Sequence record: NC_073054.1 | Strand: one strand, 5' to 3' | From: Escherichia phage JLBYU37 | Length of the DNA: 45,011 nucleotides | Shown here: piece by piece, positions 1 through 45,011 of the stretch | Layout: the number at the start of each line of letters is the position of its first letter | How positions within the stretch are numbered: position 1 is the first letter of the stretch | Notes under the pieces: model-generated | Told to the model about the DNA's origin: nothing | The model's input: the letters and a program-made list of their open reading frames with translations, nothing else | The model's database searches: none | Position numbers and translations under genes: made by a program

Positions 1-90
1 CCGCTTAGGCGCAACCAAGTAGATTAGCAACCAAGCCGAACGGGGTGGCTCATAATAACCCCGATACATGTGAAAATGAGGAATTGGAAA

Positions 91-873
91 ATGGCTAAAG
101 TCAACCTGAAAAATGTGCGCGTATGTTTCCTTAAAATTTGGGAACGTGATACCCCTAAACAGGATGGACAAAAACCGGCATACCGTGCAGTGATTCTCCT
201 TGATAAAGAAGATCCGCAGGTGGACAAAGTGGAAGCGGCAGCGCGCGCAGTGCTCACCGACAAGCTGAAATCCGAGAAGAATGCTGATAAGTGGATGGAC
301 CGCCACTACGCCCAGGATTCTAAGGAATGCGCAGTTCGCGACGGTGACGAGCGCGACGAAGTAACCGAAGAATTCGAAGGCATGTTGTACATAAACGCCA
401 AATCGTTCAAACAGCCGATCATTCAAACGTCACTCGGCGAGAAGCAGACTGAACAAGGTCTGACCATCAACGGCGACGAGATTGAAGGCCAGGAGATCTA
501 CTCTGGTTGTTATTGCAACGTGTCCCTTGATATTTGGGCGTGGAACAATACCAACGGTAAAGGACTCGGTGCTGGCTTGCTGGGTCTGCGATTCCGTGAT
601 GACGGTGAAGCCTTCGGCGGTGGCGGGTCTTCTTGCTCCGATGAAGACCTGGACAACGACGACGAAGACGAAGCACCGCGCAAGGCTAAGAAGTCAAAAC
701 GTCGTGATGACGATGATGAAGATGACAAGCCGCGCAAGTCCAAAAAGTCCAAGCGCCGCGATGACGACGACGATGAGGAAGATGAAAAACCTCGCAAACG
801 TCGTAAGCCACGCGATGACGAAGATGAGGACGACGACGAAGACGAAGCGCCACGTAAACGTCGCCGCCGTTAA
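91..873 (+). CDS. phage ssDNA-binding-like replication protein (DUF2815-type) with an alternating acidic/basic low-complexity C-terminal tail
   Basis: Track ORF 70-873; likely true start ATG 91 with GAGGA 8 nt upstream. C-terminus carries repeated D/E runs followed by PRK(A/S)KKSKRR blocks. Sits first in the polymerase/helicase module. Confidence 0.6.
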   Translation: MAKVNLKNVRVCFLKIWERDTPKQDGQKPAYRAVILLDKEDPQVDKVEAAARAVLTDKLKSEKNADKWMDRHYAQDSKECAVRDGDERDEVTEEFEGMLYINAKSFKQPIIQTSLGEKQTEQGLTINGDEIEGQEIYSGCYCNVSLDIWAWNNTNGKGLGAGLLGLRFRDDGEAFGGGGSSCSDEDLDNDDEDEAPRKAKKSKRRDDDDEDDKPRKSKKSKRRDDDDDEEDEKPRKRRKPRDDEDEDDDEDEAPRKRRRR

Positions 874-892
874 GGGCAAAGCCCACTATTCA

Positions 893-916
893 AGCCCGCT
901 TAATGCGGGCTTTTTA
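893..916 (+). terminator. rho-independent terminator after the SSB-like gene
   Basis: Hairpin AGCCCGC-ttaat-GCGGGCT followed by TTTTT. Confidence 0.6.
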
Positions 917-931
917 ATAGGACAATGAAAA

Positions 932-1102
932 ATGCGTATTAAAGCCAGCGAAGTAAAAGTCGGAATGCAGGTATGGTCCAAATTGCTGGGCGAGTATTTC
1001 ACAGTTGCCGAGATTCGCAACAATGGAGAAGAGATCGCCCTGTCCGACGGCATCTTCTCCATGATCGGCAGCGCTGACGCCGTAGTGAGGATAAAGCAAT
1101 GA
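932..1102 (+). CDS. small hypothetical protein (56 aa)
   Basis: ATG 932 with AGGA upstream; translation MRIKASEVKVGMQVW...VVRIKQ; stop TGA overlaps polymerase ATG (ATGA coupling). Below the 60 aa track threshold. Confidence 0.4.
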   Translation: MRIKASEVKVGMQVWSKLLGEYFTVAEIRNNGEEIALSDGIFSMIGSADAVVRIKQ

Positions 1103-3390
1103 AAGACTTCGAACGCCTGTTTCTCGACACCGAGACATTCAGCGGGGTTGACCTGAAGAAAGTAGGGGCGTACGCCTACGCAGAGCACCCAACCACCGAG
1201 ATCATGATTTGCACCTACGCCATCGACGAAGGCCGCGTGCAGACATGGGATGCCACTGAATCACCAACAATGCCGCGTGAACTGCGCAAGGCGCTCCGTC
1301 AGGTATCCCGCAAGAAAGCAAAAATCGTGATGGCTAACGGCCTCCTGTTTGACCGCCTGGTTATCCGTGAAAAGTGGGGAATCGACCTGCCGGTAAGCCA
1401 GATCGAAGATACCATGATTATGGCCTTTCGGCACGCGCTGCCGGGCAGCCTCGATATGCAGTGTCAGGTGCTGGGCGTTGACGCAGAGCACGCGAAGGAT
1501 AAGGCAGGCAAGGCGCTGATTAAACGATTCTGCAAGCCTACCCCTAAGACTTACAAAATCCGCCGCTACACTCGCGAGACTCACCCTGAAGAATGGGCCA
1601 AATTTCTGCGATATGCCGCGCTGGATATTATCGCGATGCGGGAGGTCTACTGGCGCATACCGGACTGGGGTAATACCCCGAAGGAAGATGAAATCCTGCT
1701 TATCGACCAGTTGATCAATGACCGCGGCTTCTATGTGGACGTTGACCTGGCGAACGCCGCGATCAAAGCGGTGCAGGCGCATAAGGAAGAATTGAAGGAG
1801 GAAGCCTGGGAGCGATTTGGCGGTAAGCTGACCGGCAATGACTTCCTGCCAATCCTGCGTGATATCGCTCCGGCGTTCACGATCCACAACGCGCAGAAGT
1901 CCACGCTTAACGACCTGCTTGAAGACCCGGACTTCCCCGACGAAGGCAAAGCGCTTATAGAAATGCGCCTCGGAGCGTCATCAACGGCATCGACTAAGTA
2001 CAATCCGCTAGTTAACGGCTTATCCGCAGATGGTCGCCGCCGTGGGTGTCTTCAGTATGGAGGGGCAAAGCGCACGCTACGCTGGGCCGGTAAAGGCTTC
2101 CAGCCTCAAAACCTGGCACGCGGCGAGTATAGCGACGATCACGAAGGGAAGATTAAGCGCCGCGAAGGCGAGAGCGACGTTGCTTTTTGGGTCCGGTCGC
2201 ACATGCTCACCAACGGCATCAATTCCCTGCTACGCGGGACCGCACACTGGGCGTACGACATATCGAAGCTAACAGCCTCGACCGTTCGCGGGTGCATTAT
2301 CCCGGCTAAGGGCAAGAAGTTTGTCGTAGCGGACTACTCCAACGTGGAAGGGCGTGGCCTTGCCTGGATCGCGGGCGAGAAAACCGCGCTAATGGTGTTT
2401 AAGGCCGGTCGCGATATCTATTGTGAGACTGCCGGTAAGATGTTCGGCCTGGACCCGGACTACATTAAAGCTAACCGCAAGGACTTACGCCAGATCGGTA
2501 AGGCGTGCGAATTGGGGCTGGGCTATGGTGGCGGCGTCGCGGCGTTCTTGCAGTTCGCTAAAAACCTGGGCCTCGACCTTTACGCGATGGCGGACGTCAT
2601 GAAGGGCACATTCCCCGATCACATTTGGGCAGCGGCTAAACGGGGTTATGAGTACGCCCGCATTAACGAAGCGAAGCGACCGCCGAAGCCGGGCAAGAAG
2701 GACGAGCGCCCGACTTACATACTGCCGAAAAACGTATGGCTTACGTGTGATGCGATTAAACGCATGTGGCGAGAGGCGCACCCGAAGACGGTAGCCTTTT
2801 GGGCCGAGCTTGAGGACGCGGTGTTGTGTGCAATACGCAATCCGGGCAAAGCATACTGGGCTGGCGCTAACGTTCGCCCGGACGGTAGAAAAGCGCTCAA
2901 GATTGTCCGTACGAAGGCGAAGCACGACCCAACCTTTGACGAGGAGCGCGACGACCCGAACGCCGCGGGGTGGTGGTTGAAAATTGAGTTGCCGTCGGGG
3001 CGCATCATGAGTTACCCCGGCATCGCGCTGTCGGTCACGACCGAGATTGACGAAGACACCGGCAAGAAGCGCACCAGCACCCGCATTAAATATCAGGGCG
3101 AGAATCAGACGACGCGCCAGTGGGGATTCCAGTACACCTACGGCGGCAAACTGACGGAGAACATCGTACAGGCGTTGTGCCGCGATATTCTCGCGTGGTC
3201 CATGCCTGGCGTTGAAGCTGCTGGCTATGAAATCGTTCTATCGGTGCATGATGAATTGATCACCGAAGTGCCGGACACCGACGACTACACGACCGAGGAG
3301 CTTTGCGCGCTGATGTGCGACCTGCCTATTTGGGCGAAAGGCTTCCCACTTGCCGCCGAAGGCGACATTATGTACAGGTACAGGAAGTAA
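1099..3390 (+). CDS. family A DNA polymerase with N-terminal 3'-5' exonuclease domain
   Basis: 763 aa. Exo I motif FLDTETFSG; PolA motif A DYSNVEGR, motif B RQIGKACELGLGYGGG, motif C VHDE. Confidence 0.9.
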   Translation: MKDFERLFLDTETFSGVDLKKVGAYAYAEHPTTEIMICTYAIDEGRVQTWDATESPTMPRELRKALRQVSRKKAKIVMANGLLFDRLVIREKWGIDLPVSQIEDTMIMAFRHALPGSLDMQCQVLGVDAEHAKDKAGKALIKRFCKPTPKTYKIRRYTRETHPEEWAKFLRYAALDIIAMREVYWRIPDWGNTPKEDEILLIDQLINDRGFYVDVDLANAAIKAVQAHKEELKEEAWERFGGKLTGNDFLPILRDIAPAFTIHNAQKSTLNDLLEDPDFPDEGKALIEMRLGASSTASTKYNPLVNGLSADGRRRGCLQYGGAKRTLRWAGKGFQPQNLARGEYSDDHEGKIKRREGESDVAFWVRSHMLTNGINSLLRGTAHWAYDISKLTASTVRGCIIPAKGKKFVVADYSNVEGRGLAWIAGEKTALMVFKAGRDIYCETAGKMFGLDPDYIKANRKDLRQIGKACELGLGYGGGVAAFLQFAKNLGLDLYAMADVMKGTFPDHIWAAAKRGYEYARINEAKRPPKPGKKDERPTYILPKNVWLTCDAIKRMWREAHPKTVAFWAELEDAVLCAIRNPGKAYWAGANVRPDGRKALKIVRTKAKHDPTFDEERDDPNAAGWWLKIELPSGRIMSYPGIALSVTTEIDEDTGKKRTSTRIKYQGENQTTRQWGFQYTYGGKLTENIVQALCRDILAWSMPGVEAAGYEIVLSVHDELITEVPDTDDYTTEELCALMCDLPIWAKGFPLAAEGDIMYRYRK

Positions 3391-3394
3391 GATT

Positions 3395-3586
3395 ATGAAA
3401 GCAGAAATGAGCATTATGCGCGCTGGCGCGGCGGAAAACGACGAGATTCGAATCGTCATTAGACTGGAACGTGGCAAGACCATTACGGCACTTGTCACGC
3501 CTGAAAACCTGGCGCTGGCGCTAACCGGTCGATCGGATATACCGGTAGACCTTCGTCTGCGTAACGTGGAATTGCAAACTAAATGA
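3395..3586 (+). CDS. small hypothetical protein (63 aa)
   Basis: ATG 3395 with AGGAAG upstream; same frame as track ORF 3350-3586; stop overlaps the next ATG (ATGA). Confidence 0.4.
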   Translation: MKAEMSIMRAGAAENDEIRIVIRLERGKTITALVTPENLALALTGRSDIPVDLRLRNVELQTK

Positions 3587-3861
3587 CACCAGAAGGCAAG
3601 ATTCAAAGTCACCTGATGAGACGGGTGAAAGATGTTGGCGGATTCTGCCGCAAACTGGCATGGGAGGGGCGCGCAGGTGCGCCCGATCTGATTATCATCA
3701 TCAACGGCAAAATAGTGTTCGTCGAAGTGAAGCGCCCCGGAGGAAAACCGAAGCCGCACCAGGTACGTGAACATGAGCGGATGGCCCGCCGCGGCGCTGA
3801 CGTTCGCGTTATAGACAACATCGCCGACTGTGATTTATTGGTTGCTGAATTGGTCGCATAG
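3583..3861 (+). CDS. VRR-NUC family nuclease
   Basis: 92 aa; PD-(D/E)XK-type core DLIII...VFVEVKRPGG typical of VRR-NUC. Confidence 0.75.
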   Translation: MTPEGKIQSHLMRRVKDVGGFCRKLAWEGRAGAPDLIIIINGKIVFVEVKRPGGKPKPHQVREHERMARRGADVRVIDNIADCDLLVAELVA

Positions 3862-3901
3862 CGGTATAGTGTGCCGGTTAGCCATATCGAGGATTTTAGA
3901 G

Positions 3902-4075
3902 ATGATTGAAGAAAAACGTTGTAGTAATTGCGGATGTGTCAAGCCGCTATCCCAGTTCCACAAATACACCGGTAAGACTGCGCGAAGCCCGGACGGGTAT
4001 CGGGCTGAGTGCAAATCGTGCCGCAATAAGAAAGAGCGCGAACGGCAGCGCCGCTACCGTGCCGAACAAAAATAA
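3902..4075 (+). CDS. small zinc-ribbon protein
   Basis: MIEEKRCSNCGCVKPLSQFHK...DGYRAECKSCRNKKER: two CxxC pairs plus basic tail; ATG 3902 with GAGGA 8 nt upstream. Confidence 0.5.
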   Translation: MIEEKRCSNCGCVKPLSQFHKYTGKTARSPDGYRAECKSCRNKKERERQRRYRAEQK

Positions 4076-4082
4076 TTAATAC

Positions 4083-4106
4083 GGCGGGCTTGTCCCGCCA
4101 TTTTTG
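4083..4106 (+). terminator. candidate rho-independent terminator
   Basis: GGCGGG-cttgt-CCCGCC hairpin followed by ATTTTTG. Confidence 0.4.
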
Positions 4107-4118
4107 GGAGACATGACG

Positions 4119-4337
4119 ATGAAAGAACACTACCGACTCACCAAGCTGGGCGAATGTAAACCGGGCGATCGCGTATGGTTTATCGCGGGCATGAATGATC
4201 CGCTGCCGTTGACGGTGTGCTGGCAAAAATTTAAGAGCTTCCGGGCTACCGGTGTGCACATCGGACACGCCACCAACTACGACGCCACAAAAAGGAACTG
4301 GAACAGTGAAACAGAAGTCTGGAAAAAGGCGGAATAA
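4119..4337 (+). CDS. hypothetical protein (72 aa)
   Basis: GGGAG RBS then ATG 4119 (alternative ATG 4113); no recognisable motifs. Confidence 0.45.
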   Translation: MKEHYRLTKLGECKPGDRVWFIAGMNDPLPLTVCWQKFKSFRATGVHIGHATNYDATKRNWNSETEVWKKAE

Positions 4338-4341
4338 AGAT

Positions 4342-5766
4342 ATGGCACGTTTCCGACGTCGCGAATATCAGAAGTTGATAACCGCGTTCATCCTCAAGCA
4401 TAAGCGCTGCAATATTTGGGCGACAATGGGGTCGGGTAAAACCGGCGCGACCATGTGGGCGCTGAATAAAATGTTCCAGACTGGCATCCTGTCCGACCAG
4501 GATGACCGCGTACTGGTGCTGGCCCCGCTGCGCGTTGCGTCCGGTACATGGCCCCCGGAACAGGAGAAATGGCGCTTCCCAGCCTTGCTGGTAGTAGACG
4601 GCACTGGGCCAGAGAAGGACCGCATCGCTGCGCTTGAGAGCGACGCTAACGTGGTTTGTATTAACTATGATGTAGTTGAGTGGCTTGTTGAGTATTGCGG
4701 CGACGAGTGGCCCTTTACGGTCGTGGTTGCCGATGAATCCACTAAGCTGAAAGGCTATAGAAGCAAGCAGGGAAGTAAGCGCGCCCGTGCGCTGGCAGCG
4801 ATCGCACATAAGCACGTCAAGCGCTGGATTAACCTGACTGGCACACCCGCACCAAACGGACTGAAAGACCTGTGGGGTCAGACGTGGTTTGTCGACGGTG
4901 GCGAACGCCTCGGCAGTAGTTATAAGGCATTCACAGACCGCTGGTTTATTAGCAAGCCGGTTAAGCCTGGCAGCTTCACGACGCAGCACGCCCCGCTTAA
5001 GAACTCCGAGAAAGAAATACAACAACGACTGTCCGACGTGTCGCTAACCGTTGATGCGGCTGAATACTTCGGGTGTGACAAGCCAATCTATACGCCGGTT
5101 GTTGTGGACCTGCCGAAAAAAGCACGCAAGATTTATGACCAATTCGAAGCGGAGCTATTTGCCGAACTGGAAAGCGGAACGGTGGAGGCGGCGAACGCTG
5201 CTTCGAAGACTATTAAGGGCCTTCAGCTTGCTTCCGGGGCCGTGTATAAGGTCGACGAAGACGGCGAGCGCACCGACGAATGGGTGAAAATTCACGACGC
5301 TAAACTGGACGCGCTGGAAAGTATCGTGGAGGAGTTGAACGGCGCACCGTTGCTCGTTGCCTACCAGTACAAGCATGATCTGGCACGTCTCAAGAAGAAA
5401 TTCCCGCACGGCGTTGCGTTGGGTAAAGGTAAGCAGGGCAATAAGGATATGGAAGCGTGGAACAGGGGCGAGATCCCCATCATGTTTGCACACCCGGCAT
5501 CGGCAGGTCACGGCCTTAACTTGCAGGATGGAGGACACCACCTTGCTATCTTTTCCGACACCTGGAACTATGAGCACTTTGCGCAGATCGTGGAGCGTAT
5601 CGGGCCTGTCCGCCAGATGCAAGCCGGGCACCCTCGTCCAGTATTCGTCTACATTATCCAGGCGCGCGGCACACTGGATGAACTGGTCGCCGAACGTCGC
5701 GACAGCAAGCGTGATATTCAGGACGACTTGATGGAATACATGAAAGCTAAAAAGGCGCGCAAATGA
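4342..5766 (+). CDS. SNF2/DEAD-like superfamily 2 helicase
   Basis: Track ORF 4252-5766; likely start ATG 4342 (MARFRRREYQ) with AGGCGGA RBS. Walker A-like MGSGKTG, motif II ADEST, C-terminal helicase domain. Confidence 0.85.
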   Translation: MARFRRREYQKLITAFILKHKRCNIWATMGSGKTGATMWALNKMFQTGILSDQDDRVLVLAPLRVASGTWPPEQEKWRFPALLVVDGTGPEKDRIAALESDANVVCINYDVVEWLVEYCGDEWPFTVVVADESTKLKGYRSKQGSKRARALAAIAHKHVKRWINLTGTPAPNGLKDLWGQTWFVDGGERLGSSYKAFTDRWFISKPVKPGSFTTQHAPLKNSEKEIQQRLSDVSLTVDAAEYFGCDKPIYTPVVVDLPKKARKIYDQFEAELFAELESGTVEAANAASKTIKGLQLASGAVYKVDEDGERTDEWVKIHDAKLDALESIVEELNGAPLLVAYQYKHDLARLKKKFPHGVALGKGKQGNKDMEAWNRGEIPIMFAHPASAGHGLNLQDGGHHLAIFSDTWNYEHFAQIVERIGPVRQMQAGHPRPVFVYIIQARGTLDELVAERRDSKRDIQDDLMEYMKAKKARK

Positions 5767-6458
5767 TAATCTGGTCATTGTTTGACGGCAGCGGCTTGAT
5801 GATTGAGCGTGCTGCCGAGATGGGGCATAAGTGCTACTGTTTTAACTACTCCGAAGCTGATCACGGGTCATACCTTGACTACCGGATTTATGGTCGCGGG
5901 ATCCGGTATCGCAATGAGTTTATCGATCTGGACTTCGTGGACCGAGCGATGAATGGCGATTTCGGTACGCCGGATATCATTTATGCTTTCCCCCCGTGTA
6001 CGGATCTGGCAGTGAGCGGCGCGCCAGCTTTCCCGCGCAAGCGTGCTAAAGACCCGGCCTTCCAGCTTAAGGCGGTGCGCACCGCGAAGATCGCAGCTTA
6101 CCTGGGTGACTTCTTCGAAGTGCCGTATATGATTGAGAATCCGCGCAGTGTGCTTTCCACACAGTGGCGTAAGCCAGACCACTCGTTTGATCCGTGGGAG
6201 TATGGCGGCTATCTGCCGGAGGATGACGTGCACCCGTTGTTCCCGGAATACATCAACGCGCGCGATTCATATCCGAAGCGGACCTGCTTATGGACCGGCA
6301 ACGGCTTTCGTATGCCAGAGAAAAAGCCTGTATTCGTTGAAAAAGGGTACTCGAAGCAGTATAGTCGCCTCGGAGGCAAATCAGCCCGCACAAAATTAAT
6401 CCGGTCGCTCACTCCGCGCGGCTTCGCGATAGCGGTTAACGAGGAAAATTTAAAATGA
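5763..6458 (+). CDS. short C5-cytosine DNA methyltransferase-like protein
   Basis: 231 aa; motif I FDGSG, motif IV FPPCTDLAVSG (PC dipeptide), ENP near motif VI; too short for a normal target-recognition domain. ATGA overlap with the helicase stop. Confidence 0.55.
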   Translation: MIIWSLFDGSGLMIERAAEMGHKCYCFNYSEADHGSYLDYRIYGRGIRYRNEFIDLDFVDRAMNGDFGTPDIIYAFPPCTDLAVSGAPAFPRKRAKDPAFQLKAVRTAKIAAYLGDFFEVPYMIENPRSVLSTQWRKPDHSFDPWEYGGYLPEDDVHPLFPEYINARDSYPKRTCLWTGNGFRMPEKKPVFVEKGYSKQYSRLGGKSARTKLIRSLTPRGFAIAVNEENLK

Positions 6459-6772
6459 CATTCGAAGCCATCGATTTTTCGGTTGCAATGACTAACCAGT
6501 TATTCTCCTACGACAGCAAAACCGGCGTCATTCGTCTGAAGTCCACCGGCTGCAAAATTGGCAACCTCAATACCGCCGATGGCGGAACACGTATCGAATA
6601 CAACGGCAAGACGCTGTCTGGCGCACGCGTGGCGTGGATTATTGAGACGGGCAATACAATCCCTCCAGGCTTCGCAGTTGTGTGCCGCCAGCGCACTCCA
6701 GGGCACTACGGCAACCGCATAAGCAACCTTTACCTGGTAGACGTCGCACGCGACCCGAACTTTTATGCGTAA
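6455..6772 (+). CDS. HNH_3-like protein with degenerate catalytic residues
   Basis: 105 aa; FSYDSKTGVIRL...YNGKTLSGARVAWIIETGNTIPPGF...NLYLV matches HNH_3 architecture but the HNH histidines are replaced (VVCRQRTPGHYGNRISNLYL). Confidence 0.5.
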   Translation: MTFEAIDFSVAMTNQLFSYDSKTGVIRLKSTGCKIGNLNTADGGTRIEYNGKTLSGARVAWIIETGNTIPPGFAVVCRQRTPGHYGNRISNLYLVDVARDPNFYA

Positions 6773-6773
6773 A

Positions 6774-6805
6774 TTGGTTGCATAATCATATTGGTTGCAC
6801 TATCT
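6774..6805 (+). promoter_or_regulatory. sigma70-like promoter built on two direct TTGGTTGCA copies
   Basis: TTGGTTGCA at 6774-6782 and 6791-6799; TTGCAT (6777-6782) N17 TATCTT (6800-6805). Feeds gene 6856. Confidence 0.45.
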
Positions 6806-6808
6806 TAA

Positions 6809-6838
6809 GGGTGTCCGGTTTGGACGCCCTTTTTTTTT
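6809..6838 (+). terminator. rho-independent terminator
   Basis: GGGTGTCC-ggtt-GGACGCCC hairpin followed by nine T. Confidence 0.7.
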
Positions 6839-6855
6839 AATATGAGGATTTGACG

Positions 6856-7098
6856 ATGAAACGATTCTTTTTAGATTACGACGGTGATTTGCGGTTATGG
6901 GTGTGCATGGTGCTGTTCTTATTCTTTTGTCTCCTGCTGCCGATTTCCTGCACGTATAACCTCGATAAATATGAATGCCGTATTGTCTACGCAGAACTAA
7001 CAGGTCGTAACACCCAGTGGCGCTATGGCACTTGCTGGGTTGAAATGGATGGCAAATTTATACCACGCAAAGAAATTCGCATGACGGAGATTAAATAA
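6856..7098 (+). CDS. small cysteine-containing membrane/secreted protein (80 aa)
   Basis: ATG 6856 with GAGGA 8 nt upstream; hydrophobic segment LWVCMVLFLFFCLLLPISC; four Cys. Confidence 0.5.
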   Translation: MKRFFLDYDGDLRLWVCMVLFLFFCLLLPISCTYNLDKYECRIVYAELTGRNTQWRYGTCWVEMDGKFIPRKEIRMTEIK

Positions 7099-7556
7099 TG
7101 AAAATTTTACAAGAAGAGAAAGCGTATTGGGTAGCACAGTGTCTTGAAGCCCGCGAGAAAGCGGAAGGAGCTACCGCGCTGGCAAATACCTACCTGGCTA
7201 GCTATGAAGAAGAAGAGAAGGTCCGAAAGGAATTAGAGGAACGCTTCGAACTGCTGGGCGAACTGATTACCATTATGCAGCGCACCGGATACACAACATC
7301 CGTATCGCTCACCCGGCTAACTGCCGATGGTCTGCGTGAGCATTGCAAACGTGCCGAGGAGTACGTCCGTCCGAAGGGCAGCCAGTCTTCGATCCCGCGG
7401 AAAGGACTGGTGCGTATAGCGTGGCGTGCAAACGGCAGCTACTATTCCGATAGCCGACCGCTCAGTAGGGCGGAGCTATCCCGAGTCCAACGCGTGCTAT
7501 CCGGTGGCAAGAAAACCGCCCTGTATGCGATAGATCCCGACTATGACGGAGAATGA
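7098..7556 (+). CDS. hypothetical protein (152 aa)
   Basis: Start overlaps the previous stop (TAATG); N-terminal helical E/K-rich region; no recognised motif. Confidence 0.5.
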   Translation: MKILQEEKAYWVAQCLEAREKAEGATALANTYLASYEEEEKVRKELEERFELLGELITIMQRTGYTTSVSLTRLTADGLREHCKRAEEYVRPKGSQSSIPRKGLVRIAWRANGSYYSDSRPLSRAELSRVQRVLSGGKKTALYAIDPDYDGE

Positions 7557-8052
7557 GCAGAAGGATAGCTGGCGCACGCCGCCAGCTTTATTTAAGCCAC
7601 TGCGCAAGGCGTTTAAATTCCGCTACGACATGGCGGCGAGCGACCACAACCATCTATTACCGCGCTACTTCACGAAAGAGCACAGCGCGCTTGATGCTGA
7701 CTGGTCAGAGTTAACAGGGTGGAAGTGGTGCAATCCTCCGTATTCCGACCCGCTGCCGTGGGTGACTTGCGCATCGCGGGGGCGTAAGACGGTAATGTTG
7801 CTCAACCAGGATACGACCACGAAGTGGGCCAAACTGGCAAGGCAAACCGCCAACCTGATTATTTTGCTGGACTGGCGGATCCGGTTTATACACGCCGTCA
7901 CCGGTAAGGTCGGGCCGAGTAACAACAAGTGCCAGCAATTGATAATCTTTGAAGAAGTGCCGCCAAACGGAAGCGCACAAATCGAAATAATGAGCGAAGG
8001 TGAATTAAATGAATATCTTAGTCGTCGATCGAAGTCCTCGCGTTGTGGATGA
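7543..8052 (+). CDS. phage Dam-type N6-adenine DNA methyltransferase
   Basis: 169 aa; WRTPPALF N-terminus and catalytic CNPPYSD motif. Confidence 0.7.
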   Translation: MTENEQKDSWRTPPALFKPLRKAFKFRYDMAASDHNHLLPRYFTKEHSALDADWSELTGWKWCNPPYSDPLPWVTCASRGRKTVMLLNQDTTTKWAKLARQTANLIILLDWRIRFIHAVTGKVGPSNNKCQQLIIFEEVPPNGSAQIEIMSEGELNEYLSRRSKSSRCG

Positions 8053-8230
8053 AATAATTAAACGCTACCAGGTTTTCCCTGGAAATAAAGTAAGGCGCGC
8101 AAGCCAACCTCATCAATTGCTGGGCCTTGACCTAACTGGCTGGCTTGTCATGACGGCGCGTTGCCATCTTGTGTGCGACGCATTCTCGGCCCGTATTGTA
8201 CGTGAAAATTTAATGGCGGAATTAAAATGA
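8009..8230 (+). CDS. small hypothetical protein (73 aa)
   Basis: GAAGGTGA RBS 5 nt upstream of ATG 8009; overlaps the Dam 3' end; stop coupled to the next ATG (ATGA). Confidence 0.35.
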   Translation: MNILVVDRSPRVVDEIIKRYQVFPGNKVRRASQPHQLLGLDLTGWLVMTARCHLVCDAFSARIVRENLMAELK

Positions 8231-8697
8231 AACTACTGATTTGCGATTTGGATGGCGTTATTAACGGTTCAAGCGATGCGCGTGCCGACCTGGTGCCGGG
8301 GATAAAAACGAAATCAACCTTTTGGGTAAAGTGGCACAAAGCGCACGTTCGCGAAGACCTGAACATGGATATGCTGCCGCTACTGCGCATGTATCAAGAG
8401 CAAGGCTTCGAGATCGCGTATCTGACAAACCGGCAGCGCGAATGCTGGGACACCACCGCCGAGCAATTGGAAGTATTCCCCGTAGGGCGGTTGTTTATGC
8501 GCCACATGCTGGACGACACCCCGCCGCCAGAGTTTAAGGCGTGCGCCGTGTTCAAAATGGTCTGCTACGCGGACGTGTCAGAACTGGTCATCATTGAAGA
8601 CTGCCCGAAGAACATTGCAGCTATCCGTCGGGCGTGTAGCGATTTGGTCCCGAATATTTACGCAATAAACGTTGCGAAATTCACTTGCAACCAATAG
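8227..8697 (+). CDS. HAD-superfamily phosphatase-like protein
   Basis: 156 aa; N-terminal LICDLDGVIN resembles HAD motif I (DxDG). Confidence 0.5.
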   Translation: MKLLICDLDGVINGSSDARADLVPGIKTKSTFWVKWHKAHVREDLNMDMLPLLRMYQEQGFEIAYLTNRQRECWDTTAEQLEVFPVGRLFMRHMLDDTPPPEFKACAVFKMVCYADVSELVIIEDCPKNIAAIRRACSDLVPNIYAINVAKFTCNQ

Positions 8698-8714
8698 GTT
8701 GGTTGCACTATAGT
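8685..8714 (+). promoter_or_regulatory. palindromic operator TGCAACCAA-tagg-TTGGTTGCA overlapping a promoter
   Basis: Perfect 9-bp inverted repeat 8686-8694 / 8699-8707; TTGCAA (8685-8690) N18 TATAGT (8709-8714); upstream of gene 8760. Confidence 0.45.
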
Positions 8715-8759
8715 TAACGCGTCGGGGCGATATGGCCCCTAACTAAAAAGGACCACATA

Positions 8760-9281
8760 ATGAAAGCATACGAATACTGCAAAAACGCCGCCACCACTAT
8801 GGAACAGCGCGGAAAAGAAAACGGCTATGACAACGCGAAAGAGGAACGCAGCGCGAAACAAATTGCCGCCGTGTTTAACGCGCTTACCGGTCGCGACCTT
8901 ACCGAGCAAGAAGCCTGGACCTTCTTGATCTGCCTGAAGCTGGTGCGCCAGCACCGTAAGCACCAGGAAGACAATATCGTCGACCTGGTGGCGTATGCGG
9001 CCTTGCTGGGCGAGTCTTACATGACCGTGCATGATGAGATTCAGGTCGATACAACGGCAGCGCAATACGACAGCCTTAAAGGCTGGCCCATCGCCACCGG
9101 CGGAACGTGGCATCCTTCGTCATCGGCAGGCAAGACTGTCAAAGCCGCCAATTTCGGCGTAGCGGCCCAGGACGTCCAGCCTATGGTCGTGCTCACGGGC
9201 GAAGACGGATCGAAAATCCTCATGACGCCGGAAGATTTCCGCAACATGGAAAAAACACTGGTGACTGGCGCACTGAAATAA
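8760..9281 (+). CDS. hypothetical protein (173 aa) with a conserved phage alpha-helical N-terminal domain
   Basis: AAGGA RBS; signature IAAVFNALTGRDLTEQEAWTFLICLKLVRQ...DNIVDLVAYAAL recalled as a widespread phage domain, family not confirmed. Confidence 0.5.
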   Translation: MKAYEYCKNAATTMEQRGKENGYDNAKEERSAKQIAAVFNALTGRDLTEQEAWTFLICLKLVRQHRKHQEDNIVDLVAYAALLGESYMTVHDEIQVDTTAAQYDSLKGWPIATGGTWHPSSSAGKTVKAANFGVAAQDVQPMVVLTGEDGSKILMTPEDFRNMEKTLVTGALK

Positions 9282-9323
9282 TTCTAATCGCGGGCCGAAG
9301 CCCGCATCAATGAGGACCACACA

Positions 9324-9899
9324 ATGTACGGCGAATATGAAATATCAGGTAAACAATTCCACCTGGCGGCAATGATAGCAAGCATCGAGTTTGACCAATG
9401 GCGCTTAAAGTCTGACGCGTGCAAGCAAAGCCGACTCGTCGGTGTGCTGGGTGAAATGTTTGCGGGCATGTACCTTGAAGGGCAAGCAGGCGGGCGCAGT
9501 TGTATACCGCAAGGTTTGCTCATGCGTACCGGCTTGTTTAGTGCCAATACCATTGATCGCGGCGATATCATCATGGTCGGCAAGCGCAAGGTGAAGTCCG
9601 GTCCCGACTTCCGCGAGCATGTGATCGATGCCGTCTGGACCTACGAGGTTAAAGCCACCAGCGGCATTCGCCGCGGACTGGTTGAGGCACGTTGCGCTCG
9701 CGAGTATCTTGCCCGTCGAGTTGCTGGTGTTATCCTGGTGAGCGTAGATTTCGGACAACATAACGCGCACGGCGTGATTGAAGATATCGCGGAACCATAC
9801 GTCATCGTTAATGACTGGCCCTTAGTGGAAGTTGAGGGCAAGGAATATTACGAAAGCCCGCTAGTACGGCGCAAAATGGACTGGGAAAACTCAAACTAG
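9324..9899 (+). CDS. hypothetical protein (191 aa), possible PD-(D/E)XK-fold nuclease
   Basis: AGGA RBS; candidate motif GDIIMVGKRK...WTYEVKATSG (D ... E-x-K). Confidence 0.4.
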   Translation: MYGEYEISGKQFHLAAMIASIEFDQWRLKSDACKQSRLVGVLGEMFAGMYLEGQAGGRSCIPQGLLMRTGLFSANTIDRGDIIMVGKRKVKSGPDFREHVIDAVWTYEVKATSGIRRGLVEARCAREYLARRVAGVILVSVDFGQHNAHGVIEDIAEPYVIVNDWPLVEVEGKEYYESPLVRRKMDWENSN

Positions 9900-9904
9900 A
9901 AAAA

Positions 9905-9930
9905 GGGGCCGCATGGCCCCTTCTATTTAT
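9905..9930. terminator. bidirectional hairpin terminator between convergent genes
   Basis: GGGGCC-gcat-GGCCCC with A run upstream and T-rich run downstream; separates gene 9324-9899 (+) from the tail fibre gene (-). Confidence 0.6.
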
Positions 9931-12344
9931 TTCTTCAACGCCGCGATCTCGGCCTTCAAATCCTCCACCTGCTTATTGAGATATTGAACACACCCCATCA
10001 AGTCCATTACGATCGGGTTAACGTCGATGGATGGGCGGTCCGTCATCTTCTCCCCGATCTTGTTGCCGTCTTCGTCGAGAATATCCTCGATCGGGAACTC
10101 GTGGTGCTTAACGTACTGCGGCGCAATTAACTCCGCTTCTTCGGCGATAATACCGAAGCGCTGGCGGGCCTGCTCATCATCCTTATACACGAAGTTAACA
10201 AGGTGCTGGCTGTTAATGCGGTCCATAGCTTCGCTTGCGTCCGCATCGGCAATATCTTTCTTATACTCGCGGCCGGATGTGCCTTGCAGCGCGATAGTCC
10301 CCGATGCGGTAGTCGGGAAGTTAAGCATAATTTCGCCGGTACGGTTCCCATCCTTACGTCGCATAAACAGGCGAAAATATCGAGTGCCGCTCTTGTCTAG
10401 TGCCGGTTCGAAGAACGTCCTACCGCCTACGACGTCGTTCGGCACGGTTTCGCCTACGGTGTAGTACGGTTCGAATGCAAATTGCGGGTAAGACCCGCGG
10501 CTTACTGCCAGGCTGCCGACGATATCTGACCCTGAACTGTTCACTGTTAGCTTGCCGGGTAGGGTCATCTCGCCGCGGGTGTTGAAGTCAATGCCTGAAC
10601 TCTGCGCCGTCTCCAGGTTAGTGATCGCCAGGCGGGCGTAAGTCTCACCGTCGATATTCGCACGGACGCGCAGCTTTGCTTCCGAGTGTAAAGAAGTACC
10701 GACACGATATTCAGATATAATGCTTCCGCCGTCTGCCGTAGTGCCCGCTGGTGGTTTAGTGGCGTCGCCGTTGATTACCGACCACGACGTGTTAGCGGCG
10801 GCGAATCCGCCTGACGCTCGAATAACCCACACGCCCATGAAGTTATTGGGGCGCAACTCCGATACGGTCCGGCCATAGATCGCGTTGACCTTCGAGGCGT
10901 CCATGTTAATGATGCCGTAGGAGACTGCGCCGTTACCAACAGGTAGGTTGCCTAGCGACCGATATTGCGAAGCCGCTCCACCAGCCCCGTGGAACGCGCC
11001 ACTTTCATGGTTGATAATACTTGCTGACCCGCCGCCGTGTAATTCGATGCGGCCTGTGATGTTAGGTGCTCCTGATTCGTAGATATACCCATCGTTGCCA
11101 CTTTGCCCGCCGTCACCCCGGCAGAACAAGCCGAATATTGACCCAGGCTGAACGCCATTACGGTCCGGCACTCGGAAGGTAGTTGTGCCGTCACCCGTAG
11201 AATACTTTCCGCGCTGATTTGGGTTTGCCAGCCAGGTCTCGTCACTAATTGGCGACAGCATTTGCGCATACGCCCAAAGCTCAGGCCAATCAGCGCGGTT
11301 TAACAATTGACCATCGGACACCACTTCGTAAGGTTGAATATACGCGCGGCTGTCCCGTAAATGGAAATCACCTACGCCATAGTTCATGACGCCGTTCATT
11401 GTAGGGCCGACAGTGCCGGTGTTGATCAGGTTCTGCACCCAGCGCTTTGTCGTGGCGTCGTAGTCACCAACAGGGTCGCCGGCCAGTGGTGTTGCCCCGT
11501 CCGGGCGAACGTTAAGCCAGGCTCGCGGTTTGTCGGTGAGTCCCGCCAGGTTGCCTGATTTTGTTAGCAGGTTATCCGCGTTAACGCTTTGCGCCCACTC
11601 CTCGGCCTGATCGCGGAATCCCTGCGCGGCTGTGCTGGCAGCTTGCGCGTCCGTCTTCGCGGTGTTGGCCTCGTCCCTCATAACGCCGGTGTCAGTCTTG
11701 ATCTGGTTCGTCTGGTCTTTGATGGCCTGCGTATCAGTCTTAATCTGGTCCGTCTGCGTCTTGATGGTATTGGTGGCGTCGTGGATAGCCTGCGTATCCG
11801 CCTTAATCTGGTCAGTCTGCGTCTTGATTGTATTGGTATCGTTTTTGAAGCCTTCGGCCTCATCCCGAAATCCTTGCGCTGCGGATTTCGATGCTTCGGC
11901 TTGCGCTGCGATGTCGCGCATCTCAACGGGGTCTACGTTCTTAAGCAATTCCGACAGGTATCCCCATGACATTCCCTGCATGACTTGCCCGTTAGGTAAC
12001 GTCACTGTGATTTCTTCAGCGTCGCCGAAGATTGCGCGCCAGTTGTTTTCATCTGCGATCATCAAGCGCAACGCTTTCTGCGCCTGTACTGTTACGCCCA
12101 TCGTTGCCAGCGACATGGTATCGCGCTTAACGCCATCCCACGCAAGGCCGGTTGCCGTTGGGCCGTCGAACGGCAGAACCAGCGTGAGCGCGGTTGCGCT
12201 TTCAATGGACGCGATTGCCACGGTGTAGGGGACTTGTCCTACCACCAGCGTTAAGAAGTCGCCAGCTTCAAACGCGGTAAACGTTGTGCCGACCCCTACT
12301 ACCGCCTTGCTATTGTTCGTTACGGATAGTGTACCCGCTGCCAT
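9927..12344 (-). CDS. tail fibre with C-terminal intramolecular chaperone (peptidase S74-like) domain
   Basis: Track ORF 9927-12371; likely start ATG 12344 (MAAGTLSV) with GAGGA upstream. Central coiled-coil repeats; C-terminus ...DADASEAMDRINSQHLVNFVYKDDEQ...LKAEIAALKK typical of self-cleaving chaperone domains. Confidence 0.8.
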   Translation of the reverse strand: MAAGTLSVTNNSKAVVGVGTTFTAFEAGDFLTLVVGQVPYTVAIASIESATALTLVLPFDGPTATGLAWDGVKRDTMSLATMGVTVQAQKALRLMIADENNWRAIFGDAEEITVTLPNGQVMQGMSWGYLSELLKNVDPVEMRDIAAQAEASKSAAQGFRDEAEGFKNDTNTIKTQTDQIKADTQAIHDATNTIKTQTDQIKTDTQAIKDQTNQIKTDTGVMRDEANTAKTDAQAASTAAQGFRDQAEEWAQSVNADNLLTKSGNLAGLTDKPRAWLNVRPDGATPLAGDPVGDYDATTKRWVQNLINTGTVGPTMNGVMNYGVGDFHLRDSRAYIQPYEVVSDGQLLNRADWPELWAYAQMLSPISDETWLANPNQRGKYSTGDGTTTFRVPDRNGVQPGSIFGLFCRGDGGQSGNDGYIYESGAPNITGRIELHGGGSASIINHESGAFHGAGGAASQYRSLGNLPVGNGAVSYGIINMDASKVNAIYGRTVSELRPNNFMGVWVIRASGGFAAANTSWSVINGDATKPPAGTTADGGSIISEYRVGTSLHSEAKLRVRANIDGETYARLAITNLETAQSSGIDFNTRGEMTLPGKLTVNSSGSDIVGSLAVSRGSYPQFAFEPYYTVGETVPNDVVGGRTFFEPALDKSGTRYFRLFMRRKDGNRTGEIMLNFPTTASGTIALQGTSGREYKKDIADADASEAMDRINSQHLVNFVYKDDEQARQRFGIIAEEAELIAPQYVKHHEFPIEDILDEDGNKIGEKMTDRPSIDVNPIVMDLMGCVQYLNKQVEDLKAEIAALKK
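11695..11841 (-). repeat. tandem ~63 bp repeats (about 2.3 copies) inside the tail fibre gene
   Basis: GTCTTGAT...CTTAATCTGGTC.GTCTGC units at 11695, 11758 and 11821 encode 21-aa repeats (TNTIKTQTDQIK.DTQAI.D). Confidence 0.6.
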
Positions 12345-12361
12345 AGCTAAATCCTCATAAA

Positions 12362-12407
12362 TTGGTTGCAATCCTGGCTGAGCGGTGTAATACTAAAACT
12401 CAACCAA
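12362..12407 (+). promoter_or_regulatory. promoter/operator in the divergent region between tail fibre and lipoprotein genes
   Basis: TTGGTTGCA 12362-12370 supplies -35 TTGCAA (12366-12371); TAATAC at 12388-12393; inverted half-site CAACCAA at 12401-12407. Confidence 0.45.
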
Positions 12408-12424
12408 ATATAGGAGATGATACC

Positions 12425-12643
12425 ATGAAAACTTTAATTATGATTTGTGCGGTTCTTTTGTCCGGTTGCGCCGACATGCCCGCTAAAGTCTGCGACGCCA
12501 CATACCAGAATAGCGGCATGGATTATGTGGTCCCTGTGTATGGTGTTGCGGACTTCTCCGGGCATAAAATGCTAAGGGCGGGTTATCCGTTTAGCTTCCA
12601 GTACGTGTCGGTAGACCATTTCAAAAACACCACCTGCGAATAA
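12425..12643 (+). CDS. small lipoprotein (72 aa precursor), candidate receptor-blocking superinfection-exclusion protein
   Basis: AGGAG RBS; signal peptide MKTLIMICAVLLSGC with canonical lipobox; reverse orientation between tail genes. Confidence 0.6.
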   Translation: MKTLIMICAVLLSGCADMPAKVCDATYQNSGMDYVVPVYGVADFSGHKMLRAGYPFSFQYVSVDHFKNTTCE

Positions 12644-12664
12644 TCCCCGAAAGGGGATTTTCTT
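12644..12664 (+). terminator. short hairpin terminator after the lipoprotein gene
   Basis: TCCCC-gaaa-GGGGA followed by TTTTCTT. Confidence 0.5.
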
Positions 12665-13338
12665 CAATCATAATTGGCCGTGTTAATCGCCATAATCGCG
12701 TTGCCGTTGTTAGTATACCCCACCACATCCCCCGTGGCGTTCCCCGACGACGCTGCCGATATACGCGTTCGCGACCCATCAAATCTGGCCCCCGTGTACG
12801 CCGTTACCGATATTACTTGCGGCTGGCCCTGCACAAAAAACCGGATCAGCGTAGACCCCAATATGCCCGGAGCGACGGCGTAGCTGCCATTTAGCGTCTG
12901 GTCAATGTTAATCCCCCCGTTAGCGCCTGGCGATCCGACGGTAACTAAATCGCTTAGTACGCGACTCTCATTAGTAAGCACTAGCTTCCCCGTCTTATCC
13001 CAAATAGCGAAGCCCCACCGCGGAAGGGTCTGTGGGAATATGGCAAAGATGTAAGCCGTCATCGTGAAGCCTTGCCCGAATGGATTGCTGGCGCTCACCT
13101 TCACCACATTACCAACGCGAGAAGACCCTACGACGGTCGGCTGGGCGGTGTGCGTAGTTTTCACAAACGCTATTGCAGGGTAGTCACCACCCAAATTAAT
13201 ATCGGCAGCCGCCGACTGCGCAGTGCCGTTAGCCGAAGACCCAACAACCACACGGCGGAATAGACAAAACGGCGTCGATTCTGGTGTGATAAACGGGTTG
13301 CCGTTTGGTAAGTCAATCAACGCGCCGTAATTAGCCAT
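12664..13338 (-). CDS. tail-associated hypothetical protein (224 aa)
   Basis: Gly/Ser/Thr/Asn-rich beta-type sequence downstream of the gpJ-like gene; start coupled to the upstream stop. Confidence 0.5.
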   Translation of the reverse strand: MANYGALIDLPNGNPFITPESTPFCLFRRVVVGSSANGTAQSAAADINLGGDYPAIAFVKTTHTAQPTVVGSSRVGNVVKVSASNPFGQGFTMTAYIFAIFPQTLPRWGFAIWDKTGKLVLTNESRVLSDLVTVGSPGANGGINIDQTLNGSYAVAPGILGSTLIRFFVQGQPQVISVTAYTGARFDGSRTRISAASSGNATGDVVGYTNNGNAIMAINTANYD

Positions 13339-13640
13339 TATGCTCGCTCCACAAAAACAATAACGTCACATTCAGATGCGGAGTAAACCCCGCCACCTAC
13401 CGCACTTGCCGCGGAAACCGTGATAGTGTTCCCGCTGGCGGTTATTCTGCGGCCTGGCCCGACCGCGCCTTTATCCAGTGCGACCACGTATCCGACCTTC
13501 ATCCCCGCCGGTACAGGGAATGACCATGCGCCTGATTTTTGTCCTTCCGCAAGATGAATCCTTCCGATCACGCTTACCGGTTTAATGCCGTAGTTGTTTG
13601 GGCGTCCTTGCGCGTCCCACGTTGCGATACCGAATGCCAT
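13338..13640 (-). CDS. tail-associated hypothetical protein (100 aa)
   Basis: Compact ORF directly after the gpJ-like gene; no motif recognised. Confidence 0.45.
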   Translation of the reverse strand: MAFGIATWDAQGRPNNYGIKPVSVIGRIHLAEGQKSGAWSFPVPAGMKVGYVVALDKGAVGPGRRITASGNTITVSAASAVGGGVYSASECDVIVFVERA

Positions 13641-13676
13641 AAATAACCTCGTTAAAAAGGGGCCGAAGCCCCTATA

Positions 13677-16600
13677 CTACCAGCTACCAGTAAGCTCACC
13701 AATCTGCACGCGGAGAACGCCGTTTCCGTCCTTCACGCTGATTCTTGTGTTCGTCTGTTTCATCCCGCCGCCGCTACCGGTGCCCAGGTTGATAAACGTT
13801 CCATCTTTCCCTAAGCGCCAGCCGCGCGTGCTGCCGTCGTAGTTATTCGATTGCAGCGTGTCTGTTATCTGCGCGAAGTTGATGGACGCGTTCTTGATGC
13901 GTGCCGTGTCGATATACACCGCGCCACCGTCCACAATAAACGCAGACGACAGCGTCCCATTGGACGGATGCATGATGTAGAACTGGTCCGCCTTGAACGC
14001 AATACGCGATTTAACCGCGTTGCCAGACGTCACAACGGAAAGCTGCATACCCGCATCATAATAAGTCCCGTTATATGTCACGCCAGCCTTAAGGCTATAC
14101 GTGGCGCTACCACCAGAGTGGTTAAACGAGGACGTCATCTTCTGCTCGATAGCGGCGGACTGCTGACCGAACTGTGTAGCGACCTGGGTCTTATATTCCG
14201 CCAGCGCTCCCGCCACGTCTGCGGTTGCCGTTTGTACCTGCTGGATGGCGGCTTCCTGTTCCCCGAACTTAGCGGCAACAGTTTGCTGGTACTGGGCGAA
14301 CGCTTGTTCCTGTGTGCTCTGCGCGGTCTGCAACGTGTGGATCGCAGCTTCCGCGTCATCAAGTCGCGTGCCGATCAACGTCTCCAGTTGAGCGACCGCC
14401 TTGTGGGCGTCCGCCGCCACGTTATACGCGACCGAGATTTCCGCATAAATACCCTTGTACTCGGCGCGGGCGTTGAACAATTGCTGCGCGTCGGTGAGCA
14501 TCGCCTCGTAAATACCCTGCGGGATCGTGTTGATTGCTTCCTGGAAGCGTTTACCATCCTCGGAAGTCAAGAACTCGTCATCAAGCCCCTTCATGTACTC
14601 GTCAACTTTGTCACTCACCTGCCCTTCAAACGGGGCCGACCAGTCCGACAGGTTGCCGATTTTATCCGCTACACGGGCGCGCAACTGCTGGTAAATTCCG
14701 AACTCCAGCGATGTTTGCGCATACTCCGCCCCCGGATATGGGACGTTGGTAAGGAATTTCCATTCAGTCTCACCGGTCTTGCGCACTTCAAGCTCGGTGT
14801 ACGAGATATCAGTAGCGGCGTTGTTGTGGTTCCACTTCCACAAGATCTGGTGAAGGCCCGAAATAGCGTTGGTGATGATTGGTGCGTTAAGCCCACCGAG
14901 ACGACCTTCCACCGGCGTGATGGCGGACGACACCCACGGAGATGAAATCTCGCCCATACCGATCGCGCGGACGCGTGCCTGGTAGTTACCGGAGAACACG
15001 TTGGGGATGTGCGCCCCATTCGACGCCGTGCGTGGGATATTCACCCAGTCGTTACCCCACTGGATTTCCATATTCTGAAGGCTGGTACGCCTCCACTGGA
15101 TTTCATACACCACGGCATCCTTCACCGGAGGGAATACAATATCCACGTTGGTGATTAGCTGCCCTTGCGATGAAATCTGCGACGGGGTGATGGTCACGGA
15201 TTCCGGCCCCTTCATTACCCCGTCAGGCACTTGCGTAAAGATACCCGGATCAAGGCGCGCGCCATTATCAACGGCATCATACTTGCTATCGTTGTACTCA
15301 ATCCCGCGCACCGAGAAAGTGCTCGTAGAGTCGTCATACTCCAGGTCGGTGATGCGGAATTTCTGCAACTGGATATCGTCGCCATCAACGCAAAACGGCT
15401 GGTCAGGAATAGGGTTGGCGTCCAGTGCGGTTTTTAGCGTTACCTTGTTGCCGTTGACGCTGGCGATCTCGCGAGTCTCCACATTACCGCTATCGGTGCG
15501 TACCAGGAACTTATCGCCAGGGCGGAATGTGATTTCGCTGTCCGTGTTCAGCACGGTACGAGTTCCGGGGTCCGACAACAGTCGACCGCCACGCGTCTCA
15601 AAACCGCCAGAAATGTTTGTATCCGCGATCGCGACTACGCTACCGGGAATAAAGAATAACCCTTCCATGCCAACTTTAAAGCTAACTTGCTGGTCAAGCT
15701 GGTTGGAAATTAGCGCCCAGTGCCCGCGACGCTGCGCTTCAGATTCACGCGTACAGCCGATCGCCGTAATATCGAGACGGTTAATCTTATGGCGGCGTAC
15801 CAGTTCGACACGTTGCCCCGTTGCGATAGCATCTTCATAGTGGTTCTTCGGGTTGCCGTATGCTACTGCGAACGTGGAGTACCGAGTTTTCTGGCTACCG
15901 GACGCGTAGTCGAAGCGCCCATCAATAACCGAGGCGTTGGTGATAGTGTGCGACACTGCTGCGACCGGTTGGTCACTGACGATATTCAACATCTGGTTGC
16001 CCCACCAGGTCATTCCGGCGAAGATGGCGGCTAAATCCTTAAGCACGGTCCAGGCATCCGTCTGTGACTGAATGTACATATCATTCTTAAAGCGGATTTC
16101 TCGGCCACCGTTGCCGTCGCTGACCAACTGATCGCAGCGCTGCGCAATCTGGTAGAGCGCGTATCGGTTTAGCATTTGCGGTTTGATACGCCGACCGAGG
16201 CCGAAGCGCTCAGTAATACAAATATCGTACCAGTGCCACGCAGGGTTATCCGTCCATGCGCGTTTAAACGTGCCGTCCCAGTCCCCGGAATAGGTATGAT
16301 TGATCGGGTCGTAGTTGTTCGGTATTAGAACTTTGCGACCTTTGCACTTAATGGACACGCGAGGGATGTTCTGGAACGCTTTGGCGTCGAACTCCACAAA
16401 CAACAGCGCGGTTAGCGGGTAACGCAGGCGGGCGTCAATAATCTCAGTGATGGACTGCACCCGGATATCATTAACCACTTTCGCCGATGTGGAGTCTGCC
16501 GTTATGCGGTGCACCTCCACGCGCCAGCCGGTGTTAACGTTCGGAGGTAATTCGATGCGGTGGTCGCGCTCATATAGCGACATTGTTTTACCAACGGCGG

Positions 16601-17096
16601 CGAATCTGAACTCACGCGGGTCGGCGTTATCCGTATACACAACTATCTTATAGTCGATGCGCCCGCCCACCAGGTCGCCATTATCTTCGTTAGTGTACAA
16701 GGCTGGAATGCCGATTCGAATGCGCACGGCGTCAAGACTGGTGTCATTAATCTGGCGCACCCACGGCGTGCCGTTTTCCAGTTTTACGCCTACGGATTGC
16801 TCACTTTCCACCGCTGAAAATCCGTGGATCACGTCCTGGTGCTGTGTGCCTGGGCGGAACTCCACGCGCGCGCCGGGGAAGTTTTCCGACAGGTCGGCGT
16901 TCTGGATCGGAGTGCCGTCCAGATATACACGCTGCCGTAATTCGCTGTCGCTGGTAATACTTTCGAATTCCCCTTCCCCTAGCGCAAGCAAGATGCGGAT
17001 TTTAGCCAGGGAATGCAGGCTATCCGGCGTTTCCTGCGGGGTGTGCTGTTTGCCGCCGCCGCCTTTATGCCCTGTGACGTCGTAGATAATCGTCAT
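13677..17096 (-). CDS. central tail fibre / host-specificity protein (lambda gpJ-like)
   Basis: 1139 aa; size and position after gpI/K/L/M-like genes. Confidence 0.8.
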   Translation of the reverse strand: MTIIYDVTGHKGGGGKQHTPQETPDSLHSLAKIRILLALGEGEFESITSDSELRQRVYLDGTPIQNADLSENFPGARVEFRPGTQHQDVIHGFSAVESEQSVGVKLENGTPWVRQINDTSLDAVRIRIGIPALYTNEDNGDLVGGRIDYKIVVYTDNADPREFRFAAVGKTMSLYERDHRIELPPNVNTGWRVEVHRITADSTSAKVVNDIRVQSITEIIDARLRYPLTALLFVEFDAKAFQNIPRVSIKCKGRKVLIPNNYDPINHTYSGDWDGTFKRAWTDNPAWHWYDICITERFGLGRRIKPQMLNRYALYQIAQRCDQLVSDGNGGREIRFKNDMYIQSQTDAWTVLKDLAAIFAGMTWWGNQMLNIVSDQPVAAVSHTITNASVIDGRFDYASGSQKTRYSTFAVAYGNPKNHYEDAIATGQRVELVRRHKINRLDITAIGCTRESEAQRRGHWALISNQLDQQVSFKVGMEGLFFIPGSVVAIADTNISGGFETRGGRLLSDPGTRTVLNTDSEITFRPGDKFLVRTDSGNVETREIASVNGNKVTLKTALDANPIPDQPFCVDGDDIQLQKFRITDLEYDDSTSTFSVRGIEYNDSKYDAVDNGARLDPGIFTQVPDGVMKGPESVTITPSQISSQGQLITNVDIVFPPVKDAVVYEIQWRRTSLQNMEIQWGNDWVNIPRTASNGAHIPNVFSGNYQARVRAIGMGEISSPWVSSAITPVEGRLGGLNAPIITNAISGLHQILWKWNHNNAATDISYTELEVRKTGETEWKFLTNVPYPGAEYAQTSLEFGIYQQLRARVADKIGNLSDWSAPFEGQVSDKVDEYMKGLDDEFLTSEDGKRFQEAINTIPQGIYEAMLTDAQQLFNARAEYKGIYAEISVAYNVAADAHKAVAQLETLIGTRLDDAEAAIHTLQTAQSTQEQAFAQYQQTVAAKFGEQEAAIQQVQTATADVAGALAEYKTQVATQFGQQSAAIEQKMTSSFNHSGGSATYSLKAGVTYNGTYYDAGMQLSVVTSGNAVKSRIAFKADQFYIMHPSNGTLSSAFIVDGGAVYIDTARIKNASINFAQITDTLQSNNYDGSTRGWRLGKDGTFINLGTGSGGGMKQTNTRISVKDGNGVLRVQIGELTGSW

Positions 17097-17710
17097 TCGT
17101 TCAAGTCCTCGGTTACTATTCCGGCTGAAATAATAGCGCCGCCGATCTCACGCTCGCCCCATAATACACCAAGCGCCGTGCCTTGCGCTGTTGTATTCAC
17201 TGGCCCGCCGAACGCGTACGACGCTTTGTTATCCACGTCCTGCCTTGTCTGCAATCCTTTCGGTTGTGGCGACAGCAATTGCATAACGCCACCCAGCGCC
17301 ATCGACATCCCGAACGAAAACGTCGCCGTCCCGATAGCGGCAGCGGTTGCAGCCGAAGCCCCGAAAGCGGCAGTAGCAAGTCCGCCCGTATAGAACGACG
17401 CCACTACGATCGCGACACCCGCCAGCAATTGTCCCAACCCTCTTTTTGCGCCCGTCATAACCGGCGCGATGGTAACTACGCGGTTGCCGTGGAACTCGCC
17501 CAGCTCATCATAGCCGGTCATCGTGTGGTCGCCTTTGCGCACCTTGAACATCATATTGTCCAGGTGGGCCGACATTAGAAAGTCCTGTAAGCCGGGTAAC
17601 TTCACGCACAGGCCGGTGATACCCTCGCCCGGAGTGAAGCAGTCCAGCTTATGCACTTTACCGAATCGACGTCCTAAAACGCCGTATAATTTAAATGTGG
17701 TCATTGCCAT
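17093..17710 (-). CDS. tail assembly protein (gpI-like)
   Basis: 205 aa with hydrophobic Gly/Ala-rich C-terminus; between gpK-like and gpJ-like genes. Confidence 0.55.
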   Translation of the reverse strand: MAMTTFKLYGVLGRRFGKVHKLDCFTPGEGITGLCVKLPGLQDFLMSAHLDNMMFKVRKGDHTMTGYDELGEFHGNRVVTIAPVMTGAKRGLGQLLAGVAIVVASFYTGGLATAAFGASAATAAAIGTATFSFGMSMALGGVMQLLSPQPKGLQTRQDVDNKASYAFGGPVNTTAQGTALGVLWGEREIGGAIISAGIVTEDLNE

Positions 17711-18441
17711 TCTGTTATATTCCCCGGTAGGTCTTTATGACGTACCCATTTAACCACATTGTCCCGGAAAAATCCTGACCGGAAGGGTATCACGCTCGAC
17801 AGACTGCCGTAGATATGGTGTAGGAGTTGGTTGCCTGGAAGGAATATCCCGGCGTGGTTAGGCACTGGCGCGCTAATCTGCATGATGACCATCGCCCCCG
17901 GCGTATTCTCCTCGCATTCCCTGAATCCAGCGCCGTACCAGTTATCCATATACAGATTTTCGCCTGTCTCCCACCAGTTATACGGCACGCGGAAGTCTGG
18001 CAAATTTACTCCCTGCTTTTTGTGCCAGTCCATGACGAGGCCGTAACAATCCGTAATTCCGAGAACAAATCGGCGGCCTACCAGCGGCGGGTCTTCCGGG
18101 TCAATCTCAATAAAGTCGCCATATTCGTTAGTGATGGTCCACACTACGCCGCTGCCGTTGCATCCGTTAACGTCGCCCAGTGAGGGGGTTAACTCGCGCT
18201 GACCTGGGTGTGAGTGGACTACGCGCACGACGTCGCCCATATCCTCGGCATCCATCCAGGCCATATCACTAATCGTAAAAGCGTCTTTGCGGGAGCGCAC
18301 GCCGGTCGGGTCTTCGAATACGTTCAGACATGGTACGAACACTTGCTTACGACCCACCATGACAACCAGGCCACAGGCTTCTTCCGGCAGACACGCCGCG
18401 ACGTGTGCGGCGATATCGCTTTTAACCTTTTTCGTTAACAT
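17701..18441 (-). CDS. tail tip assembly protein (gpK-like, JAMM/MPN plus NlpC/P60-like)
   Basis: 246 aa; VVHSHPG metalloprotease-like motif; synteny. Confidence 0.7.
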   Translation of the reverse strand: MLTKKVKSDIAAHVAACLPEEACGLVVMVGRKQVFVPCLNVFEDPTGVRSRKDAFTISDMAWMDAEDMGDVVRVVHSHPGQRELTPSLGDVNGCNGSGVVWTITNEYGDFIEIDPEDPPLVGRRFVLGITDCYGLVMDWHKKQGVNLPDFRVPYNWWETGENLYMDNWYGAGFRECEENTPGAMVIMQISAPVPNHAGIFLPGNQLLHHIYGSLSSVIPFRSGFFRDNVVKWVRHKDLPGNITEWQ

Positions 18442-18443
18442 AA

Positions 18444-19232
18444 CTACCCCTTAATTAATCTGGACCCCGGAAAGCCGCCGAAGTCCAGCACCGCCGCTTT
18501 AGGGTCCGCAAGCCCTTGCCCAAATCGAAGATAACAGTCCGACAAGCATCCGCCGCAGCGGTCCATATTCATTGCGATGACTTCGTTTCCGCGCTCGTCG
18601 TAATATTTGATACCGGGCTTCGCAAGGTTCCACGTGCAGCCATCCCCGCTGGCGTACTTCCCATTTAACGCCCATTCGCACATGTTCATGATCTGGCGGC
18701 GTGGAACTACTTGCCCCTCCATATCCGCGGGTGAGGATAATGCGAAGGTTATTTGCTTGCCAGGATTGCGCCCGACCTGTGAGTCGATGTAATACTCCTG
18801 GACACGTTTTTGCGTCGGGTCTGGATCTGTCCCGTTATCCAGGAACTTCGCGAACGTATCAATGATCTCAACCTTCGCGCCAAGTAGCTGGTCGTGGTTC
18901 AGCGACAGCCGGGTTATTATGCCGCCAATATCGACGATTGTTAGTTGCGGTTCTGCCGCCGTCGATGTGGAGAAGTTAAGGCCGGACAAATCGAAGGGCC
19001 AAAATTCGAACTCCTGCCCGCCGAAGAAGATTGATTTAGGTTTTAGCTTGTCCTCGTCACCGCCTGCGGCGGCAATATCCTCGGCAGTGTGCGGAATAAA
19101 GCAATAGTGAAAATAGTGATGACCCGCGCCGATCGCGCCGTCGCCTGGTTCCACGTCCTGCGCGTCAATGTGAATCAGGCGAACGCGGCCCGATGGGTCA
19201 AAGCGTGTCGCCTCACGGTATAATTTATTCAT
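18444..19232 (-). CDS. minor tail protein (gpL-like)
   Basis: 262 aa; C-terminal cysteine cluster CGGCLSDCYLRFGQG; synteny. Confidence 0.65.
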   Translation of the reverse strand: MNKLYREATRFDPSGRVRLIHIDAQDVEPGDGAIGAGHHYFHYCFIPHTAEDIAAAGGDEDKLKPKSIFFGGQEFEFWPFDLSGLNFSTSTAAEPQLTIVDIGGIITRLSLNHDQLLGAKVEIIDTFAKFLDNGTDPDPTQKRVQEYYIDSQVGRNPGKQITFALSSPADMEGQVVPRRQIMNMCEWALNGKYASGDGCTWNLAKPGIKYYDERGNEVIAMNMDRCGGCLSDCYLRFGQGLADPKAAVLDFGGFPGSRLIKG

Positions 19233-19828
19233 CTTACGAATCCAATAGCAGTCTTAAGGGTGGCGGACACCGTTGCCGTGTAGTGCCCGTTGTCTGTGTA
19301 CGACAAGCTCGAACGCTCGACCACGAATAAACCTGTTTCGCCATCCGGCGCGGTGACAACAAACGGTTTGACGAAGTGCCCGCGAAGGAAGTTGTAAACC
19401 AGTTTAGGGTTGCACCACTTGTCAGTAGTCAGTCCGATGAATTGCACGGGGAACTGTTTCGTTTCGGCGTTCGGGCCGTCCGCGATGTTCTGACCGTAAC
19501 CGTTACCAAACTGCAATTCCTCGGACCGGAAAGCCAACTGCACGTCTCCGCCACCTTGCAATTGCATGTGCCAGTAATAGGGCCATTCGTTTGATCGCGG
19601 GTCGTGCGCTTCGATTAGCTCATAAGCTGCACCGGCTTTTGTCGGTCCGGCCCAGTTATCCGCCAGGGTGATGACGGTGTTAGAGTTGAATGCCGCAATT
19701 TTTCCGGTGTAGTCGTTGCCGTCGATGCGGGTAAATACGCGGACCTTCCCGATCTCGCTCAAGAACGCGGTTCCCACGCCTGTGATGGTCTTACTTCCCT
19801 TAGTTAGTGTGATTGTACCTTGCGCCAT
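19229..19828 (-). CDS. minor tail protein (gpM-like)
   Basis: Track ORF 19229-19867; likely start ATG 19828 (MAQGTITL) with GGGGG RBS; synteny. Confidence 0.55.
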   Translation of the reverse strand: MAQGTITLTKGSKTITGVGTAFLSEIGKVRVFTRIDGNDYTGKIAAFNSNTVITLADNWAGPTKAGAAYELIEAHDPRSNEWPYYWHMQLQGGGDVQLAFRSEELQFGNGYGQNIADGPNAETKQFPVQFIGLTTDKWCNPKLVYNFLRGHFVKPFVVTAPDGETGLFVVERSSLSYTDNGHYTATVSATLKTAIGFVR

Positions 19829-19863
19829 AAAAAAGCCCCCACGTTGTAGTGAGGGCCATTTTA

Positions 19864-22506
19864 TCATCGTTTGTAAAGTACACCACCCGGTTTCGTCGCC
19901 TTCACGATCTCGGCCTTGACCGACTCGGTGATTTGCTTTCCGAACGCCTGCGCGGTGCGCGGGTCTGGACCGCTAACACTGGTATCCGTCTTACCGGTCC
20001 CCATGTTAACGTTGGTCGTTACAATCATTCCCCCGACACCGCCTGCCGCGGCAACGCCAAGTTTACCGTCTGGCCCGCGCTTAAGCGGCATGATGGCCTC
20101 GGGGCCAGCCTCCCCCATCAATCCTGCGCCCTTAGCGAACGCCTGGACGCCATAACTGAAAAAGGTGGGCTGGCTTACCACTTGCCCCGAATAGGCCGCG
20201 AGGTTGCCCCCTGCGTACGCTCCGCCGTCCGCATTCTTAGTGAGGCCGGAGAAAATAGCGCCGAACAATCCGTTTTTGCCGCCGTCACCGCCGAAAGCGC
20301 TAACGATGGACTTGAACGCCTGCGAGGTAGCCAGCTTTATTAATTCGCTCAGAATGGACTTAACCATATCTTTTGCGTTCAGCTTGCCAGTCTCGAAAAA
20401 CTCGTTCATCGTGTCCTGCATAGCGCCGAACGTGAATTTTGTGAGTGACGTCATCTGCGTATAGCCGTTACCCATTTCATCAACACTATCCTTAAGCCCG
20501 CGGCTGAAGCCATCCCATAGCGAGGCGTTAGCACCGGTCTGTGCTTCCTGCACTTCGCGCAGCTTAGACACCGCCAAATCAATATCGGTATCGTTAGCGC
20601 CCACCCGCTTCAGGCGATCAATTAGCTGCAATTCTTCGCGCAGGTTAGCCGCTTCGCGAGTGGAAAGCGCATATCCCGCCGCGGTGGCTTTTAGCTCGGC
20701 GTTCTGGTTCTTGATGAATGCATCGACCTGGGCGTGTGCTTTGATCTGCTTCTCTTTCGCGTCCAGCAATTTGGCTTCTTCGACGATCTGCTCGCGTACC
20801 GATTTAACCGCCTCGAACGCCGCCGTTTGCTGCTTTTCTGCTGCCGTGAGTGCGCGCTCCTTGCTCGCGGTGATTAACTGCTCATTATCGGCAATCAGCT
20901 TGTTCAGGGACGCTTGCGCGCGTTGCGTGCGGGTCTGCGTCGATGCGTTGGCTTCGATCTGCTTTCCAGACTCACGAAGCTGGGCTAATTCGCTTCGCGC
21001 GACTTCCAGCATTTTCAGCCCGGCATCGACTCGAACTGCCGCCGCTTTCTTCGGCGCGGGGTCTTTGTAACGCTCGTTGACCTGCTTCACCGCCTCGGCT
21101 AGTTCTTTCTCGTTAATAACACCGCGCTTATTCAGCAAATTTAGGCGGGCGATCTCGTCGGCTCGCCGCTTCGCGTTGGTTGCGTACTCCTTCTCAAACG
21201 CGGCGCGGTCGCGGGCGGCGCGGTTTGCCTCCTCGTTCGCCTTTGCTGCTTCATCCGCGGCGCTGGCGCTGTCTCGCTCGGCACGGTTGCGAAGGGTGAG
21301 CGACGCTACTACCTTTTCCTGGGCGACCAGTTCGCTGTAAAGCATGTTAATACGCGCTTTCTGCGCTTCGGTCATCACCCCACCGGCAGCGTTTACCGCC
21401 CTCATCTCGGCATAGTACGCCGTGGTCATGCGCTGCAAGGACTCACGCGCTTTCATCTCGGACTCATTCGAGGACTGCGCGCGGCCCACATCCAGGATGG
21501 CATCCCACATAGATTTAGCTGCCGATGTAACTACGTTCATCGACCGCTCAAGCGTACCCATGTTGGACTTTACCTCATCGGTCATGCTGGAGAACGACGC
21601 AGCGGCTGTTTTGTTAGCCAGAGCAACCGCGTCCGTTTCACGCCCCATATCTACAAGCGATTGCACCTGCTGGATCTGCGCCTCGGTAACGACATGATAC
21701 TTATCCGCCAGCGCACGCAGTCCGCCCACTGGGTCGTTCGACAATTTTGAGATGGATTCAACCACGTCAGAGATCGGCTGATTAGACGCCTTCGCGAAGT
21801 CATTCACAACCTTCGCCAGCGCGCCGAAGTCCGCCCCCGCTTTCACACCCGCCGCCGCCAGCGCCTGGATTGTGTCACGCGTCTTGCGGAATGATCCGCC
21901 CATGCGCTCGGCGTTCTCGGATAGCACCAGGATCTGGTTTGCCGTTAGGCCGGAAATGTTACCTGACAGCGCCAGCGTCTTGTTAAGCGCTGCGACCTGG
22001 TTCTCTGCGCGGGACGTAATTGCTACGCCCACGCCTAACGTTGCCGTTACCGCAGCAAGGCCGATCCCAACTGGACCGAGGAAGCCAGCAACATAACGCA
22101 GAGTGTTACCCAATCCACCGAACGCCCCAGTTAGCTGCGGTAACTGCTGAAGCATAACGCGGTGTACCGGCATCCCCATCTCAAGCGTAACTGCGATATC
22201 CTGTAACTGGAATGCGGCGTTACGCGAGGCAAAGCCCAGGTTTTTAGTCGACATGCCTAACCTGTTGGCGAGTCGCTCCTGTTTCGTCATGCCATCGGCG
22301 GCGCGCTGCGATTCGTTTGCCAGCTTTTCCATTCCGCCCGCGGCGTCACTCGTCACCTTTTTGGATTTGCCGAGGGTGTCGTTTAATTTCTTAACCTTGT
22401 TTTCTGTGTTCTCGGATTTCTGTGCGAAGGAGTCCAGCACAGTATTTGCCGTTCTGATTTGTGCAACATCAGCCTTTAGCGTGATGCCTGCTGCCTGATC
22501 TGCCAT
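19864..22506 (-). CDS. tail tape measure protein
   Basis: 880 aa, alanine-rich coiled coil, Gly-rich hydrophobic C-terminal segment; GGGGA RBS; downstream of G/GT. Confidence 0.85.
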   Translation of the reverse strand: MADQAAGITLKADVAQIRTANTVLDSFAQKSENTENKVKKLNDTLGKSKKVTSDAAGGMEKLANESQRAADGMTKQERLANRLGMSTKNLGFASRNAAFQLQDIAVTLEMGMPVHRVMLQQLPQLTGAFGGLGNTLRYVAGFLGPVGIGLAAVTATLGVGVAITSRAENQVAALNKTLALSGNISGLTANQILVLSENAERMGGSFRKTRDTIQALAAAGVKAGADFGALAKVVNDFAKASNQPISDVVESISKLSNDPVGGLRALADKYHVVTEAQIQQVQSLVDMGRETDAVALANKTAAASFSSMTDEVKSNMGTLERSMNVVTSAAKSMWDAILDVGRAQSSNESEMKARESLQRMTTAYYAEMRAVNAAGGVMTEAQKARINMLYSELVAQEKVVASLTLRNRAERDSASAADEAAKANEEANRAARDRAAFEKEYATNAKRRADEIARLNLLNKRGVINEKELAEAVKQVNERYKDPAPKKAAAVRVDAGLKMLEVARSELAQLRESGKQIEANASTQTRTQRAQASLNKLIADNEQLITASKERALTAAEKQQTAAFEAVKSVREQIVEEAKLLDAKEKQIKAHAQVDAFIKNQNAELKATAAGYALSTREAANLREELQLIDRLKRVGANDTDIDLAVSKLREVQEAQTGANASLWDGFSRGLKDSVDEMGNGYTQMTSLTKFTFGAMQDTMNEFFETGKLNAKDMVKSILSELIKLATSQAFKSIVSAFGGDGGKNGLFGAIFSGLTKNADGGAYAGGNLAAYSGQVVSQPTFFSYGVQAFAKGAGLMGEAGPEAIMPLKRGPDGKLGVAAAGGVGGMIVTTNVNMGTGKTDTSVSGPDPRTAQAFGKQITESVKAEIVKATKPGGVLYKR

Positions 22507-22569
22507 TATGCAGTCCCCTTTTTTATGCAGTTGCCGATGGATATTGTATCAGCGATTTCAAAACAAACC

Positions 22570-22890
22570 TTATTCAGTCTCAGACGAGGGGAGCCATTGA
22601 CCCCCGTCTAGTCTGAAAGACTGGGGTGCTATCCCGCTGTCCCGATCGGCTGAAAACCGCGGCAGCACTGGCGGGGATGGGGTGCTGTCCCGTTTTGTCC
22701 CGCCCCTTGTTTGTCCCGCTTTCTGTCCCGCTTACTTTATGCAATAAAACTGCATAGGTATGCACATTTACAGGGCGTGACAAAACGGGACGTCCCGCCT
22801 GTCCCGCTTTGAGTTTATGCAATGAAAGTGATTAGATATGCGGTTTTACAGAGGCGGGACAAAACGGGACGTCCCGCCTGTCCCGCTTCA
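22570..22890. repeat. non-coding iteron-rich element, copy 1 (between GT chaperone and tape measure genes)
   Basis: 22570-22756 is ~90% identical to 39025-39211. Multiple GTCCCGC/TGTCCCG half-sites; 31-bp direct repeat GACAAAACGGGACGTCCCGCCTGTCCCGCTT at 22779 and 22857; 12-bp palindrome CGGGACGTCCCG at 22786-22797 and 22865-22876. Confidence 0.75.
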
Positions 22891-23215
22891 TTATGCGGGG
22901 TTCTGCTGCGCCATCTCATCAAGCGCGATTCGTTCCATTAGCTTGATATCTTTAAACGCGCGCTGCTCGTTTTCGATACCGTGCATCTTAAATAGCCACT
23001 CCAGCACGCCGTAGTCGATGCCGTATGCGCCACCAAAACCGGTGCGCCATTGCGTGGAGCAATCTGTGAAGACTGCGACTATCTTCGCGTTGTCAGGCCA
23101 TAGCGCAACAGGCGGACAAACATCTTCAGGGGCCGCACCCCATAAACTCGCGGCTAAATCTTCGGAGGGTGGCGGCGGGCCATAAAAGCGTCGCGCCGCC
23201 TCAATTAGTTTTTTT
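22891..23215 (-). CDS. T-domain extension of the tail assembly chaperone (GT product by -1 frameshift)
   Basis: A7 slippery run at 23209-23215 ends the G ORF; the -1 frame continues for ~105 codons (LIEAARRFYGPPPP...VALWPDNAKIVAVF...MAQQNPA) with no start codon of its own. Confidence 0.6.
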
Positions 23216-23582
23216 CACGCAATCCCATCAGTTCAAGATAGTACGACGTGTGGAACACCCCGAACGCGCGTGGGTAGTTGACCACCAGGCGGCGGACGTT
23301 CTCCGCGTTAAATTCGTCCGGCAGATTCCAGCCTTCTGCGACGTGCATGATGGCCTCGACCATAACGTTAAAGCCGTCCGGGTCATTGTCGTCATATTCC
23401 GACAGCTTTCGTTCGGTGTCCTGCATGGTTTGCGAAAATTCGTCGATCGGGCGGTGGCGGACGGTAAACGTCATCTTGCCCGGTTCGTTCTCACCTGGGC
23501 GCGGGATCTCAATCGGCAGCTTAAAGGTCGGCTTAGGGTCAAGTGTAAAGAGTGGTGCTTTAGCCATTGTAGTATTCTCCAA
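23205..23582 (-). CDS. tail assembly chaperone (lambda gpG-like)
   Basis: 125 aa; between major tail and tape measure genes; N-terminus AKAPLFTLDPKPTFKLPIEIPRPGE; ends in the slippery A run. Confidence 0.7.
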   Translation of the reverse strand: MENTTMAKAPLFTLDPKPTFKLPIEIPRPGENEPGKMTFTVRHRPIDEFSQTMQDTERKLSEYDDNDPDGFNVMVEAIMHVAEGWNLPDEFNAENVRRLVVNYPRAFGVFHTSYYLELMGLREKN

Positions 23583-23636
23583 TAAAAAAGGGGCCGTGCT
23601 GGCCCCATATTAACACTCGCTATTTAAGCGACCAAA

Positions 23637-24362
23637 TCAAGACAATGCCTCGACCAGATCCTTACGGTAGATAACAATATCAGACTGCATGGTCAGAGTG
23701 GATTGTACTGTTTCCACGTTGTTTACTTCAGCGGAAGGAATCTTCTGGAAAGATACCTTTGCCGGGTAAATACGGATCTCACCTTTGCCGCTTGCCGCTG
23801 CCGGGTTAGTGAACTTAATCACAGTGGTTTTCTGTGTGTCGTCCAGGTCTTCCAGGATTGGGCGGATCGGGTCTTCTTCGTCGTGGGTGAAGGTGTAAGT
23901 CTGTACCAACGGGTTTTTCGTGGTGTTAAGACTGATTGCGGTGTTCACCTGCAACGGCTGGAAGGTAGTAGTCTGCTGGTCGCCACCCGACACGGCAACG
24001 TTAGTAATGAAAGGGAAGTCGATAAAGCTCGACACCTTCACCACTTCGCCCGGAGTGCCTACGCTGAAAGCGCCGGTAGGGTATTTTGTGACGTCAGAGG
24101 AGTCGAAGCGCGCCAGCGTCACGTCGTTCTCGGCTACTTTACCCACGATGAATGCACGGTTAAGCGCTCGGACCCACGGGGTTTTAGTGAACATAACAAC
24201 GTCGCCAACAACCAGGCCATGCGATGCCGCGCAGGTAATTACGCAACCTTGCGTAAGGTCAGAGATTGATGCGGTGGCGTTGGTAGCTGCCGTAACAGCG
24301 ATGCCGCTGCCTAATACGGACCCGATCTGGACGCTGGACCCGTTGGGGAGTTGATAACCCAT
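23637..24362 (-). CDS. major tail (tube) protein
   Basis: 241 aa, Thr/Ser/Val-rich beta-type sequence directly upstream of the G/GT pair. Confidence 0.65.
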   Translation of the reverse strand: MGYQLPNGSSVQIGSVLGSGIAVTAATNATASISDLTQGCVITCAASHGLVVGDVVMFTKTPWVRALNRAFIVGKVAENDVTLARFDSSDVTKYPTGAFSVGTPGEVVKVSSFIDFPFITNVAVSGGDQQTTTFQPLQVNTAISLNTTKNPLVQTYTFTHDEEDPIRPILEDLDDTQKTTVIKFTNPAAASGKGEIRIYPAKVSFQKIPSAEVNNVETVQSTLTMQSDIVIYRKDLVEALS

Positions 24363-24422
24363 AATAAAGCTCCTGTTTAGATATACGGTTTAATGATACA
24401 GCACGCGCAGAATTGCGCCAAA

Positions 24423-24845
24423 TCAGGCACAACAGGAATAGGGCACTGTAACCACGATGCGGGCGCGATCAACATCCTCAATCACCGAACTGGTGTATGG
24501 CGCGTCCTGAAGCTGGAACGCAGCGCCGGTAAGCCTTACGGCCTGCCACTTGTCTGACGTCGCAATGGCGTCCGCCAGTTCGCTCGCATACTGTGTGCCC
24601 GTGCCAGCAGGAAATACCACGGCAATCTGATACACGCCTGCATAGATCCGGCCCTTCTGCTGGAAGCCCACAAACTGGGTAGGGGCCGGAAGCAGGTACG
24701 GTTCCAAGTAGACACCGCTGCCGTTTGCGTGGTCGCCGCTCACGTTCTCCCAGTTAACCTTTATCGGGCGCTGGTTAGTGCTCAGGCTTACCGATAATTC
24801 TTCTACTACGCTGTTAAGCGCCTTGCGGATTAGAGTATTGCTCAT
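24423..24845 (-). CDS. neck/tail completion protein (unassigned)
   Basis: 140 aa; between head and tail modules. Confidence 0.45.
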   Translation of the reverse strand: MSNTLIRKALNSVVEELSVSLSTNQRPIKVNWENVSGDHANGSGVYLEPYLLPAPTQFVGFQQKGRIYAGVYQIAVVFPAGTGTQYASELADAIATSDKWQAVRLTGAAFQLQDAPYTSSVIEDVDRARIVVTVPYSCCA

Positions 24846-25438
24846 TATTTCACCTTCGAATTAATTTCTGCCGCTACGACGCGAACAATCCCCGCGGGCG
24901 CTTGTTTACTCCAGCCATACTCCAGCCGCTGCGCGTACGGCACATTGTTCGTAAACCAGATCGACCCGTATTCGCCAGAATCATAATGCGCCAGCACTTC
25001 ACGCCCTGCGGCTAGTGTTGCCGTTCCGGCCTTGTCCACTCGGTCGATAGCGCCTACAGCCGGACGGTCGAACGTTACCTGCCAGTTACCCCGGAAGCGC
25101 CCACCGGTGTAATTCTTCGCCGCCCAGCCACGCTGGCGGAACGTGACGTTGCCGTTTTTAGTTTTAAATGAGATGAGCACACTGGCGTGCTTCTTCTGCC
25201 CGCGCTTCAGTTTGCCGCCATTCTTGCGGCGCTGTGCGGCGTTCACCTTGTTCGCGTGTTCGCGTGCAAGCGCGTAAGCCTTGTTGATCTTCCACCGGCG
25301 TGGGTCGCCCACCGGGGAGATCTCGATCAGGCGTCCGAGTATTTGCATACCGTACGCCCGCACCGCCTTGTCGTTGTTCTCCTTCGTCTTATCCACCCAC
25401 GTAGCAATAGTGGCGGCGAACGAGTAGACTTCAGCCAC
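24845..25438 (-). CDS. neck/head-tail joining protein (unassigned)
   Basis: 197 aa; coupled to neighbours. Confidence 0.45.
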   Translation of the reverse strand: MAEVYSFAATIATWVDKTKENNDKAVRAYGMQILGRLIEISPVGDPRRWKINKAYALAREHANKVNAAQRRKNGGKLKRGQKKHASVLISFKTKNGNVTFRQRGWAAKNYTGGRFRGNWQVTFDRPAVGAIDRVDKAGTATLAAGREVLAHYDSGEYGSIWFTNNVPYAQRLEYGWSKQAPAGIVRVVAAEINSKVK

Positions 25439-25439
25439 G

Positions 25440-25799
25440 TTACCCCCTTAGCTGTAGTTGAAACAGCATGGTTGTGCCAGCCGGTTGCAGGGGGTTTGGG
25501 TTGATGACCCTGTAGTCTGTATTGTTCAGGCTAATCAAATCCCCGACCTGCACCGGCTTTACTGCCTGGCACAAAAACTTCACATCTCCGGCAACGATAC
25601 GCGTCCCGTCGATCTCGCTTGGCTTGTACTCCTCGCGAAGTCCGATGACGTCAAACGAGGTCGGATGGAGGACCACTTCGTCGCCGTCTACGCGGTCGAC
25701 TGTACCAGGACGCGTCACAGTAGCCGTAATGCCAAACTTTTTAATCAGCGGATTGACTTTCCGCTTTAAGCCCGCGTAATTAAAGCCCGCCATTTTCAT
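25440..25799 (-). CDS. head-tail adaptor-like protein (unassigned)
   Basis: 119 aa; position in the neck region. Confidence 0.45.
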   Translation of the reverse strand: MKMAGFNYAGLKRKVNPLIKKFGITATVTRPGTVDRVDGDEVVLHPTSFDVIGLREEYKPSEIDGTRIVAGDVKFLCQAVKPVQVGDLISLNNTDYRVINPNPLQPAGTTMLFQLQLRG

Positions 25800-25897
25800 C
25801 CCCCTGCACCGGTGGTTCCGGTTCTGGCGCTGGTTCAGGTTCTGGTTGTCGTTTAGTGTTTGCGGCTAAAATAGCCGCCAGTAATGCAGGATTCATA

Positions 25898-26398
25898 TCA
25901 CCCCCGGAATACGTCAAAATTACCCGCTGCGTTGCCGTCCGAGTCAATCCAGTGGCCTAGCAAGCCATCCCACCACGGGAACGAGACACCGCTACCAATC
26001 GTCGCAGGGTCATATTCCATCGTGATCGGGCCAACAGTTTCGCGGATAGTCTCCTTACCACTGCCAACAGGAGAAATATCGACCTCGTCCGCCACCAACA
26101 TCGCCAACCTGTAAACGGCTTGCTCGACGGCAATGGGGATTGATGCAAAATCTACGATCTGCCCTGCAGGCACTACTGCCACAACTTCAGTGAGCGTGTC
26201 GCGCACCGGCTTACCGTCCGATGGGTAATTGATGCGGGGCCATGCGTCTATTCCTGTCTGGTCCGCCTGTTCGCCGATCCAGGTGATGCCGTTAAGGAAG
26301 TCATTAACGATGGTAAGGTGTCGCGTTGCATCGCCCAACGTGACTTCAACGCCTCGCGCAGCGGCATAATCGACAAAGGTTTGCGGGTCGCCATACAT
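25898..26398 (-). CDS. head completion/connector-associated protein (unassigned)
   Basis: Track ORF 25898-26440; likely start ATG 26398 (MYGDPQTF) with AGGAGTGA RBS. Confidence 0.45.
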   Translation of the reverse strand: MYGDPQTFVDYAAARGVEVTLGDATRHLTIVNDFLNGITWIGEQADQTGIDAWPRINYPSDGKPVRDTLTEVVAVVPAGQIVDFASIPIAVEQAVYRLAMLVADEVDISPVGSGKETIRETVGPITMEYDPATIGSGVSFPWWDGLLGHWIDSDGNAAGNFDVFRG

Positions 26399-26412
26399 TA
26401 GATTCACTCCTA

Positions 26413-26437
26413 TAAAAAAGGCGGGCATAAGCCCGCC
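26413..26437 (-). terminator. rho-independent terminator after the major capsid gene
   Basis: Minus strand: GGCGGGC-ttat-GCCCGCC followed by U6. Confidence 0.55.
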
Positions 26438-26456
26438 CATTTGGGATGTGCGCCCG

Positions 26457-27557
26457 TTAAGACACGGTAGTCGCCGTCAGCGTAACCAGTACGCCAGCGG
26501 TTTCCTTGATGTGACGGGTCGGCACTGCCTGTGCTGCCTGGGTCTTACGACGGCCTTTAGTATCGCCATCCCCCACAGCGCCAACATCCTGCACGGTTGC
26601 CGGTGCGTTGTCTACCTGGCCCTGGTCCAGTTCCCAGTTAGCGGAAGTGGTGATATCGTCCAGCTTGAACGAGCGGACGCCTTCGATCGGTGTACGAGCG
26701 GACGCCTTCAGACGGTAGCCTTTAACAGCCACGTTGAAGTCGAACTCGCCCTGCCACCAGCGTTCGATGTTCTCGTTACCGCCTTTCTCCTGCGCCAGCA
26801 TATCGAGGCCGTTGGTGGTAACTGCAACCGCGCCAGGGACCAGACCCAGCATGTTGCCCGCACCCATAGCATCGGCAGCGGCATCGGAGATAATGAAACG
26901 ACGGCCCAGGCCATCACCCATTACCTGGAGATCGCCAATTGCGAATACCTGTTCAGCGGAAGGGAGTGCCTGGTACGCGATGAAGTTTGCCCAGGTAACG
27001 CCGTCCATAAACCAGGACTTAATCAAAGACGCCTGATCGCCGAACTTAGAAGCCGCCAGCGGGAAGTCTGCCAGGGTCGGGAAGGTACGACCGCCAACGC
27101 CGTCAACGCGCGCCGGTTGGGTGTATTTTGCCTCTGCGTTGCTTTCGATCGCCGCTTTACCCGCACCGATACCCGCTTTCAGGTAGTGCAGCATAATCGC
27201 TTGAGTGGCCTGCGCCGCAATCTCAGCCGCAACGCTGTTAACGTTGGTTTCGATCTTAGCCATCATAGCCTTAGTGATCGCTACCGGACCCACTTTCGCG
27301 GATAGGTTAACGGAGTTGGTCAGCATACGCGCCAGCACTTTAGCGGTTGCCGGAGTACCGACAGGGGCGTAGGCGTTACGGTCGGTAACGAGGTTGGCGA
27401 TCAAGCCTACGGACATTTTTTCTACAACATCCTTCAGCACTTCACCAGTACCGAGAACAACAGCGCCATTGGCGGCAGCGTTGAATACGTTCAGGTTGTC
27501 GGGGATCATTTGCGTAACCGCGGTAACGAGTTTACGCTGGAACACTGTTAAAGACAT
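26457..27557 (-). CDS. major capsid protein
   Basis: 366 aa directly downstream of the scaffold gene and followed by a terminator; Ala/Gly/Val-rich composition. Confidence 0.75.
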   Translation of the reverse strand: MSLTVFQRKLVTAVTQMIPDNLNVFNAAANGAVVLGTGEVLKDVVEKMSVGLIANLVTDRNAYAPVGTPATAKVLARMLTNSVNLSAKVGPVAITKAMMAKIETNVNSVAAEIAAQATQAIMLHYLKAGIGAGKAAIESNAEAKYTQPARVDGVGGRTFPTLADFPLAASKFGDQASLIKSWFMDGVTWANFIAYQALPSAEQVFAIGDLQVMGDGLGRRFIISDAAADAMGAGNMLGLVPGAVAVTTNGLDMLAQEKGGNENIERWWQGEFDFNVAVKGYRLKASARTPIEGVRSFKLDDITTSANWELDQGQVDNAPATVQDVGAVGDGDTKGRRKTQAAQAVPTRHIKETAGVLVTLTATTVS

Positions 27558-27654
27558 ATCGAAATCCTTTGAGTTGTGAGCATTCGCCCAGTGACGTTAA
27601 TGTTACCTTAGATTTACGCGCTAGCAAAATCGCCCGCTTTCGCGGGCGGTCTTC

Positions 27655-28356
27655 CTACTCGTCGCCCATCTTAGCGATGATTTCACCAGCCTGTTTCGTA
27701 AGGTCAGTGATACCGAAGCTGTGGCCCATCGTGATTTTCGACTTCACATCTTCGACAACCTGCGTCGGTTTGCTAGGCGCGCCGCCTGCTGGCGTGCCAG
27801 CCAGGACGGACGCAAAATCGGCGTTATTACGGAACTCTTTTTCAAGTTCTTCCATAGTCAGCGCGGACGGTTTGCCATCCTGCAAGACACGCACTTTCAA
27901 GCTGCCGTCTTCGCCGTCTTCCAGCGTCAGGCGGTCCATTACGTGGCGTTGCATGATGCCCGCATTCTTACCGAACAGCTTCGACGCCAGGTCTTTGGCA
28001 GCGCTGCCGATGGTTAGATCGTGGATCTGCTTGCGGTAGGCTTCGATTTTTCCCGATGTGTCTGCTTCGTGTTTCGCAAACTTATCTTTCCAGGACTTGT
28101 CGATCGCTTCGAGGTCGCCATTTTTGCGCGCGGCGGCTTCCTCTTTCTCTTTCGCAAGGCGCTCAGCTTCGGCGCGGCGTTCAGCTTCTGCTTTCTTCTC
28201 GCTCACCAGCTTCGCGTTGTTGTCTTTCAGACCCTTGATTTCCGCCTGTACTTCTTCCGCGGTCATGAACGTTGATTTATACCCGTCGCCATCGGCAACA
28301 AAAAGCGCCTTCATACCTTCCGGCAACGCGTCATATTCTGCTTTGGTAAGTTTCAT
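27655..28356 (-). CDS. capsid scaffolding protein
   Basis: Track ORF 27655-28647; likely start ATG 28356 (MKLTKAEYDALPEG) with AGGGGGA RBS; helical E/K/A-rich; upstream of the capsid gene. Confidence 0.6.
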   Translation of the reverse strand: MKLTKAEYDALPEGMKALFVADGDGYKSTFMTAEEVQAEIKGLKDNNAKLVSEKKAEAERRAEAERLAKEKEEAAARKNGDLEAIDKSWKDKFAKHEADTSGKIEAYRKQIHDLTIGSAAKDLASKLFGKNAGIMQRHVMDRLTLEDGEDGSLKVRVLQDGKPSALTMEELEKEFRNNADFASVLAGTPAGGAPSKPTQVVEDVKSKITMGHSFGITDLTKQAGEIIAKMGDE

Positions 28357-28446
28357 GCTATCCCCCTGGGATTGTGGCAGAGCGGGCCACCCGCTCGACT
28401 TCACGCCTCTAATATTATCAGTGATAAAAATAATCGCAAAATTCGC

Positions 28447-28490
28447 TTGCAATCCGGGTGTTGGTTGCATATATTGGTTGCACACCAACC
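28447..28490 (+). promoter_or_regulatory. sigma70-like promoter with two TTGGTTGCA copies and a GGTTG-cacac-CAACC palindrome at the start site
   Basis: TTGCAA (28447-28452) N17 TATATT (28470-28475); motif at 28461-28469 and 28474-28482; palindrome 28476-28490; GAGGA RBS 7 nt before ATG 28505. Confidence 0.6.
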
Positions 28491-28504
28491 ACGAGGACAC
28501 ATAA

Positions 28505-29269
28505 ATGAGACTGACAAAAGACATTAAAAACCAGATTCTGGCTAACATACTGCGCGACCACGAAATCGCAACCGAAGCCAAATCAATCATGATGGACTCT
28601 CGAAATCTGGCGTACGCCATTACGCTTGACTGTATGCCGGAAGGCATTCATTCGTTCGCCGAGCTACGTGAGCGCATTGAAGCAATCGGCGATGACCCGT
28701 CGCAGATGTACGGCGTCTGTGTGTACACCAACAAGGCGACGTATAGATATGACGCCGACGCCCCATATGGTATCGGCAGCGTTTACGACGCCACTTTCGA
28801 AATCAACGCAGGCGGAAACGTCCGTACCATGTCATTGAGCGGAGACGGACACCGATCCCGAGTACATCGCGGATACTGGGAGTATAAATACATGAATAAA
28901 CTGTCTCCCGATCTCGGCGATATTGTGCCAGGGTATGAGGAAATTTTGTTAGCGGCAGTGTGCGAAGTCGACGACGACGGGAAAGCGCTGCCGATATATA
29001 AGCCACGCGGTCGTATAGACTACCCGGCTGGTCATGATTTATGCAAGCGCCTGGACCGTAACGACAAGGCCCGCCGTGAGTTGCGTGCTAAGTATGACGC
29101 GTTCAAACTAACTGTTACCGGCGTGCTGGATATGCACAATACAGATAAGAAGCTGATCAAGGCGTGGCCTGAAGTTGAACAGTTCATTCCTTACCCGGAC
29201 AAGCCGAAGTCCACGGCGGTGGCGCTGGACGTGAAAACACTAAACGAGATTTGCGGTATCCCGCGCTAA
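28505..29269 (+). CDS. hypothetical protein (254 aa), reverse-oriented moron in the head module
   Basis: Strong RBS and own promoter; opposite strand to all neighbouring structural genes; no motif recognised; flanked by a bidirectional terminator. Confidence 0.6.
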   Translation: MRLTKDIKNQILANILRDHEIATEAKSIMMDSRNLAYAITLDCMPEGIHSFAELRERIEAIGDDPSQMYGVCVYTNKATYRYDADAPYGIGSVYDATFEINAGGNVRTMSLSGDGHRSRVHRGYWEYKYMNKLSPDLGDIVPGYEEILLAAVCEVDDDGKALPIYKPRGRIDYPAGHDLCKRLDRNDKARRELRAKYDAFKLTVTGVLDMHNTDKKLIKAWPEVEQFIPYPDKPKSTAVALDVKTLNEICGIPR

Positions 29270-29275
29270 CGAAAA

Positions 29276-29305
29276 GGGGGCCATCACTGCCCCCGAATTA
29301 TTTTC
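29276..29305. terminator. bidirectional hairpin terminator
   Basis: GGGGGC-catcact-GCCCCC flanked by A/T-rich runs on both sides; between moron (+) and o-spanin (-). Confidence 0.5.
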
Positions 29306-29514
29306 TGCAACTCCAGCACTTGCGCCCGCAGCTTCGCACCACACTCCATATTTTTAACATCAACCAGCAAATCTTCGTCTGGATCTGCCGAGGCATTCTC
29401 AAAGGTGCAAGGTGGCCTATAGACCGACTCGGTTAGCGGCGTCGATGGCACGTTGCTTGATCCGCACGCGCTCATCATCAAAACTGCAATCAGGACGGTT
29501 AGGACGCGTAACAT
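29284..29514 (-). CDS. candidate o-spanin (outer-membrane lipoprotein), overlapped architecture
   Basis: 76 aa; signal LTVLIAVLMMSACGS with lipobox-like Cys; starts inside the i-spanin-like ORF in another frame and extends past it. Confidence 0.45.
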   Translation of the reverse strand: MLRVLTVLIAVLMMSACGSSNVPSTPLTESVYRPPCTFENASADPDEDLLVDVKNMECGAKLRAQVLELQKIIRGQ

Positions 29515-29755
29515 ATTTCACAACCTCTTTCGTGATAGTCCGGTATTCCACATCGCGGGCCTGTTCGGCCTGCACTGCCCCCTCGACAACCTTAGTTTGC
29601 TGCCGTTGGGCTTTCGCTTGCGCTTCTTGCGCCGCTCTCGCCTCAACGCCAGTGCGGTAGGAATCACCCTGCCAGAATCCAACCGCCAGGCCGATAACCA
29701 ATCCAATCGCTGCGTATTTAATCACGCCATAACCCCCGGTTTTTAAGCTGTGCAA
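29417..29755 (-). CDS. candidate i-spanin
   Basis: 112 aa; N-terminal TM helix IKYAAIGLVIGLAVGFW then Ala/Gln-rich helical region. Confidence 0.45.
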   Translation of the reverse strand: MHSLKTGGYGVIKYAAIGLVIGLAVGFWQGDSYRTGVEARAAQEAQAKAQRQQTKVVEGAVQAEQARDVEYRTITKEVVKYVTRPNRPDCSFDDERVRIKQRAIDAANRVGL

Positions 29756-30821
29756 TAGTCATTAATTCGCCCGTATCGGTGAACATCTTCGGCACTTTCA
29801 CGCCTCGCATAATCTGATCGGCGCGCTGCACCCCATATAATTCCTCCAGAATATGGCGCGGCTGGCGCTGCACCCATGAGAAGAAATCAGTCTGCGCGTC
29901 GACCTGCTCACTCAGCAATCTGCCTGCGTCAGCCTTCAGTGCCGGACGCTTACCACTGGGCCAATCTTCCATACCTTTGACTTTCCACGTCTCCGTCGAA
30001 CGGCAGCAATAATGCAGCTTGCCCGGACCAGCGCCATATTGTGATCCCGCCACCACTTTCCCGCCGCGTTTTCCTTTGGTGTCGGGAGTGACGTCAACAG
30101 GATAAAACAGGCGATCGCGTAGCTGGCACATAGGGGAAGTATGAGTGTCCAATGTGGCCAACCATTGGCGACCTTCGAGAATATCGTCATTAGCTTTCAC
30201 CATTAATTCGCGGGCGGTCGCCGCATAGTGGTTGACAGCGGACTTAACAACGCTTGAGATTGCTTGCGCACTACGACCGCCGAGCGCGCGCCTCACGTCC
30301 GCGATAATTTCCATAGTCGGCTTGCCCTGGATGAATCCGGCGCGCACCTGATTGCCGATCTGCGTCCTTGTCCACTCTGAAAGTGAATCCGGCCATTGCA
30401 TCATGGTGTTACCCTGGAACGGGTTTTTCATCGCAGTCGCTGCGATCTGCGCGCCTGTTACTACCCCCACCACCTCGACCGCAGGTACGGCGACCACCGG
30501 CTGGATCGCTGCCGTTAATGTGTCGGCGAGATAATCGGCCTCGGTGTCGGCAAACTCCTGAAGGCTTTCAGCCAGCGCCTTAAACTCGGTGCGCAGTTCT
30601 GTTTTAACGGTCTTGTCGAGTTGCGTTAACAGAGTGGTAAGTGCCTTGTTGTTCATGGACTTTTTGCCATCAAGTAACTCGGTCAGCTTACCCAGTAACG
30701 TGGGCCGGAACTTCTCCCACATAGCCAGCACCCGCCGCGCCTGGTCATTACTCAGGCGCTGGGTGAAGATGTGTCGGCGAATCATTCGATCCGCCATATA
30801 TTGATTAATTGTCTTCGCCAT
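29718..30821 (-). CDS. head morphogenesis protein (Mu gpF / SPP1 gp7-like)
   Basis: 367 aa; WLATLDTHTSPMCQLRDRLFY motif; directly after the portal gene. Confidence 0.75.
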   Translation of the reverse strand: MAKTINQYMADRMIRRHIFTQRLSNDQARRVLAMWEKFRPTLLGKLTELLDGKKSMNNKALTTLLTQLDKTVKTELRTEFKALAESLQEFADTEADYLADTLTAAIQPVVAVPAVEVVGVVTGAQIAATAMKNPFQGNTMMQWPDSLSEWTRTQIGNQVRAGFIQGKPTMEIIADVRRALGGRSAQAISSVVKSAVNHYAATARELMVKANDDILEGRQWLATLDTHTSPMCQLRDRLFYPVDVTPDTKGKRGGKVVAGSQYGAGPGKLHYCCRSTETWKVKGMEDWPSGKRPALKADAGRLLSEQVDAQTDFFSWVQRQPRHILEELYGVQRADQIMRGVKVPKMFTDTGELMTIAQLKNRGLWRD

Positions 30822-32325
30822 TGTCCGCTACCTTGTCCGGGTCTTCTTCGGTAGATTCTACCGCATCAGGGGACATTTGAGGCAATGGATTCTGATTTCG
30901 CAATTCGTCTTCCACCTGCTCGACAGTTTGCGAGTCGTCGATAACGCCCTGCGCCATCATCCACTTGATGAAGTCCGCCAGTCGGACCGTGCCAGTCTGC
31001 ACACCAGACATCATTGCGGTCATAAGCTGCGCATCAACCGTGATTTCGGTGTAGAACTTGTTCAGCGTTACGCGCTGGTCTGCGGTGTCTCCCGTGAATA
31101 GCTGCACGATTTGCAGTGCACGGTTGAAAGCCTTCTCAACGTTACCGGCGATAAGCGACAGGATACTGTTATCAGTCTGCGCATCGTAGGCCGCTTCAGT
31201 TGCCGTCTTAGGTGCGGTCCCCTTCTCGACCAGGGCTGCGCCAAGTTTAGCCATTTGCAATTCGCGACGCTCACACAGCGCAACAGACAAGTTGCGCTCC
31301 TCGGCCTGAATCAGTTTAGCGTCCATGTTCTGGCCCAGGATAACGCCCTTAGTCGCACCGAGGGCAATGCCGCCCTTCAGGTTCTTGTCAGCCCATGATT
31401 GGGTCAAGCCCGTCGCAACGAGGGTAGGTTGGCCCACGATGTGCGCAATCTCGGCGACGTCCGCTTCGGCGTTGTAGTGCTTAATGTTGATGGACGCGAT
31501 ATCCGCCAGCGGAGCGGCGTCAGGCGTTGCGTTGTTGTCCACCGCACCACACCAGCAAAACGGAAGTTGTGTAAGCGCATTACCGGAGGCATCCACCAGC
31601 GGCACCAGGTCGGTGCGGGTGAATCCACGCGGCAAATCCATTTGCACCTCGGACGTGTCCGCGTTGTAGTACCAGCGGCGGGCGTGTGCCGCACCATTAA
31701 CCATGCGAAGCTCGGTCCAGATTGTTACTTCGTGGTTTGCGAAGTCGTCCGGGTCTTCGGTGCTGATTTCGTCCGTTTCCTTCAGCACAATTAGCGTATC
31801 GACGCCGTGGGTCTGCCGCCAGTTGATGATCTGTTCTGCCGTGTACAGGCGTATAAGCGGGCGGTGTGACGCCATCTCGGCGGCTGTCTGCGGAACTACG
31901 TTACCCAGTTCATCAAAGTTAGCCTGGCGGTCGTAGTCCACCATAAAGCCCGCACGTCCTGATTGCAGCACTTCCGACATAGCACCGCGCAGGAGTTGCG
32001 GCAGAGGCATACCGCTGCCGTCTACGTCGTCAATCAGGTCAGCCATCGCCCCGGAAAGGTCCAGACTTACCGGTTTAGCAAAGGCAACGCCTAACAGCGC
32101 GTTAAGTGTGCGGGCGGTGGCGTTCAGGAATACAGCGCGTTGCTTGTACGCCTTATACCGCGCCCGTGCTTTCGGGTCAGTATTGTCGCCACTGGCGGGA
32201 TGAGGCAGGTACAATGGGCCGCACGCCTTCACGGCGCGCTCCCCTGCTACGCAGTCACGGATCATTTTCCACTCTGGCGCGATGCGCGCATAGAGCGGGT
32301 GCTGGTTGTCAACGTTAACGGTCAT
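30805..32325 (-). CDS. portal protein
   Basis: 506 aa; between TerL and the head morphogenesis gene; acidic C-terminus. Confidence 0.75.
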   Translation of the reverse strand: MTVNVDNQHPLYARIAPEWKMIRDCVAGERAVKACGPLYLPHPASGDNTDPKARARYKAYKQRAVFLNATARTLNALLGVAFAKPVSLDLSGAMADLIDDVDGSGMPLPQLLRGAMSEVLQSGRAGFMVDYDRQANFDELGNVVPQTAAEMASHRPLIRLYTAEQIINWRQTHGVDTLIVLKETDEISTEDPDDFANHEVTIWTELRMVNGAAHARRWYYNADTSEVQMDLPRGFTRTDLVPLVDASGNALTQLPFCWCGAVDNNATPDAAPLADIASINIKHYNAEADVAEIAHIVGQPTLVATGLTQSWADKNLKGGIALGATKGVILGQNMDAKLIQAEERNLSVALCERRELQMAKLGAALVEKGTAPKTATEAAYDAQTDNSILSLIAGNVEKAFNRALQIVQLFTGDTADQRVTLNKFYTEITVDAQLMTAMMSGVQTGTVRLADFIKWMMAQGVIDDSQTVEQVEDELRNQNPLPQMSPDAVESTEEDPDKVADNGEDN

Positions 32326-32336
32326 GGTCGGTTTCC

Positions 32337-33722
32337 TTAGTAGAAATCTACGGTAGGAACAACGGCGATTGGACGAATCACAGGGAACAGGTGCGCAATT
32401 GGATAACCCGCGGCATCGTTCATGTGGTCCACACCGGCGGTTTTATCCGGCTCGCCTTTCTTCAGGTCGTAAACCTGCTGTTCCAGACATTTCGCTAGTG
32501 TAGGGCATTTATCCAGGTTGACAAAATACTGGCGCACGCCCTTCGAGTTGCACATCATCGTATTCATCGCGATCAATCGGTCTTTCACAGGCGGGTTAAC
32601 GCTGTCGTATTCCACCTCGAAGCCCGCATCTTCCAGTTGCGCGATATCGGACGACGAAGCGTTAACCGTTTTGCGGGATTTGCCGCTGCTATCCGGGTAC
32701 ACGACAACACGACCGGCAGCGCAATGATCGGGGTAGCGCTCCTCGATCGCTTCAATCATAGCCGGGGTATCAAACAGGTCCACGAATTCATCCACGGCGT
32801 GAATCTCGTCGCGGAACTCCTTGTTCTCGGTGGTACGCTGCCGTCTTACATACACGACCGCCGCCATTTTCGTGACGTTAAAGTCCATACCGATAATCAG
32901 CGTGTCTTCCGGTTGTACTTCTTCGGTGCTGGCGTTCTCCTCGCGATTAAACATCTTGTATACCGCGCCCGATGTAAGGTTGACAAACAGGCCGTTCAGG
33001 TACGCGTCAATAAGGTTAGCCGGGTACTGACTGCGCAGCGTGTCGATAAAGTCTGCCGGTAAATGGTGGTTGTCGGTGGTCTTCGCCCGGATCAGGCGCT
33101 TTTGGCTATCCTTCTCCACCTCGAAAATCTGGTACATCGCCCGGTAGCCTTCCGGGGTGGACACTATGACGAACTGGCGTACAAAGCCTGCACGCAGACG
33201 ACCGAGCAATTTGTGATACGCCGCCAGCGCAACGTCTTGCTTCGTGGTATCGAATTCATCGGCAACAATCCACGCGGCGTTAACCCCGATAAGGCGGGTG
33301 TAGTTCTCCATCGACTCACAGATAACGCGGGTCCATTTGCCTTTCACAAGCACGTTATAGATCTTGTCCTGCTTATTGAACTTCCACCGGAAGCCTGCCT
33401 CGTCGAATGCCTTCTCCAGTTCCGGATACATGATCTTAACCAGGAGGGGAATAGTCGGTTCTGTAACGATGCCGTCATGACCGGGGTTCAGGGTTAAAAG
33501 CTGGATGACCTTACGCGCAGCGACCCACGACTTTCCACCGCCGAAGCCGGAACACAGGCCGAGGATTTTAGTCTTTGTGTCGCGCAGTAGTTCAACCTGG
33601 TGCGGCAAGCAATCAGGCTGATACAGGCGGACGGCCTGCGCAACGCGTGTCGGTCGCGGCGGTCGATTTCGCTTTGCGATCGCCCGTTCGAGGGCGCGGT
33701 GTTCTGCCGCATAGTTACGCAT
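32337..33722 (-). CDS. terminase large subunit
   Basis: 461 aa; ATPase Walker A-like LGLCSGFGGGKS, Walker B VADEFD, C-terminal nuclease-type acidic residues; stop/start coupled to TerS. Confidence 0.85.
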   Translation of the reverse strand: MRNYAAEHRALERAIAKRNRPPRPTRVAQAVRLYQPDCLPHQVELLRDTKTKILGLCSGFGGGKSWVAARKVIQLLTLNPGHDGIVTEPTIPLLVKIMYPELEKAFDEAGFRWKFNKQDKIYNVLVKGKWTRVICESMENYTRLIGVNAAWIVADEFDTTKQDVALAAYHKLLGRLRAGFVRQFVIVSTPEGYRAMYQIFEVEKDSQKRLIRAKTTDNHHLPADFIDTLRSQYPANLIDAYLNGLFVNLTSGAVYKMFNREENASTEEVQPEDTLIIGMDFNVTKMAAVVYVRRQRTTENKEFRDEIHAVDEFVDLFDTPAMIEAIEERYPDHCAAGRVVVYPDSSGKSRKTVNASSSDIAQLEDAGFEVEYDSVNPPVKDRLIAMNTMMCNSKGVRQYFVNLDKCPTLAKCLEQQVYDLKKGEPDKTAGVDHMNDAAGYPIAHLFPVIRPIAVVPTVDFY

Positions 33723-34294
33723 TATTCACCCTGGCCTTTGCCGGAAGGTTCGACAACTACGTCGCCGTTATCATCTTCGTCGTCATCCAGCGGTACATCG
33801 TCGCGGACGCCGTGGTTCGCTTTAAGCAGGAATGTAGCGAAGCCTGCCGCGATGGTCACACCACCGGCTTCCATCAGGAAAGTTTTCTGCAACTCCATAG
33901 CGTCCGCCATCGCCTCGGCGAACTCCTCATGCGCACGCGCCCAGCGATACAGGCAAGCTACGCCCACGCCGATTTCCGCGGCAAATCGACCGAAGGTTGG
34001 CATTTTGTTGCGAGGGATTACTTGCGCAGCGCCTTTATCGGAGTAGTTTACCTGCCAGGCGTCGGCGTCGGCAAAATAGCGGCGAAGCTGGTCACAGTAA
34101 ACGGATCGGTAGTCCGTAGGGCGTCCGCATTTACCGCCTTTGCGGCGCTTTCCGTACTCGATTTCAGGTCCGAGATTGGTGTGCTCGGTTTGCTCTCCTG
34201 GTTTACGGCGCGGGGTAACTGCGACTCGTCCGTCCAGTTTGGCGCGACGGCCCTTAACTTTAATTTCTGCCATGATATAAGCCCTTTTGTTCAT
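33722..34294 (-). CDS. terminase small subunit
   Basis: 190 aa; HTH-like GRPTDY...FAAEIGVGVACLYRWA; acidic C-terminus; immediately upstream of TerL. Start may be the internal MAEIKVKG. Confidence 0.6.
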   Translation of the reverse strand: MNKRAYIMAEIKVKGRRAKLDGRVAVTPRRKPGEQTEHTNLGPEIEYGKRRKGGKCGRPTDYRSVYCDQLRRYFADADAWQVNYSDKGAAQVIPRNKMPTFGRFAAEIGVGVACLYRWARAHEEFAEAMADAMELQKTFLMEAGGVTIAAGFATFLLKANHGVRDDVPLDDDEDDNGDVVVEPSGKGQGE

Positions 34295-34402
34295 ATGCGC
34301 CGACCATCGGCAACATAGGAGACGGCCCTGCCATCTAAGGGGATTATAACAGGCACAAAAAAGCCCACCAAATCGGCAGGCTGGGAGGCTTATGGGTTGC
34401 CG

Positions 34403-35545
34403 TTACTTCAACATTTCCGGGCTAATGGTTAAGCGCGCTACTTCGCCGTAGTTGGCGCTATAGGTGATGACGTTTGCGCTGCGACCGGACATCCAACCGC
34501 CACGACTGGCGTAGGCGTCTTTCGCTGCGAGCGTCCGGTGCTGTTCAACAATCATGTTGCGGGATTCTACAATCTTCTGGTGGTGCAAGTGGCCTACGTG
34601 CGCGTAGCTGTACTCACTGGATCCGAAAGCCTGTCTGAATTTAGAAATCATAACCTGCTCGATAGCATCGAATCGCGCTTTGTGCCCGTGGTGGAAGAAT
34701 AGCGTGGTCTTACCGTGCTGCACCATTTTGTAGACGTCCGGGGACGTATCCACATCGACGCGCGGCTCGTTCTCGTACAGAGTATTGAACATCTCAGCCA
34801 GCCAAATCATACCCGACTCGTCATGATTTCCCTGGACGATTAGCAGTTTGACTTTGTGGTGTTTTTGCAGCGCCAGTTCGACGACGTTGCGCACCATGCG
34901 AATCATGTATCGGACCAGTTTCTGGTAGCGGGTGTCGGCGTCCAGTATGTGACCACTTGCCGGAGTGACAGCATCGAGGCTATCAAAGTGGGCCATATCA
35001 CCGAGGATATTAATTACGGCAGTGCCTGCGTCCGGGGCGCGTGCGAAGGCTTCGACAAACCAGCGGTAGAACAGGTCTTCGGCGATCGCCATATCCCAGT
35101 CTTCGCCAGTCTCCTCGCCCCATGCCAACATGCCCAGGTGGAAGTCTGACACGGTGTACAGGTTGAGCAAGTCGAGCGCCTGGATCGGTACTGGCGGGGC
35201 GCTAACTGGTGCTGCCGGTGTGATTTCGCTGTTCATACCCTCGACAACGGCGCGCATAGCTTCGAGTTGGCGCTCTTTGTCCTGCTCAGTGATGACCCAC
35301 GACATGACCTCTTCGCCATTGCCGCGCACCAGGGCCGATACGCGCTTAACCCCAAAGCCATCGGCAACGCGCTTGCGGATTACGGCATCGTTGCCGTGTC
35401 CAATGCCTTTTTTCGACAGGCGTGCTTTGCGCATATAAACATTGCGCAGTGCAATGCCGTATTTTTTCGCGATATCTTTCGACGTAGTGCCTGCTTGCAA
35501 TTCTGCGATCAATTGCTCGTCGGTGATTTTAGTTTGCGGGTGCAT
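34403..35545 (-). CDS. HTH domain fused to Mre11/SbcD-type metallophosphoesterase
   Basis: 380 aa; N-terminal TSKDIAKKYGIALRNVYMRKARL; phosphoesterase motifs SDFHLG, GDMAHFD, GNHDE, FFHHGH, GHLHH. Confidence 0.65.
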   Translation of the reverse strand: MHPQTKITDEQLIAELQAGTTSKDIAKKYGIALRNVYMRKARLSKKGIGHGNDAVIRKRVADGFGVKRVSALVRGNGEEVMSWVITEQDKERQLEAMRAVVEGMNSEITPAAPVSAPPVPIQALDLLNLYTVSDFHLGMLAWGEETGEDWDMAIAEDLFYRWFVEAFARAPDAGTAVINILGDMAHFDSLDAVTPASGHILDADTRYQKLVRYMIRMVRNVVELALQKHHKVKLLIVQGNHDESGMIWLAEMFNTLYENEPRVDVDTSPDVYKMVQHGKTTLFFHHGHKARFDAIEQVMISKFRQAFGSSEYSYAHVGHLHHQKIVESRNMIVEQHRTLAAKDAYASRGGWMSGRSANVITYSANYGEVARLTISPEMLK

Positions 35546-35606
35546 ATTAATTTACTTCCAGATTGAGATGACCTGGATGCAATATACCACGGTACTGGGG
35601 CAATAA

Positions 35607-35633
35607 ATAAAAAAGCCCGGAATTAACCGGGCT
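35607..35633 (-). terminator. rho-independent terminator after the lysis cassette
   Basis: Minus strand: AGCCCGG-ttaatt-CCGGGCT followed by U-rich tract. Confidence 0.55.
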
Positions 35634-35640
35634 TGATTGT

Positions 35641-35808
35641 TTACGTCACTGGGTCAGATTCTTCCTGTGGCGGCGGGCTTGGCAGCTTCGCATCGAAGAC
35701 CCCAGCGTGGCTGATAGTGTCGGCGATGATAGCGCGTGCGCCTGGGTCTTCGGTTTTAGCCAGTGCGGCAAGCGCGTCCGCATTATGATCAAGAATACTT
35801 TTTAACAT
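35641..35808 (-). CDS. small hypothetical protein (55 aa) downstream of endolysin
   Basis: ATG 35808 with GAGGTG RBS 7 nt upstream; translation MLKSILDHNADALAALAKTEDPGARAIIADT...; below track threshold. Confidence 0.4.
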   Translation of the reverse strand: MLKSILDHNADALAALAKTEDPGARAIIADTISHAGVFDAKLPSPPPQEESDPVT

Positions 35809-35824
35809 ATTGTGTCACCTCGTA

Positions 35825-36316
35825 TTATGCAGCGTTACGACCGATTCGCTCGGCAACGTCCCACTGCTTACCATCAAACAACGCCTGTCTGCCGATTGCA
35901 CGGCGTACCAGACCCTTCAGCACTTCACCGCCTTGCTTGCGGAACTGCGGCAGAGTAGCACGGACCTTCGCCCAGTCGCCCAGGCGGACCGCATCATCGA
36001 AATCATTCGCGACGTCATCCGGTACGATCGGACCCGGACCGGCGTTGATTACCAGGTCCACCAGCGCGTCGAATTGCGCCTGGTTAATGCTCGGATGTGC
36101 GTATTTGTTCACCCAGTCCTCAGCATACGCCACATCGCGCTTGAGCAGTGCCAGCGCTTCCTCGCGGGTAATGCTTCGAGGCGGATTAGTGCCGGTATGA
36201 CCATAACCCCAAGTGTACAGGCCGCGGGCCTGCTCTTTCTTGGTCGCGAAATACGGCACCGGGCTGAAAGCCTCCCATGCTGCCGTAAATCTCAGACCGT
36301 TGTCACTGAATCGCAT
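35825..36316 (-). CDS. endolysin (phage lysozyme, GH24-like)
   Basis: 163 aa; N-terminal catalytic signature LRFTAAWEAF...YTWGYGHTG; immediately downstream of two holin-like genes. Confidence 0.75.
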   Translation of the reverse strand: MRFSDNGLRFTAAWEAFSPVPYFATKKEQARGLYTWGYGHTGTNPPRSITREEALALLKRDVAYAEDWVNKYAHPSINQAQFDALVDLVINAGPGPIVPDDVANDFDDAVRLGDWAKVRATLPQFRKQGGEVLKGLVRRAIGRQALFDGKQWDVAERIGRNAA

Positions 36317-36548
36317 GTTTTACCCCATTCAAAACAGCATTACGCAGTGTGCGCAATGCAAACAGCCAGATTAACGCGGTCCAGGTGGCGTCAGATACGT
36401 CTCCCGTTTGCAACAGACCGACAATACAGGTCATTGCCGTTAGCAGATATAACACCCGACCGAAGAAGCCATCCTGGACGGACGGCGCATACACGTTAAA
36501 CAGGGACGAAGCCCCTATGATAACAAACAACAGGACGGAGATAATCAT
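36303..36548 (-). CDS. holin/antiholin-like membrane protein
   Basis: 81 aa, about three predicted TM segments; ATGA coupling to the upstream holin. Confidence 0.55.
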   Translation of the reverse strand: MIISVLLFVIIGASSLFNVYAPSVQDGFFGRVLYLLTAMTCIVGLLQTGDVSDATWTALIWLFALRTLRNAVLNGVKHAIQ

Positions 36549-36835
36549 TTTGCGCCCCCCGGAAGTCGGAACGACTCAATAGTCTCCCTGATCCGGGCGG
36601 CTATTGGCATCCAGAAGATTGCAGTTACGAAGCCCAAACCGGCGACAGTGCGCTCGCCAGATAAGCCCGCCCACTCGGCGATAGCTGGCGCACCAAATAT
36701 GGCGCACAGGAAGCCAACTACGACATATAAAACGAAGTTCAACGGCCCTTTCGTTGCCTCGCCATGAATGCGTGCGCCTACGAAGCCACCAGCAAGACAC
36801 GCAAGGGCGAATAACCACTCGTTTAGCTTATCCAT
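36545..36835 (-). CDS. holin-like membrane protein
   Basis: 96 aa, three hydrophobic helices, charged C-terminus; first gene of the lysis cassette. Confidence 0.55.
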   Translation of the reverse strand: MDKLNEWLFALACLAGGFVGARIHGEATKGPLNFVLYVVVGFLCAIFGAPAIAEWAGLSGERTVAGLGFVTAIFWMPIAARIRETIESFRLPGGAK

Positions 36836-36870
36836 AAAAAAGTCCCAGTAAGTTTTATCTCACTGGGACT
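36836..36870 (-). other. stable hairpin plus U-tract abutting the holin start codon
   Basis: Minus strand: AGTCCCAGT-12 nt loop-ACTGGGACT followed by UUUUU and then AUG 36835; no Shine-Dalgarno. Confidence 0.45.
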
Positions 36871-36887
36871 ATATCACGCTTGCATAA

Positions 36888-37187
36888 TTAATCGAAAATG
36901 GACCACTTGCCGACGCCTTTCCACTCCCATCCACTCGACCGGACGGCCTCGAACATCCGGCCCCCTATCATATCCCGATACCACAGCCACCACATGCGCA
37001 ACCTGGTCGGGTGCTCCGTGATTCCACGGCGCTTGTATACCTCGAACGTCATCCGGGTAATGCTGGCAGCTTCCACCGCAGGCCATACCAGGAATACCCA
37101 TATTGCGCCCAGCACTCCCGTAACCAGGCATAACATGCTGACCATACCAAACCAATAAATCACATCATGAATCATAATCTGCCCCAT
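36888..37187 (-). CDS. membrane protein (95-99 aa)
   Basis: N-terminal TM helices (VIYWFGMVSMLCLVTGVLGAIWVFLVW); alternative start ATG 37175 coupled to the upstream small ORF. Confidence 0.45.
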   Translation of the reverse strand: MGQIMIHDVIYWFGMVSMLCLVTGVLGAIWVFLVWPAVEAASITRMTFEVYKRRGITEHPTRLRMWWLWYRDMIGGRMFEAVRSSGWEWKGVGKWSIFD

Positions 37188-37273
37188 AGGTATTTAACCA
37201 GACTAATAACCGACGCCAACAGCACCAGGGCCGCCAGACTACCGCCACATACTACCGCGAAGACGTATAGCAT
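37172..37273 (-). CDS. small single-pass membrane peptide (33 aa)
   Basis: GGAAGGGG RBS 8 nt upstream of ATG 37273; MLYVFAVVCGGSLAALVLLASVISLVKYLWGRL; stop overlaps the next ATG. Confidence 0.4.
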   Translation of the reverse strand: MLYVFAVVCGGSLAALVLLASVISLVKYLWGRL

Positions 37274-37378
37274 CGAATTGCCCCTTCCGGTTTGCCAATA
37301 TGGCGCGCCCATGCACGCGCCACGAAGTAATTGCGAAATACCCGACCGCCTATCTCGAAGCGGTTATGCATCAGCATA

Positions 37379-37549
37379 TCACGAATCACAGCCGACACGG
37401 GATACGACCTCCAGATGTGGGTTATGGCGAGGTGCCCAGTGCACTTGCTTAGTCGCCGTATTACGCAGTTTAACCTGGTAATGGGTCACGGCGACAACCA
37501 GGTACAAATCGCGGGTTAATCTATCCCGCACTAAATCGAATTTATTCAT
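37379..37549 (-). CDS. small basic hypothetical protein (56 aa)
   Basis: ATG overlaps the stop of gene 37546-38100 (ATGA); low-complexity basic sequence; weak support. Confidence 0.3.
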   Translation of the reverse strand: MNKFDLVRDRLTRDLYLVVAVTHYQVKLRNTATKQVHWAPRHNPHLEVVSRVGCDS

Positions 37550-38100
37550 CTCAGAACGACCCCGCGCGGATCGGTAGACTTCATGCTGCCGTCAGGGTAG
37601 ACCAGAAGCACACCAATGCCAAAGCGCTTTGCGTCCAGATTAGCCATGCGCATTGCATCGCATTGCTGGGTAATGGCCTTCCGGGCGTTGTCGATATGCT
37701 CGCGCACCTTGCTCTCGTCGTATTTGGTATATGGGTGCTCCGTACGGGTGATCGCTTTCGCCACGACGCCAGGGCGCTTAGGTGTGTAGTTCCGGCCTAC
37801 GCGGGTGTAATTCACCAGGGTGGCGGGGTTAATAGTCGCGCCTGCCACCAGAGTGCTGTCGATAGTAATCCATTCCGTCCCGACTGACTTCACGACCCAG
37901 GTGTAGTCATTGCCATCACAACGCAGCACATCACCTACTCGTACGTCGTGGTGCACTACCTGCAAATGCTCATGCAGGGTGGCTTTCTTGTACCAGAATA
38001 CGCGGTCGCTGGCTTCATGGTACATGCGCACATAGTTCGGCAGCACTTCGATCGGCTTCAGGATATAGCCATCGCACTTACGGCGGAATAGTAATTTCAT
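37546..38100 (-). CDS. hypothetical protein (184 aa)
   Basis: Well-formed ORF coupled to flanking small ORFs; no motif recognised. Confidence 0.55.
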   Translation of the reverse strand: MKLLFRRKCDGYILKPIEVLPNYVRMYHEASDRVFWYKKATLHEHLQVVHHDVRVGDVLRCDGNDYTWVVKSVGTEWITIDSTLVAGATINPATLVNYTRVGRNYTPKRPGVVAKAITRTEHPYTKYDESKVREHIDNARKAITQQCDAMRMANLDAKRFGIGVLLVYPDGSMKSTDPRGVVLR

Positions 38101-38231
38101 TGTTCTGTCTCCTCGATCTCGTCAATTGCTTTTGTGTCGCCATCGCATACCGTAGCGATGCCGTTTTGTTCGTAGTCAAGTACGCACATATGCAGGTCGA
38201 TAAACGCCTGCGATATTCCGTCTAAGAACAT
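38097..38231 (-). CDS. small acidic hypothetical protein (44 aa)
   Basis: GGGAGA RBS 7 nt upstream of ATG 38231; stop coupled by ATGA to gene 37546-38100; overlaps the end of ORF 38222-38497. Confidence 0.3.
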   Translation of the reverse strand: MFLDGISQAFIDLHMCVLDYEQNGIATVCDGDTKAIDEIEETEQ

Positions 38232-38497
38232 TTGCTCAGTCTCCCGTGTTTGCCCACCCGCTCAATGGCGGGCTTCTGGCGTAATGTAATACGTATTCCC
38301 ATTGGTTGCAAGGAAGTCCGCACCCTGAAATCGTGTTGTGCTGCGAACTGGTGTAAGTAGCGAGTCTGCGTCAACGGCTTTACGTCGTCGCGATAGCACC
38401 AGAATACCGATTCGCCCTCAACTGCATTCTCAGCCCATATTCGTATGCAATGCAGGGGAATATGCCACGAAAGCTGTTTTGCTCGCCTACGGCCCAT
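38222..38497 (-). CDS. hypothetical protein (91 aa)
   Basis: AAGGGG RBS directly after the stop of gene 38507-38812. Confidence 0.4.
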   Translation of the reverse strand: MGRRRAKQLSWHIPLHCIRIWAENAVEGESVFWCYRDDVKPLTQTRYLHQFAAQHDFRVRTSLQPMGIRITLRQKPAIERVGKHGRLSKCS

Positions 38498-38506
38498 TTT
38501 GGCCCC

Positions 38507-38812
38507 TTATTTCGCAAGCTGGGTGAATAGCTCACGCTGGGCTTTAATCCGGGCGACGTTTGTCACTGCCTTATCGCCAATACCGAAGCGATATGCCAGG
38601 CGCTCGCGGGAGAATGCACGCGCGTATTCGTGGATTGCCTTCGCCAGCGTCTTCAGTTCGTCAAGGCTGGCATCCATGCCGTCGAGCGCATACATGATTG
38701 CCTGCTGGGCCAGTATTACTACATGCGCCGCGCGGTCTGCGTTGCCGTTCAGAGCCTTCGCTTCGTCCAGCTTCGCCAGGGCCATTGCGTAATTCCAGAT
38801 TAATGCTCTCAT
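38507..38812 (-). CDS. hypothetical helical protein (101 aa), first gene of the minus-strand operon
   Basis: GAGGA RBS; preceded by the motif-bearing promoter at 38824-38880. Confidence 0.5.
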   Translation of the reverse strand: MRALIWNYAMALAKLDEAKALNGNADRAAHVVILAQQAIMYALDGMDASLDELKTLAKAIHEYARAFSRERLAYRFGIGDKAVTNVARIKAQRELFTQLAK

Positions 38813-38823
38813 CGTTCAGTCCT

Positions 38824-38880
38824 CATGTTGGTGTGCAACCAATATAGCAAGGTGCCAGGGCGAATGCAACCAATATTAAT
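38824..38880 (-). promoter_or_regulatory. sigma70-like promoter with two motif copies (minus strand)
   Basis: On minus strand TTGCAT (plus 38864-38869) N17 TATATT (plus 38841-38846) followed by GGTTGCACACCAAC, same cassette as at 28470-28489; TGCAACCAA at 38834-38842 and 38865-38873. Confidence 0.55.
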
Positions 38881-39024
38881 CACGCGCATGAAAAAGTTGA
38901 TCGCTATCTGCTGTGACTGCAAACTGCGTTTTTCACTCCGCATAATGCAACCCGCATTGGTTGCCTAGTTCATCGACGACCGCTCTTCGCATCATGCTGC
39001 CGTGTATTTTGCAATCTCCAGATT

Positions 39025-39211
39025 TTATTCAGTCTCAGACGAGGGGGGCCACTGACCCCCGTCTAGTCTGAAAGACTGGGGTGCTGTCCCGCTGTCCCGC
39101 TCCTCTGGAAGCCGCGTCATCCGGGGCGGGACGGGGGTGCTGTCCCGCTTTGTCCCGCCCCTTGTTTGTCCCGCTTTTTGTCCCGCTTACTTTATGCAAT
39201 AAAACTGCATA
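39025..39211. repeat. non-coding iteron-rich element, copy 2 (beside the primase-helicase gene)
   Basis: ~90% identical to 22570-22756; GTCCCGC half-sites at 10-16 bp spacing; inverted GCGGGAC...GTCCCGC pair; followed by A/T-rich stretch 39190-39235. Confidence 0.75.
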
Positions 39212-39271
39212 ACTATTCATTATATCTACACTACACGGCAACCAATGCGATATAGATTTAATGCTCAATCT

Positions 39272-39352
39272 GGCAACCAATACGCGCACAAATTAATCGT
39301 TTAGCGATATGGGAATTCCCATATCGGCAACCAATACGCGCAAATTTTAATC
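39272..39352 (+). repeat. two ~28 bp direct repeats GGCAACCAATACGCGCA(C)AAATT(T)TAATC
   Basis: Copies at 39272-39299 and 39326-39352, 54 bp apart; second copy overlaps the primase-helicase stop codon. Confidence 0.6.
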
Positions 39353-41611
39353 TTTTAAGTCATCATCGGTCGCCGAAAGCGTGATGGGTATATTCGTTTT
39401 TATGACAATATTCGACGACCCATAGATGGCTCCGGTGTGTGGGTCTGTATAAAAACCGAGTACGCCGCGCTCGACCATATCGTCGATTGCCTTCGTCGAT
39501 GTGCCACCTTTCGCAAGCCCAGCCTGGCGGACAATTGCCGATTTACTGAATCCGGTATGGTCCGGGTTATCTTCCATCAGTTTTTCCAGCGCTGCATAAA
39601 GCACTTTCTCTTTTTCGTTGCGCGGTCCTGCTGCGTTCTCTTCCTTAACTGCTGCCTTGCCAGCGGCCTTCGCCTGTTCGATGGCGAACGGTGCCAGGGC
39701 GACCGGTACGAGGTAAAGAGTCTCGTCGCGTGGCGTGGAGGCAATTGGCTTGACGTCCCAACCGGCAACTACATCGCCGAAGTCCGGCCCGGTGCTGGTG
39801 GACTGGTGTGCCTCGAACGCCTCGGACTTGCGGAGATCCACCTTAACCTTGCACTTGAGCAGGACGAAGCCGCGCGGCGCTTGCTTAATGCCGTTACGTG
39901 CCTTCTCATGATACAGGTTCAATTGGCCTGGCTGGTTGTCGTCTGGTTGCTCCAGGAAGAACGCGGAATCGACAGCACCATGCAGCGCGCCGGACCCACG
40001 GGGAGATCTGCTGCCGTTTGCACCCTTCGCCGGGTGGTGGATGACTCCCGCACTTCCGCCGGTCTTCTCCGCGATGGCCTTCAGCGCTTTGACCACTTCA
40101 CCCATATCGCTGGCGTTGTTCTCGTCGAACGGTTTAGCATCCGCGGACCGCAACGCAACAGTCTGGTTGAGTGAGTCGAACGCCACCAGGCCAACCGGTT
40201 CGCCGTTAGCGGTGCGGTTGATAAAGCTGATAACTTCGCGCAAGCCTGATTTGCTGGTGATATCCCAGCCGCGTGACTGCAGGTCTATAATGTGCAGCTT
40301 GTCCAGGTCGTGCTCATATTTAATCTGCAATGCTTCTTTACGCTGGTTGGAGGCTTCGCCACCTTCCGCGTCAAAATAGAAGCAATGAGACTGGACGACC
40401 TTCGCACCGCCAAACGGAATACCCGCGGCAACTGCGCCCATCTGGCCCAGCACGTAGAAAGACTTACCGATATTCGACTCACCCGCCATATACCAGGTCG
40501 ATTTAAAGTTAATCAACCCCTCGATGATCGGGTCGTGCTTGCTGAACAGCGCAACCGGCTCGTTATCCAGATCCGCATCGGTGCACACGCCGTATTCTTC
40601 GCCGTCGCCAACCGCATCAACAATATGTTCATATAAGGATTCGACTTCCTCGTCGTCCAGCCCCGGAAGGATGGCGGCGATTTGCTTACGGGACATGTTG
40701 TGCGGTTCGACGTTCAGGTGGTCCGGGATCCCGATAAGACGTAGCGCCAGGTGCTGGTGTCTGTTCAGTTCCGAGCAACACTCGTTGCCGGTGTGCATAC
40801 ACTTGAAACGGATCTCGCCATCCTTGACCATGATAGCCGTCGACCCTTCGCCGCTGTGCAGATGTTCGTTCGGGCACGGCACTTCATAACCGCGACCAGA
40901 AGATAACTCCTCGAATCCGGCCTGGAAGCACCAGTCCAGAATGCCGTCTGCCACTGCGTCGTCGCCCTGGGTAAGCTCGCGGCGTACTTCCTCTTTTTCC
41001 ATTCCCAGCTTATCAGCCAGGCGAAGCAGACGACGGACGCGGGCACGTTTGCCGTAGTGACACTTAACAACCGATTGCTGGTGAGGCAGGTACATAAGGC
41101 GGTTTGTGTCTTTCGTGCAGTCGTCGAAGTCCACATCTGACAGGCCCAGTTGGTGCAATAGCGCATACTGGACACGGCCCAGGTCTTCAGCCGGTACAGG
41201 CTTGTCGGTCAACACAAGGAAGCGAGCGCAACGCGTTCCACCTTTCAGTGGGTGACGGTCGCCGGTTGTGGTGTGGAAGACGTGCTCCAGTCCCGCGTCG
41301 ATGAACGCCTTACGGCAGCGGCGTAGGGTGCGGGTGTCAGTACGGTCAATATCGAAGAACAGGATCGAGCGGTCCACCGCACTGGTCTTGCGACGTAAGC
41401 CGTCACTGGTATAAGCCACAATACCATCGGCCTTACGCTTGCGGCGTGCATACTCCGCTTTATCTTCCGTCTTGTTGATATGCACCGAGGATATTTCTTT
41501 CGCATCATTAATAAATTCGAAAAACTCATCGGTGGTCATCTGGAAGTTTTCCGCCCTGGCTTTTTCGCCTTTTTTAGCGGGTTTTGTTACAGCGAATTTA
41601 ATCAAGCTCAT
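39347..41611 (-). CDS. primase-helicase (N-terminal primase-polymerase-like domain, zinc-binding region, C-terminal P-loop NTPase)
   Basis: 754 aa; ILFFDIDR acidic motif, Cys/His cluster CPNEHLH...CMHTGNEC, Walker A GESNIGKS, Walker B-like LVAFD. Confidence 0.8.
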   Translation of the reverse strand: MSLIKFAVTKPAKKGEKARAENFQMTTDEFFEFINDAKEISSVHINKTEDKAEYARRKRKADGIVAYTSDGLRRKTSAVDRSILFFDIDRTDTRTLRRCRKAFIDAGLEHVFHTTTGDRHPLKGGTRCARFLVLTDKPVPAEDLGRVQYALLHQLGLSDVDFDDCTKDTNRLMYLPHQQSVVKCHYGKRARVRRLLRLADKLGMEKEEVRRELTQGDDAVADGILDWCFQAGFEELSSGRGYEVPCPNEHLHSGEGSTAIMVKDGEIRFKCMHTGNECCSELNRHQHLALRLIGIPDHLNVEPHNMSRKQIAAILPGLDDEEVESLYEHIVDAVGDGEEYGVCTDADLDNEPVALFSKHDPIIEGLINFKSTWYMAGESNIGKSFYVLGQMGAVAAGIPFGGAKVVQSHCFYFDAEGGEASNQRKEALQIKYEHDLDKLHIIDLQSRGWDITSKSGLREVISFINRTANGEPVGLVAFDSLNQTVALRSADAKPFDENNASDMGEVVKALKAIAEKTGGSAGVIHHPAKGANGSRSPRGSGALHGAVDSAFFLEQPDDNQPGQLNLYHEKARNGIKQAPRGFVLLKCKVKVDLRKSEAFEAHQSTSTGPDFGDVVAGWDVKPIASTPRDETLYLVPVALAPFAIEQAKAAGKAAVKEENAAGPRNEKEKVLYAALEKLMEDNPDHTGFSKSAIVRQAGLAKGGTSTKAIDDMVERGVLGFYTDPHTGAIYGSSNIVIKTNIPITLSATDDDLKD

Positions 41612-41621
41612 TGCCGTGGCC

Positions 41622-41951
41622 TTACTTAGAAGTTTTATTATTGCGTACCCAGGAGCGCACTGTGCTCTGATTAATTCCGGTCAACTCGGCAATCATCGCC
41701 CAGGATTTGCCCTCGGCGCGCAAACGGATAACCTGTTTTTTGTATTCTTCCATTTCTTCATTGTGCTTTTGCAGCTTGCTTGCTGCCGTGCCGTTGAGCA
41801 ATTCCAGCCTGGCGCGTAATTCTTTTTCGACACTGCGCAGTCGTTCGATTTCAAATAATACAGCCCCCACGGCATCGGTATATGCCCATGACCGGCTTGT
41901 CTCACTGCTAACAGTCTTCGTTAACATTTCGATTGCGTCGTTTACATTCAT
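41622..41951 (-). CDS. small HTH DNA-binding regulator (109 aa)
   Basis: C-terminal helix-turn-helix SWAMIAELTGINQSTVRSWVRNN; N-terminal coiled coil; GGGGG RBS; divergent from the early promoter region. Confidence 0.55.
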   Translation of the reverse strand: MNVNDAIEMLTKTVSSETSRSWAYTDAVGAVLFEIERLRSVEKELRARLELLNGTAASKLQKHNEEMEEYKKQVIRLRAEGKSWAMIAELTGINQSTVRSWVRNNKTSK

Positions 41952-41965
41952 TGTTCTGCCCCCAG

Positions 41966-41980
41966 TTGGTTAATGACCAA
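41966..41980. promoter_or_regulatory. palindromic operator TTGGT-taatg-ACCAA upstream of the HTH regulator gene
   Basis: Inverted repeat 15-29 nt upstream of the regulator start codon; same TTGGT half-site as the dispersed motif. Confidence 0.4.
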
Positions 41981-42024
41981 TGAAACTACACCTAAAACCG
42001 CAGGGTGTCAACTCCTCTGGAATA

Positions 42025-42053
42025 TTGAAACGGGCGCGCACGCGTGTAATAAT
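42025..42053 (+). promoter_or_regulatory. sigma70-like promoter TTGAAA-N16/17-TAATAA(T)
   Basis: TTGAAA at 42025-42030, TG then TAATAAT at 42045-42053; transcripts would run into the terminator at 42083-42118. Confidence 0.5.
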
Positions 42054-42082
42054 ACTCCCGTCTCATTGTCTCTTATTGGTTA

Positions 42083-42118
42083 GCGCCGTCGCATTTTGCT
42101 TCGGCGCTTTTTTTTTTT
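42083..42118 (+). terminator. strong rho-independent terminator
   Basis: GCGCCG-13 nt loop-CGGCGC followed by 11 consecutive T. Confidence 0.7.
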
Positions 42119-42129
42119 GAAATTAGTTG

Positions 42130-42158
42130 TTGACTCCCTTCTGCAACCAATCTAATAT
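42130..42158 (+). promoter_or_regulatory. near-consensus sigma70 promoter of the plus-strand early operon
   Basis: TTGACT (42130-42135) N17 TAATAT (42153-42158); TGCAACCAA motif at 42142-42150 inside the spacer. Confidence 0.6.
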
Positions 42159-42218
42159 TCACTCCGTCGACAGGGCATACCGCCCGGACACCTAAACTTA
42201 ACCAATCGGAGATATACC

Positions 42219-42737
42219 ATGTTTGAGCAAATCGTAAACCTGATCACTCGCGGCGTAGTAGCACTGGAAACCATTGCAAAGCATTATGAAACCGTTGGCG
42301 CTGCCGTTGGTAAGCAGGAAGACAAGAAGCCGTCTAAGGCCAAAAAAGAAGTTGTCGAAGATGGCGACGACGACGCCGAAGACGAAAAACCGGCTAAAGC
42401 TAAAAAAGCACCGGCGAAGGGTAAGGCCAAAAAAGAAGTCGTAGAAGATGACGACGACGAAGACGCCGAAGACGAAAAACCGGCTAAGGCCAAAAAAGCA
42501 CCGGCGAAAGGCAAAGGTAAGAAAGATGCCGATCCGCTGGCGGAGATGCGCGACGAAATCAAACAGTATGCCGCGATTATCGCCGGTGGTGATGACGACG
42601 ATGCGAACGACGAATTCGACGACCTGCTGGAAGCGTTCGAGATCAAATCAATCGCCAAGCTGGAAGATGACGACGTCGAAGACTTCCACAAAGATTTAAA
42701 AGAAATCGTCGAGACTTATTTCGAACTGGAAGACTAA
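42219..42737 (+). CDS. highly acidic protein with tandem charged repeats (172 aa)
   Basis: First gene after the early promoter; two ~90 bp tandem repeats encoding KKEVVEDxDDDAEDEKPAKAKKAPAKGK; acidic C-terminal helical region. Confidence 0.6.
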   Translation: MFEQIVNLITRGVVALETIAKHYETVGAAVGKQEDKKPSKAKKEVVEDGDDDAEDEKPAKAKKAPAKGKAKKEVVEDDDDEDAEDEKPAKAKKAPAKGKGKKDADPLAEMRDEIKQYAAIIAGGDDDDANDEFDDLLEAFEIKSIAKLEDDDVEDFHKDLKEIVETYFELED

Positions 42738-42741
42738 TATC

Positions 42742-42867
42742 ATGGACTATGAAATGAGAATCATGCTCGATTTCATAGCAGAAAATTGGGCGGCATTCAC
42801 CGCCTTCTGCGAAGAAAGAGGCGACGACCCGGACGAGGTTTATAAACAACTCGGCGGTGAAGATTAA
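42742..42867 (+). CDS. small hypothetical protein (41 aa)
   Basis: MDYEMRIMLDFIAENWAAFTAFCEERGDDPDEVYKQLGGED; followed by a terminator; weak RBS. Confidence 0.3.
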   Translation: MDYEMRIMLDFIAENWAAFTAFCEERGDDPDEVYKQLGGED

Positions 42868-42873
42868 TATTAT

Positions 42874-42902
42874 CCGGCCCGCATATTAGCGGGCCTCTTT
42901 TT
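42874..42902 (+). terminator. rho-independent terminator
   Basis: CCGGCCCGC-atatta-GCGGGCC followed by TCTTTTT. Confidence 0.65.
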
Positions 42903-42915
42903 AGAGGACGAGACA

Positions 42916-43167
42916 ATGGCACGATTCACGCTAATCGAGGCGGTGGATTCCCGCGACCAGCGCCCGTACTATTGGCTATTCGAACGCATCGGCAGCTTTC
43001 AATCCCGCGTTGCCGTAATAGATAAACGCCGTAACACGCCCGCGCAAATTAAGCGCACCACCTTTACTAATCCCGACTTTTATATTTGGGCGGATTCAAA
43101 TCTGGAATATGTTCGCTTCGCAGTTGCATCCGAAGCAAAAACAATCGACCGCTGGGAGACAAAATAA
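42916..43167 (+). CDS. hypothetical protein (83 aa)
   Basis: ATG 42916; stop overlaps the next ATG (TAATG); no motif recognised. Confidence 0.45.
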   Translation: MARFTLIEAVDSRDQRPYYWLFERIGSFQSRVAVIDKRRNTPAQIKRTTFTNPDFYIWADSNLEYVRFAVASEAKTIDRWETK

Positions 43168-43346
43168 TGAAATTCTTCGTCATGGCAACTTGCCACGAAT
43201 TAAACGATCACACTTCTTTTATTGTTGAAAACACCAACGCAAGCAATTGCTTTGTGGACGCGCAAAATGAAGTTAAGCGCCGAGTCGAAAAAGCGGGCCT
43301 GGCTAATGTGAAATATGTAATTGTCCAGTTTACACGGGTGGAATAA
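43167..43346 (+). CDS. hypothetical protein (59 aa)
   Basis: ATG 43167 in frame with track ORF 43086-43346; coupled on both sides. Confidence 0.4.
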   Translation: MKFFVMATCHELNDHTSFIVENTNASNCFVDAQNEVKRRVEKAGLANVKYVIVQFTRVE

Positions 43347-44776
43347 TGGCGATTAAACCAAAACGTAAAACGCAATCCGGTAGCAACACGGAACACTCAT
43401 TACTCGGGCCGTCCGGTGCTAAAAAATGGATGGGTTGCCCTGCCGCCCTGGTGGTGGAAAAAGATATCCCGAACGAATCCGGGCAAGCGGCGATTAACGG
43501 TACGAGTATGCACACCGTATCAGAGGTCGTGCTAAACCGCATTATCGCCGGTGAGAAGCTGATAACCGCGAAGACGTATAAAGGGTGCTACGTCGAGAAC
43601 GAAGGCAAGGGGCCAGTAAAGGCCCACCCGAAAGCACCGAAAGGCGGCGTACTGGTCAACGACGACATGGTGAAACAGTGCGACGCGTACATCGACCACT
43701 GGCGACCGCTCCTCGAAGTGGCGGAGTTTGTTCAGCTTGAGATGCGCGCCGATCTGACCCGCGTCCTTCACTCAGGCTTCGAGATCGACGGCAACCTGGT
43801 TAAGACGTTCGGTACTGCCGATATGGTTATGGTCATGAAGAAGACCGACGGCACGTACATGCTGATTGTTGGCGACCTGAAGACGGGACGACATAAGGTC
43901 GAGGCGAAAGAAAACAAACAGCTTATGTTGTACGCGCTCGGCCTGCTGCGCAAGCTGAAAACTATGTACGACATTACGACCGTGCGCCTGGTTATCTTCC
44001 AGCCGTATTGCGGCGGGGCGTCGGAGTGGGATATTTCGGTAGAAGCCCTGGAGATATTCGCGAAGTTTGCGTCCAAGCGTGCTATCGCCGCCCTGGAAGC
44101 GTACGCCCGCGGCAAAAAGGGACTCACCCGTGCCGACTTCAGACCGAGCGTTGATGCGTGTCAGTGGTGCCGATTTGCGGATCAGTGTAGCGCCCGCGCT
44201 AAGGCCGCAATCGACACGATGACCCCACCAACGGCAACAGACGAAGACCTGGGCGACGACGTGAGTATTGCGACAGAGGAAGAATGCGCCAATCACGATC
44301 GCAATATGACCCGCGAAGCCCGCAAAGCGGCACGACGTGCGAAGCGTAGTAAGAAAGAAGCGGCACCAGGCGCTATGAGCGCGGCGGAACTGCGCAAGGC
44401 ATATGAGGGTCTAGACGCAATGCGCCAGCACATCAAGGCTATCGAGTCCGCGGTATTCAAGGCCGTAATGGCGGGTGATGGCGAATCGCTGGGCCTCAAG
44501 ATGGTTGCCGGTAAGGAAGGGATTCGCAAGTGGGCGGACGAACGCGAAGTGATTGAAATCTTCACTAAGGCCCGGATCAAGCGCGATGTGATGTACAAAG
44601 AAACATTACTCAGTCCTACCGATGCCGAGAAGGTACTGAAGGACGAGAAGCCGAAAGTATGGGCGAAGCTGTGTGATAAAATCACGCGCGCACCGGCTAA
44701 ACCGGTATTAGCGCCAATAGACGACCCGCGCCCTGCGTGGTCTGAAGCTACTGACGAGGACTTAAGCAATGAATAA
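43346..44776 (+). CDS. Cas4-like PD-(D/E)XK nuclease (DUF2800-type)
   Basis: 476 aa; central D...E-x-K-type core (IVGDLKTGRHKVE...QLMLYALGL) and cysteine cluster CQWCRFADQC; usual partner of the DUF2815/polymerase/helicase module. Confidence 0.65.
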   Translation: MAIKPKRKTQSGSNTEHSLLGPSGAKKWMGCPAALVVEKDIPNESGQAAINGTSMHTVSEVVLNRIIAGEKLITAKTYKGCYVENEGKGPVKAHPKAPKGGVLVNDDMVKQCDAYIDHWRPLLEVAEFVQLEMRADLTRVLHSGFEIDGNLVKTFGTADMVMVMKKTDGTYMLIVGDLKTGRHKVEAKENKQLMLYALGLLRKLKTMYDITTVRLVIFQPYCGGASEWDISVEALEIFAKFASKRAIAALEAYARGKKGLTRADFRPSVDACQWCRFADQCSARAKAAIDTMTPPTATDEDLGDDVSIATEEECANHDRNMTREARKAARRAKRSKKEAAPGAMSAAELRKAYEGLDAMRQHIKAIESAVFKAVMAGDGESLGLKMVAGKEGIRKWADEREVIEIFTKARIKRDVMYKETLLSPTDAEKVLKDEKPKVWAKLCDKITRAPAKPVLAPIDDPRPAWSEATDEDLSNE

Positions 44777-45011
44777 AGTATTCGCAATCTTATTGATGTT
44801 TTTGCTCGGCGCGCTGGGTTTTATTCTGCATTGCGTACAAGGCGTATTAATGGTGGCGTGGATGATTCGACATCCGACCCGCTGGCTGGACGACGGTTAT
44901 AGCGACGCTGCCGTCGACTGGGTGGAGAGGAATATCGACCGCCCGCCGTTAAGCTGGATCGAGAACGCTACCAACTACGTGACCAGAAATCTTTTTAATA
45001 AAAGTGCTTGA
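44769..45011 (+). CDS. small membrane protein (80 aa)
   Basis: Hydrophobic helix pair AILLMFLLGALGFILHC...LMVAWMI; ends at the last base of the window. Confidence 0.45.
   Translation: MNKVFAILLMFLLGALGFILHCVQGVLMVAWMIRHPTRWLDDGYSDAAVDWVERNIDRPPLSWIENATNYVTRNLFNKSA

Follow-up and report, generated by a model that had tools for sequence, protein, structure and literature searches.

The 45,011-nucleotide stretch of Escherichia phage JLBYU37 analyzed here (sequence record NC_073054.1; hereafter the window) belongs to a Dhillonvirus, an HK578-like E. coli siphophage, and is 94% identical to phage Opt212. On its minus strand, positions 36888-38812 hold eight compact small genes, which are flanked by the primase/helicase gene on one side and by the lysis cassette on the other, overlap or nearly abut one another, and are each preceded by a Shine-Dalgarno (SD) site (Table 1). 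The initial annotation had recognized at least seven open reading frames (ORFs) in this chain; all seven are real and sit where it placed them, but an eighth, the 48-aa gene with a GTG start, had been missed. The successive junctions measure +9, -10, -4, -4, -20, -22, and -4 nt, in order. Of the two kinds of overlap previously described, ATGA is found three times and TAATG at none of the seven junctions. The SD sites have duplex energies of -4.7 to -10 kcal/mol across all starts. Close or overlapping stop and start codons with an SD site for each gene, one of the features that mark a translationally coupled operon, run through the whole chain, and its genes are probably translationally coupled.

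Table 1. Genes and predicted control elements of the chain, with window coordinates
Feature	Size	Coordinates	Strand	Remarks
Gene 1	101 aa	38507-38812	-	soluble four-helix bundle
Gene 2	91 aa	38222-38497	-	basic, 17 K+R vs 7 D+E; phrog_12533, 2.5e-56
Gene 3	44 aa	38097-38231	-	very acidic, 11 D+E, 1 K+R; phrog_15977, 9e-26
Gene 4	184 aa	37546-38100	-	ATGA overlap with gene 3
Gene 5	56 aa	37379-37549	-	rare accessory insert that separates genes 4 and 6; ATGA junction with gene 4
Gene 6	48 aa	37252-37398	-	GTG start, basic; phrog_13628, 7e-37
Gene 7	33 aa	37172-37273	-	single-helix membrane peptide, MLYVFAVVCGGSLAALVLLASVISLVKYLWGRL
Gene 8	95 aa (99 aa from ATG 37187)	36888-37175	-	phrog_2531, 6e-36
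Chain promoter (predicted)		38841-38880	-	-35 TTGCAT 38869-38864, 17-nt spacer, extended -10 TGcTATATT 38849-38841
Extended -10-like element TGATATAGT		36868-36876	-	overlaps first 3 nt of terminator stem
Intrinsic terminator		36836-36870 (hairpin 36870-36841)	-	12-bp stem, 6-nt loop, T6 run

Gene order and orientation in Dhillonvirus records (Opt212, JLBYU60, Bas83, McMelon, HK578) match those of the window. All of the chain ORFs have GenBank counterparts, labelled "hypothetical protein", so that the earlier remark that an ORF track had missed the chain holds for several members below 60 aa and reflects only the length cut-off of that track. The Dhillonvirus annotations conflict on start codons and often leave out the 33-, 44-, and 48-aa genes, and the 95-aa gene is annotated with three different starts, giving 95, 99, or 108 aa. 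Six of the eight genes match PHROG families (9839, 12533, 15977, 10243, 13628, and 2531), all of unknown function; these matches are full-length direct homologues (E ~1e-26 to 1e-93) with allelic differences only. Searches of Pfam, NCBIfam, PADLOC, PDB sequences (by single sequence and by profile), and Rfam gave no match for the chain. In PADLOC-DB, whose profiles describe defence rather than anti-defence systems, nine proteins had no match at E up to 1.

Frame-specific selection supports the coding nature of the chain ORFs. In alignments to 3-17 relatives, in which each named frame was compared with the two shifted frames, pN/pS in the named frame is 0.49 for the 101-aa gene, 0.25 for the 91-aa gene, 0.33 for the 44-aa gene, 0.62 for the 184-aa gene, 0.20 for the 56-aa gene (on the basis of three comparisons), 0.19 for the 48-aa gene, and 0.29 for the 95/99-aa gene. 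The shifted frames of these genes give ~0.95-3.9 (3.9 and 1.5 for the 48-aa gene). For the 33-aa ORF, the values, which rest on only two diverged lineages, are 0.41 over the full length and 0.22 in the part that overlaps no neighbor, versus 0.54 and 10 in the shifted frames. Two ORFs 5' of the promoter (44 aa, 38809-38943; 84 aa, 39035-39289) were rejected for lack of a coding signal (pN/pS 0.56 and 1.10); the non-coding iteron and promoter region upstream of the chain carries ORFs that are annotated as genes without such a signal. The one Dhillonvirus proteomics paper that we found, on EE09, lists four phage proteins from infected cells, none from the CDS range in which the chain is expected (PMC10673088). 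Our literature search found no Dhillonvirus transcriptome or promoter study.

The window is matched by 156 Dhillonvirus-like records, and the genes of the chain differ widely in distribution and conservation. The N terminus and last 45 residues of the 101-aa protein are conserved around a variable middle, and the protein has neither the fold nor a profile match of a helix-turn-helix regulator. The 91-aa gene, whose SD (AAGGGG) overlaps the gene 1 stop codon, occurs in 155 phage records at 72-96% identity. The 44-aa gene, which overlaps gene 2 by 10 nt, was found in 105. The 56-aa gene is confined to 10 phage records from ~7 phages (95% identity) and has no PHROG or Pfam match; phages that carry it have a GTG start for gene 6, and the others an ATG start. 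Gene 6 itself is the best-conserved member (150 phage records, 89-98% identity), and its SD, GGAGG, is stronger than any other in the chain (-10 kcal/mol). We note that the near-universal presence and good conservation of the 48- and 91-aa genes in the genus would fit a more important role than the word "accessory" suggests.

The 184-aa protein begins with two SH3/Tudor-like beta-barrels (residues ~3-51 and ~57-103), followed by a disordered linker, a long helix (129-160), and a beta-hairpin. It is restricted to the genus and, within Dhillonvirus, is hypervariable and mosaic; its BFVD matches are Dhillonvirus proteins only.

Two membrane proteins close the chain, as had been described, and prediction gives one transmembrane (TM) helix for each. 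In the 33-aa peptide this is a single hydrophobic helix (KD19 maximum 2.45), and the ribosome-binding site GGAAGGGG lies 7 nt before its ATG. The gene, whose GenBank counterpart is Bas83_0064, sits within a 98-nt indel present in 56 of the 156 records; in phages lacking this indel, the SD and ATG that it uses start the 95-aa gene instead. The last ORF, previously put at ~97 aa, is real, but its start is most likely ATG 37175, giving 95 aa, and not ATG 37187, giving 99. The former has GGGG 6 nt upstream, forms an ATGA overlap with the stop codon of the 33-aa gene, and yields MIHDVIYWFG, colinear with MLHDLIYWFG in relatives. A still more distant start, ATG 37312, which would give a 46-aa form of the peptide and a 108-aa form of the membrane protein, was discarded: it has no SD, is missing in six relatives, and overlaps the well-supported 48-aa gene. 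After its N-terminal TM segment (residues ~4-39), the 95-aa protein carries a conserved Trp/Arg-rich domain (WPxVEAxSxTR ... WWxxYRDxxGGR ... WxGVG), a motif also present in the homologue from Erwinia phage Bue1. The 477 phage records with homologues take in Jerseyvirus as well as Klebsiella and Erwinia phages; this wider family was detected by tblastn only, as a word-indexed homologue search gave close relatives only.

The chain is flanked by predicted transcription signals. A promoter had been placed at 38824-38880, and we find there a -35 and an extended -10 element 17 nt apart, built from two copies (38876-38865 and 38845-38834) of the phage-wide motif ATATTGGTTGCA, which is enriched in the window (16 matches vs 3.15 expected). 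Both copies are kept in most relatives, with a spacer of variable sequence and constant length, and transcription is predicted to start near A 38834. This promoter and the candidate lysis promoter described below are consensus matches, neither of which was called by a generic scan, and extended -10 matches across the window show a modest excess over chance (17 vs 11.2 +/- 3.2). Within the chain, such matches are weak (37381 and 37149, 4/6 each).

The initial annotation was right that the chain physically precedes the lysis cassette, where two genes match phrog_2359 and phrog_2508, both annotated "holin", but it did not report the strong intrinsic terminator between the two. The T6 run of this terminator reaches the holin ATG (36835), and its hairpin ranks first in a terminator scan (fold -24.1 kcal/mol, z -5.3). 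Across 28 loci the stem is unchanged and the loop alone varies; at the divergent locus L003, a C/G insertion is compensatory. The only SD-like element of the holin gene, GGGA, sits in the 3' arm. The element TGATATAGT is kept in all 28 loci, L003 included, and could serve as a promoter of the lysis cassette, with transcripts starting inside the stem. The pairing of a terminator with an extended -10 recurs at 35634-35613 with 35589 and at 34382-34362 with 34351, and the lysis and packaging operons each have conserved extended -10 elements of their own. Because the conserved terminator abuts the holin ATG and overlaps an extended -10, the chain looks like a separate transcription unit, although a fraction of its transcripts may continue into the holin gene.

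These features bear directly on the functions that had been suggested for the chain. One is that the 33- and 95-aa proteins belong to the lysis system, where they would set its timing in an antiholin-like or holin-modulating way or stand in for a spanin, and are linked to it by read-through. The two genes immediately precede the two holin genes, each product has a single TM helix, no spanin-like gene is evident 3' of the endolysin (a 55-aa ORF there has no TM segment), and the holin SD inside the terminator hairpin could allow joint regulation of both units. Against this, the terminator that separates the two genes from the holin is strong and conserved, and the linkage to holins is not kept in the wider 95-aa family: the Jerseyvirus homologue lies six genes downstream of the endolysin and adjoins a NinH-family gene, that of Klebsiella phage MK54 lies between terminase and portal, and that of Bue1 adjoins dexA. 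Moreover, phage Pubbukkers has lost the 95-aa gene and retained the terminator and lysis genes, and the 33-aa gene is missing in about two thirds of Dhillonvirus. Neither protein matches a holin family in Pfam, PHROGs, or NCBIfam, and the 95-aa protein has only ~60 residues beyond its TM helix to offer as an i-spanin. A 93-aa ORF embedded in another frame of the 95-aa gene (36874-37155) was considered as an o-spanin and rejected; it has no signal peptide or canonical lipobox, its stops vary among relatives, and its pN/pS is ~1. A role in lysis timing thus seems quite improbable. We regard as similarly improbable the proposal that the 184-aa protein binds host RNA polymerase and acts as a late activator or antiterminator, carrying transcription from the chain promoter past the lysis, packaging, and structural terminators as lambda Q would. 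No antiterminator or activator family in Pfam, NCBIfam, or the PDB sequences matches it, and the lysis and packaging genes have the separate extended -10 elements noted above. An essential late activator should be intact in every viable relative, whereas the 184-aa protein is shortened to its first 69 residues in PNS1 and to 89 aa in JL1 and is affected by deletions in P0076, P0266, and P0270. In the metagenomic variants P0076 and P0266, its N terminus is fused in frame to the C terminus of the 95-aa protein, and PNS1 also lacks the 48-aa gene. Because these natural deletions, all seen in database sequences, strike the 184-, 48-, and 95-aa genes, none of the three is likely to be an essential late activator or antiterminator.

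A different question is whether the 33-aa ORF is functional at all. It could be a by-product of the 98-nt insertion or deletion that stays open by chance and affects only translation of the 95-aa gene. The ORF is limited to about a third of the Dhillonvirus records; in McMelon a 13-nt duplication disrupts it, and in CEC_Kaz_2018 its stop codon is gone. Substitutions in its main lineage are few, with as many non-synonymous as synonymous. The SD-start segment (GGGGCA..ATG..CAYGATGTG) recurs at the insert's right end, a structure that would be expected if the indel had formed between short direct repeats. However, a second lineage, 21% apart in DNA (79% nucleotide identity), has the same 33 codons, start, ATGA junction, and all-hydrophobic helix; the replacements between the two are conservative (V/I, F/L, S/G, R/K); the pN/pS of the non-overlapped part lies well below that of the other frames; and an alternative 27-aa frame is closed in the second lineage. 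We consider a nonfunctional ORF unlikely. We also explored whether gene 7 arose when the 5' part of the 95-aa gene, which encodes the TM segment, was duplicated in tandem, and abandoned the idea, since DNA similarity did not exceed chance (score 16 vs 15.3 +/- 2.4), the protein similarity was inconsistent across alleles, and only the SD-start segment of ~25 nt is repeated.

The reading that we favor, with moderate confidence, is that the chain is an accessory-gene operon of Dhillonviruses that serves non-essential interactions with the host, and that the lysis genes are promoted separately. The gene content is mosaic, with the 33- and 56-aa genes present as indels. Given this mosaicism and the natural deletions, a non-essential role, such as takeover, counter-defence, or exclusion, is most likely, rather than one in lysis or late control; for the small proteins, a role as exclusion peptides, one of the functions suggested at the outset, is possible. 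The ORFs with their coding signal, SD sites, and overlaps, the indels and deletions, the folds, and the terminator with its conservation are observed directly; promoter use, a single mRNA, coupling, timing, and biological role are inferred. The host-type promoter (38869-38841) would drive one polycistronic mRNA of ~2 kb for all eight genes, on which the 9-nt gap or overlaps of 4-22 nt, together with the SD sites, would let ribosomes pass from gene to gene. This mRNA would end at the 36870-36841 terminator abutting the holin start codon, and the lysis genes would most likely be expressed from their own extended -10 promoter overlapping that terminator.

The chain has known parallels. The nin region of phage lambda (ninA-ninI) is a set of small, overlapping, dispensable genes between the O/P replication genes and Q and the lysis genes. 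The chain likewise consists of small abutting or overlapping genes between replication and late/lysis modules, its content varies among relatives, and its members appear individually dispensable; the NinH-family neighbor of the Jerseyvirus homologue provides a further link. In contrast, Pfam and NCBIfam give no Nin-family match for any of the eight chain products, the chain appears to have its own promoter and end terminator whereas nin is read through by N-modified polymerase, and the Dhillonvirus phage, unlike lambda, is virulent. The end of the chain also recalls lambda pR'-tR', in that an intrinsic terminator immediately precedes the holin gene, followed on one strand by lysis, terminase, portal, head, and tail genes. 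Here, however, ~1.9 kb of coding sequence separates promoter and terminator, as opposed to the 194-nt leader of lambda, no Q-like protein was found, and a conserved extended -10 overlaps the terminator. Because of this conserved element, a separate lysis promoter is a simpler reading than Q-type control. Finally, the short, single-TM, non-essential, and variable membrane proteins of the chain resemble, in kind only, small phage proteins of the host envelope such as the superinfection-exclusion protein Imm of T4 and antiholins, without sequence or profile similarity. The chain is best read as an ordinary accessory operon, and current understanding is unchanged by it.

The organization of 36876-36836 nevertheless invites a more specific proposal, which we put forward tentatively and regard as rather unlikely: that this segment acts at once as terminator, as promoter, and as a gate on translation of the holin gene. 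Transcription coming from the accessory operon would be stopped by the hairpin, and transcripts reading through would leave the holin SD, GGGA, buried in the 3' arm. Transcripts from TGATATAGT, beginning within the 5' arm, would form no hairpin, would not terminate, and would have the SD unmasked. In addition, the 98-nt indel with the 33-aa peptide, by capturing the SD and start of the 95-aa gene, would adjust how that gene is translated.

In general, the chain is a compact set of genus-specific proteins of unknown function, in a region over which the Dhillonvirus records disagree, and its delineation is of value for their annotation. Phages of this genus are common tools of E. coli research (BASEL and SECphi collections), and the hypervariable 184-aa and nearly invariant 48-aa proteins are candidates for host-takeover and counter-defence screens. 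The layout of the terminator with the extended -10 and the SD of the holin gene offers a testable idea of how the holin gene may be kept silent during early transcription in a virulent siphophage. If the proposed gate is true, a lethal holin gene would be insulated from early and middle transcription without an antiterminator.

The chain between the promoter and the holin gene comprises eight small minus-strand genes, encoding in order proteins of 101, 91, 44, 184, 56, 48, 33 and 95 aa. All seven ORFs of the initial annotation are present, but its count was one short, the 48-aa gene having been overlooked. This gene has the strongest Shine–Dalgarno (SD) sequence in the chain (GGAGG, −10 kcal/mol) and shares 20 nt with the 3' end of the 56-aa gene and 22 nt with the 5' end of the 33-aa gene. 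Its product matches phrog_13628 (7e-37), it is found in 150 records at 89–98% identity, and its pN/pS of 0.19 (the shifted frames give 3.9 and 1.5) is the lowest in the chain. Where relatives lack the 56-aa gene, the start codon of the 48-aa gene is an ATG that overlaps the 184-aa gene's stop. From 5' to 3', the junctions are a 9-nt gap, a 10-nt overlap, ATGA, ATGA, the 20-nt and 22-nt overlaps, and ATGA; thus, of the two kinds of coupled junction reported earlier, ATGA overlaps occur at three junctions but TAATG at none of the seven.

Frame-specific substitution patterns support every chain member as coding. The pN/pS values are 0.49 (101 aa), 0.25 (91 aa), 0.33 (44 aa), 0.29 (95/99 aa), 0.62 for the 184-aa gene, which is partly saturated, and 0.20 for the 56-aa gene, from three comparisons only; other frames of these genes give about 1 or higher. 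Over the chain, values in the named frames range from 0.19 to 0.62, below those of shifted frames. A coding-type signal was not seen for two ORFs just 5' of the promoter (0.56 and 1.10).

Most Dhillonviruses carry the 48-aa gene (46 aa there) followed directly by the 95-aa membrane-protein gene, which starts MLHD(L/V)IYWFG behind the SD GGAAGGGG or GAGGGGG. In the window and some relatives (56 of 156 records), 98 extra nt lie right behind the first codons of the latter. This insert shifts the frame, and the former SD and ATG come to serve a 33-codon ORF, MLYVFAVVCGGSLAALVLLASVISLVKYLWGRL, whose TGA overlaps a new ATG. The SD-start segment is repeated at the right end of the insert, which fits an indel between short direct repeats. 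The last gene is best read as 95 aa from the new ATG (37175), because this codon, preceded by GGGG, restores MIHDVIYWFG; some records give 99 aa (from 37187) or 108 aa, which are no better supported. A second insert lineage (Bas83, Bas85, SP1 and CHD5UKE2), whose DNA is only 79% identical, retains the ORF length of 33 codons and its ATGA junction, and the helix, although altered by conservative substitutions, is hydrophobic throughout. The pN/pS of the 33-aa ORF is 0.41 over its full length and 0.22 in codons not shared with neighbours, versus 0.54 and 10 in the shifted frames. Evidence that it is a real gene is fair but thin, because two lineages carry it all. It is annotated in Bas83 (Bas83_0064), disrupted in McMelon and without its stop in CEC_Kaz_2018.

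As originally proposed, hydropathy predicts a single transmembrane (TM) helix in the 33-aa peptide and a membrane protein, with one N-terminal TM segment, in the 95-aa product; similarity between the two is not significant. The 95-aa family, phrog_2531, spans 477 phage records, more than 300 of them Salmonella phage (Jerseyvirus included), and occurs in Klebsiella phages and Erwinia phage Bue1; its members share a post-TM motif, WPxVEAxSxTR ... WWxxYRDxxGGR ... WxGVG. A 93-aa ORF inside this gene (36874-37155, minus strand, other frame) is also open in many relatives, at variable length. Signal peptide and lipobox are both lacking and pN/pS is about 1, so this ORF is most likely a GC-content artefact, not an embedded gene. 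The chain proteins have no matches in Pfam, NCBIfam, PADLOC or PDB sequences, and the window none in Rfam. The 91- and 48-aa proteins are basic and the 44-aa protein very acidic; all three are genus-confined.

Two copies of ATATTGGTTGCA lie 5' of the first chain gene. Copy 1 gives TTGCAT and, across a 17-nt spacer, copy 2 gives TGcTATATT (extended −10). Both copies are kept among relatives, with a spacer of variable sequence and constant length, the pattern expected of a sigma-70 promoter. In the window, ATATTGGTTGCA has 16 matches at up to two mismatches versus 3.15 expected. Its core is ATTGGTTGCA, and the matches span 3835-42153, mostly as same-strand pairs 5' of operons (table). Besides the motif, 28471 (+) and 38834 (−) have an identical 5'UTR and SD in common (ATATTGGTTGCACACCAAC.A.GAGGAC), and TTGGT..ACCAA forms a small dyad. 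The motif may be a promoter/operator signature peculiar to this phage, or the binding site of a regulator. The gap after the primase/helicase gene also holds about seven iteron-like GCGGGACA repeats (39083-39190, minus strand; TRF periods 8 and 12); this array may be a replication origin or bind a protein. No coding signal was seen in an 84-aa ORF across the array (pN/pS 1.10), annotated in some GenBank records (e.g. OPT212_17).

Positions of the chain and of the motifs, genes and terminators discussed with it
Feature	Position	Strand	Remark
Motif pair	6771/6788	+	
Motif pair	8686 (−)/8696 (+)		opposite strands
Motif pair	28458/28471	+	
Primase/helicase	41611-39347	minus	
Motif pair	39326/39272	minus	
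Motif pair	38865/38834	minus	
Intergenic region			530 nt, between primase/helicase and chain
Chain	38812-36888	minus	
48-aa gene	37398 (GTG) to 37252	minus	SD, PHROG match, pN/pS
Two holin genes	36835-36303	minus	
Endolysin	36316-35825	minus	
Terminator	35634-35613	minus	then extended −10 TGGTATATT at 35589; before phosphoesterase operon
Terminator	34382-34362	minus	then extended −10 TGTTATAAT at 34351; before terminase operon
Phosphoesterase, then terminase and structural genes	3' of endolysin	minus	

The top-ranked terminator of the scan begins 18 nt past the last chain gene's stop, with a 12-bp stem, a 6-nt loop and a T6 run up to the holin ATG (−24.1 kcal/mol, z −5.3). Across 28 related loci, sequence differences fall in the loop only and the stem is unchanged; the divergent locus L003 has one more C in the 5' arm, matched by one more G in the 3' arm. 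With a predicted promoter 5' and a conserved terminator 3', the chain thus looks like its own transcription unit.

An extended −10-like element, TGATATAGT (36876-36868), overlaps the first three stem bases and is kept in 28/28 loci. The sole SD-like element of the first holin gene, a weak GGGA (−3.9 kcal/mol), lies inside the 3' arm, and the T-run doubles as its spacer to the ATG (together at 36852-36836). A start about 7 nt past TGATATAGT would fall within the 5' arm, and transcripts begun there could not fold the hairpin, so that the GGGA would be exposed. Such a promoter-in-terminator gate for the holin gene is a tentative idea, and a rather improbable one. An extended −10 also lies within 25-30 nt after each of the next two same-strand terminators; the terminase-proximal pair has another sequence in L003 but retains the arrangement. 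These elements are consensus matches, only modestly more frequent window-wide (17) than in shuffles (11.2 ± 3.2), and their placement and conservation argue for function. If they are real, an antiterminator would be unnecessary for the late genes. A single ORF (35641-35808, minus strand) separates the endolysin gene from the terminator that follows; it encodes an acidic 55-aa protein lacking TM segments. Beside the lysis cassette there is no evident spanin-like gene pair, and the endolysin–phosphoesterase interval varies among relatives.

The chain does lie upstream of the lysis cassette, but this describes its position only, the terminator lying between the two. The suggested role in lysis timing is at odds with the linkage of the 95-aa homologues, which lie away from holins: in Jerseyvirus BPS11Q3, six genes past the endolysin, adjoining a NinH-family gene and ahead of terminase; in MK54, between terminase and portal; in Bue1, adjoining dexA. 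In Pubbukkers (locus L031), a deletion that begins in mid-peptide extends through the 95-aa gene to its end, with the terminator element retained. Nor does the 184-aa protein make a convincing late activator or antiterminator, as had also been suggested: its gene is shortened in JL1 (an 89-aa version) and in PNS1 (locus L030), where a deletion from codon 69 to mid-peptide also removes the 48-aa gene, and candidate promoters of their own precede downstream operons. In the metagenomic proteins P0076 and P0266, the 184-aa N-terminus is joined in frame to the 95-aa C-terminus. Because of the non-lysis linkage, the natural deletions, the terminator and the candidate promoters, an essential late activator/antiterminator or a core lysis-timing factor in the chain is unlikely; a non-essential modulating role is conceivable. 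Several independent deletions (P0076, P0266, variant P0270, PNS1 and Pubbukkers), some at short microhomologies (e.g. ..GDVLRD|MIGG..), fuse or remove the 184-aa C-terminal half, the 48- and 33-aa genes and the 95-aa TM part, and this interval appears deletion-prone in natural populations.

By megablast, 156 phage records match 36800-38900, nearly all Escherichia/Shigella Dhillonvirus (HK578-like siphophages), with vB_EcoD_Opt212 the top match (94% identity). Query coverage is only 55 to 90% of 2.1 kb, and the chain region is thus a mosaic, variable stretch within an otherwise conserved genome. 'Acinetobacter phage NJ01' (83% identity over ~68% of the query) has the chain genes and looks like a Dhillonvirus, and 'Campylobacter phage A144' shares merely 96 nt, at the record end; the host labels of these records (OQ221563.1 and MG065648.1) look doubtful.

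The only Dhillonvirus proteomics that we found in the literature, on EE09 (PMC10673088), reports four phage proteins from infected cells (CDS29, 40, 56 and 61) and does not cover the chain region; we found no Dhillonvirus transcriptome study. Every ORF has annotated counterparts, six of the eight proteins match PHROG families, function unannotated in all six, and the kind of locus is familiar. Added here are corrections (the eighth gene, the last gene's start and the non-coding nature of the upstream 'ORFs'), an indel as the source of the 33-aa gene, the deletions occurring in nature and, as a hypothesis, the combination of terminator, extended −10 and masked SD.

The best reading of the chain is a genus-specific accessory operon, whose positional counterpart we take to be the lambda nin region. 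Host polymerase would transcribe it from its own promoter, coupled ribosomes would translate its genes, and the terminator would end the mRNA and shield the holin gene. The predicted products most likely act on the host, in takeover, counter-defence or exclusion. Such a role would suit the chain's mosaic make-up, its hypervariable 184-aa gene and its small proteins, charged or of membrane type.

Follow-up and report, generated by a model that had tools for sequence, protein, structure and literature searches.

A candidate iteron-type replication origin 3' of the primase-helicase gene in Dhillonvirus

Anatomy of the region 3' of the primase-helicase gene

The window, i.e., the whole stretch of 45,011 nt analysed here, is the genome of Escherichia phage JLBYU37 (NC_073054.1), an HK578/SO-1-like coliphage of the genus Dhillonvirus. 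The locus comprises two genes of the early operon, the region that follows them up to the next minus-strand operon (region B), and a second copy of part of this region (region A):

41622-41951, minus strand: HTH protein, 109 aa, gene no. 1 of the early operon and candidate reader of the GCAACCAAT/TTGGTTGC motif
39347-41611, minus strand: primase-helicase, 754 aa (Pfam AAA_25; PHROG 3228, 'replicative helicase-primase')
39326-39352, no strand: 28-bp repeat copy 2 with a TTGGTTGCC site (gene strand), overlapping the stop codon and lying in a 54-bp duplication
39305-39326, no strand: palindrome of 22 bp without mismatch, CGATATGGGAATTCCCATATCG, within the 54-bp duplication, from sequence reading and a repeat scan
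39272-39299, no strand: 28-bp repeat copy 1 with a TTGGTTGCC site, from a repeat scan
39237-39249, no strand: third TTGGTTGCC site, GGCAACCAATGCG, invariant in the 18-genome alignment, with its exact inverted partner at 38953-38965
39190-39235, no strand: A/T-rich patch; contains the box GAATAGTTATGCA, which is conserved, as well as TTATGCA-N7-TGCATAA, an inverted pair at 39192-39212
39142-39186, minus strand: heptamer group 1, four direct GCGGGACA copies (GTCCCGC on the plus strand at 39142, 39152, 39168 and 39180)
39123-39161, no strand: 10-bp perfect inverted repeat GGGGCGGGAC / GTCCCGCCCC, containing the inverted heptamer (39126-39132)
39086-39100, minus strand: heptamer group 2, two direct GCGGGACA copies
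39030-39078, no strand: composite stem-loop of 49 nt (CAGTCT/AGACTG, CAGAC/GTCTG, GGGGG/CCCCC)
38995-39005, minus strand: conserved box ACACGGCAGCA, invariant in the genus
38946-38965, no strand: operator-like site, inverted GCAACC-N6-GGTTGC
38835-38874, minus strand: promoter for the minus-strand operon that follows (-35 TTGCAT at 38869-38864, 17-nt spacer, -10 TATATT at 38846-38841)
22570-22890, minus strand: region A, the second copy, with a 187-bp shared core and two extra units carrying GCGGGAC-GTCCCG palindromes

GTCCCGC occurs 20 times in the window compared to 9.3 ± 3.1 expected matches, a count that none of 100 shuffled sequences reached. Fifteen of these matches fall into two clusters, at 39086-39186 (six direct, one inverted) and at 22697-22886 (seven and one). 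In region B, four direct copies of GCGGGACA are followed by one inverted and two further direct copies, all seven lying 161-263 bp 3' of the primase-helicase stop codon. The sequence, number and order of the heptamers are invariant in an alignment of 18 Dhillonvirus genomes while the intervening spacers vary, which argues that the heptamers are under selection; the spacers contain 1-nt indels, and the region is therefore not coding. The 10-bp inverted repeat around the inverted copy forms a stem in the single-strand fold. Between the two heptamer groups, the spacer is rich in G+C, whereas the origins of Staphylococcus aureus pathogenicity islands (SaPIs) have an A/T-rich centre, and this difference counts against an origin reading.

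The heptamers adjoin an A/T-rich patch (74% A+T versus 45.6% in the window), which ranks in the top 0.06% of all 46-nt windows and is tied for the most A/T-rich spot. In the window, this patch sits at the edge of the array and is not flanked by iterons on both sides; in the Cornellvirus PhiSTP1 and in the uncultured relatives L027, L029 and L032, one iteron copy precedes the A/T-rich box. The box GAATAGTTATGCA is kept in relatives whose primase-helicases share 37-46% protein identity. TTATGCA is enriched in the window (15 versus 5.8 expected occurrences), and in roughly half of the genus the 7-nt loop of its inverted pair has the opposite orientation, as seen in the 18-genome alignment. The TTATGCA boxes match the DnaA-box consensus at only 7-8 of 9 positions, and a reading as DnaA boxes was dropped because the canonical form, TTATNCACA, has no match in the whole window.

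On the far side of the heptamers lies the 49-nt stem-loop, the flanks of which are invariant in the genus (18-genome alignment). A 221-nt fold containing it has a z-score of -2.7. Distant relatives carry a G+C-rich hairpin with short flanking inverted repeats at the equivalent position, with a different sequence. When the hairpins were aligned across genera, RNAalifold recovered the G+C stem alone, with weak covariation, the flanking arms not being aligned by MAFFT. Rfam 15 has no match in the window at gathering score, and at E <= 1 the interval 38780-39400 gives one chance snoRNA match (E 0.78; 17.7 bits versus a 50-bit cut-off). The box ACACGGCAGCA recurs in L027, L029, L032 and PhiSTP1.

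Operator-like sites and the 28-bp repeats

The two 28-bp repeats share 24 of 28 bases (88% identity over 32 nt), and a degenerate third copy (63%) is found at 39237-39268. Copy 2 overlaps the primase-helicase stop codon (39349-39347, minus strand), which bears out the original prediction that the array region abuts the 3' end of this gene. The GTCCCGC element, the A/T-rich stretch and both repeats, which it had listed, all lie where it placed them, and the origin-like layout of repeats and A/T-rich patch beside an initiator-type gene is present and deeply conserved.

The part of the prediction that did not hold up is the choice of the 28-bp direct repeats as the iterons of a theta-type origin, with 39190-39235 as its unwinding element. 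The repeats are real and flank the A/T-rich patch on the side of the initiator gene. However, both belong to an operator-like motif spread over the genome, GCAACCAAT; their shared core, GGCAACCAAT, is found at about 20 mostly intergenic places, including the early-promoter spacer at 42125-42160; at one mismatch or less, 28 matches are seen in the window versus 12.5 expected. Moreover, the 54-bp block that holds copy 2 and the palindrome is present in only 9 of the 18 aligned Dhillonvirus genomes, CGATATGGGAATTCCCATATCG and copy 2 being either both there or both missing. HK578, SO-1 and EP23 are without this duplication, yet they are viable isolates that evidently replicate normally. The TTGGTTGCC site of copy 1 is kept in 17 of the 18 genomes, the exception being L010, which has lost both repeats; relatives at 67-70% identity have tandem TTGGTTGCC sites at this position. 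Finally, the GCAACCAAT motif stays constant in lineages in which the heptamers have changed. An iteron function of the 28-bp repeats is thus regarded as very improbable, and it is the GCGGGACA heptamers that are, by this sequence comparison, the iteron-like elements.

The region is dense in operator-like sites up to its distal end, where each hexamer of the TTGCAT-17-TATATT promoter is overlapped by a TATTGGTTGCA site and the ATG follows at 38812. This promoter is assigned from its conservation in the 18-genome alignment; its -35 hexamer, matching at 3 of 6 positions, fails the threshold of the scan, and sigma-70 and terminator scans of 38400-39500 found nothing. As far as can be judged from the sequence, the region is a regulatory junction, in which operator-like sites are followed by the conserved promoter of the next operon, in agreement with the original prediction.

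Heptamer switching and candidate readers

The TTATGCA/A-T-rich box, a set of lineage-specific heptamers and a long hairpin are found directly 3' of homologous primase-helicase genes down to 37% protein identity. In PhiSTP1, six direct copies and one inverted copy of GGGGAGA start 7 bp past the primase-helicase stop codon and form the only such cluster of that genome. L027, L029 and L032 (37-46% identity) keep the layout and have different downstream genes. The heptamer is GCGGGAC in the window, L020, L037 and L041, GTGTGGCA in L038 and L039, GTGTGCCA in L040, and GGTGCCA in L162 and L163; with GGGGAGA, GGGATAA, GGGGATG and TCCGACAG in further relatives, at least eight different words occupy one layout. 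Such switching of the word with the layout kept is what would be expected, on the sequence level, of a binding site evolving in step with a specific reader.

Six relatives at 43-46% identity (L023-L026, L028 and L030) have no heptamer array 3' of the primase-helicase gene, where terminators and convergent genes are found, and the array is therefore not a constant companion of this primase-helicase family. Likewise, Kagunavirus and Jerseyvirus relatives (32-35% identity) show no heptamer array and have a terminator and a convergent HTH gene in its place. A pattern scan of IMG/VR for GTGTGGCA-N-GTGTGGCA was discarded as a way to find further members, as it returned 120 unrelated loci with a hairpin in none. 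In a plasmid search for the module as an autonomous replicon, the lone full-length match was a 44-kb E. coli 'plasmid' at 34% identity.

The second copy, region A, is located between the T segment of the tail-chaperone gene and the tape-measure gene, 16.4 kb from the region B array. The two share a 187-bp repeat that is gap-free, 90% identical and sharply bordered (39025-39211 and 22570-22756), and all 157 matching phage records contain both arrays. In Dhillon-like phages, the heptamers of region A switch together with those of region B: one 27.6-kb contig carries GTGTGGCA at both ends (L164 and L038), and L165 and L166, which come from the samples of L039 and L040, have region A words agreeing with those of the respective region B. 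An extended -10 at 22543-22551, TGATACAAT, is conserved and also kept in L164-L166. PhiSTP1 has a single array only. A copy of an origin within a tail operon is unusual and is counted against the origin reading.

Both loci have been seen before in the record of Sodalis phage SO-1 (NC_013600.1), which lists a repeat_region 'region A' (11214-11597) upstream of the tape-measure gene and a 'region B' (40178-40657) 3' of the helicase-primase gene, orthologous to regions A and B of the window; in the part of its text available here, the two are given as mutually similar 'direct, inverted and palindromic repeat sequences' with a 'possible ...' role. In the literature searched, no published description of a Dhillonvirus origin or of these repeats was found. 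Regions A and B are routinely mis-annotated as small hypothetical genes.

Two neighbouring gene products come into question as readers of the heptamers. The 109-aa HTH protein matches Pfam HTH_23, HTH_28 and Sigma70_r4_2 at aa 65-105. Its helix-turn-helix, GKSWAMIAE[LI]TGIN.STVRSWVRN, is invariant in nine lineages in which the heptamers differ and the TTGGTTGC motif is kept. Because helix-turn-helix and TTGGTTGC motif remain invariant across heptamer switches, the upstream HTH protein is, by sequence comparison, excluded as the heptamer reader. No RepC-like gene lies beside the array either, its neighbours being the HTH_23 protein and small proteins of unknown function without a RepC-like Pfam match.

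The primase-helicase consists of an AEP-like N-terminal part, a Cys/His cluster and a RepA-type helicase core, and its C-terminus is predicted to form a winged helix (aa ~666-740). For its AlphaFold2 model (pLDDT 78.8), the best Foldseek match is RepA of RSF1010 (1g8y; E 1.2e-9, TM(target) 0.71, rmsd 2.8 Å); a sequence search of the PDB gave matches at E ~0.5-0.9 only, with no sequence similarity to P4 alpha. The model of the C-terminal part (pLDDT 79) has the order H-H-H-strand-wing-strand, and nearly all of its top 50 Foldseek PDB matches are winged-helix proteins, at E values of only 0.05-0.3 and TM scores of 0.4-0.57. The protein is thus predicted to have the parts of a self-loading initiator, namely an RSF1010-RepA-like core and a C-terminal winged-helix-like domain.

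Twenty-six primase-helicase residues separate GCGGGAC from GTGTGGCA lineages, 12 of them in aa 600-754; C-terminal enrichment of such residues is only mild, and the first 270 aa of the protein contain them just as often. Helix 2 ('SKSAI') was rejected as the determinant of heptamer class, since P0009/L162 has the window-like 'SKSAI' yet GGTGCCA repeats. Reading of the heptamers by the C-terminal winged helix is therefore weakly suggested by the models.

The origin reading and its alternatives

For 39025-39352, functionally extending to ~38990, we propose a candidate iteron-type replication origin of the SaPI/P4/pRN1 type, a reading from sequence, structural models and analogy to which we give about an even chance. 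The original prediction had named cumulative GC skew as a check on an origin at this place. The calculated minimum lies at ~42.0 kb, at the divergent early promoters, rather than at 39.1 kb; the extrema at ~42 kb and ~10 kb coincide with switches of the coding strand, and because the skew follows the coding strand, it is not informative on an origin at 39.1 kb, either for or against.

The main alternative is a purely transcriptional module, in which the heptamers would be sites for a phage activator, repressor or roadblock that, with the hairpin and the HTH operators, separates the early from the next operon in region B and restarts transcription before the tape-measure gene in region A. Each copy immediately precedes a gene block, with a promoter-like sequence following it (TTGCAT-17-TATATT in region B, TGATACAAT in region A), the ACACGGCAGCA box adjoins a promoter in L030, which is without heptamers, and the wealth of operator-like sites and the lack of a GC-skew signal at 39.1 kb would fit as well. 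However, the downstream promoters of distant relatives are near-consensus sigma-70 promoters (TTGACT-17-TATTAT, TTGACA-17-TATTGT), for which an activator should be unnecessary, and the array stays with the 3' end of the primase-helicase gene despite differing downstream genes. Furthermore, the obvious regulator nearby, the HTH protein, does not co-vary with the heptamers, the hairpin has no T-run, and the terminator scan found none in region B. A transcriptional role by itself is therefore considered unlikely. An RNA-level element, i.e., a 3' UTR of the early operon or a separate RNA, whose GGGA-type words and hairpins would act on an RNA-binding protein by binding or sequestration, or would steer processing or antitermination, appears improbable. 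GGA is contained in many of the lineage words (CGGGACA, GGGGAGA, GGGATAA, GGGGATG), the shape of the hairpin is conserved across genera while its sequence has changed, and the folding z-score given above is in favour; but other word classes (GTGTGGCA, GTGTGCCA, GGTGCCA, TCCGACAG) are without GGA, inverted copies, together with palindromes like CGGGACGTCCCG, speak for sites in double-stranded DNA, and Rfam is silent at gathering score. Nor is the element bracketed by a conserved promoter and terminator, the TATAAT at 39225-39220 not being conserved outside the genus.

Packaging or recombination would offer another explanation for grouped repeats, with the heptamer groups binding a small terminase subunit or a recombinase around a cleavage or exchange point. 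In the pac site of phage P1, groups of hexamers are binding sites that flank the cleavage point, and the 4 + 2 grouping of the heptamers about a central spacer resembles this arrangement. Several database records also end here, those of PTXU06, Zar3M, SP1 and 101114B2 at the equivalent of window position 38916/7 and those of UAE_MI-01 and Kente inside region A. However, a 187-bp repeat is a place where assemblers produce such ends, and broken or partial assemblies in public records are attributed to this repeat; the records of HK578 and Bas84 start at the terminase gene, and the paper describing PTXU06 reports no termini for the group. In addition, the array always adjoins the primase-helicase gene, at a distance of 4.5-6 kb from the terminase genes, and two pac sites per genome would be odd. 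A pac or recombination site is accordingly judged quite improbable.

The proposed origin would, by analogy, be of a kind known from other mobile elements. The SaPI ori contains 6-12 iterons of 5-8 nt, lineage-specific and located immediately 3' of rep, which are read by the C-terminal winged helix of Rep; the initiator (Rep or PriRep5) is itself the helicase, of a self-loading kind, and is fused to a primase in SaPI5 (PMC9371898). Here, seven heptamers follow the gene of a primase-helicase for which a winged helix is predicted at the C-terminus, and some copies are inverted in both systems, but the helicase core is RSF1010-RepA-like (RecA/DnaB fold class) and not of the SaPI Rep class (PMC9371898). 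The A/T-rich patch, moreover, lies beside an array with a G+C-rich centre, and a second array is found 16.4 kb away.

This second array has a parallel in the satellite phage P4. The P4 alpha protein unites primase, helicase and a C-terminal winged-helix origin-binding domain in one polypeptide, and ori and crr are two separate cis elements with the same short iterons, 4.5 kb apart and both required. Regions A and B similarly share heptamers and switch together; the spacing, however, is 16 kb, the helicase class differs and the PDB sequence search showed no similarity between the two proteins. RSF1010, an IncQ plasmid whose RepA gave the best match to the modelled helicase core, has an oriV with iterons, G+C-rich and A/T-rich segments and hairpin priming signals. 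It differs in that its iterons, at 20 bp compared to the 7-8 bp repeats here, are read by a separate RepC, and in that primase (RepB' in RSF1010) and helicase are fused in the phage protein. Finally, the plasmid pRN1 has an operon of the orf56 repressor and the orf904 primase-helicase with an origin stem-loop 3' of the gene, its essential cis element lying within ~170 bp 3' of the gene and including the long stem-loop, and its authors pointed to the same arrangement in some phages (PMC4234260). The order of HTH gene, primase-helicase gene and conserved 49-nt stem-loop seen here resembles this arrangement, but pRN1 is without an iteron array and has an archaeal host, an SF3 helicase and a stem-loop of ~100 nt.

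Under the origin reading, the early operon would supply the HTH regulator and the multidomain primase-helicase. We infer that the latter, or a partner protein, binds the GCGGGACA heptamers, probably via the C-terminal winged helix, and that replication starts by this binding. The bound protein would assemble and open the adjoining A/T-rich TTATGCA patch, for which the conserved long hairpin may serve as a loading or priming structure; the primase-helicase would then prime and unwind before handing over to the polymerase of the phage itself. The TTGGTTGCC sites, including the 28-bp repeats, might act as operators for the HTH regulator and couple regulation to origin use or to read-through of the early operon. 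Region A could be read by the same factor and would then serve either as another origin or, in the manner of P4 crr, as an enhancer. In its widest form, the proposal is a two-site initiator system of Dhillon-like phages, in which an origin and a tail-operon array are served by a primase-helicase of the RepA class (RecA/DnaB fold) that loads itself via its C-terminal winged helix; iteron specificity would have been swapped repeatedly (GCGGGAC, GTGTGGCA, GTGTGCCA, GGTGCCA) among phages ~30% diverged, with regulator and operators fixed. This extended version is tentative, and we consider it rather doubtful as a whole.

Few coliphages are isolated as often as dhillonviruses, which are also represented in model collections such as BASEL. 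The analysis provides a bounded candidate origin of ~270 bp, names its likely reader and adds natural specificity variants. The tail-operon copy and the repeated change of the heptamers make the diversification of origin-initiator pairs a tractable question. If the two-site initiator system is real, iteron switching would render replication private to each lineage in mixed infections, and these phages would constitute a natural set of orthogonal origin-initiator pairs.

Genome setting and heptamer arrays

In a similarity search, the 3.3 kb around region B (39025-39352, extending to ~38990) matched 157 phage records at 80-95% identity, nearly all from dhillonviruses of Escherichia or Shigella (HK578, SO-1, JL1, SSL-2009a, bob, Bas84, and others). 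The surrounding gene order is as follows:

41951 to 9927, minus strand: 109-aa helix-turn-helix (HTH) protein, 754-aa primase-helicase, 534-bp non-coding region, then the rest of the block
38813-39346: non-coding region under study, 534 bp, after the primase-helicase gene
Beyond 38813-39346, minus strand: in order, small genes, lysis, terminase, head, and tail genes
42219 through the window ends to 9899, plus strand: DNA polymerase and other replication genes

The original prediction had placed a candidate iteron origin of theta-type layout, or a regulatory hub, at 39025-39352, and the features that it listed are all present: GTCCCGC clusters, an A/T-rich stretch at 39190-39235, and two 28-bp repeats, of which copy 2 lies over the primase-helicase stop codon. 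The interpretation is supported in part: the place is right and the kind probably right, but the 28-bp repeats were wrongly named as iterons. The check that it proposed, cumulative GC skew, is uninformative: the curve turns at ~42.0 kb and ~10 kb, i.e., the exact sites of the coding-strand switches, and the skew stays negative through the primase-helicase gene. Because of this confounding, GC skew neither supports nor refutes an origin.

GTCCCGC (GCGGGAC on the gene strand) occurs 20 times in the window versus 9.3 expected, and 15 of these copies form two clusters (39086-39186 and 22697-22886), both inside a gap-free 187-bp repeat with 90% identity and sharp edges. Across 18 aligned Dhillonvirus genomes, the GCGGGACA heptamers (read on the gene strand) are constant in sequence, number, and order, with four direct copies, one inverted, and two further direct ones. 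The intervening spacers vary and carry single-base indels even between close relatives, which rules out as genes the small ORFs annotated across the arrays in many records (e.g., Bas84_0054, Bas84_0017-0019, PhiSTP1_021):

39035-39289, minus strand: spurious hypothetical-protein ORF
22580-22822, minus strand: spurious hypothetical-protein ORF
16985-17164 of the relative locus L006: spurious hypothetical-protein ORF

The stretch at 39190-39235 is 74% A+T and ties for the most A/T-rich 46 nt in the entire window. At 39192-39212 (and 22737-22756), TTATGCA-N7-TGCATAA has a 7-nt loop that reads GTTTTAT in roughly half of the genus; in the other Dhillonvirus genomes the arms are the same and the loop is the reverse complement, ATAAAAC, a flip of the kind made by template switching at a hairpin. 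In Bas84 (PQ850611.1), region A lacks its first unit and has a run of 12 C there (~11210-11240), which reflects either a true deletion or an error of sequencing or assembly within the repeat.

Two short 'genomes', OK272475.1 (JLBYU27; 16,547 bp) and OR992647.1 (ST-T-K; 28,657 bp), have very nearly the lengths of the two arcs into which regions A and B divide the genome (16.4 and 28.6 kb); closure of an assembly, or recombination, at the 187-bp repeat (22570-22756 / 39025-39211) probably produced them. The Logan contig ERR11172925_9173 likewise starts within region A and ends within region B. The records of PTXU06, Zar3M, SP1, and 101114B2 start at the equivalent of ~38916/38917, just downstream of the module, that of 22664B1 starts ~28 bp from there, and for UAE_MI-01 and EcoIv6a_Kente a start or end falls within region A. 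Such shared record ends could be physical termini, assembly breaks, or copied conventions.

Operator-like repeats

The 28-bp repeats (39272-39299 and 39326-39352) have 24 of 28 bases in common, and a third, weaker copy lies at 39237. Their core, GGCAACCAAT, occurs 28 times in the window versus 12.5 expected (at most one mismatch), largely in intergenic DNA and frequently as pairs or palindromes, such as TGCAACCAA-TAGG-TTGGTTGCA at 8687-8706. In the strong early promoter TTGACT-17-TAATAT (42125-42160), the spacer is taken up by one copy. A related palindrome stands downstream of the HTH-operon promoter, and in the promoter of the operon after region B the -35 and the -10 are each overlapped by a copy. 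The genome-wide operator-like motif can be written as GCAACCAAT (TTGGTTGC):

Motif sites: 11-35, 3837-3857, 6773-6798, 8687-8706, 12361-12369, 28460-28481
Motif sites, continued: 38301-38309, 38835-38874, 38946-38965, 39237-39335, 41966-41983, 42143-42151

Repeat copy 2 and an adjoining perfect 22-bp palindrome with an EcoRI site make up a 54-bp block (39299-39352), which resembles a tandem duplication whose junction is palindromic. Since this block is absent from nine of the 18 aligned genomes (present in the other nine), and copy 1 is also lost in one, the repeat pair is best seen as an operator-like site that was duplicated recently and can be dispensed with; it is not a set of iterons. The GCAACCAAT motif resembles the unexplained 21-nt intergenic repeats of the T1-like phage TLS (PMC11447400). 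In the uncultured relative L031 (46% identity), the stretch 3' of the primase-helicase gene (5268-5560) has, in place of a separate heptamer array, the operator-like word of Dhillonvirus, GCAACCAAC, nine times.

Conservation, word switching, and candidate readers

A protein search found primase-helicase relatives at 67-70% identity, on whose contigs the module, the hairpin arms, and the TTGGTTGC sites are unchanged and the repeated word is different.

Repeated words and the relative contigs that carry them
GCGGGAC: L037, L041
GTGTGGCA: L038, L039
GTGTGCCA: L040
GGTGCCA: L162, L163

The five lineages with these words are roughly equidistant from one another (67-76% identity). Region A of the switched lineages was retrieved via tape-measure homologues: a single 27.6-kb contig, running from region A to region B, has GTGTGGCA at both ends (L164, L038), and on contigs from the samples that gave L039 and L040, the arrays upstream of the tape-measure gene have the words GTGTGGCA and GTGTGCCA, respectively. 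That both regions carry the same switched word suggests that one specific reader is common to them and that both are maintained.

Comparison with uncultured relatives at 37-46% identity (L027, L029, L032), which have the module at the corresponding place, indicates that it is far older than the genus. The order of its elements is the same in all of these relatives:

Element 1: box GAATAGTTATGCA, often TTATGCA-N7-TGCATAA, within an A/T-rich patch
Element 2: two groups of a lineage-specific 7-8-mer, separated by an inverted copy
Element 3: G+C-rich hairpin with short inverted repeats on its flanks
Element 4: box ACACGGCAGCA
Element 5: promoter for the next gene

In the Cornellvirus relative PhiSTP1 the word is GGGGAGA (six direct and one inverted copies, the sole such cluster of its genome); a second copy is absent, with coding sequence at the region A position. 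Six other relatives at 43-46% identity, as well as Kagunavirus and Jerseyvirus, have terminators and convergent genes instead of the module.

The 109-aa protein (41622-41951, minus strand) was rejected as heptamer reader because its HTH is identical in nine of nine lineages while the heptamers change; it is a likely candidate reader of TTGGTTGC, which is likewise invariant across diverged lineages. Its names in relatives ('DNA recombination nuclease inhibitor gamma', 'transposase', 'resolvase') look like propagated errors, and Pfam gives only a C-terminal HTH (HTH_23, HTH_28, Sigma70_r4_2). By inference, the best candidate heptamer reader is the primase-helicase. In its structure model (pLDDT 78.8), the core matches RSF1010 RepA (E 1e-9, TM 0.71), and the C-terminal 75 residues have the helix-helix-helix-strand-wing-strand order of a winged helix, with MarR-type regulators, linker histones, Rio2, and ORC winged helices as best PDB matches (E only 0.05-0.3); the N-terminal part is AEP-like (PHROG hits). 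Of the 26 residues by which GCGGGAC and GTGTGGCA lineages differ consistently, 12 fall within aa 600-754, an enrichment that with more lineages is weak and divided between the N- and C-terminal parts. The specific prediction that helix 2 determines the word failed.

Origin or transcription module

Phage P4 has two separated iteron elements, ori and crr. SaPI islands carry 6-12 short iterons directly 3' of rep, whose self-loading helicase (primase-fused in SaPI5) recognises them through its C-terminal winged helix (PMC9371898). In pRN1, repressor and primase-helicase share an operon and the origin stem-loop lies 3' of the primase-helicase gene; the authors noted a like plan in some phages (PMC4234260). 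The module described here fits this kind, as a putative new member, and departs from it in three ways: its helicase belongs to the RepA class, the A/T-rich patch adjoins the array and does not lie inside it, and the tail operon contains a second array. In the GenBank record of SO-1 the two loci are already annotated, under the names 'region A' and 'region B' and with a role termed 'possible'; a publication analysing them was not found in the literature searched.

On sequence grounds, we give even chances to region B being an origin module read by an initiator. That the module serves transcription only is less likely, yet it is a serious rival because each copy precedes a block of genes and has promoter-like sequence after it. 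One such sequence, the extended -10-like TGATACAAT (22543-22551, minus strand), ~35 nt upstream of the tape-measure start codon, is kept in relatives with 60% tape-measure identity (L164-L166) and may be a promoter within the tail operon. The remaining probability is shared out among other rivals, with action at the RNA level and a role in packaging both less likely still. The most interesting aspects of this putative origin module are the repeated switching of its specificity and its second copy.

Follow-up and report, generated by a model that had tools for sequence, protein, structure and literature searches.

A candidate early small RNA with putative phage mRNA targets in the control region of Dhillonviruses

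The analyses described here indicate that a compact promoter–hairpin–terminator unit in the early control region of Escherichia phage JLBYU37 (NC_073054.1; 45,011 nt, all of which was analysed and is called the window), a Dhillonvirus, i.e. an HK578-like E. coli siphophage, very likely has a discrete small RNA as its product, and the existence of this RNA is well supported by sequence and comparative evidence. Taken as a whole, the fuller statement that it is an immediate-early, trans-acting RNA of about 55 nt with targets among phage mRNAs is one for and against which we find the case about equally strong; the phage targets are plausible, with moderate statistics. The strongest argument that the unit is more than a chance arrangement is comparative: the RNA body occurs in every one of 153 phage records that have the region, and its conservation pattern fits a transcribed RNA. 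Six lineages also retain the promoter, the 5' segment, the hairpin and the U-tract, which favours the original prediction of a short discrete transcript. For temperate phages and prophages, regulatory small RNAs are familiar; for virulent coliphages they are rarely documented. No description of a small RNA of Dhillonviruses was found in the literature searched, nor any prior annotation of the unit beyond the HK578 GenBank record, in which the equivalent of its promoter is marked as a consensus promoter.

Layout of the unit and its flanking operons

The features of the region are collected in Table 1. The proposed promoter at 42025 (P_s), with TTGAAA-N17 and an extended -10, and the early promoter at 42130 (P_R) were both found as originally described; moreover, no plus-strand gene upstream needs the terminator of the unit, because the genes from 9927 to 41951 are all on the minus strand. 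P_s is a near-consensus sigma-70 promoter and the top match of the promoter scan: only two sites in the 45 kb (both strands) reach 10/12, P_s alone has the TGn extension, and about 0.2 sites of this grade (10/12 plus TGn) are expected in shuffled sequence. It stands back to back with the probable leftward promoter P_L, 13 bp separating their -35 hexamers; P_L went unlisted by the scan because its -10 matches only 3/6. P_R lies between the terminator and the first rightward gene (gene 42219, or gene 1) in every one of six lineages. The gene 42219 product is highly charged, with Lys/Asp/Glu repeats.

Table 1. Features of the unit and its surroundings (window positions)
Feature	Position	Strand	Details
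Replicative helicase-primase gene	39347..41611	-	754 aa; start codon 41611-41609
Candidate target 1, helicase-primase mRNA -4 to +5	41607..41615	-	GGCAAUGAG; predicted duplex with seed 1
First leftward gene	41622..41951	-	109-aa helix-turn-helix protein; Pfam HTH_23, E = 2.4e-7
Probable leftward promoter P_L	41983..42011	-	TTGACA-N17-TAGTTT; equivalent annotated in HK578
P_s -35 hexamer	42025..42030	+	TTGAAA; promoter scan, 10/12 match
P_s spacer	42031..42047	+	17 bp, GCGCGCACGCGTG; GC-rich, alternating purine/pyrimidine, almost invariant
P_s extended -10	42045..42053	+	TGtAATAAT; TG 42045-42046, AATAAT 42048-42053
Discriminator, -10 to +1	42054..42059	+	Freely variable, including 1-nt indels
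Predicted small RNA, 54-57 nt	42060..42116	+	+1 at about G42060, 3' end in U-tract; from promoter geometry and terminator position
Seed 1 (RNA nt 3-11)	42062..42070	+	CUCAUUGUC; complementary to helicase-primase start-codon region
Seed 2 (RNA nt 8-23)	42067..42082	+	UGUCUCU-U-AUUGGUUA; complementary to gene 42219 leader and Shine-Dalgarno
Terminator hairpin	42082..42108	+	7-bp outer stem, 2x2 internal loop, 3-bp inner stem, UUU loop
T11 tract, terminator U-tail	42108..42118	+	8-13 T in relatives
Rightward early promoter P_R	42130..42158	+	TTGACT-N17-TAATAT; -10 at 42153-42158; one GCAACCAAT motif in spacer
Candidate target 2, gene 42219 leader	42199..42214	+	UAACCAAU-C-GGAGAUA, including Shine-Dalgarno; would pair with seed 2
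First rightward gene	42219..42737	+	172-aa protein with charged repeats; phrog_3127
Internal terminator of rightward operon	42876-42895		
Possible further target, gene 42916 start region	42910..42919	+	GAGACAAUGG; 10 bp with seed 1, 9 Watson-Crick

The transcript is predicted to end at a strong intrinsic terminator whose 11 T are as first described, although its stem is not a simple 6-bp one: the outer stem consists of A42082-U42108 and six G-C pairs (42083-42088 with 42102-42107), and the inner stem pairs 42091-42093 with 42097-42099. A terminator scan missed this hairpin only because it allows loops of at most 8. Folding, which had been proposed as a check, gave a free 5' segment of 22 nt, unpaired in both the MFE and the centroid structures, followed by the two-tier GC hairpin and the 11 T; the hairpin has an MFE of -16.2 kcal/mol (z = -3.4 to -4.0), and none of 200 shuffles folded as well. 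The small RNA reading stands, with a predicted length of 54–57 nt in place of the suggested 60 or so. Thus laid out, the unit has the features looked for in a base-pairing small RNA: a predicted promoter of its own at a position kept in six lineages, a conserved single-stranded seed (none of 23 columns variable in 26 genomes) and a rho-independent terminator with a long U-tail (hairpin plus U11) at the end of a short transcript.

The alternative proposal of an attenuation leader is disfavoured, there being no alternative antiterminator fold, no conserved leader peptide or other conserved ORF, and a promoter (P_R) downstream of the terminator in every lineage; a riboswitch leader was rejected on the same findings. 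We also regard as quite improbable a wider regulated termination cassette, i.e. an attenuator or antitermination of the lambda P_R'-tR' '6S RNA' type, in which the short RNA would be the default product and a factor would permit read-through both here and at 42876–42895, so boosting the distal rightward genes. Such a cassette would account for a strong promoter near a terminator upstream of an operon with an internal terminator, for the conserved, palindromic promoter spacer (which could be a Q-binding-like site) and for CATTGT at +5 to +10, a -10-like A2/T6 pause element kept in all lineages, and in a read-through transcript the gene-1 ribosome-binding site would become a cis partner of the anti-Shine–Dalgarno segment; by sequence, the pause-like element and the spacer are indistinguishable from RNA-seed or promoter constraints. 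However, folding of lineages A, B, C and F gave no stable structure besides the terminator, a promoter belonging to the operon follows it immediately, and the late structural genes run in the direction opposite to the rightward operon. In addition, the five flanking gene products match only helix-turn-helix and function-unknown families (Pfam, PHROGs), with no Q, N or other antiterminator among the matches, which speaks against a lambda-type Q cassette. A nut-type boxA/boxB site was likewise rejected: the boxA consensus is CGCUCUUA, which GUCUCUUA resembles at 6/8 in lineages A and B only, being absent from C, E and F; the boxA-like CUCUUA is not kept in lineages C–F, and a hairpin followed by U9–13 is a terminator and not boxB.

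Conservation across related phages

The 49-nt RNA body is present in all 153 phage records that share the intergenic region, among them the Dhillonviruses GeorgBuechner and PaulFeyerabend isolated on E. coli K-12. In 26 lineage-A genomes invariance begins at the predicted +1, 42060. None of the 23 columns of the free 5' segment varies, nor does any of the seven stem columns in the 5' arm, and on the 3' side of the stem variation is limited to gap columns from length variation of the adjoining T-run; two of 13 columns vary in the hairpin loop region, two of 17 in the P_s spacer, five of six in the discriminator (ACTCCC, AATTCTC, ACTTTCC, AATCCCC, AAAAACC and AATCAC among its variants) and nine of 22 between the two promoters. 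Conservation that sets in at +1 beside a variable discriminator fits a transcribed RNA.

Across six lineages (A–F) the promoter, the free 5' segment, the two-tier hairpin and U9–13 are all kept. The -35 TTGAAA is retained in lineages A and B, and TTGCGC, TTGTGC or TTGTAC stands at identical spacing in C–F; in lineage B a 2-bp spacer deletion is offset by extra A residues 3' of the -10. The stems differ between lineages (GCGCCG/CGGCGC, UCCCCG/CGGGGA, AUCCCCAG/CUGGGGAU, AUCCCUG/CAGGGAU, AGCCUG/CAGGCU and CCCGCAAAA/UUUUGCGGG), and the replacements in lineages B–F are compensatory. The 5' decamer is the best-conserved part of the RNA, CAUUG in seed 1 being invariant across all six lineages. Both seeds are intact in phage Opt212, which has a 5-nt duplication, and HK578-type genomes keep the unit with the left part of the region wholly replaced. 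The unit is missing from Cornellvirus PhiSTP1 and from relatives with an HTH_3-type leftward gene; an A/T-rich stretch takes its place in the distant relatives L173–L175, and Kagunavirus UTI-CM001 has a longer layout of promoter, structured region and promoter that cannot be aligned with it. New lineages came solely from the protein search and contig look-ups: a single metagenome scan gave only eight close relatives, including an adapter chimera, IMG/VR queries using the HTH protein or gene 1 returned the same 16 or so genomes, and among the matches listed for an IMG/VR pattern scan (CTCATTGTCT...T8) there were only unrelated sequences and known copies. A host or prophage origin was rejected, no match being found in 5,426 complete E. 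coli genomes.

These patterns bear on two readings that dispense with a functional RNA. It is improbable, in our estimate, that the RNA is functionless and that the unit acts at the level of DNA or transcription, as an insulating terminator before P_R, through its T-tract as a P_R UP element, or through its strong divergent promoter, by negative supercoiling that would stimulate the leftward promoter or by recruitment of RNA polymerase to the region. The back-to-back arrangement of P_s and P_L would suit this, as would the T11 tract, which at about -57 to -47 from the predicted P_R start would sit, with the following AAATTAG, where a P_R UP element is expected, and the A/T-rich stretch in L173–L175. 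A DNA-level role leaves unexplained, however, the 23 invariant, transcribed and unstructured bases beside a freely varying discriminator, the compensatory nature of the stem changes and a 5' segment that tracks changes in two mRNAs, and variation of the T-run from 8 to 13 would shift the register of an UP element. That the region encodes a small protein, in a 36-aa ORF (41973–42083) or a 46-aa ORF (41980–42120), is almost certainly wrong: a 'hypothetical protein' CDS covers the unit in phages Zumzum and CHD5UKE2, but the ORFs cross the promoter and have no Shine–Dalgarno sequence, their frames are shifted among close relatives by the 1-nt discriminator indels and by T-run length, and in HK578-type genomes the unit outlasts replacement of the left part of the region. 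Should the RNA prove real, several such GenBank annotations over the unit are spurious.

Candidate mRNA partners

Considering the small RNA reading further, we identified two sites flanking the unit that may be its targets. At the helicase-primase start, helices of 9–12 bp with the RNA 5' end occur in all six lineages (shuffle p = 0.023 in the window and from <0.001 to 0.015 in lineages B–E), with a cofold ddG of -10.9. In particular, lineages C and E differ by three compensatory double changes: RNA position 2 C->U with mRNA +5 G->A, position 9 U->C with -3 A->G, and position 10 C->U with -4 G->A; lineages A and D have a U:G intermediate at one of these three positions. Overall, 87.3% of cells are paired as against 36–55% in slid registers, four pairs show double changes, and the covariation score exceeded 479 of 500 shuffles and was matched by 21, for a structure derived from the same sequences. 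In seven lineage-A genomes a variant helicase-primase start is mismatched at -1, and HK578 retains only 7 bp. Seed 1 contains CAU and CUCU, and it forms helices of at least 9 bp (G:U allowed) with eight of 66 window start sites, as against 1.9 for shuffled seeds; it is thus generically 'anti-start-site', and the helicase-primase site is not unique within the window.

By cofold ddG the gene-1 site comes first among 67 window start sites; by duplex energy the top two places go to the genes on either side of the unit. The duplex with the gene-1 leader appears in the cofold MFE (ddG -15.7) at an mRNA site that is mostly unpaired. Shuffle p-values were 0.0005 in lineage C, 0.0045 in E, 0.0075 in A, 0.021 in F, 0.09 in D and 0.17 in B, where the pairing is weak. 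Different sequences are used lineage by lineage, and in a cross matrix the own RNA–leader pair scores best for each lineage, with the exception of B and of C/D ties; the shuffle evidence is good when combined, but specificity among local start sites is poor, some others scoring at least as well as gene 1 in lineages C, D and E, and a genome-wide duplex scan of both strands of the window gave some 15–20 sites equal to it, so that energy within one genome is not significant by itself. A possible further target, the start region of gene 42916, is kept in nearly all the lineage A and B genomes examined and absent from phage rolling and lineage C. The start of the leftward HTH gene was rejected as a conserved target: the match is good in the window and in L021 (p ~0.015) and fails in lineages B, C, D and F and in many lineage-A variants.

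The transcribed segment had also been linked to a dispersed operator motif. The real consensus of that motif is GCAACCAAT (28 matches with at most one mismatch, 12.5 +/- 3.4 expected), to which TTATTGGTTAGC is only loosely related. Since GCAACCAAT occurs in both orientations relative to transcription, it is a motif of the DNA; as an RNA target it was rejected, given both its orientations to local transcription and its presence inside promoters. For the RNA segment UUAUUGGUUA, complementarity to UAACCAAU in the gene-1 leader is probably the better explanation; other lineages have unrelated sequence in place of this segment, and that too complements the leader. We consider it very improbable that the conserved bases are DNA operators of the phage helix-turn-helix protein, with (A)TTGGTTA and CTCATTGTC in opposite orientations and RNA complementarity as a by-product. 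A genuine dispersed motif exists, AACCAA-type half-sites do cluster at 41966, 42076, 42145 and 42200, and the primase-start site and the one in the RNA gene, both on one DNA strand, match almost exactly as 9- to 10-mers; yet two of three DNA mismatches at the window gene-1 site are U:G pairs that keep the RNA pairing, as are the single primase-site differences in lineages A and B, lineages C–F pair with the gene-1 leader without an AACCAA motif, an operator in the primase start codon, some 370 bp past the leftward promoter, would have no obvious role, and compensatory hairpin changes and a U-tract are features of RNA.

It is unlikely, in our judgement, that a real small RNA has its main partners in the host (E. 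coli mRNAs, Hfq or a titrated RNA-binding protein) and that the phage matches are incidental to a CU-rich, CAU-containing seed. The unit is built like host-type base-pairing small RNAs, seed 1 fits many start sites in a generic way, a most-conserved 5' decamer would be expected for a conserved host target, and lambda PreS/LPR1 acts on host dnaN (bioRxiv 10.1101/2024.10.31.621285). A host target leaves unexplained, however, why lineage-specific changes in the RNA are matched in the phage primase start and in the gene-1 leader.

We suggest the following mechanism for an RNA acting on phage mRNAs. Using the genome's best consensus promoter, host sigma-70 RNA polymerase would initiate at about G42060 and terminate intrinsically at hairpin 42082–42108 and the U-tract, and we infer that the RNA so made pairs in trans with the translation-initiation regions of phage early mRNAs, blocking ribosomes. 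Nucleotides 3–11 (CUCAUUGUC) would cover the start codon of helicase-primase, the mRNA of which is made leftward from the back-to-back promoter, and nucleotides 8–23 would cover the Shine–Dalgarno region of the first rightward gene. Given an apparently constitutive promoter, RNA output should increase as phage genomes multiply, and the rising RNA would exert negative feedback on a replication protein, as in plasmid antisense copy-number control. More tentatively, and with doubt, we raise the possibility of a strictly lytic phage with a plasmid-like RNA copy-number sensor, in which a constitutive 55-nt RNA from the strongest promoter, with one bipartite seed, would shut off translation of helicase-primase and of the first early gene of the opposite operon, controlling the speed of replication and the early-to-late switch with no need of a protein repressor. 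A separate role as replication origin or primer RNA is less likely, GTCCCGC iterons at 39080–39190 being a better origin candidate.

Dhillonviruses are a common genus of wastewater and gut that includes therapy candidates and isolates on E. coli K-12, and since phages with an identical or nearly identical RNA body grow on K-12 the proposal is directly testable with existing strains. If the targets hold, the RNA would restrain a phage replication enzyme at the RNA level and would give a compact, portable promoter–RNA–terminator module with defined targets.

Comparison with known systems

A free 5' end followed by a terminator hairpin, as predicted here with 22 nt, is the usual layout of enterobacterial base-pairing small RNAs. 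Like RybB, OmrA/B and MicC, the Dhillonvirus RNA is predicted to have its own sigma-70 promoter and a conserved single-stranded seed at the 5' end, with a GC hairpin that is preceded by a U-rich stretch and followed by a long U-tail; at about 55 nt it would be among the shortest when set against Hfq-type small RNAs. Rfam searches covering the window region, with E values allowed up to 10, gave best scores of 18–21 bits against thresholds of 43–79 (E = 0.9–1.9), only chance-level matches were obtained for a relative with a 136-nt insert, and there were none at the gathering threshold for five related loci. PreS/LPR1, a lambda-encoded small RNA, acts on host dnaN, enhancing its translation, and influences DNA replication (bioRxiv 10.1101/2024.10.31.621285). 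The resemblance lies in a phage-encoded RNA and a link to replication; unlike PreS, the RNA described here has phage genes as its seemingly best-supported partners, and its geometry would imply repression. It also differs from RybB, OmrA/B, MicC and PreS in having no sequence similarity to any E. coli genome.

Among phage transcripts, lambda OOP and P22 sar (~70–77 nt) each have their own promoter and intrinsic terminator and pair with a neighbouring regulatory gene, as proposed here; they are cis-antisense and overlap the target gene, whereas the Dhillonvirus RNA overlaps no gene and would act by short complementarity in trans. The lambda P_R'-tR' '6S RNA' is an abundant short RNA from a strong constitutive promoter close to a terminator, upstream of an operon; our unit shares the strong promoter, the nearby terminator and the downstream operon and differs in having no Q-like gene and in that a separate promoter serves the operon downstream of the terminator. 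In tisB/istR-1 and shoB/ohsC the small RNA adjoins the promoter of its target and has about 20 nt of partial complementarity to the 5' UTR or ribosome-binding site. The Dhillonvirus RNA gene likewise stands beside its putative target's promoter, with predicted pairing at the ribosome-binding site, but the genes are in tandem and not divergent, and a type I toxin–antitoxin pair was rejected, the target at 42219 encoding a 172-aa charged protein and not a small hydrophobic toxin.

The c4 antisense RNA of P1 and P7 (Rfam C4) is a small phage RNA that shares a control region with its target and is encoded immediately upstream of it; c4 acts in trans through short interrupted complementarity over a ribosome-binding site and so blocks the downstream gene. 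The Dhillonvirus RNA is similar both in its place upstream of the putative target and in this kind of predicted pairing; c4, by contrast, is cut from an operon transcript, displays its pairing segments in the loops of a structured RNA and serves lysogenic immunity in temperate phages, whereas the present RNA has its own predicted promoter and terminator and an unstructured seed, and does not match Rfam C4. Finally, R1 CopA and the ColE2/IncI-type RNAI are constitutive small RNAs that track gene dosage and block translation of a replication initiator, and it is this dosage-following block of a replication protein that we propose for helicase-primase. Those RNAs are cis-encoded and fully complementary, and act through kissing loops; the RNA gene here (42060–42116) does not overlap the primase gene (39347–41611), lies about 450 bp from the target in the opposite transcription unit, and would pair over only 9–12 bp through an unstructured 5' seed, and membership of that cis-antisense family was rejected. 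The Dhillonvirus RNA may nevertheless work like the CopA/RNAI-type RNAs without belonging to their family.

Architecture of the divergent control region

The window holds all or nearly all of the genome of a Dhillonvirus (an HK578-like siphophage of E. coli). Over 100 named phages, Zumzum, welsh, SO-1 and slur05 among them, match its 41600-42800 segment at 90-96% identity. Since leftward genes (9927 to 41951) and rightward genes (42219 onward, wrapping to ~9899) meet at a 267-bp gap, 41952-42218, this gap is the divergent control region for the entire genome. The promoter, terminator and following promoter described in the original prediction are all present in the window sequence (see table). 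Only two promoter matches of 10/12 occur genome-wide, and the small-RNA promoter alone has an extended -10, with ~0.2 such sites expected in shuffled genomes; the hairpin has a predicted stability of -16.2 kcal/mol (z ~ -3.4 to -4), equalled by 0/200 shuffles. In the GenBank record of HK578 each of the three promoters carries a consensus-based annotation; no RNA is annotated.

Features of the control region, its candidate targets and its relatives (L-numbers denote loci of relatives)
Feature	Position or loci	Strand or direction	Remarks
HTH protein, 109 aa	left of gap	leftward	Pfam HTH_23
Replicative helicase-primase, 754 aa	left side of gap	leftward	
Palindrome TTGGTTAATGACCAA	41967-41981		near-perfect, TTGGT-N5-ACCAA
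Probable leftward promoter	TTGACA 42011-42006	-	TTGACA-N17-TAGTTT; back to back with small-RNA promoter
Small-RNA promoter	TTGAAA 42025-42030, 17 bp, TGtAATAAT 42045-42053	+	best match of promoter scan
Spacer tract GCGCGCACGCGTG	42034-42046		13 bp
Two-tier hairpin	42082-42108	+	~28 nt past -10; then 11 T
Next promoter	starts 42130	+	TTGACT-N17-TAATAT
Charged-repeat protein, 172 aa, gene 42219 product	right of gap	rightward	function not assigned
Strong intrinsic terminator	42876-42895		GGCCCGC-loop-GCGGGCC, then UCUUUUU
Lineage A primase start	41615-41607	-	GGCAAUGAG; 9 bp helix, one G:U
Lineage B primase start	L015, L020, L027		GAGACGAUGAGA or AGACAAUGAGA; 11-12 bp helix
Lineage C primase start	L018		GACAAUGAGC; 10 Watson-Crick pairs
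Lineage D primase start	L171		GGCAAUGAG; 9 bp helix
Lineage E primase start	L172		AGCAAUGAAC; 10 Watson-Crick pairs
Lineage F primase start	L176		AGACAAUGGGC; 9 bp, one G:U; also a second, 13-bp bulged match
~136-nt leader insert	L001 (~2035-2175), L003, L005-L010, L012, L014, L016, L017, L019, L022, L023, L025, L026, L028, L172, L180
Dispersed motif GCAACCAAT	3837-3857, 6773-6798, 8687-8706, 12361-12369, 28460-28481, 38301-38309, 38835-38874, 38956-38964, 39238-39335, 42143-42151

Around the unit, the palindrome TTGGTTAATGACCAA sits at ~+1 to +20 relative to the probable leftward promoter, in what is also the HTH gene leader, and is likely an autoregulatory operator; HK578-type genomes, whose leftward gene differs, lack it. 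The spacer of the small-RNA promoter holds a perfectly alternating purine-pyrimidine, GC-rich tract with the palindrome CACGCGTG, nearly invariant in lineage A and of (GC)n form in HK578; this tract may serve to bind a protein or be a Z-DNA-prone element that responds to supercoiling. To the right, tandem repeats in gene 42219 (42330-42520) encode KKEVVEDDDD(E/A)EDEKPAKAKKAPAKGK units; homologue length (115-239 aa) depends mainly on repeat number, and a repeat_region is annotated here in phage welsh.

Conservation of a probable non-coding RNA

The 49-nt RNA body occurs in 153/153 phage records sharing the region (40 identical, 88 with one or two differences, four at 80-90% identity). Among 26 close ('lineage A') genomes, variable columns number 9/22 between the two divergent promoters, 5/6 in the discriminator just upstream of +1 (1-nt indels included), 0/23 in the free 5' segment 42060-42082 and 2/13 in the hairpin loop region; the seven 5'-arm stem columns do not vary, and the 3' side varies only in gap columns, produced by length changes in the adjoining T-run. 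Invariance thus starts exactly at the expected transcript start of the small-RNA promoter. HK578-type genomes have unrelated sequence in place of the region's left part, yet retain the unit. ORFs annotated over it in some records are frame-shifted by discriminator indels and T-run length (8-13), and, judged by sequence, the unit is non-coding; we regard the chance of a small protein as negligible. GenBank CDSs ('hypothetical protein') that span promoter, RNA and terminator, at 1874-2020 of the Zumzum locus (L002), 1204-1347 of the CHD5UKE2 locus (L021) and in other records, are probably spurious because the reading frame varies among close relatives.

Five further versions of the unit (lineages B-F) were found via IMG/VR, one metagenome scan and a protein search extended by contig look-ups. 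Each has a sigma-70 promoter (TTGCGC-N17-TATTAT, TTGTGC-N18-TATTAT, TTGCGC-N18-TATAAT or TTGTAC-N17-TAAGAT), a segment of 23-45 nt, mostly unpaired in those lineages folded, a two-tier hairpin (stems UCCCCG/CGGGGA, AUCCCCAG/CUGGGGAU, AUCCCUG/CAGGGAU, AGCCUG/CAGGCU or CCCGCAAAA/UUUUGCGGG), U9-13 and then the rightward promoter. The stem differences between lineages are compensatory changes on both arms, a pattern that, as read from the alignments, marks selection acting on an RNA hairpin. A role at the DNA level alone (insulator, UP element or supercoiling) would leave these changes unexplained, together with the invariant unstructured transcribed bases beside a variable discriminator, and seems to us rather improbable.

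The alternative named in the original prediction, an attenuator, or else a Q-type antitermination cassette, draws some support from the conserved, palindromic promoter spacer, from a -10-like CATTGT at +5 to +10 and from the terminator inside the rightward early operon, after two genes, owing to which distal early genes need read-through, antitermination or another promoter. Against this, folding gave no alternative structure, the operon has its own promoter past the unit's terminator, and none of the five flanking gene products matched an antiterminator family; we therefore consider this reading decidedly improbable. The unit as first noted is judged real, on support exceeding what could be known at that point.

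The unit is absent from more distant relatives with an HTH_3-type leftward gene and from Cornellvirus; 5,426 complete E. coli genomes hold no copy, a scan of the window region and related loci matched no Rfam family, and a literature search found no published mention. We take the unit to be a small-RNA gene present throughout the genus and not described before, whose candidate targets can be tested. One metagenome contig (OQVL01056812.1, L029) is chimeric, the Illumina adapter ACACTCTTTCCCTACACGACGCTCTTCCGATCT interrupting its small-RNA hairpin, and was left out of all counts. In the distant relative Kagunavirus UTI-CM001 (L031, 1376-1859), the equivalent divergent control region carries, in order, a consensus promoter (TTGACA...TATAAT), a ~250-nt stretch containing strong hairpins, a weak terminator-like hairpin and a further promoter, beyond which lies the first early gene; an analogous but unrelated non-coding RNA may be encoded there.

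Proposed pairing with phage early-gene mRNAs

The sole sequence common to the six lineages is the RNA 5' end, (G)(U)CUCAUUGUC (GUUCAUUGCU in lineage E), which is complementary to the helicase-primase start-codon region in 6/6. Three pairs differ between lineages C and E, both partners having changed each time (RNA position 2 C or U with mRNA +5 G or A; position 9 U or C with -3 A or G; position 10 C or U with -4 G or A), and lineages A and D show a U:G intermediate at one of them. In the joint alignment 87.3% of cells are paired in register (36-55% after sliding), with double changes at four pairs and a covariation score of 0.190 (0.148 ± 0.021 in shuffles, 21/500 of which reach it); the cofold MFE contains the duplex (ddG -10.9 kcal/mol). 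At the primase start, seven lineage-A genomes are mismatched at -1 and HK578 retains just 7 bp. A host-directed small RNA would leave this co-variation with phage mRNAs unexplained, and we think it unlikely.

The second candidate is the leader of the first rightward gene (gene 1, at 42219). In the window, RNA nt 8-23 (UGUCUCU-U-AUUGGUUA) pair with UAACCAAU-C-GGAGAUA at 42199-42214, a site that includes the Shine-Dalgarno sequence and is mostly unpaired in the mRNA (duplex -18.7 kcal/mol, shuffle p = 0.0075; cofold ddG -15.7). It ranks 1/67 among window start sites by cofold ddG, and by duplex energy the two genes flanking the unit rank first and second. Lineages C-F have no AACCAA segment and carry other sequences complementary to their own gene-1 ribosome-binding sites: ACUCCUGAA with leader UUUAGGAGU in C and D, UAUCUCC with GGAGAUA plus helices across the start codon and codons 2-4 in E, and UUUGCCGCAUUGG with CCAAUGAGGCAAA in F. 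Shuffle p values are 0.0005 (C), 0.09 (D), 0.0045 (E) and 0.021 (F), with B weak at 0.17; in a cross matrix, RNA and leader from one lineage pair best with each other, except for lineage B and C/D ties. In phage Opt212 a 5-nt UUGUC duplication sets the primase and leader seeds apart, both intact. Nevertheless, 15-20 sites in a whole-genome duplex scan match the gene-1 site in quality, and gene 1 is equalled or outscored by other local start sites in lineages C, D and E.

Most Dhillonviruses have a ~136-nt insert in the gene-1 5' untranslated region, between GTCGAC-type repeats, whose counterpart in the window (~42177-42191), Zumzum and a few others is a 15-nt GGGCAUACCGCCC hairpin. The insert, which has no Rfam match, is modelled as a multi-stem fold (consensus -43.8 kcal/mol) with one pair co-varying three ways (A-U, U-A, C-G), and has the appearance of a structured leader RNA not yet described.

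The possibility that the conserved bases are DNA operators has in its favour a real dispersed 9-mer, GCAACCAAT, with 14 exact and 14 one-mismatch copies (28 matches) genome-wide against 12.5 ± 3.4 expected. This motif is orientation-independent, and most differences between paired sites are of the U:G kind that preserves RNA pairing, which makes operators highly improbable. Almost every exact copy lies between genes; pairs, direct or inverted, are frequent, and either orientation to transcription occurs. One copy lies within the rightward early promoter spacer, and the motif recurs in the UTI-CM001 control region. It is probably the binding site of a phage regulator. Three copies flank seven GTCCCGC copies (e.g. 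gctgtcccgctgtcccgc and ttgtcccgcccc...tttttgtcccgc) at 39080-39190; the array, iteron-like and a candidate replication origin, sits in the non-coding stretch 38813-39346, immediately downstream of the helicase-primase gene.

Overall judgement and known systems

The primase seed is generically complementary to start sites because it contains CAU and CUCU: helices of at least 9 bp (G:U allowed) form at 8/66 window start sites, against 1.9 for shuffled seeds. Its best start-site match, kept in nearly all lineage A/B genomes examined, is gene 42916 (GAGACAAUGG), which directly follows the 42876-42895 terminator. Given these caveats on targets, we hold a discrete small RNA to be the very probable product of the unit, and the chances of the full model, in which this RNA would pair with phage early-gene mRNAs and repress them, to be evenly balanced.

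The small RNA belongs to none of the known systems compared here: it has no Rfam match, is not cis-antisense and is not processed from an operon transcript. It shares its build with the enterobacterial 5'-seed small RNAs and resembles in this respect lambda PreS (bioRxiv 10.1101/2024.10.31.621285). On the primase target, its working would be like plasmid antisense copy-number control (CopA/RNAI). Most similar to its modelled working is the c4 RNA of phages P1 and P7, encoded next to its target, whose short interrupted matches cover a ribosome-binding site.

Follow-up and report, generated by a model that had tools for sequence, protein, structure and literature searches.

The 45,011-bp window, which is the whole stretch of DNA that was analyzed, is in all likelihood the complete genome of a virulent Dhillonvirus siphophage of E. 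coli that has a circular map and whose linear record ends are not the ends of the virion DNA. Judged from the sequence, the phage is an ordinary HK578/SO-1-like E. coli phage, and its record starts at a non-physical point that splits an operon of replication genes, as is to be expected in this familiar and mostly headful-packaging group. The original prediction that a complete genome had been opened at a non-physical point was borne out by the finding that bases 45011 and 1 are adjacent in related phages.

Genome identity and collinearity with related phages

The window is a Dhillonvirus genome that matched approximately 150 GenBank phages at 90–97% nucleotide identity in comparisons that covered both ends and the 23-kb right half of the window. 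Dhillonvirus members (HK578/SO-1-like) of Escherichia or Shigella account for nearly all of the matching phages. The usual criterion for a phage genus is nucleotide similarity of ~70% across the genome. The window and the Dhillonvirus genomes share both the nucleotide similarity and the common gene order that characterize the genus, and the gene content and length of the window agree with those of complete relatives of 41.8–46 kb. No record identical to the window was present in the collection compared. The G+C content of the window is 54.4%, and scans of the window revealed neither tRNA genes nor any match to Rfam. The SO-1 phage cluster is credited to Grose & Casjens 2014 in a description of related phages (PMC9022532).

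When the whole window was compared with Opt212 by BLAST, 43,948 of the 45,011 nt aligned at 84–99% identity and the two genomes were collinear once rotated. Positions 1–32325 of the window paired with 12903–44488 of Opt212, and positions 32326–45011 paired with 1–12902, such that the break of each record falls within the other record. The right end of the window was 97% identical to Opt-212. As the two sequences are collinear after rotation, both records are rotations of one circular map and the window is complete.

The window ends are contiguous in related genomes

Matching phage records were probed with a 614-nt sequence in which the window ends were joined, the junction falling after probe base 301. 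The probe was covered over at least 80% of its length in one place in 143 of the 153 matching records. Among the matches listed (60 of the 153), the aligned stretch also crossed the junction in those records with lower coverage. In HK578, rolling, LM40P1, and Gluttony the 80-aa ORF that precedes the junction is replaced by other sequence, but the alignment still spans the junction. The record of Envy begins ~200 nt upstream of this point. Window positions 45011/1 correspond to 12902/12903 in Opt212, 32064/32063 in Teewinot, 29616/29615 in Pride, and 33093/33094 in Zumzum, and the joined junction aligned without gaps with four relatives. An IMG/VR contig of 44,762 bp also includes the exact 42-nt junction sequence away from the contig ends, and aligns contiguously with both window ends at 1822/1823.

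The window lacks a terminal direct repeat, its end and start do not overlap (0-nt exact overlap), and none of the direct-repeat families in the window pairs the two ends. As in a rotated record, the final base leads directly into the first, without loss or duplication of sequence, and a terminal repeat is absent. On sequence grounds the ends of the window are ends of the record, and not ends of the DNA.

Genes at the two window ends form one replication and recombination module

The genes that flank the junction, and the primase-helicase gene that lies further upstream, are as follows.

39347–41611, minus strand: replicative primase-helicase, with homologues annotated in Zumzum, Opt212, UDS3lw, and SO-1
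43346–44776, plus strand: DUF2800/PD-(D/E)XK exonuclease of 476 aa (Pfam DUF2800, E 1.9e-66; PDDEXK_1, E 2e-8)
44769–45011, plus strand: 80-aa ORF with a hydrophobic N-terminus (PHROG 11211, function unknown, 1.1e-52)
91–873, plus strand: DUF2815/Enc34-type SSB (Pfam Enc34_ssDNA-bd, 2.9e-31; PHROG 112)
932–1102, plus strand: conserved 56-aa ORF of unknown function (PHROG 10102, 1.7e-42)
1099–3390, plus strand: family A DNA polymerase (Pfam DNA_pol_A), annotated as DNA polymerase I in relatives
3583–3861, plus strand: VRR-NUC nuclease/resolvase (Pfam VRR_NUC, 7.6e-6)
4252–5766, plus strand: SNF2-family DNA helicase (Pfam SNF2-rel_dom, 4.6e-11)

A Cas4-like nuclease had been proposed at the right end of the window, and a DUF2800/PD-(D/E)XK protein with Cas4-type motifs is present there as the first large gene of the recombination/replication operon. 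The protein matches PHROG 69 ("exonuclease"), and its translation contains the complete catalytic set of RecB/Cas4-type motifs: GTAD159, with the catalytic D159, D177-L-K179, and Q192-LML-Y196 (QxxxY). A four-cysteine set, comprising an N-terminal Cys (C31) and C272-x2-C275-x5-C281, is also present in the sequence. The Pfam Cas4 family did not match the nuclease at E ≤ 0.01, the only matches being to DUF2800 and PDDEXK_1. Thus, "Cas4-like" is fair as a description of motifs, whereas the family that it matches is DUF2800 and the protein is not assigned to the Cas4 family. A sequence search of solved structures (PDB) produced no significant match for the nuclease, and an exact-protein lookup in the contig collection returned no contig, so the genome is absent from that collection. 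The 80-aa ORF that follows is the last in the window and terminates at the final base, as had been noted originally, with its TGA stop codon at 45009–45011. A CDS is annotated where this ORF sits in Zumzum, Opt212, and UDS3lw.

The SSB-like, polymerase, VRR-NUC, and helicase genes anticipated at the left end were all detected by Pfam. The SSB, which carries an acidic/basic repeat tail (repeat families D2 and D4), is predicted to be a T7 gp2.5-like ssDNA-binding and annealing protein, and the label of its PHROG is "Gp2.5-like ssDNA binding and annealing protein." The VRR-NUC gene is annotated as an endonuclease or a Holliday junction resolvase in relatives, in which the start of the helicase gene is placed slightly later. 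The primase-helicase gene and the nuclease operon are transcribed in divergent directions.

With the window ends joined, the DUF2800, DUF2815, PolA, VRR_NUC, and SNF2 genes follow each other in this order on one strand. The assertion that these genes are normally contiguous holds within Dhillonvirus and in more distant carriers of the module. The order of nuclease, small ORF, SSB, polymerase, resolvase, and helicase genes is uninterrupted in the dhillonviruses Zumzum, Opt212, and UDS3lw, and the order of nuclease, SSB, polymerase, resolvase, and helicase genes recurs, again uninterrupted, in Jerseyvirus AG11, Burkholderia phage AH2, and Chivirus KFS-SE1, in all three of which a divergently transcribed primase lies upstream of the module. 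In APSE-1, the nuclease, SSB, polymerase, and endonuclease genes likewise follow one another in the stretch that was compared. The nucleases of these phages are identical to that of the window at ~47% (AG11), 24% (AH2), 26% (KFS-SE1), and 31% (APSE-1) of positions. As Chiviruses and AH2 belong to other families, possession of the module says nothing about the mode of packaging.

The junction falls within a conserved promoter-like site

Across the joined ends, the sequence is AAAAGTGCTTGA up to the break and CCGCTTAGGCGCAACCAAGTAGATTAGCAACCAAGCC beyond it. The elements recognized across the join are as follows.

45008–45011, plus strand: TTGA, the first part of the −35 hexamer, in the gapless alignment of the joined ends with four relatives
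1–34, plus strand: remainder of the promoter-like site, with CC of the −35 hexamer (1–2), a 17-nt spacer (3–19), and the −10 hexamer TAGATT (20–25)
11–18 and 27–34, plus strand: two copies of the over-represented motif GCAACCAA

TTGACC and TAGATT separated by 17 nt constitute a σ70-like site that is located 65 nt upstream of the SSB start codon, and the break in the window sits between TTGA and CC of the −35 hexamer. The four aligned relatives all retain TTGACC and both flanking GCAACCAA motifs without change, and their −10 hexamer is either TAGATT or TAAATT. A promoter scan of Zumzum placed TTGACC-17-TAAATT exactly at the junction position, one site being found where ~1 was expected by chance, which makes the scan weak evidence by itself. 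An RpoD promoter is annotated at the equivalent place in Jerseyvirus AG11, in the interval that separates the small ORF from the DUF2815 gene. A physical DNA end within the promoter-like site is very unlikely.

The opening point of the record was probably chosen

The suggestion that the genome had been opened at an arbitrary point stood in part: the point is non-physical, but it is probably not arbitrary, as the cut was made exactly at a stop codon and gene boundary. Based on the ~58–71 genes annotated in the complete records of relatives, a random cut would be expected to fall exactly on a gene boundary with a chance of ~0.15% (~1 in 700). The exact position of the cut at the stop codon implies that the opening point was probably selected by an annotator or a tool rather than random. 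The openings of related records vary. ZCEC10, ZCEC11, and ZCEC12, each of 44,776 bp, have three different openings in two orientations, and the SO-1 record is marked as circular. Several relatives have records that open just ahead of the gene for the terminase small subunit, and other records open next to the repeat regions A/B. Clustered record starts that correspond to window positions ~22570, 38913, and 39219 were considered as physical ends and set aside: assembler breaks at the boundaries of the 195-nt repeat, or copying from a reference record, would be at least as likely as explanations of these starts.

Terminase proteins and packaging mode

The terminase genes of the window are encoded on the minus strand.

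32337–33722, minus strand: terminase large subunit TerL (Pfam Terminase_6N/6C)
33722–34294, minus strand: terminase small subunit TerS (PHROG 3064, "terminase," 3.8e-73)

TerL is 100% identical to TerL of Teewinot and ~40% identical to the proteins of Jerseyvirus and Kagunavirus. In a published tree, TerL of Dhillonvirus K19 groups with the Jerseyvirus and P1 proteins (PMC10783031). TerS matched the P22 GP3_package model at 22.5 bits and the Sf6_terminase model at 19.9 bits, which are below the respective cut-offs of 29.4 and 27. Sequence searches of solved structures (PDB) gave no significant match for TerL or TerS, and the NCBIfam search gave solely a sub-threshold match to a PBSX terminase.

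The split replication module had been considered originally to be consistent with headful packaging rather than with fixed ends. Headful packaging is not readable from the sequence, and the split module shows only that the record is permuted. The step from split module to headful packaging is weak because assemblies of cos or terminal-repeat genomes can also circularize, and a circular map alone cannot distinguish pac from cos or terminal-repeat packaging. The relatives are more informative. Opt-212 and four SO-1-like relatives were assembled as circles, and PhageTerm predicted headful packaging for Opt-212 (PMC9022532). UDS3lw was classified as headful with a pac site (PMC13348001), and BF9 as headful of the P1 type (PMC10059673). 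Among five bov Dhillonviruses, four were classified as "circular permutated" and bov25_1D as "Fixed" (PMC8407724). Jerseyvirus K47 is headful according to PhageTerm, its restriction profile, and PFGE (PMC10783031). The literature search found no account of terminal redundancy in SSL-2009a, and the slur and Korf papers contain no explicit description of Dhillonvirus termini. Based on the PhageTerm calls for relatives and the affinity of the terminase, the packaging of the window genome is most probably headful and not by fixed ends.

These observations suggest the following model. The nuclease, small ORF, SSB, PolA, VRR-NUC, and SNF2 helicase genes constitute one rightward block for replication and recombination. 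The record was opened right after the stop codon of the small ORF, thereby parting the nuclease gene and this ORF from the SSB-PolA-VRR-NUC-SNF2 helicase genes and bisecting the −35 hexamer of the promoter-like site that precedes the SSB gene. By analogy with the relatives, the virion most likely contains linear DNA with terminal redundancy and circular permutation. Processive headful cutting of concatemers, begun at a pac site by the TerS/TerL proteins encoded at 32337–34294, would generate this DNA.

Alternative interpretations of the window ends

The window could end at true physical termini that lie in the interval from the 80-aa ORF to the SSB gene, namely cos ends or a direct terminal repeat that the assembler had collapsed. 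The clean end of the record at a stop codon is the sole point in favor of this interpretation, which is extremely improbable. A terminal repeat or overlap is absent, and the cut splits a conserved promoter-like site within a conserved block of genes. Moreover, among the matches listed (of 153), no record ends at the junction position, and no published Dhillonvirus terminus maps to the junction. True termini at the window ends were rejected because the promoter-like site is split, the operon is conserved, and repeats are lacking. It is just as hard to credit that the window is a fragment of a larger replicon in which the split reflects truncation and not rotation: nothing was found in favor of this proposal, and the alignment with Opt212 completes the circle, with no sequence absent from the junction or present there twice.

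A different proposal is that the genome has fixed cohesive ends elsewhere and that the window represents a cos phage in rotated form. The candidate site is the following.

6802–6811, plus strand: ATCTTAAGGG, the 10-nt 5′ cos end reported for EE09; exact match, found once in the window

PhageTerm analysis of Dhillonvirus EE09 returned a COS 5′ type with a 10-nt end, ATCTTAAGGG (PMC10673088), and the EE09 record opens on this sequence and runs around to a point just short of it. The "Fixed" call for bov25_1D also counts toward cohesive ends (PMC8407724); the libraries in that study were prepared with Nextera XT, and libraries of the Nextera XT type prevent the recovery of termini (PMC13108922). 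Against this proposal, the seven other PhageTerm calls for Dhillonviruses are headful or permuted, and TerL probably belongs to a clade linked to headful phages. A 1-kb probe across 6802–6811 produced no match that touches a record end there among the 60 matches listed, and those alignments that terminate at probe position 528 do so in the interior of records, which points to mosaic boundaries. The ATCTTAAGGG site is positioned directly 3′ of a TTGGTTGC pair and just 5′ of a terminator-like hairpin, and given these features a pile-up of reads at ATCTTAAGGG could have another cause. EE09-type cohesive ends in a rotated record are unlikely. It is similarly doubtful that the virion DNA of some Dhillonviruses has a site-specific end or nick at ATCTTAAGGG (6802–6811), which if true would make Dhillonvirus a mixed or mis-typed packager. 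Equally doubtful is a role in packaging initiation or in replication for the repeat-rich regions A/B, beside which many records open. Neither idea bears on the ends of the window. Even if the genome were of the cos type, the window ends would not be termini, as the EE09 site is far from them. The preferred interpretation remains that of a complete circular map in a rotated record.

Significance and comparison with known systems

The window is a rotated record of a genome from a known phage genus. For phage biology the conclusions offer nothing new, as both circular assemblies and headful packaging have been described for Dhillonvirus in earlier publications. The value is one of bookkeeping only. 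For annotation and comparison the genome should be handled as a circular map in which the nuclease gene and small ORF at the right end run on into the SSB-polymerase operon of the left end. Annotators should take care to include the promoter-like site that the break divides and should not describe the record ends as termini.

The headful phages P22, Sf6, SPP1, and P1, which package from pac sites, are expected to share with the window a circular map and terminally redundant, permuted virion DNA. The TerL type (Terminase_6N/6C) is common to the window and this group, whereas the TerS matches to the P22 gp3 and Sf6 models lie below the Pfam cut-offs and, in contrast to these phages, the window has no defined pac site. 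Nucleases of the Cas4/AddB/RecB families have the D, (D/E)xK, and QxxxY motifs and the cysteine pattern in common with the window nuclease. The latter differs from Cas4 in that it has no CRISPR context and ~200 extra C-terminal residues, and any iron-sulfur binding and activity of the protein are putative. The adjoining exonuclease and SSB genes of the window resemble the arrangement at ORF6 of Enterobacter phage Enc34, which encodes a T7 gp2.5-like SSB; the window SSB, whose function is presumed by homology, differs from the Enc34 and T7 gp2.5 proteins in carrying a long acidic/basic repeat tail.

The headful pac siphophages of Salmonella in the genus Jerseyvirus (Guernseyvirinae; for example, AG11 and Kenya-K47) share with the window a block that consists of primase-helicase, nuclease, small ORF, promoter, DUF2815 SSB, PolA, resolvase, and helicase, but constitute a different genus whose relationship to the window is seen at the protein level only. 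The closest counterparts are the Dhillonvirus genomes themselves, including HK578, SO-1, EP23, Opt212, Teewinot, UDS3lw, and ~150 others, in which nucleotide identity to the window is 92–98% and the gene order is that of the window around the whole circle. The junction sequence and terminase are also common to these genomes and the window, which differs in its opening point from every Dhillonvirus relative among the matches listed.

An 8-mer element at sigma70-like sites

Together with its complement GCAACCAA, the 8-mer TTGGTTGC was observed 20 times in the window compared to 1.9 occurrences expected, and counts in the related Dhillonvirus genomes Opt212 and UDS3lw were 20 and 21, respectively.

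Positions of TTGGTTGC/GCAACCAA copies in the window
11-18, 27-34, 3838, 6774, 6791, 8687, 8699, 12362, 28461, 28474
38835, 38866, 38957, 39238, 39273, 39327, 42143, plus three more

The copies are arranged mostly as intergenic pairs with a spacing of 13-17 nt, and they overlap sigma70-like sites at the -35 motif, the spacer or the -10 motif. This overlap is exemplified by TTGCAT-17-TATATT upstream of the genes that start near 28510 (+) and 38812 (-), and by the sigma70-like site that is cut by the window junction where base 45011 meets base 1. The element looks like an operator, or a promoter element, belonging to a phage regulon. To our knowledge, it has no previous description.

The 6.8-kb site and shared homology breaks

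The 10-nt cos-end sequence reported for the relative EE09 was found in the window at 6802-6811, immediately after a TTGGTTGC pair and shortly ahead of a hairpin (6809-6838) that resembles a terminator and carries a T-run. When a 1-kb probe spanning this site and a 614-nt probe spanning the junction were matched to phage records, homology with many relatives ended sharply at two common points, namely window 6834 (position 528 of the 1-kb probe) and ~44987-44996 (positions 277-286 of the junction probe). These shared breaks in sequence homology indicate mosaic module boundaries. In HK578, Gluttony, rolling and others, unrelated sequence takes the place of the genes that follow the terminator-like hairpin at 6.8 kb and of the 80-aa ORF at 44769-45011 (+).

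Acidic/basic repeats

The C-terminal tail of the SSB protein (window 639-857) consists of acidic/basic repeats of the (D/E)n-KPRK/KPAK type. A tandem 90-nt repeat (42318-42521) of the same type is located within a second ORF.

42219-42737, 172-aa ORF, PHROG 3127, function unknown

Direct repeats and clustered ends of Dhillonvirus records

Many GenBank Dhillonvirus records start or end at the equivalents of window positions ~22569/22570, 38913/38914 and 39219/39220.

Record breaks by window position
22570, ~9 records in both orientations: Maverick, welsh, Sponge, BEK2-2, slur06, PNS1, Kente, AV129, Lzu_P3
38913, 5 records: PTXU06, UDS3lw, BMA1, Pandora71, Zar3M
39219, 2 records: HH3, PEC9

Two of these three points coincide with boundaries of a 195-nt direct repeat. 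The clustering is most simply explained by assemblies that broke at repeat edges or by records that were copied from a reference. A pac site may also lie near 38.9 kb, given that UDS3lw was processed with PhageTerm. Separately, the Dhillonvirus record PQ843332.1 (Escherichia phage P-GXEC-L2P5) is 88,607 bp, ~2x the unit genome, and contains the queried region twice; this suggests that a circular or concatemeric map was assembled as a dimer or with read-through.

Direct repeats in the window
22570-22764 and 39025-39219, 195-nt direct repeat, copies 89% identical and 16.4 kb apart
22774-22809 and 22853-22888, further repeat pair in the same region

In each 195-nt copy, a strong hairpin (CAGTCTCAGACGAGGGG...CCCCCGTCTAGTCTG) precedes a cluster of GTCCCGC iterons, and the two clusters together account for 15 of the 20 occurrences of this 7-mer in the genome. 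One repeat copy lies inside an apparently non-coding stretch of ~390 nt upstream of the tape-measure gene, and the other is just downstream of the primase-helicase gene. Part of the element is present as a tandem duplication in UDS3lw. The copy downstream of the primase-helicase gene is already annotated in the SO-1 record as 'region B', a set of direct and inverted repeats and palindromes resembling 'region A'.
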